Notes: generated from the sequence alone by a model not told the origin. Positions 1 through 54,807 are shown, counted from the stretch's first letter. The stretch: DNA of 54,807 nucleotides from an uncultured virus (IMG/VR IMGVR_UViG_3300034407_002805) (IMGVR_UViG_3300034407_002805), one strand, 5' to 3'. Program-made: numbers and translations.

Positions 1-351
1 TGTGAGTTTTTCGGCAAAGACAAGAACATGCACGCGGGTGAGTATATGTTTACTATTGATAACGCACATCGGGATAGATCGACAATAGATATAAACTTTT
101 CTGAACACGACCCAGAACATAAAAGCTTTAACGTAATACAATTGGATAATGGACAATTTGCAGCTCAACCTAATAACAGAGTCATATGGCGTGATTCAAG
201 TTTAACGCCTGATAAATTAAAACGTCCGGATTTTAAAGTATGTACGCAGAACTATCGTGTAGAAACAGAACCTAAGTGGTCTGTAGGACATACTGATGAG
301 TGGCAATATATGACTAAGGACGAGGTATCCACCCTCCGGAAAGAATCTTAA
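1..351 (+). CDS. Conserved phage hypothetical protein (5'-partial)
   Basis: Frame is open from base 1; LDNGQFAAQPNNR motif resembles a common marine T4-like hypothetical protein. Confidence 0.7.
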   Translation, partial: CEFFGKDKNMHAGEYMFTIDNAHRDRSTIDINFSEHDPEHKSFNVIQLDNGQFAAQPNNRVIWRDSSLTPDKLKRPDFKVCTQNYRVETEPKWSVGHTDEWQYMTKDEVSTLRKES

Positions 352-354
352 TTT

Positions 355-383
355 ATTATACCACAACGTACGAAAAAGTACAC
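355..383 (-). promoter_or_regulatory. Sigma70-type phage promoter, leftward (antisense to ORF 1..351)
   Basis: Minus strand reads TGTACT-N17-TATAAT with TGG before the -10, same as the phage consensus. Confidence 0.6.
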
Positions 384-417
384 CATTATTTTTTACATTC
401 AAAACTAAAATAATCTA

Positions 418-446
418 TTTACAAATATAGCTCACTAGTATATAAT
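418..446 (+). promoter_or_regulatory. Early/middle promoter for gp55
   Basis: TTTACA-N17-TATAAT, followed by GGAGG RBS. Confidence 0.75.
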
Positions 447-469
447 AACTATATAATGAAGGAGGCGAC

Positions 470-1063
470 ATGGCGCGCACACAACGAAAAAGTATTCACT
501 ATGTCAATAACGCTGAATTCTCTCAAGCAGTAGTTGAGTATGTTACACTAGTTCAAGAAGCCAAGAAGCAAGAAGAAACTCTTCCAATTGTACCTGATTA
601 TATTGCCAGCTGTTTTCTACGAATAGCTGAGGGTTTGTCTCACAAATCTAATTTTATTCGCTACACATATCGCGAAGAAATGGTAATGGACGCAGTAGAA
701 AATTGTTTGAAGGCTATTGAGAACTATAACTTAGAAGCAGCTACCAGAACCGGCAAGCCAAACGCTTTTGCGTACTTTACACAGATTACATGGTACGCTT
801 TCTTAAGGCGTATTGCCAAAGAGAAGAAACAGCAAGACATTAAATTAAAATATTTGACAAAGTCGGGCATTGAAAACTTTATGGTAAATGAACACGGCGA
901 TGAAATGTCTCAACAAGTTGTTGGTGCCTTTGTCGATACACTTAGAGATCGCATTGAAAAAGTAAGATTCACAGATAATATTATTAAAGAGGAAGTGATA
1001 AAAGAAAAGAAGAGGCGCAAGTCAAAAAGTGCTGATTCTGATTTATCAGAGTTTTTAACATGA
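470..1063 (+). CDS. 55: Late transcription sigma factor gp55
   Basis: HYVNN, NFIRYTYREEMVMDAVENC, NAFAYFTQI motifs; lies upstream of gp47/gp46 as in T4. Confidence 0.95.
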   Translation: MARTQRKSIHYVNNAEFSQAVVEYVTLVQEAKKQEETLPIVPDYIASCFLRIAEGLSHKSNFIRYTYREEMVMDAVENCLKAIENYNLEAATRTGKPNAFAYFTQITWYAFLRRIAKEKKQQDIKLKYLTKSGIENFMVNEHGDEMSQQVVGAFVDTLRDRIEKVRFTDNIIKEEVIKEKKRRKSKSADSDLSEFLT

Positions 1064-1179
1064 AAAAAATTATTGAGTTCCTTAAAAGTAAGGACGATAT
1101 TGAAATGTTTATGATTACTTGCGTATTAGGTACTATCTTTGCATTCTTTATCTATTGTGTTTGGAGTCTAATTAATTGA
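1060..1179 (+). CDS. Small membrane protein (39 aa)
   Basis: MKKIIEFLKSKDDIEMFMITCVLGTIFAFFIYCVWSLIN; ATGA and TTGA overlaps with both neighbours. Confidence 0.55.
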   Translation: MKKIIEFLKSKDDIEMFMITCVLGTIFAFFIYCVWSLIN

Positions 1180-2237
1180 AGGTAGCAGTATTAAATGACA
1201 CACATTGCGGTATACGTAACTCTTCCGAGATCTTCCTCGAAAATGCCAGGGTATTTTACTCAGAGGTCTTCTTTCCTTACTGTAAAGAAAACGGGATCGA
1301 GCAAATCATACACTTGGGCGACTATTATGACCACAGGAAGTTTGTAAACTTTAAAGCATTAAATCATAACAGGCAACATTTTCTTAACCCATTACGCGAA
1401 AATGGTATGAAGATGGATATTATTCCTGGTAACCACGATACATATTATAAGAACACAAACGATCTTAACTCGTTAAAAGAATGTCTTGGTCACTTTATGA
1501 ATGAGATTCATATCATCATGGAGCCAAGAGTCATGGAGTATGGGTCACTAAAGATCGCTATGTTACCGTGGATTAATCAAGAAAATTACGATGACTCTAT
1601 GAAGTTTATAGCAGACTGTAAAGCTGACTGGCTTGGCTCACATTTAGAACTCAACGGGTTTGAAGTAATGCGTGGTATGACAAGCAAACACGGCATGGAT
1701 CCAAAACTTTTTTCTCGATTCGAGCTAGTTTTATCGGGTCATTATCACGTAGCCTCACGTAGAGATAACATCTGGTATCTAGGGTCACAGATGGAGTTCT
1801 TCTGGTCAGACGCCCACGATCCAAAGTATTTTCACGTTATTGACACTGAAACAAGACAGATAGAAAAAATTAGAAATAATAACACTTTGTTTGAAAAAAT
1901 AGTGTACAATGACGACAAAATGGATTATAATAACTATAACATATCAAACTTAGACGGTAAGCTCGTAAAAGTCGTGGTAGTAAATAAAGCTGATACGTTT
2001 ACGTTCGATCGTTTTATTGACAGGTTACAGTCACAAGATATATACGAACTGAAGATAGCAGAAAACTTTCAAGAGTTTGCCGGTGAAAATATTGAAGATG
2101 AGAAAATTAATTTTGACGATACACAAGAAATAGTTGACTCATATATCGATGCGGTAGATACAGATTTAAATAAAGATAAGATTAAAGTACAAGTGCGCGA
2201 ACTTATGATTGAAGCACAAACTTTGGAATTTGCATGA
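1176..2237 (+). CDS. 47: Recombination nuclease subunit gp47 (Mre11/SbcD-like)
   Basis: Metallophosphoesterase motifs DTH, GDYYD, GNHD, SGHYH. Confidence 0.95.
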   Translation: MKVAVLNDTHCGIRNSSEIFLENARVFYSEVFFPYCKENGIEQIIHLGDYYDHRKFVNFKALNHNRQHFLNPLRENGMKMDIIPGNHDTYYKNTNDLNSLKECLGHFMNEIHIIMEPRVMEYGSLKIAMLPWINQENYDDSMKFIADCKADWLGSHLELNGFEVMRGMTSKHGMDPKLFSRFELVLSGHYHVASRRDNIWYLGSQMEFFWSDAHDPKYFHVIDTETRQIEKIRNNNTLFEKIVYNDDKMDYNNYNISNLDGKLVKVVVVNKADTFTFDRFIDRLQSQDIYELKIAENFQEFAGENIEDEKINFDDTQEIVDSYIDAVDTDLNKDKIKVQVRELMIEAQTLEFA

Positions 2238-3973
2238 TAAAATTTAAGACTCTTCGGTATAAGAATTTTCTATCGTCTGGAAATAACTTTACTGAAATAG
2301 AACTTGACAAAAAGAAGTCAACGCTTGTTGTCGGTCAAAACGGCGCGGGTAAATCAACTATGTTAGATGCTTTGTCATTCGCTTTATTTGGCAAAGCTCA
2401 TCGTAATATTAATAAGACACAACTTATTAACTCGATTAATAATAAAGGCTGCTTAGTAGAAATAGAATTTAGTTTAAGTGGAAACGAGTTTAAAGTATCG
2501 AGAGGAATCAAACCTAACGTATTTGAGATTTGGAAGAACGGCACTATGCTTAACCAATCATCTCATTCACGTGAATACCAAAGGATTCTCGAACAGAACA
2601 TACTAAAACTTAATCATAAGTCGTTTCACCAGGTAGTTGTATTGGGTAGCTCCTCTTTTATACCTTTCATGCAACTACCTTCACATATTCGTAGGGAGGT
2701 CATTGAAGATCTTCTCGACATCAACGTCTTTTCGAAGATGAACATTATATTGAAAGAAAAAAATGTACAGTTAAAAGATAAACTCAAACAGATAGACTAC
2801 AACATAGATATTGTGAAAACTAAAATTGAATCTCAAAAGAAGTATATTCGCGATATCGCAGCACTAACTGAAGAGAATCGAAAGGACTATGAATCTAGGA
2901 TACAAGCATCGCAGAGTGTCATCGATGAACTACAGGCTGAGAATAGTGAGCTTAGCCTCGGACTCGATGAATCTGTATCAGAAGCCGATGAAAGGTTACG
3001 ATCTTTACAGGATAGGAAACAGAGTTTACTCCTCCGAGGTCAAGATCGGCAATCGGCTATCCGCGACCTCGAGAAGCGGATCACCTTTTTCGAAGAGAAT
3101 GAGTCGTGTCCCGTGTGCGACCAAGCCATTTCAGACGGCCATAAACATGCGATTCTATTATCGACACAAGAAGATAGGGATCGGCGGAAGGCAGAGATTA
3201 AGCAAATCGGAACGGAAGGCCAAGGAGTGGAATCGGAGATTGAGCAACAGACTGGCTTACTTTCAACGCTTCGAGATCGGGTACATAAACTCACTGCCAA
3301 CACCAAAGAGATTTCGAAACTGCAAGCGACCATATCTGATTATCGATCGCACATAGAAAAAGAAATCGGTACGGATCTTACTGAGGCTCGTACCGATCTA
3401 CAAAAATTTGAAGATGATAGAAGTAATGAGCTAGAAGAAAAATTAAAACTTTCTGATGATTTAAATTATAATTCTGTCATTATTGAAATGTTAAAAGACA
3501 CAGGTATTAAGACTAAGATTATTAAACAGTACCTACCAGTAATGAATAAACTAGTCAACCAATACCTACAAATCTTAGACTTTTTTGTACACTTTCATTT
3601 GGATGAATCATTTCAAGAAGTAATAAGATCTCGACACAGAGATGAATTTAGTTATGATTCTTTTAGTGAAGGCGAGAAGCAAAGGATTGACTTAGCACTA
3701 CTCTTTACCTGGCGCCAAGTGGCAAAGATGAAGAACAGTGTATCTACTAATCTTTTGTTACTCGATGAAACGTTTGACTCATCGCTTGACCATGACGGCG
3801 TAGAAAACTTACTTAAGATTCTATATACGCTAGGTGAAGATACAAACGTATTTGTCATATCGCATAAAGGCGATATACTCGACGGCAAGTTCGATAGTAA
3901 GATCGAGTTTGTCAAAGAAAAAAACTTCAGCCAAATGAAAATTGGTGTACAAGCGAATGAACTTGTGGTATAA
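2234..3973 (+). CDS. 46: Recombination ATPase subunit gp46 (Rad50/SbcC-like)
   Basis: Walker A GQNGAGKS, CPVC zinc hook, FSEGE signature, LLLDE Walker B. Confidence 0.95.
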   Translation: MIKFKTLRYKNFLSSGNNFTEIELDKKKSTLVVGQNGAGKSTMLDALSFALFGKAHRNINKTQLINSINNKGCLVEIEFSLSGNEFKVSRGIKPNVFEIWKNGTMLNQSSHSREYQRILEQNILKLNHKSFHQVVVLGSSSFIPFMQLPSHIRREVIEDLLDINVFSKMNIILKEKNVQLKDKLKQIDYNIDIVKTKIESQKKYIRDIAALTEENRKDYESRIQASQSVIDELQAENSELSLGLDESVSEADERLRSLQDRKQSLLLRGQDRQSAIRDLEKRITFFEENESCPVCDQAISDGHKHAILLSTQEDRDRRKAEIKQIGTEGQGVESEIEQQTGLLSTLRDRVHKLTANTKEISKLQATISDYRSHIEKEIGTDLTEARTDLQKFEDDRSNELEEKLKLSDDLNYNSVIIEMLKDTGIKTKIIKQYLPVMNKLVNQYLQILDFFVHFHLDESFQEVIRSRHRDEFSYDSFSEGEKQRIDLALLFTWRQVAKMKNSVSTNLLLLDETFDSSLDHDGVENLLKILYTLGEDTNVFVISHKGDILDGKFDSKIEFVKEKNFSQMKIGVQANELVV

Positions 3974-3974
3974 T
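3946..3974 (+). promoter_or_regulatory. Promoter for gp45
   Basis: TGTACA-N17-TATAAT within the end of gp46. Confidence 0.65.
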
Positions 3975-3999
3975 ATACATATCTTTTGGAGGATATATA

Positions 4000-4677
4000 A
4001 TGGAACTAAATGAGAATACTCTCAACGTGTTAAAAAACTTTTCTGGTATTAATCAGAATATGTTGATTCAACAGGGCAACACAATTAAAACTATTTCCGA
4101 AGCTCGCAATGTATTGGCCACAGCCGTGGTTGAAGAAGAGTTTCCACAACCTTTCGGCATCTATGATCTCAACGAGTTCATTGGTGTCCTTGGATTGGTA
4201 GATACACCTAGGCTTAAGTTTGCCGAAGAGTATGTTACCATCGGCGACTCAACCGGTCGCTCAAAAGTCAAGTACTTCTTCTCACCAGAAGAAACACTGA
4301 CAACCCCGCAAAAAGATATTAACATGCCGGAAACGGAAGTTAAATTTACACTGACAAACGATACTCTCAACAAAATTAAAAGAGCCGCATCCACTCTTGG
4401 ACATGATGAAGTATTGATTACTGGCAAAGACGGTGTACTAAGTCTTTTTGTGGTTGACAGCCAGAACTCGACGTCAAACGCTTTTTCGATAGACATTGAC
4501 GGCGAGTTTCCTAATGATACAAACTTTAACTTTATTTTGAGTATTTCGAATCTTAAGATTCTTACCGGTGACTATGACGTAGAAATATCGAGTAAGTTGA
4601 TTTCTTGTTTCAAACACAAAGATCTTAACGTTAAGTATTGGATTGCACTTGAAAAAACATCTTCGTACGGAGTATAA
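4000..4677 (+). CDS. 45: Sliding clamp gp45
   Basis: LKNFSGINQ, FGIYDLNEF, YWIALE motifs; synteny. Confidence 0.95.
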   Translation: MELNENTLNVLKNFSGINQNMLIQQGNTIKTISEARNVLATAVVEEEFPQPFGIYDLNEFIGVLGLVDTPRLKFAEEYVTIGDSTGRSKVKYFFSPEETLTTPQKDINMPETEVKFTLTNDTLNKIKRAASTLGHDEVLITGKDGVLSLFVVDSQNSTSNAFSIDIDGEFPNDTNFNFILSISNLKILTGDYDVEISSKLISCFKHKDLNVKYWIALEKTSSYGV

Positions 4678-4678
4678 T

Positions 4679-4897
4679 ATGACTGAAGAAAATCAAGAAC
4701 CAGATAAGATGGATCACCTAATGACATTGTCTAATCAAGTATCACGTTCATGTGTTGCTGTGATTGACGCTATGTCACAGCGTGGTGCAGTAAAGGGTGA
4801 AGAAATGTCAACCCTTGGTAAATTACGCGATGATGCTGTACAGATCATTCAGCTTGTTGAGACCATTCAACAAGAGAAAGCGATGGAGGAAGAATAA
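4679..4897 (+). CDS. Hypothetical protein
   Basis: ORF with GGAG RBS between gp45 and gp44. Confidence 0.7.
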   Translation: MTEENQEPDKMDHLMTLSNQVSRSCVAVIDAMSQRGAVKGEEMSTLGKLRDDAVQIIQLVETIQQEKAMEEE

Positions 4898-4901
4898 GAT
4901 A

Positions 4902-4930
4902 TTTACTTACTCAGTGTTTTGTGGTATAAT
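4902..4930 (+). promoter_or_regulatory. Promoter for gp44
   Basis: TTTACT-N17-TATAAT. Confidence 0.7.
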
Positions 4931-4948
4931 TTTATTATGGAGTAGTAA

Positions 4949-5884
4949 ATGTCTAATAACTTCCTTTGGGTCGAAAAGTATCGGCCGCGTACAATATCAG
5001 AAACTATCCTACCAGATAGTTTAAAACAAGTCTTTCAAAAGATTGTAGAGACCGGTGAACTTCCTAACATGTTGTTCACCGGCTCTGCTGGTCTTGGTAA
5101 GACTACAGTTGCCAAAGCTTTGTGTAACGAGCTCGGCAATGACTTTATTATTATCAATGGTTCCGAAGAAGGTAACATTGATACGCTAAGAACAAAGATC
5201 AAACAGTTTGCTTCCACTGTGTCACTACAGGGTGGATACAAAGTTGTGATTCTTGACGAGGCAGATTATCTTAATCCACAATCAACTCAACCTGCGTTGC
5301 GTGGATTTATCGAAGAGTTTGCCAACAACTGCAGGTTCGTACTTACATGCAATTTTAAGAATCGTATCATTCAACCTCTGCACTCTAGGTGTGGTGTGTA
5401 TGAATTCAATACGTCTAAGAAAGACATGGCTCAACTTGCTGCTAACTTCATGGAAAGAGTTACGGCAATCTTAGAAGCTGAACAAGTTGAGTATGACAAA
5501 AGAACAGTTGCCGATTTAATTATGAAGTTTGCACCCGATTGGAGGAGGGTACTCAATGAACTACAAAGATATTCTGTTCTGGGGTCTATTGCTGGGCCTG
5601 TTTCTAGCACTAGTGGTGGATCCTTTGACGAGTTATATGCTCACTTAAAATCTAAAGACTTCAAAAAAATGCGTGGCTGGGTTGTCAATAACATCGACAC
5701 AGATGCAGCTGCAATCTTTCGTGGTCTATACGATTCTATGTACGACAAAGTCGCACCACAATCTATACCACAACTTGTTTTAATCCTTGCTGACTACCAA
5801 TATAAAAATGCATTCGTGGCTGATCACGAATTAAACGTAGTCGCATGTCTTACGGAGGTAATGGCTAATGTCCAATTCACTTGA
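4949..5884 (+). CDS. 44: Clamp loader large subunit gp44
   Basis: LWVEKYRP, GSAGLGKT, ILDEAD, LHSRC RFC-type AAA+ motifs. Confidence 0.95.
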   Translation: MSNNFLWVEKYRPRTISETILPDSLKQVFQKIVETGELPNMLFTGSAGLGKTTVAKALCNELGNDFIIINGSEEGNIDTLRTKIKQFASTVSLQGGYKVVILDEADYLNPQSTQPALRGFIEEFANNCRFVLTCNFKNRIIQPLHSRCGVYEFNTSKKDMAQLAANFMERVTAILEAEQVEYDKRTVADLIMKFAPDWRRVLNELQRYSVLGSIAGPVSSTSGGSFDELYAHLKSKDFKKMRGWVVNNIDTDAAAIFRGLYDSMYDKVAPQSIPQLVLILADYQYKNAFVADHELNVVACLTEVMANVQFT

Positions 5885-6158
5885 ACTTACACTTTACACA
5901 CAGAACGGCTGTAAGTACTGTACACAAATGATCGCAAAACTTTTATCATGGAACTATAACGTTAAAGAAGTAAATATCTCTGGAGATAAAACCGCTAAAA
6001 ACTTTTTGAAAGAAGAAGGTCACAAGTCTGTGCCTCAACTATACTGGAATCAAAAACATATTTTTGGTGGTAGTGTAGAAGAAGTAACTAAAGATCAAAT
6101 AGAGGAGTTGATTGATTATGAAAACTATATTGGAGGTCCTACAGAATTTAGGTCCTGA
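5868..6158 (+). CDS. Glutaredoxin
   Basis: YTQNGCKYC (CxxC), SVPQ, GG motifs. Confidence 0.85.
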   Translation: MSNSLELTLYTQNGCKYCTQMIAKLLSWNYNVKEVNISGDKTAKNFLKEEGHKSVPQLYWNQKHIFGGSVEEVTKDQIEELIDYENYIGGPTEFRS

Positions 6159-6312
6159 CTGGACAGCTTTTATACTTACAATGCAAGTTGCTTTGATTAT
6201 GGGATACTTTGAATATTCAAAAACAACTATGTTGTTGGTATGTGTGGGCTTATATTGTTTTCTAAGATTTGTGCAAAGACCATGGAGTCATTATGACGAC
6301 GAATCCCTTTGA
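6112..6312 (+). CDS. Small membrane protein
   Basis: Two hydrophobic segments; fills the gap between glutaredoxin and gp62. Confidence 0.55.
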   Translation: MIMKTILEVLQNLGPDWTAFILTMQVALIMGYFEYSKTTMLLVCVGLYCFLRFVQRPWSHYDDESL

Positions 6313-6676
6313 ATATTTAACTGCTATCAATGACACAAAGAAAGATGTTATGGTAGATGATATAGCCGAGAAAGGTTATAACGCTTTCATGGTCAATCGC
6401 GGCTTGTCTTACTTTAATGATACAGTCTTATTTGCAAATGAAATGAATTTGAATGCGCACTTGGATAACCGTTTACAATTCGACTTTCTTATAAATATAG
6501 TAAGAAGGCGGAAAAGATTTTCTAAGTGGATGAAACCTGAAACCGCCAGTGACGTGGAAGTTGTCAAGGAATATTATGGCTACAGTAATGAAAAAGCCCG
6601 CCAAGCCTTGACCCTTCTCACACCTGAACAAATAATAGATATAAAAAAGAAGGTGTATAAAGGTGGAAGAAAATAA
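6293..6676 (+). CDS. 62: Clamp loader small subunit gp62
   Basis: FMVNRGLSYF, RKRFSKW, VKEYYGYSNEKA; located between gp44 and regA. Confidence 0.9.
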   Translation: MTTNPFEYLTAINDTKKDVMVDDIAEKGYNAFMVNRGLSYFNDTVLFANEMNLNAHLDNRLQFDFLINIVRRRKRFSKWMKPETASDVEVVKEYYGYSNEKARQALTLLTPEQIIDIKKKVYKGGRK

Positions 6677-7073
6677 TATTGTAGAATGGAATCCTACATC
6701 TATGCTCGAAATCTCTTTAAACGAGCCAGATGATTTTCTAAAAGTTAGAGAAACGCTTACACGGATAGGTGTAGCATCTCGTAAAGATAAAAAGTTATTT
6801 CAGTCTTGTCATATATTACATAAGCAAGGCAGGTATTTTATTGTGCACTTTAAAGAGTTATTCTTACTTGATGGTAAGAAATCTAACTTAGAAGAGAATG
6901 ACATTGCACGTAGAAATACTATTGCTCAACTAATGAGCGACTGGGGTCTTATCAGCATTGAAACACCTGATAAGATAAAACCTATGGCGCCGATGAGACA
7001 GATTAAAATCATTCCATTTAAAGAAAAAAATGAATGGGAATTGTGTCCGAAGTATAATATCGGAAACAAGTAA
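6663..7073 (+). CDS. regA: Translational repressor RegA
   Basis: DDFLKVRETLTRIG, QSCHILHKQGRYFIVHFKELF. Confidence 0.95.
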   Translation: MEENNIVEWNPTSMLEISLNEPDDFLKVRETLTRIGVASRKDKKLFQSCHILHKQGRYFIVHFKELFLLDGKKSNLEENDIARRNTIAQLMSDWGLISIETPDKIKPMAPMRQIKIIPFKEKNEWELCPKYNIGNK

Positions 7074-7086
7074 TATATATAGTATT

Positions 7087-7142
7087 GGACATGCCTAACT
7101 GGGTGTCCGCTAAACCTTGCTAGTCAATAGGAGGCAAATATG
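7087..7142 (+). promoter_or_regulatory. ROSE-like RNA thermometer in hsp20 5' UTR
   Basis: Hairpin GGACATGCC/GGGTGTCC, then CCTTGCTA pairing with TAGGAGG (SD) with a bulged G; U(U/C)GCU signature. Confidence 0.65.
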
Positions 7143-7604
7143 ACTGGAACATTCGCATATCCGCGAAACGCATTTCTTGGTTTCGACCACATCTTTGATC
7201 AACTGGAAAATATTCACCAGCACTCAAAGGATACCTATCCACCACACAATGTCATTAAAGACGAAGAGATGAAATACACTCTTGAAATGGCTGTGGCTGG
7301 TTTCAAACAAGAACATATAGACATTGAAGTCAAAGATCACATCTTGACTATTAGTGGTGATCGGCCGCAGCGTCGTGAACAAAACGCGTATGTTCACAAA
7401 GGTATTAGTGCTCGCAACTGGAAGAAGTCATTTAGACTGTCGGAATATACCGAAGTAACCGGAGCTGATCTTGTAGATGGAATTTTGACTGTTAGTTTAG
7501 AAGTCATTCTACCTGCAGAGAAGTTGCCTCGTAAAATCACAATTGGAACTTACGAGGGAAAAAATGACAACACTAGTTCTGAACTACTCACGGAGTCTGC
7601 TTGA
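7140..7604 (+). CDS. Small heat shock protein Hsp20 (IbpA-like)
   Basis: YPPHNV, AVAGF, HKGISAR, ADLVDGILTV alpha-crystallin motifs. Confidence 0.93.
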   Translation: MTGTFAYPRNAFLGFDHIFDQLENIHQHSKDTYPPHNVIKDEEMKYTLEMAVAGFKQEHIDIEVKDHILTISGDRPQRREQNAYVHKGISARNWKKSFRLSEYTEVTGADLVDGILTVSLEVILPAEKLPRKITIGTYEGKNDNTSSELLTESA

Positions 7605-7794
7605 CGTATTTAAACCACCATTTAAAGCAATTGGTGATTTTTTCACGTCACTCGGTACAGCAGTAAAAGTATCTAGGCAAATCGAAACTAATCAAAAATT
7701 AGCTGTGTTGCTTAGACACGAGTATCCGCACGAAAACTATGACGGTATCGTTGCTATCTTAAACGATAAAACTCTAAGGGAGTACTACAAATGA
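7564..7794 (+). CDS. Hypothetical protein
   Basis: ORF with GAGGG RBS overlapping the hsp20 end. Confidence 0.6.
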   Translation: MTTLVLNYSRSLLDVFKPPFKAIGDFFTSLGTAVKVSRQIETNQKLAVLLRHEYPHENYDGIVAILNDKTLREYYK

Positions 7795-7961
7795 AATGGC
7801 TAAAATCAATTTTTAGTATGCGCTTTAGCGACGCAAAAACTGGTGGTTGGCCTGGTACGCCAATGGGCCAGCCTTTAAAGTATCGTGAATCAAGTTATAC
7901 ACTCGCAGAACTCGAGCGTAGACTTACTGCTGATATAAACGGATATGGAACAAGATACTAA
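7791..7961 (+). CDS. Hypothetical protein (56 aa)
   Basis: MKWLKSIFS...TLAELERRL; GGGAG RBS; ATGA overlap. Confidence 0.55.
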   Translation: MKWLKSIFSMRFSDAKTGGWPGTPMGQPLKYRESSYTLAELERRLTADINGYGTRY

Positions 7962-8009
7962 TGAACCCTAAAACCGTTAAACGCATTAGTGAGTATCTAA
8001 AAAGAAAAA

Positions 8010-8017
8010 TATAAATA
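8010..8017 (+). promoter_or_regulatory. T4-type late promoter
   Basis: TATAAATA upstream of the block that contains lysozyme. Confidence 0.6.
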
Positions 8018-8048
8018 AAAGGGAGCAGGGCGACTTGCTCCTTTTATT
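8014..8048 (+). terminator. Intrinsic terminator
   Basis: AATAAAAGGGAGCAGG-GCGA-CTTGCTCCTTTTATT hairpin with GNRA loop and T tract. Confidence 0.8.
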
Positions 8049-8060
8049 GTTGGAGGTAGT

Positions 8061-8216
8061 ATGCAAGGGACAGAAAGATACTGCAAAAAATGTGGCCACC
8101 GGTGCCACTGTTTAACAACAGACTGTCAAGAATGCCACAATGATGTGTGTTATGGGTGTGATTGCGACTTACCAATAAGAGATATACCTGACTCTTTTAC
8201 AATGGAACAAACTTGA
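8061..8216 (+). CDS. Cys/His-rich metal-binding mini-protein (51 aa)
   Basis: MQGTERYCKKCGHRCHCLTTDCQECHNDVCYGCDCDLP...; 9 Cys, 3 His; GGAGG RBS. Confidence 0.7.
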   Translation: MQGTERYCKKCGHRCHCLTTDCQECHNDVCYGCDCDLPIRDIPDSFTMEQT

Positions 8217-8890
8217 TATTAATTGCAAATTACAGAACAGGTTCGACTTGGGTTTCTGAATATGGTTCAAGAAGTCCTGGATTTTATAATCTAAAATATC
8301 TATATGGAGATGATTATCCATATGGGTCTGAACTATTTAGAATCGATTGTTATGAAAACTTTACTTCAAATAAAAAAGATCTAGAGATAGAAAGAGGTGA
8401 GGGTCGAGAATATTTTATAAAAATAATGGTGAAGCAATTACAAAATAAATACGCTAAACATTTTGAGTTACTAGAATGGTATAAACAATTTTATAAGAAT
8501 ACTGAAAAAATTAAACTTTATAATAATAACGTATGGCAAATATTTTTAAGTGAATCTTATCAAGATTTTATAAACTGGAAATGTGCACACTATTATGAAA
8601 TGGAAAATTATGTTCCAGCATTTCCTTATACTGTAGACACAAATATAATTACACGTTTTGCAGAAAAATATGCTAACTATATAAAGTTTGATTTATATGA
8701 TACACTACTTGATTTCAATGATTTAACAGAAGAAATGCTATCTTCATATTTTAAAGTAGATAAAATCGATAGAAGGCATAATAAAATAAACTATGAAGAA
8801 AATATGACAAATGATCCTATCATTTTAAAAAACATGCTACACAATGAACTAAAAAAGAATGGATTAAATTTAAATGATTATGTATTATAA
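8213..8890 (+). CDS. Sulfotransferase-like protein
   Basis: N-terminal NYRTGSTW resembles the PAPS-binding loop; AT-rich. Confidence 0.45.
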   Translation: MILIANYRTGSTWVSEYGSRSPGFYNLKYLYGDDYPYGSELFRIDCYENFTSNKKDLEIERGEGREYFIKIMVKQLQNKYAKHFELLEWYKQFYKNTEKIKLYNNNVWQIFLSESYQDFINWKCAHYYEMENYVPAFPYTVDTNIITRFAEKYANYIKFDLYDTLLDFNDLTEEMLSSYFKVDKIDRRHNKINYEENMTNDPIILKNMLHNELKKNGLNLNDYVL

Positions 8891-8901
8891 AGGAGAAAAA
8901 G

Positions 8902-9114
8902 ATGAGACGTAGGTTTAATAACGTACAAGAAAATCGTAGAAAAAATTATATTAAACAACGTATTAGTCAGCTTATGGATGATATGAATAAAGCTCACAGT
9001 GAGCATGATAAAAATTGGTATAACAGACTAATCCAAGAATTAAATTGGGTTCAGCAAGCAGACAGCAAGCCGGACCGCAACTGTTACATGGAAGTAAAAG
9101 GAGCTACGTGGTAA
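8902..9114 (+). CDS. Hypothetical protein
   Basis: ORF with AAGGAG RBS. Confidence 0.7.
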   Translation: MRRRFNNVQENRRKNYIKQRISQLMDDMNKAHSEHDKNWYNRLIQELNWVQQADSKPDRNCYMEVKGATW

Positions 9115-9575
9115 TGAATATCGATCAATTAAGAGAAGAATTAAAAATTGATGAAGGAGTTAAGTATGAGATTTATCTCGATCATCTTGGTCTCCCTACT
9201 TTTGGTATCGGCCATCTTGTTCTTGAATCAGATCCGGAGCATGGAGAACCAGTTGGCACTACTGTCTCAGAGGACAGAGTTAACGAATGCTTCGATAAAG
9301 ACGTTGAAGTTGTGTTGGGAGACTGCAGACAGCTCTACGATGACTACGACGAGTTGCCTGAGGAGGTCCAACTAATCATTGCAAATATGATGTTTAATAT
9401 GGGCAGACCTCGTTTATCTAAGTTTAAGGGTATGAAACGCGGTGTAGACGCTCGCGATTGGGATGCGGCTGCAGACGAAATGGTTGACTCAAGATGGTAT
9501 CGTCAAGTAACTAATCGCGCCGATCGCTTAGTTGAAAGAATGAGAGCGGTTACGATATCAGAAATACCTGTCTAA
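9114..9575 (+). CDS. Lysozyme (GH24, T4 e-like)
   Basis: DEG-x7-D-x5-T catalytic pattern (DEGVKYEIYLDHLGLPTFGIGHL), NMMFNMG, DSRWYRQ. Confidence 0.9.
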   Translation: MNIDQLREELKIDEGVKYEIYLDHLGLPTFGIGHLVLESDPEHGEPVGTTVSEDRVNECFDKDVEVVLGDCRQLYDDYDELPEEVQLIIANMMFNMGRPRLSKFKGMKRGVDARDWDAAADEMVDSRWYRQVTNRADRLVERMRAVTISEIPV

Positions 9576-9880
9576 TGATTGAAGTTACAGAAGCAGCGGT
9601 CGAATATCTAAACAAGGTCAGAGGTGACGATTTTGTTACTCTTGGCGTTAAGGGCGGTGGCTGCTCTGGTTTCCAGTACGTATGGGATTTTAAAAAGAAC
9701 TGGCCTGATGTTACATGGAGCGAACCATATGGCGGGGCATTGGTTTTAGATCCTATGGCAGAAATGTACGTAGCCGGTTGTGTTATCGACTATGTTTCTG
9801 AACTAGGTGGAGCCTACTTAAAGGTGGTAAACCCTAACGCAACCGCGTCTTGTGGTTGCGGAGAATCTTTTGCTGTCTAG
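9575..9880 (+). CDS. iscA: A-type Fe-S cluster carrier (IscA/HesB family)
   Basis: GGGCSG and NPNATASCGCGESF motifs. Confidence 0.92.
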   Translation: MIEVTEAAVEYLNKVRGDDFVTLGVKGGGCSGFQYVWDFKKNWPDVTWSEPYGGALVLDPMAEMYVAGCVIDYVSELGGAYLKVVNPNATASCGCGESFAV

Positions 9881-9893
9881 TGCAATTTAGTTG

Positions 9894-9922
9894 TTTACAA
9901 ACTCGTAAAAATTTGGTATAAT
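9894..9922 (+). promoter_or_regulatory. Promoter for gp43 (possibly leaderless mRNA)
   Basis: TTTACA-N17-TATAAT; ATG begins 6 nt after the -10 and no SD is visible. Confidence 0.7.
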
Positions 9923-9928
9923 AGTACT

Positions 9929-12421
9929 ATGTTTTATACTTCAGTAGTACGTTACGGTAATTCATTTCTTTACCGCGGGTATGACGCCGCCGGAAAGCGC
10001 GTCTATAAAAAAGATTCTTTCTCACCAAGACTGTTTGTGCCCTCAAAAGCTGAAACATCTTGGCGTGGTCTCGATGGTGCACCGATTGGACCGGTGGACT
10101 TTAAAACAATGCGTGAATGTCGACAGTGGCTTGATCAATATCGAGAAGTCGGTGGCTTCGACATTTACGGCAATCCTAATATGATCCAACAGTATATCGC
10201 TCATAAGTTTCCAAGAGATATTGAGTTTGATCGTGATATAATTAATGTCACCACAATCGATATTGAAACAGCGTATGAGGATGGATTTCCTGAACCAGAG
10301 AAAGCCAACCAAGAAGTCTTGGCCATCACCATCAAAAATAATATAGATGGCATATACCGCGTATGGGGTATGAAAGATTATGACGTTGGTTCTGCGCTTA
10401 TACAGCCAGTGCGTTATTATAAATGTAAAGACGAGGTTGACTTACTTCTAAAGTTTCTTGACTTTTGGCATGACCATCGCAATACGCCCGACGTTGTAAC
10501 AGGCTGGAACGTAAAGTTCTTTGATATACCTTACCTCGTTAATCGTGTTAACAACGTGCTTGGCGTGGATCAATGTAAAAAGTTCTCGCCTTGGGGTATG
10601 GTTGACTATTCAAAGATTGTCAAACGCGGCCGTGAACAAATCACATATAAACTGCAGGGCATACAAACTTTAGATTACCTTGATCTTTTCCAAAAGTTTG
10701 GATATACCTATGGCACCCAAGAATCTTATAAACTTAATCATATTGCGTACGTAGTCCTTGGCGAAAAGAAACTTTCTTACGCCGAAGAAGGTTCTCTACG
10801 TAACCTATACAAAGAAGACTTCCAAAAGTATATCGATTATAATATGAAAGATGTACAGTTGGTCGATAAACTCGAAGAAAAAATGGGTCTTATTACTTTG
10901 GCTATGACCGTGGCGTATAAAGGTGGTGTCAACTATCAAGATACGTTTGGTGTTGTTGCGATATGGGAATCAATCATATATCGTAAACTTAACTCACAGA
11001 AGGTTATGCCAAAGATCGAGCCTGATGAAATGGGCATACGTGATTTTGAAGGTGGCTACGTCAAAGAACCGCAAGTTGGTATGCATGATTGGGTAGTTTC
11101 TTTTGATTTGAATTCTTTGTATCCCAATATCATTGTGCAGTGGAACATGTCACCAGAAACTTTGAACAAAGATCCACAACTAAACATGCCAAGTGGTGTA
11201 CAAAACTATTTACACAAAGAAGAAAAACAGAATAGTAGTTATACTGTAGCAGCTAATGGTTCTACTTATCGTAAAGACTTTGACGGCGTGGTACCAAACA
11301 TCATTGTAGATTATTACGACGAACGTAAGTCAGTCAAGAACATGATGATTGCAGCAGAAAAAGAATATCAAAAATCTAAAACACCAGAACTCGAAAGAGA
11401 AATCAATCGACTCACAAACCAGCAGATGGCGATTAAAATTCTTATGAACTCTTTGTATGGTGCGATTGGTAACAAACACTTTCGTTATTATGATTTACGT
11501 ATCGCCGAAGGTATCACACTTACCGGTCAGCTTGCAATCAAGTGGGCAGAAAACGCTGTCAATGACGAGTTAAATAAGATACTTAAAACAGACGAAGACT
11601 ATGTTATCGCAATGGATACAGATTCGCTTTACATCAACTTTGGTCCTATGATTGAAAAGCTACAGCCAAAAGATCCAGTAAAGTTTCTTGATAAAATATG
11701 TGTAGAACACTTTGAACCTGTGCTTGCCAAAGCTTATAATAAATTATTTAATGTAATGAACTGCTACAAGCCACGTATGGAAATGGGCAGGGAAGTTATT
11801 GCAGATCGTGGTATATGGACGGCAAAGAAAAGATATATCCTCAATGTACATAACTCTGAAGGTGTACAGTACGCACAGCCTAAACTCAAGATCATGGGTA
11901 TTGAAGCTATCAAGTCTTCAACGCCAGAAGTATGCCGTGATAAATTTAAGCAGATATTTAACGTGATTATTACGGGCTGTGAAAAAGATACGCAGAAGTT
12001 TATACAAGATTTTAAGAATGAGTTTAGGTCACTACCACCTGAACAGGTCGCCTTCCCGCGTTCTGTAACAAACATTACAGATTACAAAGATCGCAAGACG
12101 ATATATAAGAAAGGTTCGCCTATTCACGTACGTGGTTCTTTAGTATATAACAAAGCACTCAAAGAATCTGGTATGATGCACAAGTATGAAGCAATCACAA
12201 ACGGTAGCCGTATCAAGTTTGTCTATATGAAAAAGCCTAACCTGGTACGTGAAAACGTAATTGCTTTTCCGGAAGTATTACCCGAAGAGTTCGGCGTAAC
12301 ACGCAACATAGACTATGATAAGCAATTCGAAAAAACTTTCTTGGAACCACTTGAACTTATACTCAATGCAGTTGGTTGGGATGCTGAAGAGAAAGTTACG
12401 TTGGAAGATTTCTTTGCATAA
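9929..12421 (+). CDS. 43: DNA polymerase gp43 (family B)
   Basis: DIET exonuclease motif, DLNSLYP, KILMNSLYG, MDTDS, KKRY. Confidence 0.97.
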   Translation: MFYTSVVRYGNSFLYRGYDAAGKRVYKKDSFSPRLFVPSKAETSWRGLDGAPIGPVDFKTMRECRQWLDQYREVGGFDIYGNPNMIQQYIAHKFPRDIEFDRDIINVTTIDIETAYEDGFPEPEKANQEVLAITIKNNIDGIYRVWGMKDYDVGSALIQPVRYYKCKDEVDLLLKFLDFWHDHRNTPDVVTGWNVKFFDIPYLVNRVNNVLGVDQCKKFSPWGMVDYSKIVKRGREQITYKLQGIQTLDYLDLFQKFGYTYGTQESYKLNHIAYVVLGEKKLSYAEEGSLRNLYKEDFQKYIDYNMKDVQLVDKLEEKMGLITLAMTVAYKGGVNYQDTFGVVAIWESIIYRKLNSQKVMPKIEPDEMGIRDFEGGYVKEPQVGMHDWVVSFDLNSLYPNIIVQWNMSPETLNKDPQLNMPSGVQNYLHKEEKQNSSYTVAANGSTYRKDFDGVVPNIIVDYYDERKSVKNMMIAAEKEYQKSKTPELEREINRLTNQQMAIKILMNSLYGAIGNKHFRYYDLRIAEGITLTGQLAIKWAENAVNDELNKILKTDEDYVIAMDTDSLYINFGPMIEKLQPKDPVKFLDKICVEHFEPVLAKAYNKLFNVMNCYKPRMEMGREVIADRGIWTAKKRYILNVHNSEGVQYAQPKLKIMGIEAIKSSTPEVCRDKFKQIFNVIITGCEKDTQKFIQDFKNEFRSLPPEQVAFPRSVTNITDYKDRKTIYKKGSPIHVRGSLVYNKALKESGMMHKYEAITNGSRIKFVYMKKPNLVRENVIAFPEVLPEEFGVTRNIDYDKQFEKTFLEPLELILNAVGWDAEEKVTLEDFFA

Positions 12422-12426
12422 AGTGG

Positions 12427-12455
12427 TTTACTTTTACGATAAAATGGAGTATAAT
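12427..12455 (+). promoter_or_regulatory. Early/middle promoter
   Basis: TTTACT-N17-TATAAT. Confidence 0.7.
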
Positions 12456-12462
12456 AGATATT

Positions 12463-12885
12463 ATGAGTAAAGATTGGGTACAAGATATTAATGACATGCA
12501 CAGCAAGTTTGGTGTGCGTAAATGGGTCAATGAACAAATCCAGTTTGGTGAAAAAGAAAAACTCGAAAAGTTTCTCGAGTTTCGTCTTAAATTTCTAGAA
12601 GAAGAACTTAACGAAACACGGGCCGCGGCTATAATGGATAAAAATCCTGAAGAAATTGTTGACGGTTTAATTGATCTGTGCGTTGTTGCTATTGGTACAC
12701 TGGATGCGTTTGGTGTTGATGCTCACAAAGCTTGGGATAAAGTACACAACGCAAACATGGCTAAAGAACCGGGTGTGAAAGAATCACGCCCTAATCCACT
12801 TGGCTTACCCGATCTGATTAAACCAGAAGATTGGAAGGGACCCGATCATCGTGACAACCACGGATATTTCATTCACAGTCTTTAA
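12463..12885 (+). CDS. MazG/PRA-PH-like all-alpha NTP pyrophosphohydrolase (candidate dCTPase/dUTPase)
   Basis: EEELNE...EIVDGLID (ExxE...ExxD), VHNANMAK, LIKPEDW. Confidence 0.8.
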   Translation: MSKDWVQDINDMHSKFGVRKWVNEQIQFGEKEKLEKFLEFRLKFLEEELNETRAAAIMDKNPEEIVDGLIDLCVVAIGTLDAFGVDAHKAWDKVHNANMAKEPGVKESRPNPLGLPDLIKPEDWKGPDHRDNHGYFIHSL

Positions 12886-13789
12886 TTCGATATTCGATAA
12901 TAAGACAGAAAAGCGTATGGATCTACCAGACTTTGACGCTTTTGAAAAGTTTTTACATAAACTATCAAAAGAAAAAAAGTCTTCTAAGAAAGACGCTGTA
13001 CTAATATCTCCTGCGACATATCAGCCTGACACTACACGCGCTAATGTTAACGTTGTAGAATGGTCAGGTTGGTGTGCTGTTGACGTTGATGATTTTGTAT
13101 ATGATGGAGAGTTAAAAGATGGAATTATTGAAAGAACTGGTAATTGGCGTTTCATCTGTTATTCTACTGCTAGTTCCACTAATGCTTTACCGAAGTTCAG
13201 AATTGTATTTCCACTTACGAGAAAGATACGAAATGACGAAATTTCAGCATTCAATTATGCCTTACAGAATGCACTCGGTAATCTTGGAGATGAGCAAACA
13301 AAAGACTTATCGAGAATGTATTATATACCTGCTGATTACGCTAACGCTTTTAATTTTATCTTTACTGGCGGCAGTGATTACATTGATCCTGACGCTTTAA
13401 TGAAGGAATATCCGTATGCACAAAAAGCAAACCTCAACAACTTCTTCGACAGATTGCCAGACGAAATCCAGCGACAAATCATTGAACACAGAAAAGGACA
13501 AATGGACAACACTAATGTGGTGTGGACGTCCTATCGCGATTGTCCCTTCTTTCCACGCAACCTTGAAGCAGAATACAGAACGATAAGCAATACCGGTTGG
13601 TACCACAAGATGTATCAGATCATGGTTGCTATCGCGGGTAACGCAGTCAAAAAGCAATATCCAATTACTGCAGCAGAAATATCTAAGATGTGTAGAGAAC
13701 TAGATATTGAAACTGGCAACTGGTATAAGAATCGTCCAATTGATAAAGAAGCAGACAGAGCGCTAGAATATGTTTATAAAAATATGTAA
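12851..13789 (+). CDS. AEP/primase-polymerase-like protein
   Basis: AVDVDD (DxD), YSTASS, KFRIVFPL, D-x2-TKDLSRMYY; helical C-terminal domain. Confidence 0.55.
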   Translation: MTTTDISFTVFNSIFDNKTEKRMDLPDFDAFEKFLHKLSKEKKSSKKDAVLISPATYQPDTTRANVNVVEWSGWCAVDVDDFVYDGELKDGIIERTGNWRFICYSTASSTNALPKFRIVFPLTRKIRNDEISAFNYALQNALGNLGDEQTKDLSRMYYIPADYANAFNFIFTGGSDYIDPDALMKEYPYAQKANLNNFFDRLPDEIQRQIIEHRKGQMDNTNVVWTSYRDCPFFPRNLEAEYRTISNTGWYHKMYQIMVAIAGNAVKKQYPITAAEISKMCRELDIETGNWYKNRPIDKEADRALEYVYKNM

Positions 13790-13797
13790 AAAAACTA

Positions 13798-13826
13798 TTT
13801 ACTTTCAATGAGAAATGGTGTATAAT
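13798..13826 (+). promoter_or_regulatory. Early promoter
   Basis: TTTACT-N17-TATAAT, A-rich UP region, GAGGAG RBS downstream. Confidence 0.75.
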
Positions 13827-13854
13827 AGATCTATAATTAAAGAGGAGCTTAATT

Positions 13855-14373
13855 GTGGATACTAAAATCATCGAATGGATGGATGAAATTAAACAAAGAA
13901 TTCTTTCCGGCGAAGAAGTCGGTGGTGTTACAGATCTATATAAATCATTAGGTGCATGTGTTGGTGAAAATATTGTTATTGACGCAATCAATGGTAAAGC
14001 TGCAAACGGTGAAGGTTATGATGCAATTTCTGGAGACAACCCGCATATACCAGCCGATAAGACTGTAGAAACAAAAGCTGCAATGCTATCGTCAGGAAAC
14101 AACTATATTGGAATTTATAACATTCAAACTAAAAGAGGTAAGTGTAATTATTTTGGTGTTGTTGACATGAATACTCGACGTGTATCACTTATTCCACATG
14201 ATGTAATGTTCTTTTATCTAGACAAAGGTGGTCCTCGAGGTGGCACACTTAAAAATTTTAAATGGTCAATGCATTATAATCAAACAAAACCAAATGGTAA
14301 AAAATGCCGCAGTAGAATTGAAGCTACTAAATTGTTTTTAGAGTACGAGGTAAAAAATGAAAGAATCAATTAA
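13855..14373 (+). CDS. Putative PD-(D/E)xK endonuclease
   Basis: VGE...GYDA...VETK pattern. Confidence 0.45.
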   Translation: MDTKIIEWMDEIKQRILSGEEVGGVTDLYKSLGACVGENIVIDAINGKAANGEGYDAISGDNPHIPADKTVETKAAMLSSGNNYIGIYNIQTKRGKCNYFGVVDMNTRRVSLIPHDVMFFYLDKGGPRGGTLKNFKWSMHYNQTKPNGKKCRSRIEATKLFLEYEVKNERIN

Positions 14374-14701
14374 AGTACTACAAGAATGTGCTGAACTACA
14401 AGCCAGGAAGTCTGAAGATTATCAGAACGAAGGTTCAAACGTACTGCAAGCTATGCACTATCGTCGTGGCGTAGACAGCCTACACGATATCATTCAAGGT
14501 AAGTGTTATCGTGCACAGTCACTACTTGAATCCGGTAGTGATCCAAACCATGAATCGCTCGAAGACACGTATAAAGATATTATTAACTACTGTTCTTTTG
14601 TAGTATCATATATGCGTGGCAAAATGGAAGGTCAACGACCTGATCGTGATATGTTTAATAAGCCAAAGGTGAAAGTCGATGCGCCAACTAGTAGTGAATG
14701 A
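14357..14701 (+). CDS. Nucleotide-modification-associated domain 1 (DUF1599-like)
   Basis: KSEDY...ESLEDTYKDIINY pattern; adjacent to the hydroxymethylase. Confidence 0.7.
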   Translation: MKESIKVLQECAELQARKSEDYQNEGSNVLQAMHYRRGVDSLHDIIQGKCYRAQSLLESGSDPNHESLEDTYKDIINYCSFVVSYMRGKMEGQRPDRDMFNKPKVKVDAPTSSE

Positions 14702-15341
14702 TATACGTGAATATTTTATTGGAGAACTAAATGATGAAGCCTTTACCACAGACAAAACCGGCCAAAATACGATCGAATTACTTGGCGCTTCATTTCTCGC
14801 TGATGAACCCTCAATCTTCGGAAATCCAAACGACGAATACATTAGCAGTGAAATTGATTGGTATGTTTCTGGTAGTACTAATGTCAATGATATTTATGCT
14901 GGGGATCGTCCTGCTCCTGAGGCATGGCAATATGCTGCAGATCAGTATGGGAACATAAATTCTAACTATGGTCATCTTATCTTTGATGATAAATACTATC
15001 GTCAGTACGATAATGTTTTAACGGAACTCGAAAATAATCGTGATTCTCGTAGAGCATCGATGGTTTATCAAAGACCAAGCATATGGGTAGAATATGTTGA
15101 AAACGGTAAGAATGATTTCATATGTACTAATGCTGTCACTTATTATATACGCAATGATGAATTACAGTCAGTGGTCCAAATGCGCTCAAACGATGTCGTG
15201 TTCGGATACAAAAATGACTATGCTTGGCAGCAGTATGTTTTGAAACAACTCGCAAATGATCTTAATATTGAACCAGGTTTTATAACTTGGCAAGTTCAAA
15301 ATCTTCACGTTTACGAAAGACATTTTCATCTTGTTAAATAA
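14679..15341 (+). CDS. 42: dCMP hydroxymethylase (T4 gp42-like, thymidylate synthase fold)
   Basis: EIDWY, INSNYG, DFICTN (catalytic Cys), MRSNDVVFGYKNDYAWQ (Asp at the dCMP-specificity site), LHVYERHF. Confidence 0.88.
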   Translation: MRQLVVNDIREYFIGELNDEAFTTDKTGQNTIELLGASFLADEPSIFGNPNDEYISSEIDWYVSGSTNVNDIYAGDRPAPEAWQYAADQYGNINSNYGHLIFDDKYYRQYDNVLTELENNRDSRRASMVYQRPSIWVEYVENGKNDFICTNAVTYYIRNDELQSVVQMRSNDVVFGYKNDYAWQQYVLKQLANDLNIEPGFITWQVQNLHVYERHFHLVK

Positions 15342-15792
15342 GTGGGACATTCGATACTTAAGCTTAGCCGATGAAGTAGCGCAGTGGTCAAAAGATCCGT
15401 CTACTAAAATTGGTGCTATCGCTGTAGGTAAGAAAGGTCAAGTCTTATCACAGGGTTATAATGGTTTTCCTCGTGGTATCGAAGACAAAGTAGAATACTA
15501 TAAAGATCGCGAAACAAAATACAAGTACGTAGTACACGCTGAAATGAATGTCATATATAATGCTACATATCATGGTGTTTGTTTAGAAGGCACTACACTA
15601 TACGTTACAGGTTTGCCCGTTTGCTCTGATTGTGCAAAGGGTATCATACAAGTCGGCATTACTAGAGTAGTAATGAAAGAAAGACTAACACCACAAAAGT
15701 GGGTAGAATCATGGAAGACTACATCTAAAATGTTTGACGAAGCAAATGTTAAATGGGAGTTTATCAATGTCAGCAACACAGGAATGGCTTAA
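15331..15792 (+). CDS. cd: dCMP deaminase
   Basis: SKDPSTKIGA, GYNGFPRG, HAEMN, PVCSDC. Confidence 0.92.
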   Translation: MLNKWDIRYLSLADEVAQWSKDPSTKIGAIAVGKKGQVLSQGYNGFPRGIEDKVEYYKDRETKYKYVVHAEMNVIYNATYHGVCLEGTTLYVTGLPVCSDCAKGIIQVGITRVVMKERLTPQKWVESWKTTSKMFDEANVKWEFINVSNTGMA

Positions 15793-15976
15793 AGAAAAAT
15801 TTCAAGAAGAAGCTGGACAAATGGCTTATAATAATATTCGATTGACTGAAGAAATAGAAGAGCTAAAAGCAAGATTAAAAAAAGTAGAAACTGACATGGC
15901 ATATACACAGAAGATTAGATTTGCTCAAAGTCCTGAAGAGCAAAGGATAAATGATATAAGGAATGTAGTAGATTGA
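15767..15976 (+). CDS. Hypothetical coiled-coil protein
   Basis: ORF with GGGAG RBS. Confidence 0.6.
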   Translation: MSATQEWLKEKFQEEAGQMAYNNIRLTEEIEELKARLKKVETDMAYTQKIRFAQSPEEQRINDIRNVVD

Positions 15977-16341
15977 TTTTAGTTGTTGGTCATAGTCCTT
16001 CTTCTAAAGAGTATTGTCCGAAGAAAGGCAATCCGTCTATCAACCGTCTTAACAGGTGGCTCGATGCATGTGGTGTGGATATATACAGCTTTACTAACCT
16101 GTGTGCACACCACAGTGAGTCTATCAAAGCAGCAGATATTGATGAAACATTGATAAAAGAATGTGTAAAACCTTATAATAAAGTAATAGCTTTAGGTAAT
16201 GAAGTAGCACATTATTTCAAGAAAAAAGGTATCGATTGCTTTCATGCACCTCACCCATCTCCACGTAACAGGAAGTTTAACGATAAAAGTTACGAATCAA
16301 CTGTAATTAATGGTTTACAAAAGTACATACATATGATATAA
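15973..16341 (+). CDS. Uracil-DNA glycosylase-like protein (minimal)
   Basis: VVGHSPS, FTNL, VIALG, HPSPRN UDG-superfamily motifs. Confidence 0.75.
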   Translation: MILVVGHSPSSKEYCPKKGNPSINRLNRWLDACGVDIYSFTNLCAHHSESIKAADIDETLIKECVKPYNKVIALGNEVAHYFKKKGIDCFHAPHPSPRNRKFNDKSYESTVINGLQKYIHMI

Positions 16342-16342
16342 T
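16314..16342 (+). promoter_or_regulatory. Promoter for the glycosylation operon
   Basis: TTTACA-N17-TATAAT. Confidence 0.7.
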
Positions 16343-16373
16343 ATACAATGTAATAAAGACATAAGGTGAGACT

Positions 16374-17597
16374 ATGAAAATTGTACATATACTTGGTCGC
16401 GGCATTGAAGGTTGCGGCGTGACTCGATTTACACTTGAGTTAAAAGACTGGGCACTAAACCAAGGTTGGAACTATACAGTATACGCACCAACCGATAAGA
16501 AATGGACACGTGCTTCATCACACTATCTAGACGAAAATATTAAACAATGGAAGTGGGGTAACAAGCCTGCCCGCGGAGACACGCTCTGCGGCACTGAATC
16601 GATTGTGGAAGATTGTAATAAGTCAGATCTTGTATTGATTGGTTCACTACCTTCTAAAGGCCACCCTGACGATTGCATAGAAAATTTTGGCAAATTAGTC
16701 AAAGGAATCAAAACTAAAAAAGTTATGATTCAGCACGATCATAAGATGATGTCAATTAAACGTAATGCATTGCTGGATGATGTGATTCAATCAGCTGACG
16801 TTATCTTTTCGTATTCTACTAAAAGTCCTTTTATGGAATACTGTAGAAAGATTGGGGCTAAAGGAAATATGTTTAACTTCTGCAACGGAGTTAACGTACA
16901 AAGAATCCGCGAACAATATTGGAAACCTATCGAAGAACAAGATCCTGATCACTTGAAATGGATTGGCCGGTCTGCGTATTGGAAAGGTTTTGACGTATTA
17001 TTCGATTTATATAAGAGTACTAAAGGTACTGACTTATTATACACATTGGAAGGAATGGAAAAGTCAATACAGTTCGTAGATATACGTAAAACTTTTGACT
17101 TCCACGAAATGGCTGAAGAGTTCGATGTAGAAACAAAACACGGCGAAAAACCTTATGTCTTTGGTGCGTTTAAACATAGTGAAATGTTAGAACGTATGTC
17201 ACGCTGTGGCTTTGGTTTTCAACTAACAACTCTTCAGCCAGAATATATTCAAAACTTTATTGAGTTTACGCACTTAGAAATCGTTGCTTGTGGTGTGATA
17301 CCTATTTTTAGAAAAGCTTTCGGTGATCACTGCACACATTTGCAAACCGGCAATAAACTTACTGCAGATAAAAACACTGGTACTATATGGGCAGGTGAAG
17401 TAGGCACAGACTGGAGTGAAACTATTGAAGTCATAAATAAACTTAGAAAAGATAATGGAATGCGTAATGAGTGGCGTGAAATGGCGTATGAATATTATGC
17501 ATCACACAATGGTCCAGATGTATCGTTTCCCGATATATTCAGTAAGATTGATAAACCTGCTGAAGGTCCATCTGATTTATCTGAATTCTTTGGTTAG
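16374..17597 (+). CDS. agt: DNA glycosyltransferase, T4 alpha-glucosyltransferase (AGT) homolog
   Basis: RGIEGCGVTRF, TRASSH, QHDH, WIGRSAYWKGF, SEMLERMS.CGFGFQL, EFTHLEIVACGVIP match T4 AGT along its length. Confidence 0.88.
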   Translation: MKIVHILGRGIEGCGVTRFTLELKDWALNQGWNYTVYAPTDKKWTRASSHYLDENIKQWKWGNKPARGDTLCGTESIVEDCNKSDLVLIGSLPSKGHPDDCIENFGKLVKGIKTKKVMIQHDHKMMSIKRNALLDDVIQSADVIFSYSTKSPFMEYCRKIGAKGNMFNFCNGVNVQRIREQYWKPIEEQDPDHLKWIGRSAYWKGFDVLFDLYKSTKGTDLLYTLEGMEKSIQFVDIRKTFDFHEMAEEFDVETKHGEKPYVFGAFKHSEMLERMSRCGFGFQLTTLQPEYIQNFIEFTHLEIVACGVIPIFRKAFGDHCTHLQTGNKLTADKNTGTIWAGEVGTDWSETIEVINKLRKDNGMRNEWREMAYEYYASHNGPDVSFPDIFSKIDKPAEGPSDLSEFFG

Positions 17598-17606
17598 GAG
17601 TATAGA

Positions 17607-18557
17607 ATGAAAATAGTAATTACAGGCTGTGCTGGTTTTATTGGTTTTCACTTAGCACAAAAGTTAAGAGCAGGTAATAAGGTGTCAGGCATTGACAACT
17701 TTAATAGTTATTATGACGTTGATTTAAAAAGAGCAAGAGATAAAATCTTAAAACACTCGTTTGGTATTCATGTTGAACCTGTCGATTTACGTAAAAAAAA
17801 CCAACTTATCAAGCGCTTGGCATATTGTAAGCCAGACATTGTGATTCACTTAGCTGCCATGGCAGGTGTTAGACATTCGATGGATGATCCAGAAGCTTAT
17901 ATCGAAAATAATATTGTCGGTACACACAATTTGATTGAAGCTTGTGATCTTCTTAACATTGATAAAGTAGTGTATGCTTCTACATCTTGCGTAATGGCAG
18001 GCAACCCGCTACCTTGGAAAGAGGATGAAAAACTCGGTGTGGCAAAGAATCCATATGGATACTCAAAAGCCACGAACGAAGCACAGTTTATTTCTTCACA
18101 GATTGATTCAACAATCGGTCTAAGGTTCTTTACTGTCTATGGTCCTTGGGGTCGACCAGACATGGCTCTGTTTGATTTTACTAAAAGTATTATAGAAGAA
18201 AAACCCATTAAGCTTTTTAACAATGGTGATATGGTTCGCGACTTTACTTACGTTGATGATATTGTACAGGGTATAAAAATTGTCATAGATAGAATAAATG
18301 AAAACTCAGGTATCAACGAGATTTATAATATTGGTTATGGTCAGCAAGTACAACTCATGGATTTTGTAAATCACATTGAACAAAATTTAGGTAGAAAAGC
18401 TATCAAAGAGTTTGTGCCTATGCACCCAGCCGATACGCATAAAACTTGGTCTGATACGAATAAATTAAGAAAACTTGGATATTCACCAGAAACTCCAATA
18501 GGTAGAGGTGTATACGAGTTTGTTAAATGGTATAAGGATTATTATCATGTCAATTAA
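17607..18557 (+). CDS. UDP-glucuronate 4-epimerase-like extended SDR
   Basis: TGCAGFIG, HLAAMAGVRHS, YGYSK, RFFTVYGPWGRPDMA, RDFTYVDDIV. Confidence 0.85.
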   Translation: MKIVITGCAGFIGFHLAQKLRAGNKVSGIDNFNSYYDVDLKRARDKILKHSFGIHVEPVDLRKKNQLIKRLAYCKPDIVIHLAAMAGVRHSMDDPEAYIENNIVGTHNLIEACDLLNIDKVVYASTSCVMAGNPLPWKEDEKLGVAKNPYGYSKATNEAQFISSQIDSTIGLRFFTVYGPWGRPDMALFDFTKSIIEEKPIKLFNNGDMVRDFTYVDDIVQGIKIVIDRINENSGINEIYNIGYGQQVQLMDFVNHIEQNLGRKAIKEFVPMHPADTHKTWSDTNKLRKLGYSPETPIGRGVYEFVKWYKDYYHVN

Positions 18558-19374
18558 TATTGCAATCATAGGTCATGGGTACGTAGGTAAAGCTGTAGAT
18601 CATGGTTTTTCTACGAGTCAAGTTTCAAAATATATTGTAGACCCGATATACGGTTATCCTACTATCGAAGATCTTGTTGGTAAGATACGTTTAGACGCAG
18701 CTTTTGTCTGTGTACCTACGCCGTTTGGTGAAGATGGAAAGATTGACGCTTCGATCGTTAAAGATTCAGTACGTAAACTGTCTGGTGCTATGTGTCCGAT
18801 TGTAGTAAAGTCTACCACTACACCTGATGTTATTGAAGAACTTTATTTAGAAAATGAAAACGTAATTTACAACCCAGAGTTCTTGACAGAAAAGAATGCT
18901 TTACACGATTTTATCAATCCACCTATGCATGTTCTTGGTGGTAAGAGACAGTATACTAATAAAGTATTAGAACTCTATGAAAACTACTCGCAGTGCACAC
19001 CATGTCCAGCATACCACATGACTGCCAAAGAAGCGTCATTCGTAAAGTACGGAATCAATTCATTCTTAGCAAGTAAAGTCTTATGGTTCAATCAGTTTAA
19101 AGATGTAGTAGAAAACTGGGATGCTAAGTATAACGTAATTGTTAACGCCATAGGTACTGATCCACGTATTGGCCATAGTCATACACAAGTGCCAGGCCCA
19201 GACGGTAGAAAAGGTTTTGGTGGTGCTTGTTTCCCAAAAGATACAAATGCTTTCTGTGCTTTTGCTGAAGGTGACCTGCCAGTTCTTAAGAAGATTATCG
19301 AAGAAAACAATAAATACAGAAGTCAATATGAACTCGATGATCGTGAAAAAGAACAGAAAGTAAGTTATGTCTAA
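18547..19374 (+). CDS. ugd: UDP-glucose/GDP-mannose 6-dehydrogenase (short form)
   Basis: GHGYVG, CVPTP, KSTT, NPEFL, GFGGACFPKD with catalytic Cys; lacks the C-terminal domain. Confidence 0.85.
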   Translation: MSINIAIIGHGYVGKAVDHGFSTSQVSKYIVDPIYGYPTIEDLVGKIRLDAAFVCVPTPFGEDGKIDASIVKDSVRKLSGAMCPIVVKSTTTPDVIEELYLENENVIYNPEFLTEKNALHDFINPPMHVLGGKRQYTNKVLELYENYSQCTPCPAYHMTAKEASFVKYGINSFLASKVLWFNQFKDVVENWDAKYNVIVNAIGTDPRIGHSHTQVPGPDGRKGFGGACFPKDTNAFCAFAEGDLPVLKKIIEENNKYRSQYELDDREKEQKVSYV

Positions 19375-20563
19375 TTATGCGAGTATTATACCACTTATTG
19401 GCGGTGAAACAATCGCCATGCAAAATGTATTTAAGAAGAAACCGGAGTATATATTAAGCTATGAACCGTTTAAAGCAAACGATACTCACCTTGTTGAGTA
19501 CTATCAACGCAAAGTTCCCTATCATTTGTTGGGAGACAACGGGGTGGACAACCTACCTAGTGTCGATGTTGTTAATACCGTATGTCCTTGTGCTGGGCTT
19601 AGCAGTCTTAGTACTACAGCATCTACTAATTCTGCTGCTAACGATTGGATGCCTACCACAGCTCGTTATGTTTTGGGTACACTCTCACCTCGAGTATTCT
19701 GGGGCGAGAACGCACCAAGACTCGCTTCAGCGATGGGACAACCTATTGTCGAAAATCTCCGAGAAATCGGTAAAGAGTTTGGATACACTTTCAGCATTTT
19801 TAAAACGAAGTCTATCCTTCATGGATTGAGTCAAGTCAGGGATAGAACGTTTTATTTCTTTTGGAAAGGTGATAAAGTACCAGTCTTTGAATATATAAAA
19901 AGGGAACACGAAAAAATAGAAGACACGATACGTTCCGTGAAACGTGATCCACAGGATCCAATGAATGTACTTACTAATAAACGTGTTCCATCTGAAGATC
20001 CTTTTTATCGTTATATTCTAGAAGAACTAGAAAACAATGTTAGCCACAGCCAGTTTCAAGAAAAGTTGACAAAGTCGACTGATGCACTTTGGTACATAGA
20101 ACAACACGTTACCTATGATAAAGTTGCTAAGTGGATGGATAAGAATGGTTTTGATAAAAAAGCTGAACGCTGTCGTACTATGTATGAAAAGTTAAAGGCT
20201 GGTGGTAATGTAATGAGAAGAGGTGTGTACGTGCCTAAAGACTACATAGGTGCGTTTGTAGGCGCACTACCTACAATGTGTACACACCCAGATGAAGATA
20301 GATTTCTAACTATTAGAGAATGTTTAAGCATTATGAAATTACCTAATGATTTTATATTACAAGGTGGTCTTAAAAACTTAAATCATATATGTCAAAACGT
20401 TCCTGTCAACACTGCAATGGACATGGCTGAACACGTACTGAAATATCTCGATGGAAGACTCGATAACCGTATGATCGACACAGATTACTTAGTACAAGAT
20501 AATAAGAATATGACATTGAATTACAAAAAAGATAGTGTACAACTTGACGCATTTATGGTATAA
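19367..20563 (+). CDS. C5-cytosine DNA methyltransferase-like protein
   Basis: PCAGLS (IV), ENAP (VI), QVRDRTFY (VIII), RFLTIREC (IX), QNVP (X); motif I is atypical (IPLIGG). Confidence 0.75.
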   Translation: MSNYASIIPLIGGETIAMQNVFKKKPEYILSYEPFKANDTHLVEYYQRKVPYHLLGDNGVDNLPSVDVVNTVCPCAGLSSLSTTASTNSAANDWMPTTARYVLGTLSPRVFWGENAPRLASAMGQPIVENLREIGKEFGYTFSIFKTKSILHGLSQVRDRTFYFFWKGDKVPVFEYIKREHEKIEDTIRSVKRDPQDPMNVLTNKRVPSEDPFYRYILEELENNVSHSQFQEKLTKSTDALWYIEQHVTYDKVAKWMDKNGFDKKAERCRTMYEKLKAGGNVMRRGVYVPKDYIGAFVGALPTMCTHPDEDRFLTIRECLSIMKLPNDFILQGGLKNLNHICQNVPVNTAMDMAEHVLKYLDGRLDNRMIDTDYLVQDNKNMTLNYKKDSVQLDAFMV

Positions 20564-20564
20564 T
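20536..20564 (+). promoter_or_regulatory. Promoter upstream of uvsX
   Basis: TGTACA-N17-TATAAT. Confidence 0.6.
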
Positions 20565-20565
20565 A

Positions 20566-20730
20566 ATGGATGATTTAGCGGACAAACTAAAAGTTGTTTT
20601 GCAAGAACTTAGTGATGTTATGAAACAACGTAAAGATAAGATCGAAGAAATACGTAATCAAATAACAGTACTTGAAAATATGAATGAAGATCTTGATCGC
20701 AAGATCAGTGAAATAATGAGGGACTTTTAA
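20566..20730 (+). CDS. Small coiled-coil protein (54 aa)
   Basis: MDDLADKLKVVLQELSDV...; TAATG overlap with uvsX. Confidence 0.5.
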   Translation: MDDLADKLKVVLQELSDVMKQRKDKIEEIRNQITVLENMNEDLDRKISEIMRDF

Positions 20731-21776
20731 TGTCAATAATGGACAAACTAAAAAAGAATAGTAAGATCAAAGAAACTTCTATTCTTGCAGATTCTAAATT
20801 CTTTACAGAAAAAGATATGGTTGCAACCGACGTACCAATGATGAACGTTGCACTATCTGGTTCTGTTGACGGTGGGTTGGCGCCAGGTCTTACTGTGCTT
20901 GCCGGTCCATCCAAACATTTTAAAACTTCGTTTGGTCTTATCATGGCCAGCGCTTACTTGAAAAAATATAAAGATGCCGTGCTTCTGTTCTATGATTCAG
21001 AGTTTGGTTCACCGCAAGCTTACTTCCAACAGTTCGATATTGATACAGAACGTGTACTACACACGCCTATTACTAATGTAGAAGAACTAAAGTTTGATAT
21101 TATCGCACAGATGGAAGGTCTCGATCGCAACGATAAAGTTATTGTGATGATCGATTCAGTCGGCAACCTTGCATCGAAAAAAGAATTAGAAGATGCTATC
21201 AACGAAAAGTCGGTTGCTGATATGTCACGTGCCAAAGCACTCAAAGGCTTGTTCCGTATGACTACACCATATTTAAATATGAAGAACATCCCATTGATTG
21301 CTGTAAATCATACGTACATGGAGATTGGTTTATTTCCAAAAGCAATCGTGTCAGGTGGCACGGGTATTTACTACTCAGCTGATAACATCTGGATTCTTGG
21401 TCGTCAACAGGACAAGCAGGGCACAGAGATTAAAGGTTATCACTTTGTAATTAACGTGGAGAAATCAAGGTATGTCAAAGAAAAGTCTAAAATACCTATT
21501 AGCGTGTCTTGGGATGGCGGTGTTCAGTCTTACAGCGGCTTACTCGACGTCGCCCTTGCAGGCAATTACGTTGCTAAGCCTAGTAACGGTTGGTACTGTC
21601 GTGTTGATCGAACTACTGGAGAACTCATCGATCCAAAAGTACGAGAGAAAGACACCTTGGAAGAACAATTCTGGTTACCAATCTTTGAGTCCACGGATTT
21701 CAAAGATTACATTAAATCCAAATTTGCCATCGGAGGAAAGAGCGTCAATGAGCTTGTACTCGAAGATACCGCATAA
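20730..21776 (+). CDS. uvsX: UvsX RecA-like recombinase
   Basis: AGPSKHFKT, FYDSEFG, DSVGNLASKKE, SGGTGIYYSAD. Confidence 0.96.
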   Translation: MSIMDKLKKNSKIKETSILADSKFFTEKDMVATDVPMMNVALSGSVDGGLAPGLTVLAGPSKHFKTSFGLIMASAYLKKYKDAVLLFYDSEFGSPQAYFQQFDIDTERVLHTPITNVEELKFDIIAQMEGLDRNDKVIVMIDSVGNLASKKELEDAINEKSVADMSRAKALKGLFRMTTPYLNMKNIPLIAVNHTYMEIGLFPKAIVSGGTGIYYSADNIWILGRQQDKQGTEIKGYHFVINVEKSRYVKEKSKIPISVSWDGGVQSYSGLLDVALAGNYVAKPSNGWYCRVDRTTGELIDPKVREKDTLEEQFWLPIFESTDFKDYIKSKFAIGGKSVNELVLEDTA

Positions 21777-22068
21777 AGAAAACGTAACTTATTCACTTGT
21801 CCCTGGAGAAAGTGGTGACCAACATTGGTTAGTGAGATTTACTGAAGGTCCATTTGCTGAAACAGTAATTCAGTACGGTGCCATCAAGCTAATACCTGAA
21901 GATGACGGTAAAATCTCATTTAACTTTTTTGTTGAGTCATCACCGGATCCAAACTTGACGAGTGAAGACGTAGATTTACAGTTATGGTCAGGTGATGTAC
22001 TCGAAGAAATATTAAGACAATCACTTGAAGAAGGATCAGCACAAATATTTGAAGAACCTACTCAATGA
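21748..22068 (+). CDS. Conserved hypothetical protein (position of T4 gp40)
   Basis: Start at MSLYSK; sits between uvsX and gp41. Confidence 0.6.
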   Translation: MSLYSKIPHKENVTYSLVPGESGDQHWLVRFTEGPFAETVIQYGAIKLIPEDDGKISFNFFVESSPDPNLTSEDVDLQLWSGDVLEEILRQSLEEGSAQIFEEPTQ

Positions 22069-22490
22069 AAATTTTAATATGTGGTTTGCCTGGCTCAGGT
22101 AAATCTACACTTGCAGAGCCACTCTCTCGATTATTAGATGGAGTATGGATAAACGCTGATGAAGTACGTACACATTATGATGACTGGGATTTTTCAATTG
22201 AAGGTAGAATAAGACAAGCTGAAAGAATGTCTTATATTGCTGATGGGGTTGTTATGGCAGGTAAAATTGCTATAGCAGATTTCATAGCACCTACTGAAAA
22301 AATGCGTGAGATATATGATCCTAATTATTTAGTATGGATTGATACAATTGATAATTCAGGATTTCCAGATACTGATGCAATGTTTGAACCACCTTCTAAT
22401 CCAAACTATCACGTAAGTAAATGGTTTGATGATACTCATACTCAGCTTTTGGAAATCGTTTCGAATTGGATGAAGCGTAATGAAATTTGA
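22065..22490 (+). CDS. Adenylylsulfate (APS) kinase-like P-loop kinase
   Basis: GLPGSGKST, NADEVR, DWDFSIEGRIRQ, FIAP, FEPP. Confidence 0.75.
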   Translation: MKILICGLPGSGKSTLAEPLSRLLDGVWINADEVRTHYDDWDFSIEGRIRQAERMSYIADGVVMAGKIAIADFIAPTEKMREIYDPNYLVWIDTIDNSGFPDTDAMFEPPSNPNYHVSKWFDDTHTQLLEIVSNWMKRNEI

Positions 22491-22836
22491 TCCTACTAAA
22501 CCAACTTCGCAAATGTTAGGTAGATTTCAACCTTGGCATAGTGGACACACTGAACTTTTTAAAAAGATTCATGCTGAAACTGGTCAAGTAATTATTATGA
22601 TAAGAGATACTATAATTGATAAAAATAATCCTTATCATAAATTAGAAGTAAAAGAAAAAATTACTTCAACACTCATAAATGAAGGGTTTACTTTCTGCAT
22701 AGATTTTGATATAATGGTAGTACCAAACATAACTAACATTGGTTATGGTCGTAACGTTGGTTATACTATGACTAAATATAAACTTGATGATGATATAGAA
22801 AAAATATCGGCAACGGATATACGGAATGCAAGCTAA
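22480..22836 (+). CDS. HxGH nucleotidyltransferase (cytidylyltransferase-like)
   Basis: GRFQPWHSGH, NPY, YGRNVGY, ISATDIR. Confidence 0.8.
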   Translation: MKFDPTKPTSQMLGRFQPWHSGHTELFKKIHAETGQVIIMIRDTIIDKNNPYHKLEVKEKITSTLINEGFTFCIDFDIMVVPNITNIGYGRNVGYTMTKYKLDDDIEKISATDIRNAS

Positions 22837-24202
22837 TCTCGAATTAACTATCTTACGCAACATATTAACAGACGAAAAATATATGCGTAAGGTGTTACCT
22901 TTCGTCAAACCAGATTACTTTGAAGGGATTTATCGTATCCTATTTAAAGAGGCTGGTAAGTACGTTGGAAAATATAATAAACTTCCAACTGCAGAATCAT
23001 TTAAAGTTGAGATCGATCAGTCAGATAGACTTAGTGGTGAAAACTACACGGTAGCAGTTGACCTTGTGCCACAGTTATTTTCGAAAGAAAAGATTGATGA
23101 ACAGTGGCTTGTTGATACTACAGAAAAGTGGTGCCAAGATCGAGCGATATATAATGCTATCATGGAATCTATATCGATCATCGATGGAAAGCATGAAACT
23201 CTAACTAAGGGAGCGTTACCTGACCTGCTTTCCAAAGCATTAGGTGTAGCGTTTGATACAAACGTTGGCCACGACTACATTGAAAACCAAGAAGAACGAT
23301 ACGAATTTTATCACCAACAAGAAGATCGCATTCCTTTCGACCTGGAATACTTTAACAAGATCACCAAAGGTGGTGTTCCTAATAAAACACTTAATATTGC
23401 TTTGGCAGGCACTGGTGTTGGCAAGTCTCTTTTTATGTGCCATGTTGCTGCTTCGGCTCTTGTACAGGGTAGGGACGTTCTTTATATAACGATGGAAATG
23501 GCGGAAGAAAGAATCGCCGAACGTATTGATGCTAACTTACTTAACACACCTATCGATCAACTTACGAATCTATCGAAAGAAATGCATAGAACTAAAGTTG
23601 AAGACATAGCGCGTAAGACTACAGGTAAGTTGATTATTAAAGAATATCCTACTGGCTCTGCACACACCGGTCACTTTCGTGCATTGCTCAATGAATTAAA
23701 ACTAAAGAAGCAGTTTGAACCACAGATTATTTTTATTGATTATCTTAATATCTGTGCTTCTTCTCGCATGAAAGGAATGGGTGGTGCAATCAACTCCTAC
23801 AATTACATTAAAGCAATTGCTGAAGAATTACGTGGCCTTGCGGTCGAGTTCAACGTACCGCTCTTCTCTGCAACGCAAACGACTCGTTCTGGTTATAGTA
23901 ACTCGGATGTTGGGCTTGAAGATACGTCCGAGTCTTTTGGATTACCCGCGACCGCGGACTTAATGTTTGCTATTATATCTACAGAAGAATTACAAAACCG
24001 TGGTCAAATGATGGTCAAACAATTGAAGAATAGATATAATGACCCAGTGGCAAACAGGCGTTTTGTGATTGGTGTTGATCGATCTAAGATGCGTTTATAT
24101 GACGTAGATGAAAGTGAACAGGATCTTACTGACGATACGCCAGTTTTTGAGAAAACACAAGCACACGAAGAAATGTCAAAATTTAAGGATTTCAAGCTAT
24201 GA
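22826..24202 (+). CDS. 41: Replicative helicase gp41 (DnaB-like)
   Basis: AGTGVGKS, ITMEMAEE, IKEYPT, IDYLNIC, ATQTTR, SESFGLPATAD. Confidence 0.96.
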   Translation: MQANLELTILRNILTDEKYMRKVLPFVKPDYFEGIYRILFKEAGKYVGKYNKLPTAESFKVEIDQSDRLSGENYTVAVDLVPQLFSKEKIDEQWLVDTTEKWCQDRAIYNAIMESISIIDGKHETLTKGALPDLLSKALGVAFDTNVGHDYIENQEERYEFYHQQEDRIPFDLEYFNKITKGGVPNKTLNIALAGTGVGKSLFMCHVAASALVQGRDVLYITMEMAEERIAERIDANLLNTPIDQLTNLSKEMHRTKVEDIARKTTGKLIIKEYPTGSAHTGHFRALLNELKLKKQFEPQIIFIDYLNICASSRMKGMGGAINSYNYIKAIAEELRGLAVEFNVPLFSATQTTRSGYSNSDVGLEDTSESFGLPATADLMFAIISTEELQNRGQMMVKQLKNRYNDPVANRRFVIGVDRSKMRLYDVDESEQDLTDDTPVFEKTQAHEEMSKFKDFKL

Positions 24203-24408
24203 TTTATAGAGGACCAGGAATTAGTACGTATTGGGGAAGCGATGAGTATGAAGATCGCAGAGCTGAAGTTATGAAAAATGAATTAGGCTTTTATATCGAT
24301 ATGTACAGAAAAGATAAGCTCGTTGAATCTAGGCCTCTATACGAACACAGCCAAATGTATGCAGAAAGTGCTGCAGAAAATTATGTTATGGGAATTCTTA
24401 ATCCATGA
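24199..24408 (+). CDS. Hypothetical protein
   Basis: ORF with ATGA overlaps; YAESAAENYV motif. Confidence 0.7.
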   Translation: MIYRGPGISTYWGSDEYEDRRAEVMKNELGFYIDMYRKDKLVESRPLYEHSQMYAESAAENYVMGILNP

Positions 24409-25073
24409 ATGTACGATTAATTAGTTATAGCAAACCTCCGGAGGAAATCTATGTTGGGGAAAATATCCAAGAACTCATTGCGTATACAGCCCGTGTCTCG
24501 AACCCATCGAACCAAGACAACACCGAAACGTCAGAAAGATTACTACGATACCTCATTAGAGAAAAACACTGGTCGCCATTTGAAATGGTTAGCGCTTGCT
24601 TGGAAGTAACAACAACTAGAGACATTGCTCGACAACTCTTAAGACATAGGTCGTTTTCTTTTCAAGAGTTTAGTCAAAGATATGCAGACCCTACACAAGA
24701 TCTTAAATTTCAATTGAGGGATGCTCGTTTACAAGATACCAAAAATAGACAAAATAGTATCGATACAGATGATACAGATTTACAGTTAGAATGGTTTAAA
24801 CAACAATCGGAGGTAGTGAATGTTTCAAAGAAAGCATATGGGTGGGCAATTGAAAAAGGTATCGCCAAAGAACAGGCTCGATCAGTTTTACCGGAAGGTA
24901 TTATGGAATCTCGATTGTATGTTAACGGAACCATCAGGTCCTGGATTCATTATATCGAATTACGCAGCGGTCATGGCACACAAAAAGAACACATACAACT
25001 CGCAGTAGAATGTGCGAAAGCTTTAGAACCTATCTTTCCTATGATTATGGAGTTTTGTAATGAAAAAAATTAA
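24405..25073 (+). CDS. thyX: Flavin-dependent thymidylate synthase
   Basis: HWSPFE, RHRSFSFQEFSQRY (RHRx7S), ARSVLP, TQKEH. Confidence 0.95.
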   Translation: MNVRLISYSKPPEEIYVGENIQELIAYTARVSNPSNQDNTETSERLLRYLIREKHWSPFEMVSACLEVTTTRDIARQLLRHRSFSFQEFSQRYADPTQDLKFQLRDARLQDTKNRQNSIDTDDTDLQLEWFKQQSEVVNVSKKAYGWAIEKGIAKEQARSVLPEGIMESRLYVNGTIRSWIHYIELRSGHGTQKEHIQLAVECAKALEPIFPMIMEFCNEKN

Positions 25074-25362
25074 CTATAAATTTAATGAAAAAGAATTAAT
25101 AAAAGAGTTTCAAGAATATATTGATTCAACGTATAGCGGACACTACTCAAAAGATAACTTTCAAGCTACTGAGTTTATTATTGACGGCGGCCATGGCACT
25201 GGGTTCTGCATTGGTAATGTACTAAAGTACGCACAAAGATATGGTAAAAAAGGTATGGCTTCAGATGCTAGAAAAGATTTAATGAAAGTCTTACACTATG
25301 CTTTGATTCAATTATACGTTCATGATGTTGAAGAAGACTTGCCGTTGTTTGATAGACGCTGA
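25060..25362 (+). CDS. DUF3310-like protein
   Basis: HYS...FCIGNVLKYAQRYGKK...DLMKVLHY. Confidence 0.7.
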   Translation: MKKINYKFNEKELIKEFQEYIDSTYSGHYSKDNFQATEFIIDGGHGTGFCIGNVLKYAQRYGKKGMASDARKDLMKVLHYALIQLYVHDVEEDLPLFDRR

Positions 25363-25511
25363 CATTCAACCTTGAAATTTTTCCTAGTAATATCCATAAA
25401 GGTTTCGTATACTCTTTCTCTATGATACTCACAAGTCTCTAAGTCTTTGTAAGTCAAGTGATCAAAGTTATATACATTAGCTCCTATGTGGATAAGAATC
25501 GCGTACAGCAT
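25320..25511 (-). CDS. Small hypothetical protein with Cys pair
   Basis: Hydrophobic N-terminus; YKDLETC...VEC. Confidence 0.55.
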   Translation of the reverse strand: MLYAILIHIGANVYNFDHLTYKDLETCEYHRERVYETFMDITRKNFKVECQRLSNNGKSSSTS

Positions 25512-25663
25512 GACTTGTATCTCTCTTTAATTGACATAGATTTTTCTTCTAGTTTTGTTCTTTTATAGGGTACATCAAATCTTTCTACCATTTCATAAGC
25601 GTATGCACCAAAGAATAAACACCAAAGTAAGTAAGCAATTATAATCCAAAAGACATAAATCAT
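25484..25663 (-). CDS. Small membrane protein (59 aa)
   Basis: MIYVFWIIIAYLLWCLFFGAYAYE...; ATGA overlap with the upstream gene. Confidence 0.45.
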   Translation of the reverse strand: MIYVFWIIIAYLLWCLFFGAYAYEMVERFDVPYKRTKLEEKSMSIKERYKSCCTRFLST

Positions 25664-26136
25664 GCGTATGTTAGAGCTAAGATAAATGCTCCTCCACCAA
25701 TTACTATACAGCCTACAACTATAGCAATCATTTTCATTTGTTCCCAGAACTCTTGTTCTTCTTTTCGTTTTTGTATTGCTCTAAGTCTACGAGCTTCTTT
25801 TTCTTCTTGTATTCTTTTAGCTCTAAGATCTAATATGCTTTGCCACGTGCCAGGACCAAAGCGCATGTCAACTAGAGTTCTCATCTCTTGTAGTTTTTCT
25901 TCGGCTAGTTTAGCGTCAATTACTTCTTGAGCTACACTGTTAATACCGAATTGGTCCTTTATATTAACGCCTGATTTTTTGTTTCTTTGTTTTTGGCAAT
26001 CTTCAGCACCTTGGAACAATCCATCGATTGCACCAGCGATTTCTCCAATGTCTTTTGCAGTATCAATATTCGACTTAATAAAATCAACACTTGACTTTAC
26101 CAATGCTATGCCGGCTAAAACTTCTGCGACGACCAT
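25660..26136 (-). CDS. Hypothetical coiled-coil protein with C-terminal TM
   Basis: 158-aa ORF with AGG RBS, downstream of a minus-strand late promoter. Confidence 0.75.
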   Translation of the reverse strand: MVVAEVLAGIALVKSSVDFIKSNIDTAKDIGEIAGAIDGLFQGAEDCQKQRNKKSGVNIKDQFGINSVAQEVIDAKLAEEKLQEMRTLVDMRFGPGTWQSILDLRAKRIQEEKEARRLRAIQKRKEEQEFWEQMKMIAIVVGCIVIGGGAFILALTYA

Positions 26137-26207
26137 TTCGATCTACCTATGTTAAAGTTAGATAGATATAAATCAAACAGTAATATAATATATTCCACTC
26201 TCACTAA

Positions 26208-26215
26208 TATTTATA
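26208..26215 (-). promoter_or_regulatory. Late promoter (leftward)
   Basis: TATAAATA on the minus strand. Confidence 0.6.
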
Positions 26216-26251
26216 TTTACATTCAACACTACTTGTGGTATAATATAAATA
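26216..26251 (+). promoter_or_regulatory. Tandem early and late promoter for tmRNA
   Basis: TTTACA-N17-TATAAT (26216-26244) overlapped by TATAAATA (26244-26251). Confidence 0.7.
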
Positions 26252-26254
26252 TAA

Positions 26255-26520
26255 TTGAAGATGCTAGAAGGTAGACTGGACTCGGGGGCAGTACCCGACG
26301 CCTCCACCAATATTCACCGGCCGGTGCATGCTTATGGGGGCGAAATAGGATCGACAGATGCTGGAGTCTTCAAGAAGTAAATGCAAACGATAACGTTGCA
26401 CAACCTAAGTTTATGAAGAAGCGTAACACCTTCGCTCGTAAAGTTGGGTTTACTAAAGGTATGGCCTTAGCTGCCTAGTCCTTACGGGCCCGCCGGAGCC
26501 TGGGAACAGAATCCGGCACA
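26255..26520 (+). ncRNA. ssrA: Two-piece (circularly permuted) tmRNA, alphaproteobacterial type
   Basis: Acceptor piece ends TCGGG-GGCAGTA-CCCGA-CGCCTCC-ACCA (26309); coding piece starts GGGGGCGAAATAGGATCGAC (26336); 7-bp acceptor stem with G3.U70; tag ANDN...ALAA-stop at 26383-26478. Confidence 0.93.
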
Positions 26521-26542
26521 CACCTTTTTAATAGGAAACATA

Positions 26543-26923
26543 ATGCAAAAATTTACAAAAGAAATGATTATCGCATTCATATTTGGAATCGCAGTCATAG
26601 TAGGTTCTAACTTAGCATTTGCACAACCAAAGCAAGGTATCGAATGGCGAGAAAAGCCGGTACAGTGTGGGCCTGAAAAAGAATTTTGGCCAGTACTAAA
26701 TCAACACGGCGAAAAAGCTTTACTTGGAGCAATAGCAAAACTTGAAGGCCCAGGTAAACCTACAACTTATTTACCAGTCTACGTGTTTACGAATATAGAC
26801 ACAGGAACTTTTACAATTGCAGAGTTTCATCTACACACTAGTGAAATTTGTATCATTAGTTATGGCAGTGGTATTGACTTTGACGTACAAAAATATTTTG
26901 AAGAGGAAAAGTCTGGAACGTAG
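26543..26923 (+). CDS. Hypothetical exported protein
   Basis: Signal peptide ending AFA; PVQCG...C Cys pair. Confidence 0.7.
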   Translation: MQKFTKEMIIAFIFGIAVIVGSNLAFAQPKQGIEWREKPVQCGPEKEFWPVLNQHGEKALLGAIAKLEGPGKPTTYLPVYVFTNIDTGTFTIAEFHLHTSEICIISYGSGIDFDVQKYFEEEKSGT

Positions 26924-26925
26924 AA

Positions 26926-27555
26926 ATGGAATTAATGTATGCTATATTGGCAGGTATCATATGGAGTGAGATTATTTCTCACTTTGGCGCTTCTATCTTA
27001 TTGCATAGACATTACTGTCATAAACAATTTAAAGTGCCAAAATGGTTTGAGTGGCTCGGATTGAGTATGCTTATGATTGCTTGCATCAAATCACCTATAG
27101 GTTGGATAGCTTCTCATCGTATGCACCACGCATATTCAGACACTGCAAAAGATCCTCACTCTGCAAAACATGTGGGTTTTTGGAAAGTTCTTCTAACGAC
27201 TTGGGACATACCTAGAATACCTATTAGATTTGCGAAAGATCTATATAAAAATAATGCTTTAGTTTTCTTTCATAATCATTGGTTTAAAATTCTTATAGCA
27301 GTGTGGATTATAACGTTTATGATTAGCCCATACTTTTTTATAGCATTTGCGTTGGTTCCTTTTATTTTTGCTAAAGTAGGGTTCGGACTACTAAATACAC
27401 TAGGACATTCAGATGGTCCGTCCAATAAAGCATGGATAAATATTTTTATAGCAGGTGAAGGCTACCATAAAGAACATCATGAAAACACAAAACGAATAAG
27501 ACTTCATAAGTATGATACAGCCGGATGGCTGGCTGAAAGGCTATTTGTAAAATGA
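26926..27555 (+). CDS. Membrane fatty acid desaturase (delta-9-like)
   Basis: His boxes HRHYCH, HRMHH, HKEHH; DPHS; GEGYH; TM segments. Confidence 0.88.
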   Translation: MELMYAILAGIIWSEIISHFGASILLHRHYCHKQFKVPKWFEWLGLSMLMIACIKSPIGWIASHRMHHAYSDTAKDPHSAKHVGFWKVLLTTWDIPRIPIRFAKDLYKNNALVFFHNHWFKILIAVWIITFMISPYFFIAFALVPFIFAKVGFGLLNTLGHSDGPSNKAWINIFIAGEGYHKEHHENTKRIRLHKYDTAGWLAERLFVK

Positions 27556-28172
27556 AGAAACAACGACTTCCAACAGTAGAAAATCTTAATTTAAATATTG
27601 ATATAGTAAAACTCAGAGAAGCGACAGATGCATTAGCAACACAATTTACTGATGTAAGATCAGCAAATCCTGGATTATGTATGAATCATGAGGAACTAGT
27701 AAAAGATGTATATGATAACTTTCAGCAGATTAATCTTACAATGCCAAGTGAAATAATACCTCATACAACAAGTATTAAAGAACGACTCCGAAGGCGTGAA
27801 GAACATCTCTATAATGTACCTACAAAGGAATACACTGGAAGTTATTTTGAAGAAATAGTTACACAGTGTAAAGCACCTGCTTCTCGTATACGCATTACAA
27901 AACTAGCGCCTGGTAAAATAATTCCATTTCACGTTGATTATGATGTTACATACGCCGTTCGTTGTATTGTACCAGTTTATGGCGGACAAAATGTAATTAA
28001 CTTGTTTAAACGTAATGGTAAAATCGAGGCATATAACTTAGAGGATGGCACAGCAAACTTTTTAAATATAGGTTATCCTCACGCTGTAATTAATATGAGT
28101 AATAAACCCCGCATTGCATTAATGTTTAGTTTGGATGGAACAGATGATATACAACGATTCAGCAACGTGTAA
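27552..28172 (+). CDS. 2OG-Fe(II) oxygenase (Asp/Asn beta-hydroxylase-like)
   Basis: RIRITKLAPG, HVD...HAVIN...RIAL. Confidence 0.75.
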   Translation: MKKQRLPTVENLNLNIDIVKLREATDALATQFTDVRSANPGLCMNHEELVKDVYDNFQQINLTMPSEIIPHTTSIKERLRRREEHLYNVPTKEYTGSYFEEIVTQCKAPASRIRITKLAPGKIIPFHVDYDVTYAVRCIVPVYGGQNVINLFKRNGKIEAYNLEDGTANFLNIGYPHAVINMSNKPRIALMFSLDGTDDIQRFSNV

Positions 28173-28923
28173 ATATATTGCACATGAAGTACAAACAAAA
28201 GGTTATAAAATATTTCATGATTTAGATTTATCTGAAAAAGAGTATGTAGATATTATGAAAAATTTTGGTGAACTAGAAGCACCAGGTCTTTTTATGAATT
28301 CAAAAGATCACCCTGAACTTTTTTACGTAACAGATAAAAGAGATGAATCAGGTCAAAAGATTGGCATGTTTGGTGGAGGTGAGTTAGGTTGGCATTCGAA
28401 TGGTAACAGCCGACATCTGATAGACAAAATATTAATTAGTCTTTATTGTGTACAAGGTGATCCTAACACAACGCTTTCTGTGTGTAATACTTCAGAACCA
28501 TTTTACGATCTTAGTAGAGATGAACAAGAGTATTATCAGTCTATTAAAATAAGACTTAAGTTTCAGAATAACACAATGTATCACCTAGACGACGATGATC
28601 CAGAACTTGAGTTTATGAGTCAGAACAAAGGAAGCATAAGGCCATTAGTTGGTTCGCATCCTCATACATTTGCTTCTTATTTTTATTTTCCCTACCATTT
28701 CATTATTAAAGCTTGGGAAGGAAAAAAACTGATTGACCATGAAGAACTGATTGAAAAACTCAAACCGATTATATTTAAAAGTAAATATCAGTTTCACCAT
28801 GTTTTTGCAAAAGGCGATTTACTTTTGATGGATCAATTCATGACATTGCATAGAAGAACTCCAGTGATGGGAGATAGAATGTTGTGGAGAATTGCCTGTG
28901 ACTACAACAAATTATGGAAGTAA
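28135..28923 (+). CDS. TauD/TfdA-family dioxygenase
   Basis: WHSNG, SLYC, GDLLLMDQFMTLHRR, RMLWR. Confidence 0.8.
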   Translation: MEQMIYNDSATCKYIAHEVQTKGYKIFHDLDLSEKEYVDIMKNFGELEAPGLFMNSKDHPELFYVTDKRDESGQKIGMFGGGELGWHSNGNSRHLIDKILISLYCVQGDPNTTLSVCNTSEPFYDLSRDEQEYYQSIKIRLKFQNNTMYHLDDDDPELEFMSQNKGSIRPLVGSHPHTFASYFYFPYHFIIKAWEGKKLIDHEELIEKLKPIIFKSKYQFHHVFAKGDLLLMDQFMTLHRRTPVMGDRMLWRIACDYNKLWK

Positions 28924-29816
28924 GAAAACAATTAAGAAATTATCCATGGGTAGATGTACCTTGTCACCATGACGTGAAAGATCTATTGAGTATGCAAAAA
29001 GCATCTCATAGTTATTTTAAGCGTGGTAATGGAGATGCTACAAAAGAATTAGATGAAGTAGAAGCTTTACATAGGCAGTGGGTTAAAAAAATGATTAACC
29101 TACAGGATTTCCCTTACTGCTATTTTGTCAATGGTGCTACTGATGCAATACATCATTGGGTCATGACTGAAAAAAGGCCATGGCAATATATGGAAGGAGA
29201 GTATGAATATGCAGGAATAATCGGTACTCCAGGCAAATCTATATGTGATGTACCTGGCCAACATATGAATGAAGAAACTCACCGAGTAGCTCTACCTTCT
29301 GTAGCAGAACTAGATAAACCTCTTTATGTGTCTATTCCTTCTGCTGCTGATGGAAATATATTTTATCCTAATATTGATAAATGGAAAATAACACCACCTG
29401 TAATTTTAGATTGTACATATGTAAGTGCGACACAATTGCAAAAAATAGAAGTACCATCAACAACTGAACAAATATTCTTTAGTTTTTCAAAAGGGTTTGG
29501 ATTAATAAGTCATAGACTTGGTTTAGTATATACCAAAGAGCCGCATCTTACTCTACATAGATTAAAAGAATTTGAAAATTGGAATTACAGCGGCGTTGAA
29601 ACAATGAAGCTTATTATGACTCATTTTGCAGTAGATGAAATGTGGAATAGATATAAAGATAAACAATTAAAAATATGTAAGGAATATGATTTCACTCCAT
29701 CTAGCGTTTTTTATTTAGCTACTACTAAAGATCGCTTTTATATGCGAAGACGTAGAATGAGATGGAATGACGACGCTAGAATATGTTTAACACCTTTATT
29801 TGAGGACTACTTATGA
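28914..29816 (+). CDS. PLP-dependent fold-type I enzyme (aminotransferase/decarboxylase-like)
   Basis: NGATDAI, LDCTY, SFSKGFGL..RLG with PLP lysine, C-terminal RIC. Confidence 0.75.
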   Translation: MEVRKQLRNYPWVDVPCHHDVKDLLSMQKASHSYFKRGNGDATKELDEVEALHRQWVKKMINLQDFPYCYFVNGATDAIHHWVMTEKRPWQYMEGEYEYAGIIGTPGKSICDVPGQHMNEETHRVALPSVAELDKPLYVSIPSAADGNIFYPNIDKWKITPPVILDCTYVSATQLQKIEVPSTTEQIFFSFSKGFGLISHRLGLVYTKEPHLTLHRLKEFENWNYSGVETMKLIMTHFAVDEMWNRYKDKQLKICKEYDFTPSSVFYLATTKDRFYMRRRRMRWNDDARICLTPLFEDYL

Positions 29817-30700
29817 CAAAACAAATTTTAGATTACACTGATGATGAAATTACAGAACTGGCTTATGAGATAGTTCGCAAAGGTTCAATTGTGTTGCATG
29901 AGCAGGATCTTACTCGAAAACAATATGCCGAAGTTTGCGCACGTTTTGGTAAGGTAGAAGAACTTGACTACTTTATGAATCCTAAAGATACTCCACAGAT
30001 TAGTTACGTTTCCGGAAAAATAGTTGACGGAAAACCTATAGGTATGTTTGGTCCTACAGAACTTGAATGGCATGCCAACGGTACTTGCAGATATAATTTT
30101 GATGAAATTATCGTAGGATTATATTGTAAAGAGGAATGTATTGATACGGTTCTTTCTATTGTAGATCAAAGAGCGCCTTTCCAAGATTTATCTGAAAAGG
30201 ATAAAGAGTATTGGCGTGACATTTTGGTACACTTCAATAACGAAGGAGAGCGTTCTAGAATATGGAGAGATGATGGTGTATATTCAAAAGCCTATCAAGC
30301 TGCAGGTGAAAAAGAGTTTAAGACAGGGGCAGCATTCTATAATGAAAAAATAGATCGTAGGCCTCTTGTTGCTAGGCATCCAGTAGACAACCAAGAGTAT
30401 TTTTATCCAATGTTTATCTATCTTTATAAAGCGTGGTATAAAGAAGGATTTGAGATAGAAGATTTTGATGCTTTTTATAATGAGCTATATGACTTAATTA
30501 CACGATCAAAATATATGGTGCACCATGTATTTCGTAAAGGCGATTTGCTTTTCATGGATCAGCTTCTAACAAGTCATAGACGTTCTGCAGTTAAAAATGC
30601 AGATAGAGAATTATGGAGAACAGCGTTCGATTATTCTAAAGCGATCAAAGATTATAATCCAGTGTTCTTTAATCCTGAAGATGTTTATGGTGATATTTAA
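29813..30700 (+). CDS. TauD/TfdA-family dioxygenase (paralog)
   Basis: WHANG, GLYC, PLVARHP, GDLLFMDQLLTSHRR, RELWR. Confidence 0.8.
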   Translation: MTKQILDYTDDEITELAYEIVRKGSIVLHEQDLTRKQYAEVCARFGKVEELDYFMNPKDTPQISYVSGKIVDGKPIGMFGPTELEWHANGTCRYNFDEIIVGLYCKEECIDTVLSIVDQRAPFQDLSEKDKEYWRDILVHFNNEGERSRIWRDDGVYSKAYQAAGEKEFKTGAAFYNEKIDRRPLVARHPVDNQEYFYPMFIYLYKAWYKEGFEIEDFDAFYNELYDLITRSKYMVHHVFRKGDLLFMDQLLTSHRRSAVKNADRELWRTAFDYSKAIKDYNPVFFNPEDVYGDI

Positions 30701-31380
30701 TGTTACAAAAATCTACTAATCGCCCGATACCATGGCCTAAAATACAAAAGCTTGATGCACTAGTAGATGGTTCAGATGAGAAAGTAGAAGTTCCTCTTAA
30801 AGAAAATTACTATATGGAAGATATGGCCTATCTCGATACAGATGAGGCCTATCCTCTCTTTGAAAAACAAGCGAGAATTATCAAGGATAGTGAATATAAA
30901 AAAATACTAGATGTAGGATGTCGACATGGCCCAGTAAATAAGATACTTCATATGAATCTTAAATATACTGATTACTTATATTTTGGATTTGATACTTCAG
31001 AAGAACCTATTAATGTAGCAAATGAAACTTGGAAAGATTATGATAACATTCAATATCGACAGCAAAGTTGGGAAGAAAAAATAGATCCAGGATTTATACC
31101 CGATGTTATTATTTTCAGTGGCGTATTACTTTATATAAAAGATGATCAGGAAAGATGGGACTTTTTTGATGAGTTTATGTTCTATCAGCAATGCAGTAAT
31201 GCAATTATTCAAGAGCCATATCATTTTCAAAGGCATTGGGATGATAGGTTAATCTTAAATACTATCACCAAAAAGGGTTTAAATTTTCTCTATCAAGACT
31301 ATAATGTTGATGAACATTATTTAGATTTACCGATATTCGCTGGTAAAAGAGTATTATATCATGTCACTGCTAAGCCTTAG
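30700..31380 (+). CDS. Class I SAM-dependent methyltransferase
   Basis: ILDVGCRHG, YFGFDTS, DVIIFSGVLLY. Confidence 0.8.
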   Translation: MLQKSTNRPIPWPKIQKLDALVDGSDEKVEVPLKENYYMEDMAYLDTDEAYPLFEKQARIIKDSEYKKILDVGCRHGPVNKILHMNLKYTDYLYFGFDTSEEPINVANETWKDYDNIQYRQQSWEEKIDPGFIPDVIIFSGVLLYIKDDQERWDFFDEFMFYQQCSNAIIQEPYHFQRHWDDRLILNTITKKGLNFLYQDYNVDEHYLDLPIFAGKRVLYHVTAKP

Positions 31381-31957
31381 CACAAGCTCTGCACCTAATA
31401 GCTTAAACTATAGAGGACTATTGGTGCTAAATGAAATTGTAAATCTTGGAACAGTAGACGGTCTTCATAATTATAATTTGCCCGTGATAAACGTTAATGG
31501 TATAAATGAACAGATACCATATGAAGCTAAAAGAATTATAGACTACATGTATAATTTCGATAAGTTCATATTTGCTGTTCCAGAATATACAGGAATGATG
31601 AGTGCTTCTACTAAAAACTTACTTGACTGGTTAGTAGTGTCAACCAATATGAATCTTGGACATGGCGAAGGTTATCCATTTACTAATAAACATGTAATAC
31701 TCGTGACGTTTACACCAAGTGGGCCAGAAGGTGGTGGTAGACATATGTCTCAGACGAAAGAAATATTTAAAAAATTAGGTGCAAACATCATTCATACAGA
31801 AGTCTTTAATTATGGATGGCAAACAGTATTACCTGGAAACACAGAACCATTTAAAATTCAAGCCGATAAGATAAATAATTATTTAAATTATAATCCAAAT
31901 CAATCAGAAGCATTTGATAAAAAATACAATGAGTGGAATAGTAAATGGATAACATAA
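31361..31957 (+). CDS. NAD(P)H-dependent FMN reductase
   Basis: SSAPNSLN, PEYTG...KNLLDW, GGG motifs. Confidence 0.82.
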   Translation: MSLLSLSTSSAPNSLNYRGLLVLNEIVNLGTVDGLHNYNLPVINVNGINEQIPYEAKRIIDYMYNFDKFIFAVPEYTGMMSASTKNLLDWLVVSTNMNLGHGEGYPFTNKHVILVTFTPSGPEGGGRHMSQTKEIFKKLGANIIHTEVFNYGWQTVLPGNTEPFKIQADKINNYLNYNPNQSEAFDKKYNEWNSKWIT

Positions 31958-32724
31958 GAACCAGTTCAGATCAAGGTGGATTACTTCTAGAAGCCGGTGA
32001 TTTTGATGACGAGATTTCTGGCATCTGTGAATACATTAATATTCCAGGAGAGGTCGATACGCTTCTTGAATTTTGGGCACAAATAATAAGTAAGGAGCAG
32101 AACTTAGGTTTAGGTGAAGCAAGGAAAATTGTTGGGTGTCATAGTTACGATAGTCACAACATATTTGGAAAAACATTATGGCAAAGTTATGCTATGGCTG
32201 ACTTAGCAGATAATGATAATGGCAATGCAGCAATCTTTGAACCTTTACTCGCTAAATATAGAAAAGTACATCCTCATTTTCAATTAAGATCTACTGGATT
32301 TAATTTTAGTGATTCTACCGAAAAAGAATTATATGTACATACCGACTTAGATCCGAAATGTGAACATCCTAATTATTTTAATTTTATTCTTCCTGTGCAC
32401 GGTAGAGGTCGAATCGACTATTATGAAACGAGAGCGGAAGAGATATGGTTGCCAGAAAGAAATAGTAGAAAAGAATACTATTATCATGAGTTTAAACCAA
32501 AATATAAATTTGATAAAGAATTTAATAGAAAAAGACGTATAGGACATATTCACGTAGATAGAAACACAGGCCCCGTTCTACTTGATACTGATGTGTTACA
32601 TGGTGTACAAGTATTAGAGGCGCCACGCCTTATATTCTGTGTTAGATTTAATAATATTCCTGCTCATGTAGATTTTCATGAGTTTAAGAAACATGCGGAA
32701 AAAGTTCTCAATGATATGGGCTAA
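31945..32724 (+). CDS. 2OG-Fe(II) oxygenase-like (DSBH) protein
   Basis: HTD...LHGV...PRL. Confidence 0.6.
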   Translation: MDNIRTSSDQGGLLLEAGDFDDEISGICEYINIPGEVDTLLEFWAQIISKEQNLGLGEARKIVGCHSYDSHNIFGKTLWQSYAMADLADNDNGNAAIFEPLLAKYRKVHPHFQLRSTGFNFSDSTEKELYVHTDLDPKCEHPNYFNFILPVHGRGRIDYYETRAEEIWLPERNSRKEYYYHEFKPKYKFDKEFNRKRRIGHIHVDRNTGPVLLDTDVLHGVQVLEAPRLIFCVRFNNIPAHVDFHEFKKHAEKVLNDMG

Positions 32725-33250
32725 AGAATTTGATATTGATATGCCTGACAATTTGCAATCAGTGTGTCAAAATTACATGAAACATTTTGATCCAGAACCG
32801 CCATTTAGATATAAATCAGTAGTAGATTCAAAGATGTGGGTTATTCCTCCTTTAGGTATTAATAGAAAAAGATTAGATGACGGCGGTGCGAATGGGCGTC
32901 TAGCAAATGTAAGGGAATTAGTCACTAAAATCACAGGACTGGCGTTAGAAGAAAAAACGCCCATATTAGCGATATGGAAATTTGATGAAAATTTTACATC
33001 CTGTCCTATCCACATAGACGATGGAGGAGAACATACTGGTTCAATTGTAACATGTATCACCGGAAAATTTAAATTACATTTGCATTCAGAGGATAAACCA
33101 GGTTCAACCATCCTTGAAACAATAAATATAAATAAATCAAAATTAGTTGCACTAAATAATACGGTATTTCCTCATTCGGTTGAAGGTCAAGGAGATCTGA
33201 TAGTATTTGGAACTTCTAAAGAAACGAATCCATTGGAGTATTTTGTATGA
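32711..33250 (+). CDS. 2OG-Fe(II) oxygenase-like (cupin) protein
   Basis: PIHID...PHSVEGQGDLIVFG. Confidence 0.55.
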   Translation: MIWAKEFDIDMPDNLQSVCQNYMKHFDPEPPFRYKSVVDSKMWVIPPLGINRKRLDDGGANGRLANVRELVTKITGLALEEKTPILAIWKFDENFTSCPIHIDDGGEHTGSIVTCITGKFKLHLHSEDKPGSTILETININKSKLVALNNTVFPHSVEGQGDLIVFGTSKETNPLEYFV

Positions 33251-33717
33251 CATATAATTGGTGCTATACATGGGATCATAACATTGATAAATATGACCTT
33301 TGCACATTTATCGATAAGAATAAAGTGCATAAAGAAAATTATTGGTGTATTTATGAATCTAAAGAAAATTTAAGCGATCATACGCTGCCATTACGAAATG
33401 AGATAGAACATTATATTGGTCCAGTCGAGTATATGGGGGTGTGGGATTATTATGATGGTTTCGTTGATGACTTAGGACCTCATAAAGATAGAGGCGATAT
33501 AGAAAACGCGGTTGTTTTCTTTTGTCCAAGGGGCGAGCTTACGGTTACATTACATGATGACGAAACAAAAGAAGTATTAGAGACTGTGATTTTAAATAAT
33601 ACTAAAGGAATGTCTCTATATCATACCAAATTTACACATGATGTTAAAGGCATTGGTTACTTAGTTGTATTTGGTTTATCAAAAGAATTTGATGCTGATT
33701 CTTATTTCATGAAATAA
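33247..33717 (+). CDS. 2OG-Fe(II) oxygenase-like (cupin) protein, paralog of the preceding gene
   Basis: PHKD...THDVKGIGYLVVFG; shares LH...ET(V/I) with 32711..33250. Confidence 0.55.
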   Translation: MTYNWCYTWDHNIDKYDLCTFIDKNKVHKENYWCIYESKENLSDHTLPLRNEIEHYIGPVEYMGVWDYYDGFVDDLGPHKDRGDIENAVVFFCPRGELTVTLHDDETKEVLETVILNNTKGMSLYHTKFTHDVKGIGYLVVFGLSKEFDADSYFMK

Positions 33718-34268
33718 TGATAGTAATTCCCTACATTCATAAAGGTAAAAAAGTCTACGACAACGAACAGTTGTGCTATGAAGCATTTTTATTGATGAAT
33801 ATAGAAAGAACAAGTGACAGACTCGGTAAAAATTATTCTTATAAAAATTTAAAATTAGAAAGTATGTATAATTACACCTTTGTATTCGATGGTGATAATC
33901 CTGTACAGGCTTCAGGGTCTCAAATACTTTCTTCAAATGTTTGTAGAGTTTTTAGTAGATATTATGCCTTCAATGATTATAGAACAGATGGCACTAACTT
34001 ATTAGAAAAAGCAGACGATTTTATAGAGTTAAAATGGACACTTGAAACACTGAATCATTTCCCGCTGATCATATGGAGTCGTGATAAAGGCGATGGTTTC
34101 TTTAGAAGATTGAAGAAAAATCGACCTGATATTTTTTCTGATTGGCAAATATATCCTGAAAAAATAGAACTCATGTATAAAAATAATTATCAGAGTATTT
34201 TTTATTTAGGTGATGTTACTCACTTACACAACCTACAATATGAATTCTATTCTCGAGAGAAGCATTAA
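33717..34268 (+). CDS. GNAT-fold acyltransferase-like protein
   Basis: FVFDGDNPVQASG...RVFSRYY...DYR pattern. Confidence 0.4.
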   Translation: MIVIPYIHKGKKVYDNEQLCYEAFLLMNIERTSDRLGKNYSYKNLKLESMYNYTFVFDGDNPVQASGSQILSSNVCRVFSRYYAFNDYRTDGTNLLEKADDFIELKWTLETLNHFPLIIWSRDKGDGFFRRLKKNRPDIFSDWQIYPEKIELMYKNNYQSIFYLGDVTHLHNLQYEFYSREKH

Positions 34269-34662
34269 CGAAAGTGTGCATTTTTGTAGTGTCTACGATA
34301 TAACTTCTGCCGTCTGCAGGGTGTCTTGACACTTTATCATCGATAATAAAGAAACAATTCTCATTTGTAATAAGAGGAATATGTAATCGCTTTGACCAGT
34401 CTTGGTGATATGTGTAGCATGTCTTTGGTTTCATATTCATAACTCTTGCACGATATACATTTAAGTTATTGAGAACTGAATTTGTATATGGCAGATCAAA
34501 TAAAAATTCAGTAAAATCTTCTTCTTTGTGTTCTTTGTCTGTAATTCTTCCTGTTGCATAGAAAGGATCAGATACTCCTGGCACTGTCTGTAAACCTATT
34601 TGAGTATCATATTTAGGTAACATCTCAAGTTCTATAAGTATTCTGTCAATATCTATGGACAT
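34216..34662 (-). CDS. 2OG-Fe(II) oxygenase (Asp/Asn beta-hydroxylase-like)
   Basis: RARVM, YTYHQD, RLHIPL, HTFVN...RIHIV. Confidence 0.75.
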   Translation of the reverse strand: MSIDIDRILIELEMLPKYDTQIGLQTVPGVSDPFYATGRITDKEHKEEDFTEFLFDLPYTNSVLNNLNVYRARVMNMKPKTCYTYHQDWSKRLHIPLITNENCFFIIDDKVSRHPADGRSYIVDTTKMHTFVNASLENRIHIVGCVSE

Positions 34663-35081
34663 ACCGTTATATCCTTCACTCTGTGTGGTTGATCTAAAAT
34701 CCAATCGATTATAGATACACAGTATTCAATTGACATTTTTGGTGCATCTATTTCAGCAACTCTAGGTGAATCAAAATAACCGAATCTTACAATTGTAGTG
34801 TCGACACCCTGATAAAATAATTGTTCATTTGCTTTATCAAGAGCACTTTTTTCTATTTGATATATGTGTGGTTGTTTTTTATTTTGGTCTGGAGAATTAG
34901 AACCAATGTTAATAATCTTTTTATTGAGTTCAGCGGCTCTGAAAAGCAACTCGACTTGTTCAAATTTATTATGCTTGCAGTTTATAAACACATCACAATC
35001 TTCAAGATTATCTACAGTGTCGTATAATATATTTAAAGCTTGGCCTAAGCCTCGCTTGGAACCAGTAATATAATATTTCAT
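34653..35081 (-). CDS. Minimal short-chain dehydrogenase/reductase
   Basis: ITGSKRGLG, DVFIN, INIGS, YQIEK (YxxxK). Confidence 0.7.
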   Translation of the reverse strand: MKYYITGSKRGLGQALNILYDTVDNLEDCDVFINCKHNKFEQVELLFRAAELNKKIINIGSNSPDQNKKQPHIYQIEKSALDKANEQLFYQGVDTTIVRFGYFDSPRVAEIDAPKMSIEYCVSIIDWILDQPHRVKDITVCP

Positions 35082-35704
35082 GATTTGTATCTAAGAGATA
35101 ATCCTATCTTTATACCATCGAGTTTTCCAGTGGCGTGAATGTATTTATTATCGAATATTAGTAAATCGCCTGGATTAAATGACATAGCATCTCCAGTTAA
35201 ACCAAACCATTGTTTTTTATCAGCCCAATCTAAGTATTGATACAATTCATCAGATATAGGTTCATCTGTCAATCCTTCTACTTCTTTATAATCATATGGT
35301 CGACCTTTCACGCCTGTATTATATTCAAAAAACCATACACCATTATGTAAACACCACGTTACACTATCTTTATGCCATTTCTGATCAAAAACTATTAACT
35401 TTGCATTAGGATCAGTGCTGTGCAATGGTACTACAACATTAATTGTATTTCCCCATTTATGTTTATGATCTGTATGAGGCAAGTACGGGCTGTCATGTCT
35501 ATAATAATTACCGCCAACTTTTTTATATCCGTACATAAAATCGTTAATAATTTGTATAGCAGGACCTGGCAAAGCTTTAGCCCACGTATCAACCTCCTCT
35601 GTTACACGGTCGTCTTTTGTAGCACTAAATTTATTTAATTCAAACTCATTTAGTAAAGTTTCAATTTGTTCACTATCTAAAACATTTTTTAAAACTTTTT
35701 TCAT
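35078..35704 (-). CDS. 2OG-Fe(II) oxygenase-like protein
   Basis: PHTD...PGDLLIFD...HAT...K. Confidence 0.65.
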   Translation of the reverse strand: MKKVLKNVLDSEQIETLLNEFELNKFSATKDDRVTEEVDTWAKALPGPAIQIINDFMYGYKKVGGNYYRHDSPYLPHTDHKHKWGNTINVVVPLHSTDPNAKLIVFDQKWHKDSVTWCLHNGVWFFEYNTGVKGRPYDYKEVEGLTDEPISDELYQYLDWADKKQWFGLTGDAMSFNPGDLLIFDNKYIHATGKLDGIKIGLSLRYKS

Positions 35705-35732
35705 TTTTTTTAAATAAAATGCATTTTAGGGG

Positions 35733-35761
35733 TTTACTTTTCCGAAAAACTAGTGTATAAT
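35733..35761 (+). promoter_or_regulatory. Strong early promoter
   Basis: AT-rich UP element, TTTACT-N17-TATAAT, GAGGAG RBS. Confidence 0.8.
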
Positions 35762-35795
35762 ATATCTATAATCAAAAAGGAAGAGGAGTCCTGAT

Positions 35796-36065
35796 ATGTT
35801 TTTAGAAAATCTTACAAAGCTTGAAAAGAATCTTTGGAACAGCCACGTTGAGTTTATGGGTGTTGACCATGATATGGCTGAAATGTATGCTGAAGATCGT
35901 AACGATGTAATCGAAGTTAAAGAACGTTTTAATCGTGGCCATATGGGTTCACTAAAAACATTTATCGATCGTATGGATACACATCCACGCGAGGGTGTAG
36001 TATTGGCTTTAGCCGCTGATCTTGGTTCTGATTGGGTTGCTAAAAATCTTGGTTGGGAAGTTTAA
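35796..36065 (+). CDS. Hypothetical early protein
   Basis: ORF directly after the early promoter. Confidence 0.75.
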   Translation: MFLENLTKLEKNLWNSHVEFMGVDHDMAEMYAEDRNDVIEVKERFNRGHMGSLKTFIDRMDTHPREGVVLALAADLGSDWVAKNLGWEV

Positions 36066-36067
36066 TA

Positions 36068-36169
36068 ATGGATTATATTACTCAGGTGATCGCTGATTTT
36101 ATGGAAATCGGTTATTCAGAAAAAGAAGCAACAGCTCTTGCATGGGCAAAATATTTGGAGTTATCATAA
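36068..36169 (+). CDS. Small hypothetical protein (33 aa)
   Basis: Part of a TAATG-coupled ORF chain 36068-36169-36255. Confidence 0.45.
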   Translation: MDYITQVIADFMEIGYSEKEATALAWAKYLELS

Positions 36170-36254
36170 TGTTTCGTAATATCTATGAATCAATCGCTTG
36201 TTTCGTGTTGTTCACTATTGCTCTAACTGCTTTACCTATATTGTTGATTTGGTA

Positions 36255-36452
36255 ATGTCGCACGAATCAGAAATCATTAACACTAAAGGTCATCCATGGG
36301 TTGGTGTTCGCTGGCCCGTAACAGGAAGTAGGGGAGACAAATATCATGTCGAAATGGTCAACTACGGATTTGAGTGTAATTGCATTGCATATCGAAAGTG
36401 CAAGCATATCAAAGAAGTCGAGAAAAAAATCGCTAATCAATGCACTTTTTAG
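36255..36452 (+). CDS. SWIM zinc-finger protein
   Basis: GSRGDKYHV...CNC...CKH. Confidence 0.7.
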   Translation: MSHESEIINTKGHPWVGVRWPVTGSRGDKYHVEMVNYGFECNCIAYRKCKHIKEVEKKIANQCTF

Positions 36453-36481
36453 TTTACTTTCGTTTAAAAGTGTGGTATAAT
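36453..36481 (+). promoter_or_regulatory. Early promoter
   Basis: TTTACT-N17-TATAAT, GAGGAG RBS. Confidence 0.8.
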
Positions 36482-36515
36482 ATATAAGTAAAATGGAAAA
36501 AGAGGAGAATATATA

Positions 36516-36791
36516 ATGTTAATCAAATCTCAAATGCAGCATATCGAATCAATGTTTAATGAAGCAAGCGATGAGCAAATGCAAGAAATTGCTCAAATGT
36601 TCAATGATGCTCGTCGTATGAAAACAGCTCGTGCTGCTAGGTCTTTCAAAGTTGGACAGCGTGTTGCATGGTCCGGCCGTAAAGGCGCCATGTCAGGCGA
36701 AGTCATTAAAGTTATGAAAAAGAATATCCGTGTTAAAACAGAAGCAGATGGCATTTGGAATGTTACTGCATCATTATTAAAAGCTGCATAG
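36516..36791 (+). CDS. Hypothetical protein with SH3/KOW-like C-terminus
   Basis: FKVGQRV...GEVIKV...WNV. Confidence 0.7.
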   Translation: MLIKSQMQHIESMFNEASDEQMQEIAQMFNDARRMKTARAARSFKVGQRVAWSGRKGAMSGEVIKVMKKNIRVKTEADGIWNVTASLLKAA

Positions 36792-36796
36792 GATAG

Positions 36797-36934
36797 ATGA
36801 TGTTTGAAAACAAAATAATGAAATTTTATGGATTAGCTGGTATCGGCGCTGCCGCAGCAGGTGCTGCTAATTCACTTCTTTTGCTAGTATTCACAACTAG
36901 CATTGTAATCTTGCTTTATATGATGGAGAAATAA
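36797..36934 (+). CDS. Small membrane protein (45 aa)
   Basis: Hydrophobic ORF that fills the gap. Confidence 0.4.
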   Translation: MMFENKIMKFYGLAGIGAAAAGAANSLLLLVFTTSIVILLYMMEK

Positions 36935-36935
36935 T

Positions 36936-37892
36936 ATGGCACATTTAGTTGAAACAATGGCGTACGCCGGTGAAGTACCATGGCATGGTCTTGGTGTACC
37001 AGTCAGCAATGACTTAACACCTGCACAAATGCAGGAAAAAGCAGGCCTCGATTGGAAGGTCCGCGAAGTAGAATCATTCATCGAGTTTGACGGTAAGCGT
37101 ATGCCAACCGGTCAAAAGTCTTTGGTTCGTGAAACAGACGGTAAGATTCTTACCAACGTTGGCGAGAACTGGAATCCAGTTCAAAACGACAAAGCGTTTG
37201 AATTCTTCCACGAGTTTGTATTGTCAGGTGATATGGAAATGCATACTGCCGGTTCACTCAAAGGTGGGCAAATGGTATGGGCTTTGGCTAAAGTCAAAGA
37301 TTCTTTTGTCATCAATGGTAAGGATCGCGTAGACTCTTACTTGCTTTTCTCGAATCCACACCAGTATGGCAAGTCAATCGACATTCGCTTTACGCCTATC
37401 CGTGTGGTATGCAACAACACTCTTACATTCTCACTTGATAGCAAGTCAGATGCTTCAGTAAGAGTCGGCCACCGTGTAGAGTTCGATGCCGACGCTGCAA
37501 AGAAAGCTATTGGTATTGCAAAAGACAAGATGGAAACCTACAGCGATGTAGCACAGTTCTTGTCAAGCAAGCGCTTTACACCTGACTCATACATTGAGTA
37601 TCTTAACACAGTCTTTCCACGTACAGCAGACAAGCGTGTACAGGGTAAAGCGCTGTCAGTAGAAACTCTTTCACGCAATGCAAAGCTTGCATATGATGTA
37701 CTAGAAACTCAGCCTGGTGCTGAATACGCTGAAGGCTCATGGTGGCAAGCATTTAATTCAGTAACGTTCATTACAGATCATGTACAGGGACGTAACTCTG
37801 ACAACCGTTTGTATTCATCATGGTTCGGTGGAAATCAAGTACGTAAGCGGGATGCACTAAAGTCTGCTATTGAATATGCAGAGGCTGCTTAA
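36936..37892 (+). CDS. DUF932 / phage-plasmid-like protein
   Basis: PWHGLG, PVQN, AGSL.GG, TPIRVVCNNTL, AFNSVT. Confidence 0.85.
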   Translation: MAHLVETMAYAGEVPWHGLGVPVSNDLTPAQMQEKAGLDWKVREVESFIEFDGKRMPTGQKSLVRETDGKILTNVGENWNPVQNDKAFEFFHEFVLSGDMEMHTAGSLKGGQMVWALAKVKDSFVINGKDRVDSYLLFSNPHQYGKSIDIRFTPIRVVCNNTLTFSLDSKSDASVRVGHRVEFDADAAKKAIGIAKDKMETYSDVAQFLSSKRFTPDSYIEYLNTVFPRTADKRVQGKALSVETLSRNAKLAYDVLETQPGAEYAEGSWWQAFNSVTFITDHVQGRNSDNRLYSSWFGGNQVRKRDALKSAIEYAEAA

Positions 37893-37953
37893 TGGTAGAG
37901 CTAATTGCATTCTTAATAATTGGTAACATTATCTTAAGTGGAATGAACATGCT

Positions 37954-38151
37954 ATGAGTATGAGAAGTATTGAAAGAGATGTCAAGGCTATGTCACTAGG
38001 CCTTGACGTCGTTAATCAAGAGATTGACTTTTGGGAAGCTCGCTTTAAAAAAGATCGTTCAGTTAAAAAAAGACTTGAACGATTGTACGAGGCCCGCAAG
38101 CATCTCGAAGAAAATCCTGAAAAAGCAAACGAACTGATACAGAGGTTGTAA
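37954..38151 (+). CDS. Hypothetical protein
   Basis: ORF with TAATG coupling to the next gene. Confidence 0.6.
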   Translation: MSMRSIERDVKAMSLGLDVVNQEIDFWEARFKKDRSVKKRLERLYEARKHLEENPEKANELIQRL

Positions 38152-38513
38152 TGAGAGAGTTCATATACAATAGTTGGAATGGCGTGATGAATTCCAACTA
38201 TAATCCCTTACGTCACATTCCTGACTTAAACACAAGGCACTTAGTATTGCAAGTTCTTGCTTGGATGTGGTGTATTGTGTTTGCAATTATTGTTGGCAGC
38301 TGGACTGTATTTGGTGTCAGCGCAGTTATGCATGTTATCTTACTTGCAGCAATTGCAATTACAGTAGGTACATTTGAAGTTGCAAGAAAAAATCCCTCAT
38401 TCTTTATGAAGAAAGATGGTTACCATAGCTTTCCACGTGCACGTCAGACAATGTGGATCAATGGTGAGAAAGTAAAACTTGACAAGAACGATCCGGGTGG
38501 AGAACACGAATGA
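38151..38513 (+). CDS. Hypothetical membrane protein
   Basis: NPLRHIPD...QVLAWMWC; two TM segments. Confidence 0.75.
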   Translation: MREFIYNSWNGVMNSNYNPLRHIPDLNTRHLVLQVLAWMWCIVFAIIVGSWTVFGVSAVMHVILLAAIAITVGTFEVARKNPSFFMKKDGYHSFPRARQTMWINGEKVKLDKNDPGGEHE

Positions 38514-38677
38514 AAAAACATAGCATTGATCAAACCGCTGCATGGGCTAAAAGTTGGGGTATCAAAGGATACGAACACTTGTATCCTGAGAATCGTGAAA
38601 AGCAAAGGCAGTATGCGATTAAGAGTTACAATTCACGTCAAAGAGAAAAACTTAATAAAAGTGTAACACAGCGTTAG
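38510..38677 (+). CDS. Hypothetical protein (55 aa)
   Basis: ATGA overlap; GGAG RBS. Confidence 0.5.
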   Translation: MKKHSIDQTAAWAKSWGIKGYEHLYPENREKQRQYAIKSYNSRQREKLNKSVTQR

Positions 38678-38698
38678 CACTAATACTAATAGATAATT

Positions 38699-38728
38699 AA
38701 GAGGACGGTTGAGAGTCCTCTTTTTTTT
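38699..38728 (+). terminator. Intrinsic terminator
   Basis: AAGAGGAC-loop-GTCCTCTT followed by a T run. Confidence 0.85.
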
Positions 38729-38749
38729 AATTCAACATAGGGAAAAGAA

Positions 38750-39652
38750 ATGAAAAAAATCATTTTCGCTGCTGCTCTTGCTCTTGTGGCCTCAAATGCA
38801 CATGCAAGAGATACAATCACTTCTGTTGGCTCATCAACAGTTTATCCATTCACAACTATCGCTGCAGAAAGATTTGCACAATCAACTGGTAACAGAGTTA
38901 TCGTTGAGTCCACTGGCACAGGTGGAGGTATGAAGTTATTCTGCAATGGTATCGGTATCGAACATCCAGATCTGACAGGTGCCTCACGTCCGATGAAAGA
39001 AAAAGAGGCAAAACTTTGTGCAAAGAATAACGTAACATTTGAAGAAGTTATTATTGGATTTGATGGTATTACTGTTTCAAATTCATTGCAATCAGAAAAG
39101 ACATCTTTTACTAAAGAACAACTGTTCAAAGCAGTAACTGATGAGAACTATAAGAAGTGGTCAGACATTGATCCTTCACTACCAAATAAAGAAATCGCAA
39201 TCATGGTACCACCACCAACTTCCGGTACACGTGATGCATTTGTAGAACTTGTAATGCACTCTGCTTGTAAAGCAATGGGTATGTCAAAGAAAGAATATAA
39301 AGCACAATGTTCGAACTTTCGCGAGGATGGTCAGGTAATTGTGATGGGTGAGAATGATAACCTATTAGTTGAAAAACTGGTGGTTGACAAAGATTTGTAT
39401 GGAGTCTTTGGTTTTTCTTTCTTAGATCAAAATAGAGATAAAGTGCAAGGTTCGGTAATCAATGGTGTAGAACCTTCAATTGAAACCATTGCAGATGGAT
39501 CTTATAAGGTTTCTCGTGCACTGTATGTCTATTATAAAAACGAACATATGGGGGTAATTCCTGGTCTTGTTGAATTCAAGGAGTACTATGCCAAAATGGC
39601 AATAGATCCTGATTCACCACTTACTGCTGCAGGTCTTATTTCCATACCATAA
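38750..39652 (+). CDS. pstS: Phosphate ABC transporter substrate-binding protein
   Basis: Signal peptide; GSSTVYP, STGTGGG, ASR, SGTRDAF, Y.VSR.LYVY. Confidence 0.93.
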   Translation: MKKIIFAAALALVASNAHARDTITSVGSSTVYPFTTIAAERFAQSTGNRVIVESTGTGGGMKLFCNGIGIEHPDLTGASRPMKEKEAKLCAKNNVTFEEVIIGFDGITVSNSLQSEKTSFTKEQLFKAVTDENYKKWSDIDPSLPNKEIAIMVPPPTSGTRDAFVELVMHSACKAMGMSKKEYKAQCSNFREDGQVIVMGENDNLLVEKLVVDKDLYGVFGFSFLDQNRDKVQGSVINGVEPSIETIADGSYKVSRALYVYYKNEHMGVIPGLVEFKEYYAKMAIDPDSPLTAAGLISIP

Positions 39653-39654
39653 AT

Positions 39655-39686
39655 AAAAAAAAAGGGGAGATCATTTCTCCCCTTTT
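39655..39686. terminator. Bidirectional intrinsic terminator
   Basis: A run-GGGGAGA-TCATT-TCTCCCC-T run between convergent genes. Confidence 0.85.
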
Positions 39687-39692
39687 CTTATC

Positions 39693-39926
39693 TTATTTTC
39701 TATTCCAGATTCCCCAAAGAACCCAGACAGCAATAAGACCCATAATCCCGTGTGACCCTAGTGTACTGAGCATCGAAGAAACATTTTCGACTACGCTTAG
39801 CCCTTGTGGCATGAATGGCATGTTGCCAAGACCAAGAACTTCAACAACGATTGCGAGTGCTGCTACGCTGATACCAACGTCGGCTAGTGCACCAGCCCAT
39901 TGTTTGATTTTGTTTAGCACTTCCAT
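39693..39926 (-). CDS. Small two-TM membrane protein (holin-like topology)
   Basis: GGAGG RBS; two hydrophobic helices; basic C-terminus. Confidence 0.7.
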   Translation of the reverse strand: MEVLNKIKQWAGALADVGISVAALAIVVEVLGLGNMPFMPQGLSVVENVSSMLSTLGSHGIMGLIAVWVLWGIWNRK

Positions 39927-40002
39927 GTAGTGCCTCCTCTACTAGTTATGAGAGACATTTACTCTCAATATTAATTTATTTATCTAAAAGCAAATTTTAT
40001 GG

Positions 40003-40031
40003 TGTACTTTTCAGTATAAATAGGGTATAAT
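40003..40031 (+). promoter_or_regulatory. Nested early and late promoter
   Basis: TGTACT-N17-TATAAT containing TATAAATA at 40015-40022. Confidence 0.7.
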
Positions 40032-40053
40032 AATAGTAGGATGGAAAAAGACC

Positions 40054-41466
40054 GTGTTACGTTTTAAGACATTTTTAATGGAGAGAGATGTGGCAAGTTT
40101 TAAACCTTTGCAGAAAGCTGCTTGGTTTCAATACAGCGACGATAGAGATCGCATAAAAATATTGTTACAGGCTATTAAAGATGGTACGCCTATTACATCC
40201 GTAGATGGAACAGATATTGAGATTGCAAATACTGATACAAATAAGCAGTCAATACAAAATTTTATCGACAAAGAAGATGATACTAAAGTAAAAACTTTTG
40301 ACTTAATCGACAAGAGTGGTAAAGTAATTAAATCTAATAAAATTGGCAAATCACCTTTATTTGGTGGCCAAGGTGTTGGTGGCGGTGCAACAGCACGTAC
40401 AGAAGAAGCTGAATCTTTACAATGTGTATTTTGTGCTGCTATGGTAGGTGAGGGTTCGAGAAAAGAGTTTGGTCATTTTACACCAGAACTATTAAAAAAA
40501 TATTATGATGGAGATAAGGTTTCTGTCAGACTAAATTTTGAAGACTTAGTAACACTAGATCCAAGTTGGTTTGAATCAGGATATATGTCTGCTAAAAAAT
40601 TATTACTTGATGGATATATCAATAAGACACAAACATTTCATTGTTCTGATGCTAAGATGGGTGCAGTATACGCTGCTAAAGTGGCAGCACTAAAATCTCA
40701 AGGTATGCCTGCTGTACAAAACGATAAATGGAATCCTGGGGATATATGGGCTATAAAGTCTAACTTTGACCCAGCTAGAAGCTTAGAGAAGGGCGATATA
40801 TACGAGCTTAATAAACAGCTAAAAGAATTATTCGACAGTAAAACTATGGTTGGTATATCATTGAAGAAAATTGGTAGCCTTAAAAAACGAGTAAAGTCTG
40901 AAGTTAAAAACTTAGATAAAGTAGAACTTGATGAAGTAAGTTATAAACAAGCATACCATAGATCTTATAAATCAGGTCGTGGTAATTTTATGGGAACTAA
41001 GAGTTGTTTTATGACATGGGATCAAACAGGTGAAGCAACATTAAAACCATCAAGTGCTTTGGCTGCTGTCAACTTTGAACAAAATTTAAGAGGTGCAAGA
41101 GGTGGTAAAGCCGGATGGTCTTACATACAGTATGCATGTAAAGAATTCTTAGGTGTTACCTTAAAAACTGCAGCTCAATATAAAGCAGATGCACGTACAT
41201 TAAAGACGGGAAATGATAGAGCTATTAAAGATTTTTATAACAAAGCGAAGTTGATCGAAGACGTAGGTACTTACGCTGAGTTTAAAAAAGATCTTATGAA
41301 AAAAGATAATGCTTGGATACATTCTAAATTGCAAGGTGTTTTAGTTTGTCATGCTTTTGAATCACAACGAATGAAAAGTAAAAAGGATGCAGCTATATCT
41401 TATTTGGTGAATCACTCTGGTTCAAAGATCGACATATCATCAGTGTACGTAAAGATAAGTGAGTAG
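40054..41466 (+). CDS. Putative capsid-internal PD-(D/E)xK nuclease-like protein
   Basis: N-terminal MLRFKTFLME; TEEAES...KWNPGDIW...GISLKK. Confidence 0.55.
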   Translation: MLRFKTFLMERDVASFKPLQKAAWFQYSDDRDRIKILLQAIKDGTPITSVDGTDIEIANTDTNKQSIQNFIDKEDDTKVKTFDLIDKSGKVIKSNKIGKSPLFGGQGVGGGATARTEEAESLQCVFCAAMVGEGSRKEFGHFTPELLKKYYDGDKVSVRLNFEDLVTLDPSWFESGYMSAKKLLLDGYINKTQTFHCSDAKMGAVYAAKVAALKSQGMPAVQNDKWNPGDIWAIKSNFDPARSLEKGDIYELNKQLKELFDSKTMVGISLKKIGSLKKRVKSEVKNLDKVELDEVSYKQAYHRSYKSGRGNFMGTKSCFMTWDQTGEATLKPSSALAAVNFEQNLRGARGGKAGWSYIQYACKEFLGVTLKTAAQYKADARTLKTGNDRAIKDFYNKAKLIEDVGTYAEFKKDLMKKDNAWIHSKLQGVLVCHAFESQRMKSKKDAAISYLVNHSGSKIDISSVYVKISE

Positions 41467-41470
41467 TAGT

Positions 41471-42700
41471 ATGGAAAGTTTTAGTGGATATATAACTGAA
41501 AGTAAAAATACACACATGACTCATATAGAAGACAAAGTTCTATATGGTGGTGTGAAAGGTACGAGAGAAGCGATCATGGCGTTGCGTTCTCTACGTGACA
41601 TGTTAGGAGGTGATCATGCTAGTAACGTATCTGTCAAGTGGGACGGTGCTCCTGCTGTGTTTGCTGGCACTGACCCTAGTGACGGTAGATTCTTCGTGGC
41701 GAAAAAAGGGATCTTTAACAAATCTCCCAAAGTATACAAGAGTGATGCTGATATTGACGCTGATACTAGTGGCGATCTTAACGCAAAACTTAAGCTTGCT
41801 TTACAATATCTACCTGAGTTAGGAATCAAAGGAGTAATACAAGGTGATTTTCTGTACGGTCCGGGCGATGTTAAAAGGAAAAAAATCGATGGTAAAAGCT
41901 ATGTTACGTTTCACCCCAATACAATTGTTTATGCAATACCGGCTGGCACGGATATGGCCAGGGAAATACAGAGAAAAAAGATTGGAATCGTATGGCATAC
42001 GTCGTACAAAGGATCGACCTTTGCAGGAATGAAACAAAGCTTTGGTGTAGACACAACTAAATTCCGTGATAGTAGAAACGTATGGTCACAAGATGCTATG
42101 TTACGTGATTTAACAAAGTATACTTTAAGTAAGAAAGAGACGGAGGAAGTCAATGAATTACTTAGCAAAGCGGGTTTTATATTCAATCAAATCGCTGGTA
42201 GCACTCTTCGCCAGTTGGAAGCTAATCAAACTCTTGCTCAAACTATTGAGACGTATAATAATACCTTTGTTCGTCGTGGTGAAGTGGTTAAAAATACACG
42301 TAATCACGTTGGGGGTCTTCTACGTTATATACGCAACAAGTATAGGAAAGAGCGTGACAAGCGGAGTTCAGAAGCTGGCAAGGCTGCTCAAAATAAAAAG
42401 CTAAAAGAAATCTTATCTTTCTTCTCAGACGAAAATAAGAAGTCACTTATACAAATGTTTGAACTACAAAAAGTGATAGTTCTTGCAAAATTAAAACTTA
42501 TAAATAGATTAGATAAACTTGCAAATGTTGAAGCATTTTTAAAAACAAACAAGGGGTATCGTACAACTGGCCAGGAAGGCTATGTAGCAATCGATAAACT
42601 TGGTGGTGATGCAGTGAAAATCGTTGATCGTATGGAATTTTCATACGCCAACTTTTCACCGGATATATTAAAAGGATGGGATAAACCAGGGAGAAAATAA
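41471..42700 (+). CDS. RNA-ligase-like nucleotidyltransferase (DUF6267-like), putative capsid-internal
   Basis: KWDG (motif I), QGDF, EGYV (IV), VKIVDR (V); N-terminal MESFSGYITE. Confidence 0.65.
   Translation: MESFSGYITESKNTHMTHIEDKVLYGGVKGTREAIMALRSLRDMLGGDHASNVSVKWDGAPAVFAGTDPSDGRFFVAKKGIFNKSPKVYKSDADIDADTSGDLNAKLKLALQYLPELGIKGVIQGDFLYGPGDVKRKKIDGKSYVTFHPNTIVYAIPAGTDMAREIQRKKIGIVWHTSYKGSTFAGMKQSFGVDTTKFRDSRNVWSQDAMLRDLTKYTLSKKETEEVNELLSKAGFIFNQIAGSTLRQLEANQTLAQTIETYNNTFVRRGEVVKNTRNHVGGLLRYIRNKYRKERDKRSSEAGKAAQNKKLKEILSFFSDENKKSLIQMFELQKVIVLAKLKLINRLDKLANVEAFLKTNKGYRTTGQEGYVAIDKLGGDAVKIVDRMEFSYANFSPDILKGWDKPGRK
42499..42506 (+). promoter_or_regulatory. Late promoter
   Basis: TATAAATA about 200 nt upstream of 42700. 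Confidence 0.45.
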
Positions 42701-43176
42701 TGAATGACGTATACGATCATCAAAAACCTGTAGGTGGTCCATTATCATTCAGACATTTTTACACAGCAGAGTATAGACCGGGTGAGGACGAACTCATCAA
42801 CTATCGTGCAAAGAAACGTAAAAATGGTGCAATGTATGAAGAAGCTGAAACCAGCGAGGCTCTAAGCTTATCACAGCGCTTAGCTCGTCGGCGTATGATG
42901 AAAAGATTTAAGGGTAAGATTAAGATTGGTCGTGACCGTGCAAAGCGTAGAATGGCCAATAAAAAAGTCCTTGACAGACGCGCCCTAAAACAAGCCAAAA
43001 CAACCATCCTTAAAAAATTGACAAAAGGTGTTCCAAAGAGTGAACTATCTTTTGCTCGCCGCCAAGAAATAGAAAAAAGACTTGAAAGACCTAATGTGCA
43101 AAAGCGTATTAAAATGCTTGCCAAGAGGTTATATAAAGACGTGAGAAAGAAAGAAGTACAGCGGAAAAAAGGATGA
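42700..43176 (+). CDS. Highly basic putative internal head protein
   Basis: R/K-rich after EALS; LSFRHFYTAE. Confidence 0.6.
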   Translation: MNDVYDHQKPVGGPLSFRHFYTAEYRPGEDELINYRAKKRKNGAMYEEAETSEALSLSQRLARRRMMKRFKGKIKIGRDRAKRRMANKKVLDRRALKQAKTTILKKLTKGVPKSELSFARRQEIEKRLERPNVQKRIKMLAKRLYKDVRKKEVQRKKG

Positions 43177-44372
43177 TTAATTCTTTTAAGAATTTTTTAG
43201 TTGAAGACAGCAAGGTAGTTTATTTTACGTTTGGTAGAATGAATCCACCTACGATAGGTCATGAGAAAGTGTTAGACAAATTAGCTACATTATCTCGTGG
43301 TAGTACGTATCGAGTGTTCTTATCACAGTCACAGGATGATAAAAAGAATCCTTTGTCGTATAAAGAAAAAATTAAGATTGCACGTAAAATGTTTCCTAGA
43401 CATGCACGTTCAATTATGATGAATAAAAAAGTCAAGAACGTATTTGATATTGCAAAAGTATTGTATGACGAAGGCTTTACTAAAGTATGCATGGTAGTAG
43501 GTTCAGATCGTGTAAGAGAGTTTGACATACTACTAAACAAGTATAATGGAAAAAAAGCTAATCACGGTTTCTATAACTTTAAGAGTATCGAAGTAAAATC
43601 TGCAGGTGAAAGAGATCCAGACGCTGAAGGCGCTGAAGGTATGTCAGCCAGTAAGATGAGAGCTGCAGTGAAGGATAATAAATTCACACAGTTTGCACAA
43701 GGTTTACCTAAGAAAGTTTCAAATGCAGATGCTAAGTCAATATTCAATTCAGTGCGAAAAGGCATGGGTCTAAAAGAACAAAAACAGTTTAAAAATCACG
43801 TGCAGTTAAAATCAGTATCAAGTGATAGAGAAGATTTTGTAGAAGGTTTATATCAGCCAGGTGATAAAGTAATAATCAAAGAGTCAGATGTAGTTGCAAC
43901 GGTGGTACAAAGAGGTGCAAACTATCTGATAGTAGAATCAAATGGTGTGCAAATGAGAAAATGGTTAGAACACGTAGAGTTGATGGAAAAAGAAGGCAAT
44001 CAAAAAGTGCCTCAAGATCCTGATGTCAAGAAAGCACCGGGCACACAGCCGGCTCCTTACTACGGCGGTCTTAAAAAATCAACTAAGAAGAAAAGACTAG
44101 TTCACTTTAAGAAAGGTGCAAAGATGGATGATGACAATCCAGCTGCGTATAAACCAGCACCTGGTGATGCAAAGGCAAAGACAAAGCCAAGTAAACACAC
44201 TTTAAAATATAAAAGAATGTTTGGTGATTCAGTTGATGAAAAAATAAACCTTGCAATGGCAAAGAAAAGAATTAGTCGTGAAAAACAACAAGATAAAATA
44301 AGACACGACAGAATGTTAGATAGAGCTCGTATGAGAGACGTCAGACGCAAAAATAAGGAAACAAGCGCATGA
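43173..44372 (+). CDS. HxGH nucleotidyltransferase (cytidylyltransferase-like) with basic C-terminal modules
   Basis: FGRMNPPTIGH, NPL, VVGSDRV, MSASKMR; N-terminal MINSFKNFLVE. Confidence 0.8.
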   Translation: MINSFKNFLVEDSKVVYFTFGRMNPPTIGHEKVLDKLATLSRGSTYRVFLSQSQDDKKNPLSYKEKIKIARKMFPRHARSIMMNKKVKNVFDIAKVLYDEGFTKVCMVVGSDRVREFDILLNKYNGKKANHGFYNFKSIEVKSAGERDPDAEGAEGMSASKMRAAVKDNKFTQFAQGLPKKVSNADAKSIFNSVRKGMGLKEQKQFKNHVQLKSVSSDREDFVEGLYQPGDKVIIKESDVVATVVQRGANYLIVESNGVQMRKWLEHVELMEKEGNQKVPQDPDVKKAPGTQPAPYYGGLKKSTKKKRLVHFKKGAKMDDDNPAAYKPAPGDAKAKTKPSKHTLKYKRMFGDSVDEKINLAMAKKRISREKQQDKIRHDRMLDRARMRDVRRKNKETSA

Positions 44373-44620
44373 TTAAGTTTAGTCAATACATTGTAGAAAA
44401 TGAGGGACTAAAAAAGAAGGCAGCCAAGTCTGGCATTTCTTACGGTACTCTCAAAAAAGTTTACAACCGCGGCATGGCAGCATGGCGTACAGGTCACCGG
44501 CCGGGTACTACACCACAGCAGTGGGGCATGGCTCGAGTCAATTCATACATTACAAAGGGAAAGGGCACGTATTACGGAGCGGATGCTGATTTGCGTGGTG
44601 CTAAGAGGAAAACAAAATGA
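44369..44620 (+). CDS. Basic putative internal protein (DUF5824-like)
   Basis: VYNRGMAAWRTGHRPG..PQQWGMARVNS; N-terminal MIKFSQYIVE. Confidence 0.65.
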   Translation: MIKFSQYIVENEGLKKKAAKSGISYGTLKKVYNRGMAAWRTGHRPGTTPQQWGMARVNSYITKGKGTYYGADADLRGAKRKTK

Positions 44621-45534
44621 AGACGTTCGATCAAATAAGAGAAGAATTAAGCGAAGGCTACGAATCAAATAAAATCAAAAAAGTTCTTCGAATAGGAGAG
44701 GAAGTAGAACAAATTCATGAATTGAAATCATCAGAGAGATCTCAAAATATTTTAAAAACAGGTATTGGTACCAAGGTCGGGCACAGTGGTCATGAAGGGG
44801 CTGAGTTCCAGCATGATGAAGCTGCTAAGAAGCATAAAGGCACTGAAGCAGGAAAACATCATGCAGCTGCTGCACAACATCATTCGAATGCAGTATCAGC
44901 TCTAGAAAAAGGCAATATAAGTAGCGCATTCAACCATTCAAAACTTGCGAACAGGTCGGCATTGAAAGCCAGATTGGCTGGAGGTAGTAAAACTGATACC
45001 GAAACTCTTCATAACCACCATCAAGCAATTTACAAGGGCCATCAACGGGCGCAAGACCACGCCGCCACCCTAGCTGACCGAAAGACCAAAGCCAAAAAAG
45101 ATAAACCTATTCAACGTGCTATTGGTCAGGCAAAGACTAAAATTAAAAGATCTCTTCGGAGGGAAGATGTTGAACAAGTCGATGAGATAAGCGATAAAAT
45201 GCTTGCTCGTTACAAGAAAAAGGCATTTCAACAATATAATGTTTCTAGAAAAAGAATGGGTGATGATGGTTATACTCCAGCGAAAAGAGCTCAACACGCT
45301 GATCGGTTTAGAAAACGCAGTAAAGGTATTGGCGGTTATTATCAAAGAGACATGGCCAAAAGAAATACTATAAAATATAAAGATGGGTCAACATTTGATA
45401 TGGGCAGTGGATCAAAGTATCTACACAAACCTACTAAGCATGATATGTATTCAAAAGGTAAAAAAGGCATGACCATGACAGGAAGACCTGCTTCTGCTAT
45501 GCCTAAATCTTATCAGGATCCGGATAGGAAGTAA
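44617..45534 (+). CDS. Putative internal head polyprotein (His/Lys-rich)
   Basis: N-terminal MKTFDQIREE; internal VEQIHE and VEQVDE linkers. Confidence 0.65.
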   Translation: MKTFDQIREELSEGYESNKIKKVLRIGEEVEQIHELKSSERSQNILKTGIGTKVGHSGHEGAEFQHDEAAKKHKGTEAGKHHAAAAQHHSNAVSALEKGNISSAFNHSKLANRSALKARLAGGSKTDTETLHNHHQAIYKGHQRAQDHAATLADRKTKAKKDKPIQRAIGQAKTKIKRSLRREDVEQVDEISDKMLARYKKKAFQQYNVSRKRMGDDGYTPAKRAQHADRFRKRSKGIGGYYQRDMAKRNTIKYKDGSTFDMGSGSKYLHKPTKHDMYSKGKKGMTMTGRPASAMPKSYQDPDRK

Positions 45535-45538
45535 AAAA

Positions 45539-46375
45539 ATGAAAACATTTTTTCAAGTTAGACAAGAATTGAGCGAACAGCTTAAACCAGAACATCAGGA
45601 ATTGTTCGACAAACATAAGAAAGCTGCTGAATATCACGCGGGGCAAAAGCGGCGATATTCCAGTTATTATAATAGTGCACACCCTAAAACTATAGCACAT
45701 AAAGCAATGTCGCGTGCTCATGATAGAGTCGCGGATGCCATAAGACTCCACCACGGTGGCGGTAAAGACGGTGTTCACCGTACTGTTCAACAACACTCAC
45801 AAGATCTTCATGATACAGCAGATAAACATAAAAATAGGATTGGGAGTGAACATGTATCTAACGCTCAAGATTTACATAAAAGTTTATCAAATATGAAAGA
45901 AGATTCAGATGCAGTCAAAGCTTTCTTAGCAAAAGGTGGCAAGATCAAAAAACTCCCACCAGCAAAAGCACAGGGCTATCATGGCAAGGATGATCCAGGC
46001 AAAGATATTAAAGGTATGCTCGATAAGCCTGACACTAAAAAGTCTGTAATGGGTACTCGTAAAAAAGCCAAGTCAATGGAAGCAAACGAAGCAATGATTA
46101 TAAGGTCTAAGAAACCTGCATCAAAACTTCGTAGGGATGCAGAAAGTCGTCCAACTGGTGTGAGAGAAATATCAAAGGGAATGGCTGGTCGCTATCTAAA
46201 GAAGGCACCAGCGAGTGCAGCACAAGCCGGTGACATGATGGCGCGGCCTACACCCGGTGCACCAGGTTCAGCAGCTACTATGGATAAAGGTGTCAAAAAA
46301 TTAGTGAAACGATATAAGGGCACATCGATGGCTGTAGATAAACTAACTGGTAAAGCTAAAGTACCTGCAAAATAG
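45539..46375 (+). CDS. Putative internal head polyprotein (His/Lys-rich)
   Basis: N-terminal MKTFFQVRQE; repeated modules. Confidence 0.65.
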   Translation: MKTFFQVRQELSEQLKPEHQELFDKHKKAAEYHAGQKRRYSSYYNSAHPKTIAHKAMSRAHDRVADAIRLHHGGGKDGVHRTVQQHSQDLHDTADKHKNRIGSEHVSNAQDLHKSLSNMKEDSDAVKAFLAKGGKIKKLPPAKAQGYHGKDDPGKDIKGMLDKPDTKKSVMGTRKKAKSMEANEAMIIRSKKPASKLRRDAESRPTGVREISKGMAGRYLKKAPASAAQAGDMMARPTPGAPGSAATMDKGVKKLVKRYKGTSMAVDKLTGKAKVPAK

Positions 46376-46383
46376 GATTGGAA

Positions 46384-48336
46384 ATGCCACTAGGAAAAAA
46401 AGCAGATGCTGGTGATTACGTAAAAGACTTTTACAAATCGAAAGCACCACAGTTTAAAGGTAAATCAAAAAACAAGCGTAGGCAGATGGCCATCGCTGCG
46501 TACCTAGACGCACGTGATAAAGGTAAAGCCAAGTCAGAAGACATGACATTTAAGGTAGAAGTTGATGGACTACCTGCAATGTATATTGATGGCAATTCAC
46601 CGGGCCAAGTGAAGAATCACTTACGTAAATTGATCAAGCAACCTTCAATGATTAAAGGTGTAAGTCGTATGACAAAGTACGATGTAAAGAAAACATATCG
46701 TGCTAAAGCTCAAGGCAAAGATGTTGAAGAAGAGGATATGTCAGGTTACTTAAAATCTATTAGTGGACCTAGCCATAGAGGTAAAACCGCAACAGCCGCA
46801 GACATTGCAGCCATTAACAAGCATTTAAGGGATACAAGAAAGCAGCGTGTAAGAAGTCACCCATTGGGATACAAGCATTCAGCTAGGGCCCAAGCAGCCC
46901 GGAGTGGTGTAAGTGAAAGATATGATTATCCACACGGCACTGCAAAAGCGTACAAGGCTGCAACACCAGGTCAAGAAAAAGGTGACGGGTATATGGAGCC
47001 AAAGCAAGAAGCTGCACGTATACCACGTAAAAAAGGACAGCCGGCTAATTCTAAGAAACACAGTGATCTATATACTGATGAAAATCCGAAAGGTACGATT
47101 CACGGTCTAAAGTTTGCTACGGTTGCAGATGCAAAAGCTTCGGTGGCTAAGATTAAAAAGTCTAGTAGAAAACATGCACACAAAATTCAAGCAGCGATAG
47201 CAATGGAACAAAGAGCGAGAGTTGCTGGTAAAAATGCAGAAGCTGCAGTATACAGAAAGTACATAAACGCCATGAAAAAGAAAACAAAAGCCATGAAAGA
47301 AAATTATATCGTTAAACAATATAAAAATGGTAAAACAACAGGTGTAGTAAAAAGATTCAAAGGATTGAAACAAGCTACTACACACGCTGATAAACAAGGC
47401 GGTGATCACAGAGTGCACAAAGAAGATAGTATCAAAACTAAACCTCCATTTGCTGATGCTAAAAAAATATCAACTAAACCTACCAAAGATCAGTTTGGTA
47501 ATATAATTAAGAACCGCGCTAGGCATTTAGCTAGAAAAGCTGCTAAACAAGCCGGTGGTGACAAGGTAAACGAGTTGAAATATGCAACGATGAACAAGTA
47601 TATGAGTAAAGCTCAAAGAAGTAAAGATAGAGCTACTAATTCTGCAGTTGCAACTATACTAAGAAAAGGTGATCATTCTAAAGATTTACAGACTATGAAA
47701 AAGCGTGATAAAGGTATGAAGCTTGCAAAGAGCCGCGCTGTAGATAAGATACGTAAAGGCCATAAAGCTAACGAAGAATGGGAAACTATAAGAACAGGGC
47801 CTGGTTTTAGAATACAAAAAGATAGTGATACAGGTGCCACAAGAAGAGTAGCTGATAAAGCCAAAGATAGAAAAATTAGAATTAGAACTGAAGCTGATGC
47901 CATGGATATGGTAAAAGCGAATAACGCTCAATCTAAAAAAGGTTATAAAACTGAAAAGCTTACGATACCAAAGATACGAAATATCATGTACAAAGGTGCA
48001 AAAGCTCTAGGTGATGTGCAAGCTGTACGTAAAAAGAAGGTAGGTAAACGTATTGCCCGGCGTGTTGCGGGTAAACTTGCAAGTCGTGCATTGAGAAAGC
48101 TAATTAAGAATGATGTACAAGAAGGTAAAGGTGGTAAACCAGAATCTTTTGAAGCACAATATAAACGTAGACTTGTAAAGACTACGAAGCCAGAGCACAA
48201 AGAAAAAGGTTACAACTGGAGGATCAAAGGTAAGGATAGACCAGAAATTTCTATTAAGTTGTATAAGTCTAAGCCTGGTCAAGCAGAATTTAATAAGCAA
48301 CTTAGAAGAGTAGCGGGGCACGAGTTCGGTGGATAG
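46384..48336 (+). CDS. Large basic modular putative internal polyprotein
   Basis: Many short Lys-rich modules separated by Glu-containing linkers. Confidence 0.65.
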   Translation: MPLGKKADAGDYVKDFYKSKAPQFKGKSKNKRRQMAIAAYLDARDKGKAKSEDMTFKVEVDGLPAMYIDGNSPGQVKNHLRKLIKQPSMIKGVSRMTKYDVKKTYRAKAQGKDVEEEDMSGYLKSISGPSHRGKTATAADIAAINKHLRDTRKQRVRSHPLGYKHSARAQAARSGVSERYDYPHGTAKAYKAATPGQEKGDGYMEPKQEAARIPRKKGQPANSKKHSDLYTDENPKGTIHGLKFATVADAKASVAKIKKSSRKHAHKIQAAIAMEQRARVAGKNAEAAVYRKYINAMKKKTKAMKENYIVKQYKNGKTTGVVKRFKGLKQATTHADKQGGDHRVHKEDSIKTKPPFADAKKISTKPTKDQFGNIIKNRARHLARKAAKQAGGDKVNELKYATMNKYMSKAQRSKDRATNSAVATILRKGDHSKDLQTMKKRDKGMKLAKSRAVDKIRKGHKANEEWETIRTGPGFRIQKDSDTGATRRVADKAKDRKIRIRTEADAMDMVKANNAQSKKGYKTEKLTIPKIRNIMYKGAKALGDVQAVRKKKVGKRIARRVAGKLASRALRKLIKNDVQEGKGGKPESFEAQYKRRLVKTTKPEHKEKGYNWRIKGKDRPEISIKLYKSKPGQAEFNKQLRRVAGHEFGG

Positions 48337-48622
48337 ACTAAAAACATTTATTGAAAAAGAAACCGGTAAAGATTCAAAGGGTCATTTTCGTGCAACCGAA
48401 AAAGGTGCGGGTATGACACAAAAAGGTGTTGACGCTTATAACCGTAAGACCGGTGGTAATTTAAAAACAGCGGTGACAGGTAAAGTTAAACCTGGTTCAA
48501 AAGCTGCAAATAGACGTAAATCATATTGTGCAAGAAGTGCAGGACAAATGAAGATGTTTCCGAAAGCGGCAAAGGATCCTAACAGCAGATTGAGACAGGC
48601 GCGTAGAAGATGGAAGTGTTAA
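48329..48622 (+). CDS. Basic protein (DUF6321-like)
   Basis: RRKSYCARS...DPNSR...RRWKC; N-terminal MDRLKTFIE. Confidence 0.65.
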   Translation: MDRLKTFIEKETGKDSKGHFRATEKGAGMTQKGVDAYNRKTGGNLKTAVTGKVKPGSKAANRRKSYCARSAGQMKMFPKAAKDPNSRLRQARRRWKC

Positions 48623-48625
48623 TAA

Positions 48626-49087
48626 ATGGCGACGAAAGTAAATGATAATACAGAGGTAGCATTACCTTTACGTAATATGATAAGTTTGATTGCTGCGGCA
48701 TCGATTGCAACATGGGCTTATTTTGGTATCGTAGAAAGATTAAATAATCTTGAGACCTCTCAAACTATGATGAAATCAGATCTTAACTTTAATACAGAGT
48801 TTCGTATTAAATGGCCAAGAGGTGAAATGGGTAGTTTACCTGCTGACTCAGAACAGTTTATGATGATTGAACATTTGGCAAGTGAACTTGAAAAGTTAAC
48901 AACAGAGATTGAAAGTGGTGAAGCACCATTCGATCAACAACAAAAATTGCAAATTGATTTTATGCTGAAGCGAGTTGAAAATCTTGAGGCAGCTCATGAG
49001 AAGATACGTAATGATATTATGGATCTCATACACGCCTCAAGCAACATGAGACCACCGTCAGCAAATCAGGATCATTCGGGACACTAA
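48626..49087 (+). CDS. Hypothetical membrane-anchored coiled-coil protein
   Basis: N-terminal TM; FRIKWPRGEMGSLPAD. Confidence 0.7.
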   Translation: MATKVNDNTEVALPLRNMISLIAAASIATWAYFGIVERLNNLETSQTMMKSDLNFNTEFRIKWPRGEMGSLPADSEQFMMIEHLASELEKLTTEIESGEAPFDQQQKLQIDFMLKRVENLEAAHEKIRNDIMDLIHASSNMRPPSANQDHSGH

Positions 49088-49088
49088 A

Positions 49089-49259
49089 ATGGAAGCAATG
49101 GCAATTATTCTTATGTTAATGAAACCAGACCATTCTATGATGGAACTTGGTAAGTATAAGTCGATGGAGCAATGTGAACAGGCCATGCAGGTTGCAAAGA
49201 CACAGTTTAAAAAGGGACATCTATCTTGCACAAAAGAAGGCGAGAAGATGAAGCACTAA
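49089..49259 (+). CDS. Small Cys-pair protein (56 aa)
   Basis: MEAMAIILMLM...YKSMEQC...LSC; TAATG coupling. Confidence 0.5.
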   Translation: MEAMAIILMLMKPDHSMMELGKYKSMEQCEQAMQVAKTQFKKGHLSCTKEGEKMKH

Positions 49260-49510
49260 TGGCAACAGGAACATACTTTGTATTACTAATGTTTTTCGGA
49301 GAACCAGTGGGTCTTAAAGAGTACACTATACGTGAAAGTATGAGTGAGTGTCTTAGTGCAAAACGCACTATCGAACGTACACTCCGCGGCGGTAGATCAA
49401 AACAATACGGCGGATCAGTGCGAATATCATGTAAAAACTTAGAAGTAGAACATGATGCAGATTATAATATTATAAGATTTGTAACTAATGTAGATAAAGT
49501 ATTGGATTAA
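49259..49510 (+). CDS. Small Cys-pair protein
   Basis: MATGTYFVLLMFF...SMSECL...ISC. Confidence 0.6.
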   Translation: MATGTYFVLLMFFGEPVGLKEYTIRESMSECLSAKRTIERTLRGGRSKQYGGSVRISCKNLEVEHDADYNIIRFVTNVDKVLD

Positions 49511-49511
49511 T

Positions 49512-49790
49512 ATGGCTGATACAACTAATCAAAGACTTGATAGGATAGAGGAAAAGCTCGATAGGTTAGCTGAGGCCATGATTGCACTTGCGCGCGCAGA
49601 GGAAAAACTTGCTGCAATGCAAAGAAATCAAGAGAATAATCATGAACGTGTGAATAAGTTGTCTGTTAAATTAGATGACATTGAAAAAAAGGTGGACACT
49701 AATCACCGTACAGTATGCCTTATAAATAAACTAGTATACGCTGCTCTGATCGCAGCGGTCGGAGCGTATGTGGCTCAACTATGGTTGTAG
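49512..49790 (+). CDS. Coiled-coil protein with C-terminal TM
   Basis: RLDRIEEKLD heptads followed by a hydrophobic tail. Confidence 0.7.
   Translation: MADTTNQRLDRIEEKLDRLAEAMIALARAEEKLAAMQRNQENNHERVNKLSVKLDDIEKKVDTNHRTVCLINKLVYAALIAAVGAYVAQLWL
49721..49728 (+). promoter_or_regulatory. Late promoter
   Basis: TATAAATA about 70 nt upstream of 49800. Confidence 0.55.
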
Positions 49791-49799
49791 GAGAAAAAA

Positions 49800-50873
49800 A
49801 TGTTTGGAAATAATCCATTCGATTTACGTGGTAGGGCCACACAAGAAACGGTCCAAGAAAACAAATACGTAATACCAGAAGAGATCCCAGCAAATGAACG
49901 TACTGCTTTTCACGGTGCGGCAGCTGCTGCGGCCAAGGCTGGTAAAAAATCATTTAACTTCGGTGGTAAGACACACCCAGTTACAATGAAGAAAGATACT
50001 GCAAAGCAAATACCAACTGAAGCACTAGATCAAAAAGATAAGTCAACGCTAATGAAAGTTGCTAAGAAACTTAAAGGTGCAAGTGCTGCACATGCAGGTC
50101 AGTCAAAAGCCATTATGAAAGATATTCAGGATCAAAAAGATATGGATCCTAAAGATCACGTTGGTAAGAGTAAAAAGAATCCAGGTATGTTCTGTGTGTT
50201 TGATAAAGACGGAAAAGAAGTAAAGCTTTTCAAAGACAAGAAAGATGCTGAAGATTATGCAATGAAAAATCATGATAAACTAATGGGCGAAGGTTATATG
50301 AAAGACCTTGCCACAAACAAAACAGAACCAAAGCCAAAGTCTGATGCTCAGGTTGCAGCTGACTTTAAGAAGCGTCGCAAGATGGCTAACAAAGAAAAAG
50401 CTGAAGGCGGCGGTAAAGAAGGGGATGTTCAAATGAACCCTAAAATGGAAACAGGTAGTAAATCAGAGTCTCGTATTAGAGAAGCTCTAATGTCAGTTCT
50501 TGAAAAGAAACACGATGATCACTATAAGTCTGCAACTGAACCTGAGATGATGAAGGATAAGTTGAAAGGCAAGGGTGCACAAGACATGGCCGCCGGCGCT
50601 GAAAAAGAAATTAGCAAAGGACCAGAGGCACATCTTGATGAACCAGACATGTTGAAGAAAGATCGTGCAAAGATGACTTCAAATGTTAAGAAGTCTGCAA
50701 TGCGTAAGAATGATAATCCAAAAGGTGATACCAACGTTGTTCCTGGTGGAACACCAATGAAAGACCCTGCTGCTATGAAGTCAGAATCATACAATAAGAT
50801 GTCTGGATTACTAGCGGCTTATGCATCGATGCAAAAAACTGAAGAAGTGGAAAAAGAAGAAGATGGCTCTTAA
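49800..50873 (+). CDS. Charged modular late protein (possible head-internal or scaffold-like)
   Basis: K/D/E-rich; AGGAG RBS; downstream of a late promoter. Confidence 0.7.
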   Translation: MFGNNPFDLRGRATQETVQENKYVIPEEIPANERTAFHGAAAAAAKAGKKSFNFGGKTHPVTMKKDTAKQIPTEALDQKDKSTLMKVAKKLKGASAAHAGQSKAIMKDIQDQKDMDPKDHVGKSKKNPGMFCVFDKDGKEVKLFKDKKDAEDYAMKNHDKLMGEGYMKDLATNKTEPKPKSDAQVAADFKKRRKMANKEKAEGGGKEGDVQMNPKMETGSKSESRIREALMSVLEKKHDDHYKSATEPEMMKDKLKGKGAQDMAAGAEKEISKGPEAHLDEPDMLKKDRAKMTSNVKKSAMRKNDNPKGDTNVVPGGTPMKDPAAMKSESYNKMSGLLAAYASMQKTEEVEKEEDGS

Positions 50874-51168
50874 AGGACCAAGAGGTGCAGTTCCCTCACC
50901 GCGTGGGTGGATGAATCCTAATACAAATGAAATACTTTCTGTTCGTAAATTTACACAAGCGGAAATCGATGAGTGGTATGGTGTAGACACTAGCAATCCC
51001 GAGCCTACGACCGAGATGTTAGTTGAAGCACCTCGTAATAATACGAGTCTAGAAGAAATGACCAAGACAGAACTGGAAGCACTGGGCATGGAACACGGTG
51101 TAGATCTTGACAGGCGTTATTCTAAAAAGAAACTGATTAATACGTTAAAGGTTCTTGGTGCTGATTAA
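50863..51168 (+). CDS. Hypothetical protein with HeH/Rho-N-like C-terminus
   Basis: MTKTELEALG...GVDLDRR..KKKLI. Confidence 0.65.
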   Translation: MALKGPRGAVPSPRGWMNPNTNEILSVRKFTQAEIDEWYGVDTSNPEPTTEMLVEAPRNNTSLEEMTKTELEALGMEHGVDLDRRYSKKKLINTLKVLGAD

Positions 51169-51179
51169 TATATAATGTT

Positions 51180-51542
51180 ATGGATGCACAACTTACTGAT
51201 GATACATTATTTTTGTATGCTGCTAAACACTACTATAACCCGCAGTTTTCTGATGTTGAAGAATTTTTTGAAGATCTCAAGAGATTCAAATATATTAAAA
51301 GACTTGTGAATCGTTATCTTGACACTGATGAATTTCCTCATCGTTTGTTATTAAATCATATTATAGTTATCTTCAATGTCTTTGGAATTGAAGCATCGTT
51401 GAAGATACTAGAGTTGAGGTTAGATGATAAACATTGGCCGGTGATTAAACCTATTTTATTATATCTAAGTTATATACGAAATGATCAATACACAGGAATA
51501 GAGATGGATCAAACAGTAGTAGAATTTTTGAGGACGATATAA
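51180..51542 (+). CDS. Conserved T4-like hypothetical protein
   Basis: YAAKHYYNP, EDLKRFKYIKRL, LLLNHIIVIFNVFG. Confidence 0.8.
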   Translation: MDAQLTDDTLFLYAAKHYYNPQFSDVEEFFEDLKRFKYIKRLVNRYLDTDEFPHRLLLNHIIVIFNVFGIEASLKILELRLDDKHWPVIKPILLYLSYIRNDQYTGIEMDQTVVEFLRTI

Positions 51543-52129
51543 TGGGTTTAGTTAAGAGAGCTGCAGATCTTACCTATACGTTTAGATTTATACGTATGAT
51601 TGTGTTAGATTGGAGAGAATGGGATGCTTACAAGCTTGGCATCATCGATGAAAATGGAAAAAGACAAAAACAAGTCAAGCTCGACAGTGACGAGAGAAAG
51701 TCTGCATATACACCTTTCATCAGACTTTGTGCGAACATCAAGAGGTTGGTGGCTAATATTCCTGGCGGCAGTAGCAAGCTTGGCAGTTTCGCGTCTGCTC
51801 TTTTTCTTATAAAAGAAAAGTATGAGCTTACTGATACATGTTTAGAGAAGATACTAAGTAAGGCCGGTGTTGACAGACTTGATATGATGGTTGAAAAAAA
51901 CGAGTGGTTTGTACTAGAAGATGGTGCAGTATCACCGGGTGTTTATAAAATTAAGGGTAATAAACTAATAAATAGATCATGTGAGGAAGTTGTTTGGGCA
52001 AAGGATAATGTTAGAATCGAAGAGGATTCATATCCAGTAGGTGAAGTTTTTGGTATATCAATTTATGAGGCTTTGCATATGAAAACAAATCAAAGAATTT
52101 ACGTTTCAGTAAGCGAGATCTACAGGTAG
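51542..52129 (+). CDS. Conserved T4-like hypothetical protein
   Basis: FRFIRM, AYKLGIIDENG, AYTPFIRL, ALFLIKE. Confidence 0.8.
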   Translation: MGLVKRAADLTYTFRFIRMIVLDWREWDAYKLGIIDENGKRQKQVKLDSDERKSAYTPFIRLCANIKRLVANIPGGSSKLGSFASALFLIKEKYELTDTCLEKILSKAGVDRLDMMVEKNEWFVLEDGAVSPGVYKIKGNKLINRSCEEVVWAKDNVRIEEDSYPVGEVFGISIYEALHMKTNQRIYVSVSEIYR

Positions 52130-52133
52130 TAAA

Positions 52134-52493
52134 ATGGCATTCACTAGAAATGTAAGAAAAGTTGCTCAAAGTCTAACCGGTGCTAAAGCAGTTGCGAAGG
52201 TACATATAAGAGCAAACTTAACGACACCAGCTATAACTGGTAGTTTTGGAGTAAGTTCTCTTGTTGATAATTATACAGGATCGGGTAAACCACAATTTAC
52301 AACTAATTTTGCCGCGGCAGATTATACTGTTGTTATTTCTGTCGGCAAATCTGGTGATGTTTTATTTGCTGAATTACAGGCAGATAGCACAGCGACTACT
52401 AGCGAACATCGTATCATGGGAAGAAATGGCTCTGAGGCTGGCGATGCTGATTGGGATATTGGTACCTCTATTTGTATGGGAGACTTAGCGTAA
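52134..52493 (+). CDS. Putative fibre/decoration protein
   Basis: SFGVSSLVDNYTG...FTTNFAAADY...GDLA beta-rich module typical of marine phage fibre C-termini. Confidence 0.55.
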   Translation: MAFTRNVRKVAQSLTGAKAVAKVHIRANLTTPAITGSFGVSSLVDNYTGSGKPQFTTNFAAADYTVVISVGKSGDVLFAELQADSTATTSEHRIMGRNGSEAGDADWDIGTSICMGDLA

Positions 52494-53257
52494 TGGGTGT
52501 CACAAGAATAAGAGACATAGCATCAATACTCGGTAAGACTGAAGCTGCAAATCCTTCGAACCCTGCACTTGGTACAGGCAGCGGCGGTGGAGGTGTAGAC
52601 TCTGCAGGTGTTACACATCTTTTAGACTCAGCGGGAATACAGTCACCAATTTTAGGATCTACGCCAGCTCTTTTAGTTGATCCCGGCACAACTATGTATC
52701 ACTGGGGTCAGCCGTATCAAGATTCAGACGGTACTCTAACCCCACCGTTTGTAAATGCAGCACAGATCAGAAAAGGTGCTTTAGTACAAGTCGCTAATGC
52801 TGCCAACACTGCCGCTACAGAGCGCAGCCAATTTCTCTATCAGAATTGTTTTTACTTAACTCCTTCAGCTGATACTGGTACAGATATTTTAAGATACACC
52901 ATGCTTGACAGATCAGATGATGCTGTACCAAGCAGCAGTGAAGTATATGGCCGAGTGAATTGGATATGCTGGGCTGGTGGTCATACAAATGCTACTGGTA
53001 ATGGATCAAAACATCAAATAGGTGTTATCGACTATAACGGTGCATCTCCTACAAACGGTACTTCACATACCTCATCTGATGGTAATGCTCCAGATTTTGC
53101 ATGGACACACAGCAACTTTGTTTCAACACTAAATGTACAAGGGTCTGGTGCTAGTTCTAATGTTGGTTACTTTACAGTATACGTACAAATATTGTTTACT
53201 CACGGCGCGGGTTCTCGTGGTTCAGCAATATACTATAAATTAGAGGAGTTGGTCTAA
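52493..53257 (+). CDS. Putative fibre/adhesin protein
   Basis: TRIRDIASILGKTEA N-terminus, Gly linker, DSA repeats, beta-rich body. Confidence 0.55.
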   Translation: MGVTRIRDIASILGKTEAANPSNPALGTGSGGGGVDSAGVTHLLDSAGIQSPILGSTPALLVDPGTTMYHWGQPYQDSDGTLTPPFVNAAQIRKGALVQVANAANTAATERSQFLYQNCFYLTPSADTGTDILRYTMLDRSDDAVPSSSEVYGRVNWICWAGGHTNATGNGSKHQIGVIDYNGASPTNGTSHTSSDGNAPDFAWTHSNFVSTLNVQGSGASSNVGYFTVYVQILFTHGAGSRGSAIYYKLEELV

Positions 53258-53442
53258 TGTCTGATGATTATACTTTTGGCAACGACTCTGCAGAACAAAA
53301 TCAAATTATAATTACAAAAAGACAAGCTGCTTATATGGAAGATTTAGGAAGTTGGCAAGATCAACTACATATGATATATGATGATGAAGCGAACTGGCGA
53401 GCTAAAGTAGCAGAAGTAAAAGCAAAGTTTCCGAAGGTGTGA
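53257..53442 (+). CDS. Tail fibre assembly chaperone-like protein
   Basis: RQAAY...QDQLHMIY...W...VKAKFPK. Confidence 0.55.
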   Translation: MSDDYTFGNDSAEQNQIIITKRQAAYMEDLGSWQDQLHMIYDDEANWRAKVAEVKAKFPKV

Positions 53443-53443
53443 T

Positions 53444-54544
53444 ATGACTAGAACTAGAGACTTAGCGACAATACTCGGTTTAACAGAAGCTGATAACACT
53501 ACTAATCAAACGTTAGGCGCTGGTGGTGGTACTTCAGTAACATTTATAGATTCAGACGCTTTAATACCAAGTGCAGATTTAACAGGTGATTCTGGAGATT
53601 TAGTATTTTCAAGATCGTCCAACGCCTTATTTGTGTGTGAGGGTGGATACTATCGTAAACTATCATCGAGTAGCTTAGTCACTGCTGAAATGCTTCTTAT
53701 CGGTGGAGGCGGTGGTGGCCAAAGTGGGGGCGGCGGCGCCGGCGGATTGTTGTATTATGGGTCAGAAGTTGGCCGCTCATCAGATTCAGCAGACTACGAA
53801 AGAAAACCACACGGGTCAGCCATCAGCATTGACGTAGGAAAAACATATACTGTTACTATAGGTGACGGTGGTGGTAGAGCATCCAACGGAACAAATTCTA
53901 CTGTCACAGCAACGGGAGTAAGCTTTACTGCTTTTGGAGGCGGGTCAGGCGCTGACGGTGGAGGTACTCACATAGGTACAGGCTTCCAAGGTAATGACGG
54001 TGGATCTGGCGGCGGCGGAGGAGGTAACACAGGCACTGGTTCAAATGTTAGATTGCTTGGAGGTGATAATGTGCCCGGCCAAGGGTTTCCCGGAGGCGTT
54101 GGTTTAGAAGTTGGTAATTCACCAGCCGGAGCCGGTGGTGGCGCTGGAGGTCCTGGTGGATCTGCAGAAGCAGGTAGTGCCAACCATTCTAACGGAGGTA
54201 GTGGATTACGATATTCTATTACTGGCACTGAAACGTATTACGCCGGTGGAGGTGGAGGAGGATCACACAATGCTGGCTTTGGCAGTGGTGGCCCAGGCGG
54301 CGGAGGAAATGGAAATATAAATAATGGTGCGTCTACTCCAGGTACTGCCAATACAGGAGGTGGTGGAGGTGGTGGAGGATATGCTAATGCCTCGGCCTCA
54401 ACAATCTCAAATGGCGGGTCCGGAGTTTGTATCTTAAAAACTGCATCAACTCTTACAACAACGGGTACTGTAACAGTTGACAGCGATGGTAGTGGCTTTA
54501 ACGTATATACTTTTACTGATGACGGAACATTTAAAACATCATAA
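53444..54544 (+). CDS. Glycine-rich fibre/adhesin protein
   Basis: GGGGGG...GGGAGG, YYAGGGGGG, ANTGGGGGG, GGSGV glycine-rich domain. Confidence 0.75.
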   Translation: MTRTRDLATILGLTEADNTTNQTLGAGGGTSVTFIDSDALIPSADLTGDSGDLVFSRSSNALFVCEGGYYRKLSSSSLVTAEMLLIGGGGGGQSGGGGAGGLLYYGSEVGRSSDSADYERKPHGSAISIDVGKTYTVTIGDGGGRASNGTNSTVTATGVSFTAFGGGSGADGGGTHIGTGFQGNDGGSGGGGGGNTGTGSNVRLLGGDNVPGQGFPGGVGLEVGNSPAGAGGGAGGPGGSAEAGSANHSNGGSGLRYSITGTETYYAGGGGGGSHNAGFGSGGPGGGGNGNINNGASTPGTANTGGGGGGGGYANASASTISNGGSGVCILKTASTLTTTGTVTVDSDGSGFNVYTFTDDGTFKTS

Positions 54545-54553
54545 GGATAAATA

Positions 54554-54736
54554 ATGAAAATACCTGAATTTAAGAATACACATTTGTTTGATAGATTATG
54601 TTGGGCAGATGGCAATGGTTTTAGAGTAAGATCTAATAATACAACGTCTTCGCAAATACATGTTGCAACATTTAACAGTTCTGCTGCTGCTCATGATTGT
54701 CCAAAATACATAAACTGGTGTGGAGACCTCGCATGA
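54554..54736 (+). CDS. Short, possibly chimeric ORF
   Basis: N-terminal PEFKNTHLFDRLCWA; C-terminal GDLA as in 52134..52493. Confidence 0.45.
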   Translation: MKIPEFKNTHLFDRLCWADGNGFRVRSNNTTSSQIHVATFNSSAAAHDCPKYINWCGDLA

Positions 54737-54807
54737 CACAGAGTATTAATAGAAGAATTGCTGGTAACTTTAGCAAAAATGATGGAGCTCCAGAAGCCTT
54801 AAGAGGT
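54733..54807 (+). CDS. Hypothetical protein (3'-partial)
   Basis: ATGA overlap, GGAG RBS, frame open to the window end. Confidence 0.45.
   Translation, partial: MTQSINRRIAGNFSKNDGAPEALRG

Follow-up and report, generated by a model that had tools for sequence, protein, structure and literature searches.

A candidate pathway for uronic acid modification of hydroxymethylcytosine in an uncultured marine T4-like phage

The locus described here raises the question of whether a T4-like phage places an acidic sugar, instead of glucose, upon the modified cytosines of its DNA. The genes in question are encoded within 54.8 kb of sequence (54,807 nt; the whole of this stretch is referred to as the window) from an uncultured marine T4-like phage, IMGVR_UViG_3300034407_002805. 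The region 14679..20563 is best explained as a pre-replicative cytosine hypermodification module, and in our estimation the chances are about even that the phage DNA carries uronic acid. Judging from the gene content, the cassette would direct the replacement of cytosine by hydroxymethylcytosine (hmC) and the addition of a sugar, which would probably be acidic. All five genes named in the original prediction are found on the + strand where it had placed them, and the relevant features are as follows.

9929..12421, + strand: family B DNA polymerase, gp43-like (Pfam PF00136 and PF03104)
12463..12885, + strand: MazG/PRA-PH-type nucleotide pyrophosphohydrolase (PF01503 E 3.8e-10; PHROG 671 'nucleotide pyrophosphohydrolase' E 4e-23)
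14357..14701, + strand: DUF1599, 'nucleotide modification associated domain 1' protein (Pfam PF07659 E 3.2e-7)
14679..15341, + strand: dCMP hydroxymethylase, T4 gp42-type, predicted product 5-hydroxymethyl-dCMP (PDB 1b49 E 5.8e-66)
15331..15792, + strand: dCMP deaminase (Pfam PF00383 E 1e-19; PHROG 174 E 2.4e-43)
15973..16341, + strand: UDG-superfamily small protein, 122 aa (PF03167 E 1.6e-4, below the curated cut-off)
16314..16342, + strand: sigma-70-type promoter-like site, TTTACA-17-TATAAT with TG before the -10 (consensus match only)
16374..17597, + strand: T4 alpha-glucosyltransferase homologue (AGT, GT-B; PF11440 E 2.1e-52; PDB 1xv5 E 2.4e-62)
17607..18557, + strand: UDP-glucuronate 4-epimerase-type SDR, UDP-GlcA to UDP-GalA (PDB 5u4q E 6.2e-77; 6zl6 E 6.4e-49)
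18547..19374, + strand: short UDP-glucose-6-dehydrogenase-like (Ugd-like) enzyme, 275 aa (PF03721 E 4.2e-16; PF00984 E 1.9e-14)
19367..20563, + strand: divergent C5-cytosine-methyltransferase-fold enzyme (PF00145 E 1.5e-16 over residues 37-357)

The hydroxymethylase and the expected base

The gp42-type protein has a thymidylate synthase fold (PF00303 E 4.5e-18), and its alignment to 1b49 places its catalytic Cys context, FICTN, against the FMCTN of T4, with Asp at the equivalents of E. coli ThyA L143, D169, and N177. The D169 position lies within an RSND string aligned with the RSND of T4, and the strings KNDYAW and NDFIC hold the Asp residues at the N177 and L143 positions, respectively. As set out in one study (PMC13326640), Asp at the N177 position denotes dCMP and not dUMP as the substrate, 5hmdCMP synthases are expected to be acidic at L143, and the D169 position is Asp in hmC synthases, while Asn marks the 5-hydroxy-dCMP synthases. 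The assignment of this gene as a dCMP hydroxymethylase is thus borne out by a T4 hydroxymethylase signature instead of that of a 5-hydroxy-dCMP synthase. Since the residue diagnostic of 5-hydroxy-dCMP synthases, Asn at ThyA-169, is replaced here by Asp, the base should be hmC and not 5-hydroxycytosine, which had been offered as an alternative. Ordinary dTMP synthesis is covered by a ThyX gene (24405-25073).

Several neighboring genes are also maintained in related phages. The DUF1599 gene overlaps the hydroxymethylase start and adjoins gp42 in relatives as well, and the MazG-type gene, a candidate for the dCTP-clearing enzyme, is syntenic in gp42-carrying relatives. A deaminase and two small ORFs separate the hydroxymethylase from the AGT, and homologues of the 122-aa UDG-superfamily protein occupy the same spot just upstream of the transferase in relatives. 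No TET/JBP family member was found in Pfam scans of the 54.8-kb window.

The transferase and its sugar genes

The packing of the genes is consistent with a single unit. The AGT stop codon lies 9 nt from the epimerase ATG, which is preceded by AGGAG, the epimerase and Ugd-like genes overlap by 11 nt (Ugd-like ATG at 18547), and the Ugd-like and C5-methyltransferase-fold genes overlap by 8 nt. The promoter originally predicted at 16314 is indeed near consensus and located 32 nt before the AGT ATG; its score (11/12) is among the three best between 12000 and 25500, and a second 11/12 site is found at 16150. However, promoter-like sites are no more common in this interval than in shuffled sequences (51 vs 48.3 +/- 6.6), and therefore it is position alone that supports the 16314 promoter.

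The AGT is full length, as it covers PF11440 profile positions 1-353 of 355 and its residues 1-392 align with residues 2-399 of 1xv5, and it is approximately 32% identical to T4 AGT. It is also the only glycosyltransferase recognized in the 54.8-kb window by Pfam together with searches for beta-GT-like proteins and the TET-associated glycosyltransferase (TAGT, PF20691); the latter searches returned no match in the window and the Pfam scans detected no other glycosyltransferase family. The AGT may take a uronate donor, although the residue change expected for such a donor was not apparent: an alignment of 26 distinct AGTs, comparing those linked to ugd and the epimerase with those that are not, yielded no informative donor-pocket change marking the linked proteins. 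A single column has Lys in both linked lineages and the linked residues in no unlinked AGT, and this residue, Lys116 (T4 Val109), probably lies well away from the donor site, as gauged from its position at a beta-strand start and not from a measured distance. An unlinked lineage, 64-69% identical to the AGT of the window, has the same QHDH, MLER, and GFGxQL motifs.

According to PDB E values, the epimerase matches characterized UDP-GlcA epimerases better than it matches GalE, UXS, or dehydratases. Its best matches include 6zl6, the Bacillus cereus UDP-GlcA 4-epimerase entry, and 5u4q, which we take, though not from its deposited name, to be a uronate epimerase; weaker matches are MoeE5 (E 2.3e-32), GalE (~1e-23), and UXS (~5e-18), and no NCBIfam model matched it at cut-off. 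The window epimerase has the identical residue at all six of the B. cereus positions T126, S127, Y149, K153, T178, and R185, with the numbering of T126, S127, and T178 in agreement with a count on the B. cereus alignment. Arg185 is described as holding the GalA carboxylate (PMC12338863). The retention of these uronate-carboxylate residues supports the proposed UDP-GlcA/UDP-GalA activity of the enzyme.

The situation is different for the putative UDP-glucose 6-dehydrogenase. Its NAD and central domains and catalytic Cys are as predicted (GHGYVG and GFGGACFPKD motifs), but only PF03721 and PF00984 are found in the protein and the UDP-binding C-terminal domain, PF03720, is absent. The chain stops approximately 45 residues past the catalytic Cys, the match to TIGR03026 is confined to profile positions 77-297 of 413, and PDB UGDHs (390-480 residues) align only until approximately residue 291-321. 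This short form is conserved, as aligned family members are 270-290 aa without PF03720 and the best 120 of 2148 homologues span 229-293 aa, PF03721 and PF00984 being their only domains; the catalytic Cys motif, NPEFLTE, and K...N do not vary among the 10 family members aligned. A separate copy of PF03720 was not found in five related records (the complete C48C1 genome and four large related contigs), while the same search detected the domain in 13 of 14 control genomes. Given the missing UDP-binding domain, the use of UDP-glucose by this enzyme is only putative, and from its domain content it is classified here as Ugd-like, not as a member of the UDP-glucose 6-dehydrogenases.

Linkage of the gene pair in related phages

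The epimerase-Ugd pair is located directly behind the AGT in 16 of the 35 assessable AGT-seeded IMG/VR loci, and the AGTs concerned belong to two lineages just 33-35% identical to each other. At the remaining 19 loci, the AGT is followed directly by the C5-methyltransferase-like gene, with neither epimerase nor Ugd. At three further loci (L043, L046, and L047), the AGT slot is filled by a 363-aa protein with the pair behind it, and the AF2 model of the L047 protein (pLDDT 89.7) has T4 beta-glucosyltransferase as its best match (1qkj, E 1.2e-8). The pair therefore recurs directly behind three types of DNA glycosyltransferase, namely two AGT lineages and a protein whose modeled fold resembles T4 beta-GT. 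Furthermore, ugd at loci with a beta-GT-like gene or the other AGT is 67-79% identical to that of the window, whereas ugd is just 58-59% identical at loci sharing the AGT of the window at 84-86%, a pattern indicating replacement of the transferase gene ahead of a ugd that changes little. The presence of the pair behind unrelated DNA glycosyltransferases supports a role in supplying a uronic acid donor for DNA.

Of the Ugd-seeded loci, 50 have 3 kb or more of upstream sequence; among these, 8 have an AGT, 23 have TAGT, and 19 have neither within the sequence covered; a close epimerase is missing from 40 of 78 Ugd loci. The original prediction was to be refuted if ugd and the epimerase proved unlinked to agt in relatives, and this is partly the case, as fewer than half of the assessable AGT loci have the pair and the pair is also found without AGT. 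In phage C48C1, which has no thymidylate synthase homologue, the pair is approximately 14 kb from the only recognized DNA-GT-like gene, and some Ugd loci with no glycosyltransferase in view instead encode Kdo-8-P synthase with CMP-Kdo synthetase or phosphomannomutase with a cytidylyltransferase. The interval from the polymerase to uvsX is also described as a hot spot for accessory genes (PMC6024577), and some co-location is thus to be expected anyway.

The C5-methyltransferase-fold gene is found behind the transferase or ugd in 30 of 36 AGT-seeded loci and is equally present without ugd and the epimerase, which argues that it is not tied to the acidic sugar; in Bacillus phage G, Pseudoalteromonas phage XG4, and cyanophage S-TIM5 it likewise has AGT-like or thymidylate-synthase-like genes nearby. 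Accordingly, the packed unit of four genes stands as first described, except that this gene goes with hmC and the transferase and not with the sugar genes, and from these associations we place its product outside the sugar supply, as a distinct partner of the transferase that is tied to hmC. Its best PDB match is just E 1.5e-3. The family-invariant motifs are PLxGG, PCAGLS, ENAP, Q.R.R, and QNVP, the last four being invariant in 24 of 24 aligned members. We take these four to be motifs IV, VI, VIII, and IX/X, with Ala where the canonical motifs have Gln and Val. By our reading of the alignment, PL[IV]GG, which lies outside the Pfam match, is the candidate for motif I (canonically FxGxG), the motif II position is occupied by E, S, D, or A, and an acidic residue is kept at the motif III place. 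Both this protein and the AGT have C-termini resembling that of the gp43-like DNA polymerase, whereas the Ugd-like protein has neither such a tail nor a recognizable DNA-binding part.

A proposed pathway and its precedents

Based upon these features, a pathway can be proposed. As in T4, the gp42-type enzyme would produce 5-hydroxymethyl-dCMP, which would be phosphorylated and replace cytosine in the phage DNA. The short Ugd-like dehydrogenase would convert UDP-glucose to UDP-glucuronate, the epimerase would equilibrate this with UDP-galacturonate, and the single AGT homologue would move the hexuronic acid onto the DNA hydroxymethyl group, yielding (alpha-)galacturonosyl- or glucuronosyl-hmC. 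What the sequences show is which enzymes are encoded, which active-site signatures they keep, that the genes are packed as in an operon, and that the pair recurs beside DNA glycosyltransferases; to the pathway itself we give an even chance of being correct.

It is possible, but in our view doubtful, that the AGT simply adds glucose from host UDP-glucose to hmC, with the epimerase and Ugd-like genes being an independent accessory pair residing in the hot spot, where they might serve a second glycan step, virion or host envelope glycans, or the rewiring of host sugar nucleotides. Such a scenario would readily accommodate the AGT lineages that commonly lack the pair (19/35 loci), the active-site-region motifs common to linked and unlinked sister AGTs, the arrangement in C48C1, and the other sugar-nucleotide genes at Ugd loci with no glycosyltransferase in view. 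It is less easily reconciled with AGT, epimerase, and Ugd being translationally coupled, with the repetition of this coupling behind three transferase types, or with the location of the cassette amid early replication genes and not structural genes, and epimerase-dependent uronic acid modification of DNA has an experimental precedent (bioRxiv 10.1101/2023.12.21.572611).

Two other scenarios appear improbable. In one, the AGT would add glucose from host UDP-glucose and the Ugd-like enzyme would then turn this sugar, already on the DNA, into glucuronate by oxidation at C6. The absence of the UDP-binding domain throughout the family (best 120 of 2148 homologues) with all catalytic motifs kept, and its absence as a separate protein in five related records, would then be understandable, as would the swappable, unrelated transferases ahead of ugd and the unchanged AGT donor pocket. 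However, the epimerase has the full length of a nucleotide-sugar enzyme and its carboxylate residues are intact, which implies a UDP-uronate pool, and the Ugd-like protein lacks the polymerase-like tail present in the AGT and C5-methyltransferase-like proteins. We know of no precedent for the oxidation of a DNA-bound sugar; were this scenario true, the remodeling of such a sugar would be a hitherto unknown enzyme activity. The other, to which we attach similarly little probability, is that the final base is different, its sugar being processed further or extended by others, or the base being acted on by the C5-methyltransferase-fold enzyme as well, with uronyl-hmC being at best an intermediate. 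The frequent presence of the C5-methyltransferase-fold gene at AGT-seeded loci and near comparable genes in phage G, XG4, and S-TIM5 would fit this scenario, as would the phage glycosyltransferases reported to build di- and trisaccharides on 5hmC (bioRxiv 10.1101/2023.12.21.572611), but only one glycosyltransferase is recognized in the window, the Pfam scan found no decarboxylase, aminotransferase, or acyltransferase adjoining the cassette, and the C5-methyltransferase-fold gene is no less common where the sugar genes are missing.

The uronyl-hmC pathway proposed here has clear parallels with known systems. It shares with the T-even glucosyl-hmC system (T4 gp42, Cd, AGT) a homologous hydroxymethylase, a dCMP deaminase, a full-length AGT, a location among replication genes between the polymerase and uvsX, and a pre-replicative route. 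Unlike T4, the window has no beta-GT, its AGT is the divergent homologue described above, a MazG-type enzyme presumably serves at the place expected for the gp56 dCTPase, and epimerase, Ugd-like, and C5-methyltransferase-fold genes, all lacking in T4, form an operon-like unit with the transferase. The base itself had originally been considered undescribed, yet a metagenomic phage 'subclass II' glycosyltransferase and its partner epimerase have already yielded hexuronic-acid-5hmC, a 433 amu nucleoside, in E. coli (Pyle et al., bioRxiv 10.1101/2023.12.21.572611). As compared by their descriptions, those pathways likewise place a DNA glycosyltransferase beside a sugar epimerase and arrive at the base predicted here; however, their 5hmC is made post-replicatively, at methyltransferase-defined sites, by a C5-methyltransferase together with a TET-like dioxygenase, and their UDP-GlcA is supplied by E. 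coli, whereas the window encodes a gp42-type enzyme, its own Ugd-like gene, and an AGT-type transferase. The predicted base is therefore already known, and an AGT-type, gp42, and Ugd-like cassette would be a plausible variant route to it.

The RB69/DLP3 arabinosyl-5-hydroxycytosine system also combines a T4-like phage and a thymidylate synthase homologue with phage sugar-donor genes and DNA glycosyltransferases between the polymerase and uvsX (PMC13326640; PMC6024577), but Asn is diagnostic there at ThyA-169, where the window has Asp, and the sugar pathway and transferases differ (PMC13326640). In Bacillus phage SP-15, glucuronolactone-1-phosphate is attached to dihydroxypentyluracil and a phage UDP-glucose dehydrogenase is the proposed supplier of the uronic acid, although the base is uracil/thymine-derived, the acid is attached by a phosphodiester, and the gene set is unrelated (PMC5977210).

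If the proposed pathway is correct, acidic cytosine glycosylation would be more than a laboratory curiosity, as the DNA of T4-like phages in the ocean would commonly carry it in nature. The major groove would then hold additional negative charge, which would matter for DNA packaging, for recognition by restriction and glycosylase defences, and for the recovery of such phages by sequencing. The enzymes of interest include an AGT possibly using a uronate donor, a C5-methyltransferase-fold enzyme of hmC phages, and a dehydrogenase without a UDP-binding domain, the short form of which is encoded by at least 592 viral contigs and has 2148 homologues in the protein collection.

Gene order and the predicted base

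The proposal that this phage places a uronic acid on the hydroxymethylcytosine (hmC) of its DNA is plausible, and the comparative context of its genes makes a stronger case than the sequence alone had offered the original prediction. By Pfam and database searches, the window covers part of the genome of a marine-type T4-like myovirus, and among named records Phage C48C1 (Kyanoviridae) is the nearest, its proteins being 43-78% identical. The genes named in that prediction are all present at the following positions.

Features of the window
4000-4677, sliding clamp
9929-12421, plus strand, family B polymerase
12395-12421, polymerase C-terminus, TLEDFFA
14679-15341, plus strand, gp42-type dCMP hydroxymethylase (thymidylate-synthase homolog)
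16374-17597, plus strand, T4 alpha-glucosyltransferase homolog (AGT)
17571-17597, AGT C-terminus, DLSEFFG
17607-18557, plus strand, epimerase
18547-19374, plus strand, UDP-glucose 6-dehydrogenase-like (Ugd-like) gene
19367-20563, plus strand, C5-methyltransferase-like (C5-MTase-like) gene
20537-20563, C5-MTase-like C-terminus, QLDAFMV
20730-21776, plus strand, UvsX
In the window, by annotation: gp46/47-like nuclease subunits, clamp loader, RegA
Elsewhere in the window, by annotation: gp41-type helicase, ThyX, 2-oxoglutarate dioxygenases, PstS-like protein

Between the polymerase and uvsX, all genes lie on the plus strand in the order MazG-type pyrophosphohydrolase, primase-like gene, an ORF without assignment, DUF1599 protein, thymidylate-synthase homolog, dCMP deaminase, two small ORFs (one weakly UDG-like), AGT, SDR epimerase, Ugd-like gene and C5-MTase-like gene. 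The last four are as tightly packed as predicted, since the sequence reads as a 9-nt gap containing AGGAG followed by overlaps of 11 and 8 nt, and no convincing terminator was seen inside this block. As the promoter proposed ahead of AGT, a TTTACA-17-TATAAT sequence with an extended -10 lies 32 nt before the AGT start, but promoter-like sites in the region are not commoner than chance (51 versus 48.3 +/- 6.6 in shuffles), so it is a well-placed consensus match that falls short of proof. The weakly UDG-like ORF (122 aa, 15973-16341; UDG superfamily, E 1.6e-4, below the cut-off) is directly upstream of the transferase and is kept in that place in many relatives. The interval 22065-22836 holds an APS-kinase-like P-loop kinase and, with an 11-nt overlap, a cytidylyltransferase-like ORF. 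The two jointly match a single PHROG (10255) and thus resemble one enzyme that has been split or is built from two parts; it could be the hm-dCMP kinase or a sugar-activating enzyme.

The thymidylate-synthase homolog matches T4 dCMP hydroxymethylase at E 5.8e-66, and dTMP synthesis is covered by ThyX. According to PMC13326640 (2026), RB69-type homologs make 5-hydroxy-dCMP, and their diagnostic residue is an Asn where E. coli ThyA has Asp169. The window enzyme has Asp at this position (RSND, the same as T4) as well as at the N177 and L143 positions, a signature that marks it as the hydroxymethylating, dCMP-specific type. Of the two bases originally entertained, hmC is thus favored by the T4-type signature, whereas 5-hydroxycytosine was rejected because of the Asp169 equivalent.

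The epimerase and the short Ugd-like enzyme

The best solved relatives of the epimerase are 5u4q (E 6.2e-77), which was deposited as a dehydratase and which we take to be a Klebsiella uronate epimerase, and the Bacillus cereus UDP-glucuronate 4-epimerase (E 6.4e-49). GalE and UDP-xylose synthase are far behind these uronate-type matches in the PDB search. When counted along the alignment, the equivalents of B. cereus T126, S127, Y149, K153, T178 and R185 are all kept, and R185 holds the UDP-GalA carboxylate, as described in PMC12338863.

The assignment of the next gene as a UDP-glucose 6-dehydrogenase is only partly borne out. Its product retains both the NAD-binding and the central domain, with the catalytic motif GFGGACFPKD, but it ends about 45 residues after the catalytic motif, without the UDP-binding domain. 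This short form is not a truncation accident, because ten relatives (46-78% identity) align with it end to end and share its conserved tail. Likewise, the best 120 of 2148 homologs are all 229-293 aa and have the first two domains only. No separate UDP-binding domain turned up in C48C1, whose genome is complete, or in four large related contigs, in a search to which control genomes responded. When cultured relatives with established DNA chemistry were sought, seven phage records matched; only the uncultured-type C48C1, at 43% identity, carries the short gene, and the other six, compared by identity, match at 28-32%. This 270-290-aa family, which lacks a UDP-binding domain and has a conserved tail (Y-ELDDREKEQNVNY consensus), is very frequent among marine viral contigs; matches came to 2148 proteins in the protein collection and to at least 592 viral contigs.

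Transferases and the C5-MTase-like gene among relatives

To check conservation of the cassette in metagenomes, as originally proposed, a set of 36 IMG/VR loci was seeded with AGT, of which 35 show the gene after AGT and one ends inside AGT. The epimerase directly follows AGT in 16/35, and Ugd follows the epimerase in 15 of those 16, the remaining locus (L006) ending within the epimerase; in the other 19, the pair is missing and AGT is directly followed by the C5-MTase-like gene. The AGT of the 16 linked loci is 76-100% identical to that of the window in 12 and only 33-35% identical in 4. Named phages carrying AGT all have proteins no more than 34% identical to that of the window, and AGT is absent from the 15-kb record nearest to the window (G001).

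Seeding with the Ugd-like protein retained the best 80 of at least 592 matching viral contigs, 78 of them new. In these relatives, ugd lies between the primase-like gene and uvsX; a close epimerase is present in 38/78 loci, and in others ugd alone adjoins uvsX. Where the upstream sequence reaches at least 3 kb (50 loci), AGT occurs in 8, all with epimerase and C5-MTase-like gene, the TET-associated glycosyltransferase TAGT (PF20691) in 23 (21 from tblastn, 2 further ones from Pfam), and neither in 19. Three loci (L043, L046 and L047) have in the AGT slot a 363-aa protein without a match in Pfam, in a sequence search of the PDB or by BLASTP against another unassigned protein; a protein atlas gave only a weak glycosyltransferase lead. 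The AF2 model from L047 (pLDDT 89.7, pTM 0.88) has its closest match in T4 beta-glucosyltransferase (1qkj; E 1.2e-8, TM 0.59), and this fold search settled the predicted protein as beta-GT-like. C48C1 at first appeared to have ugd and epimerase without a transferase, but a member of the beta-GT-like family lies 14 kb away. This putative DNA transferase is the middle gene of a three-gene cluster (L134:4584-8031, Phage C48C1 49583-53030; E 1.1e-90 with our profile), and no thymidylate-synthase homolog, AGT or TAGT was found in that genome. A 456-aa protein without a Pfam match also recurs (L049:3346-4716, L058:2744-4132, L064:5374-6747) and is flanked by the primase-like gene and ugd/epimerase; the loci in question have TAGT and no hydroxymethylase, and the protein may take part in making the acceptor base of TAGT phages.

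The transferase and sugar genes have discordant histories. Where the AGT is 84-86% identical to that of the window, identity is 58-59% for ugd and 53-56% for the C5-MTase-like gene, whereas in loci with a beta-GT-like or the other AGT type these values are 67-79% and 60-76%. In L006-L012, the hydroxymethylase (63-64%) and epimerase (53-54%) are similarly distant from those of the window despite the close AGT, which points to a recent exchange of the transferase gene alone. We also aligned 26 distinct AGTs and sought columns that the two ugd-linked lineages share and no unlinked AGT has. Five columns separate the two groups, with the same residue in both linked lineages at one only, Lys116; its place in a strand makes donor contact unlikely and it was dropped as a uronate-donor signature, leaving none among the 26.

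The C5-MTase-like gene, originally counted as part of the sugar unit, is indeed packed in the same block, but it tracks hmC and the transferase rather than the acid sugar, since it follows AGT with or without ugd and epimerase. It is present in 30/36 AGT-seeded loci; of the six without it, three end too early and three extend 1.1-3.9 kb past ugd. It accompanies gp42 and TAGT in L119 and L128, and among the Ugd-seeded loci it is absent from those with TAGT and no gp42. Named phages with this gene are limited to the S-TIM5 group, Pseudoalteromonas phage XG4, where a gp42-like gene is 4.6 kb away, and Bacillus phage G, where an AGT-like gene and a sugar-1-phosphate thymidylyltransferase are nearby. 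Of the aligned members, 24/24 keep the catalytic Pro-Cys, ENA, QxRxR and QNVP; by alignment reading, motif I is PLxGG and the acidic residue of motif II is not conserved, and PDB methyltransferases match only at E 1.5e-3. This divergent fold family (PLxGG, PCAGLS, ENAP) also occurs at L038:9001-10218, L131:6755-8035 and L132:5423-6556, and by its distribution, which includes marine T4-like phages, it goes with phages that bear a hydroxymethylase or AGT and belong to widely separated lineages. We found no literature on such a partner of gp42-type systems, and the DNA on which it would act should hold little unmodified cytosine. The similar C-terminal tails of polymerase, AGT and C5-MTase-like protein, which most relatives keep, suggest that these proteins dock on the sliding clamp. 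When the clamp was folded together with the C-terminal 50 residues of the C5-MTase-like protein, the prediction scored 0.30, the mark being 0.34. Sommer et al. are said to have described in 2004 an interaction of T4 alpha-GT with gp45.

Proposed uronate supply and known systems

In the simplest reading, which we propose here, the epimerase-Ugd pair would provide UDP-GlcA/UDP-GalA for the DNA glycosyltransferase encoded just ahead of it, whatever its type, and the hmC of this phage would then bear a hexuronic acid, probably galacturonic acid given the presence of the epimerase. We see the chances of this proposal as evenly balanced. Against it stand the many AGT loci without the pair, the lack of a donor-pocket signature in linked AGTs and the missing UDP-binding domain, so that the dehydrogenase on which it rests lacks a defining domain of its family. 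The same missing domain leaves room for a bolder and less likely alternative, in which the sugar would be oxidized after transfer, on the DNA, by the short Ugd-like enzyme. A UDP-uronate pool is favored over oxidation on DNA by the intact nucleotide-sugar epimerase and by the lack of a polymerase-like tail on Ugd; the epimerase has no such tail either.

The hmC route and transferase are those of T4, a uronic acid is carried on a uracil-derived base in SP-15 (PMC5977210), and in RB69 this genomic slot encodes a sugar donor made by the phage (PMC6024577). The predicted base, which the original prediction did not know to be described for T4-like phages, is not new: hexuronic-acid-5hmC and the pairing of a DNA glycosyltransferase with a sugar epimerase are described in a 2023 preprint in which metagenomic C5-MTase/TET pathways were rebuilt in E. 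coli (bioRxiv 10.1101/2023.12.21.572611). Other sugar-donor sets occupy the same slot in some ugd loci, namely homologs of Kdo-8-phosphate synthase with CMP-Kdo synthetase, and a cupin with phosphomannomutase and cytidylyltransferase (L069:1472-2906; L092:6495-8004).
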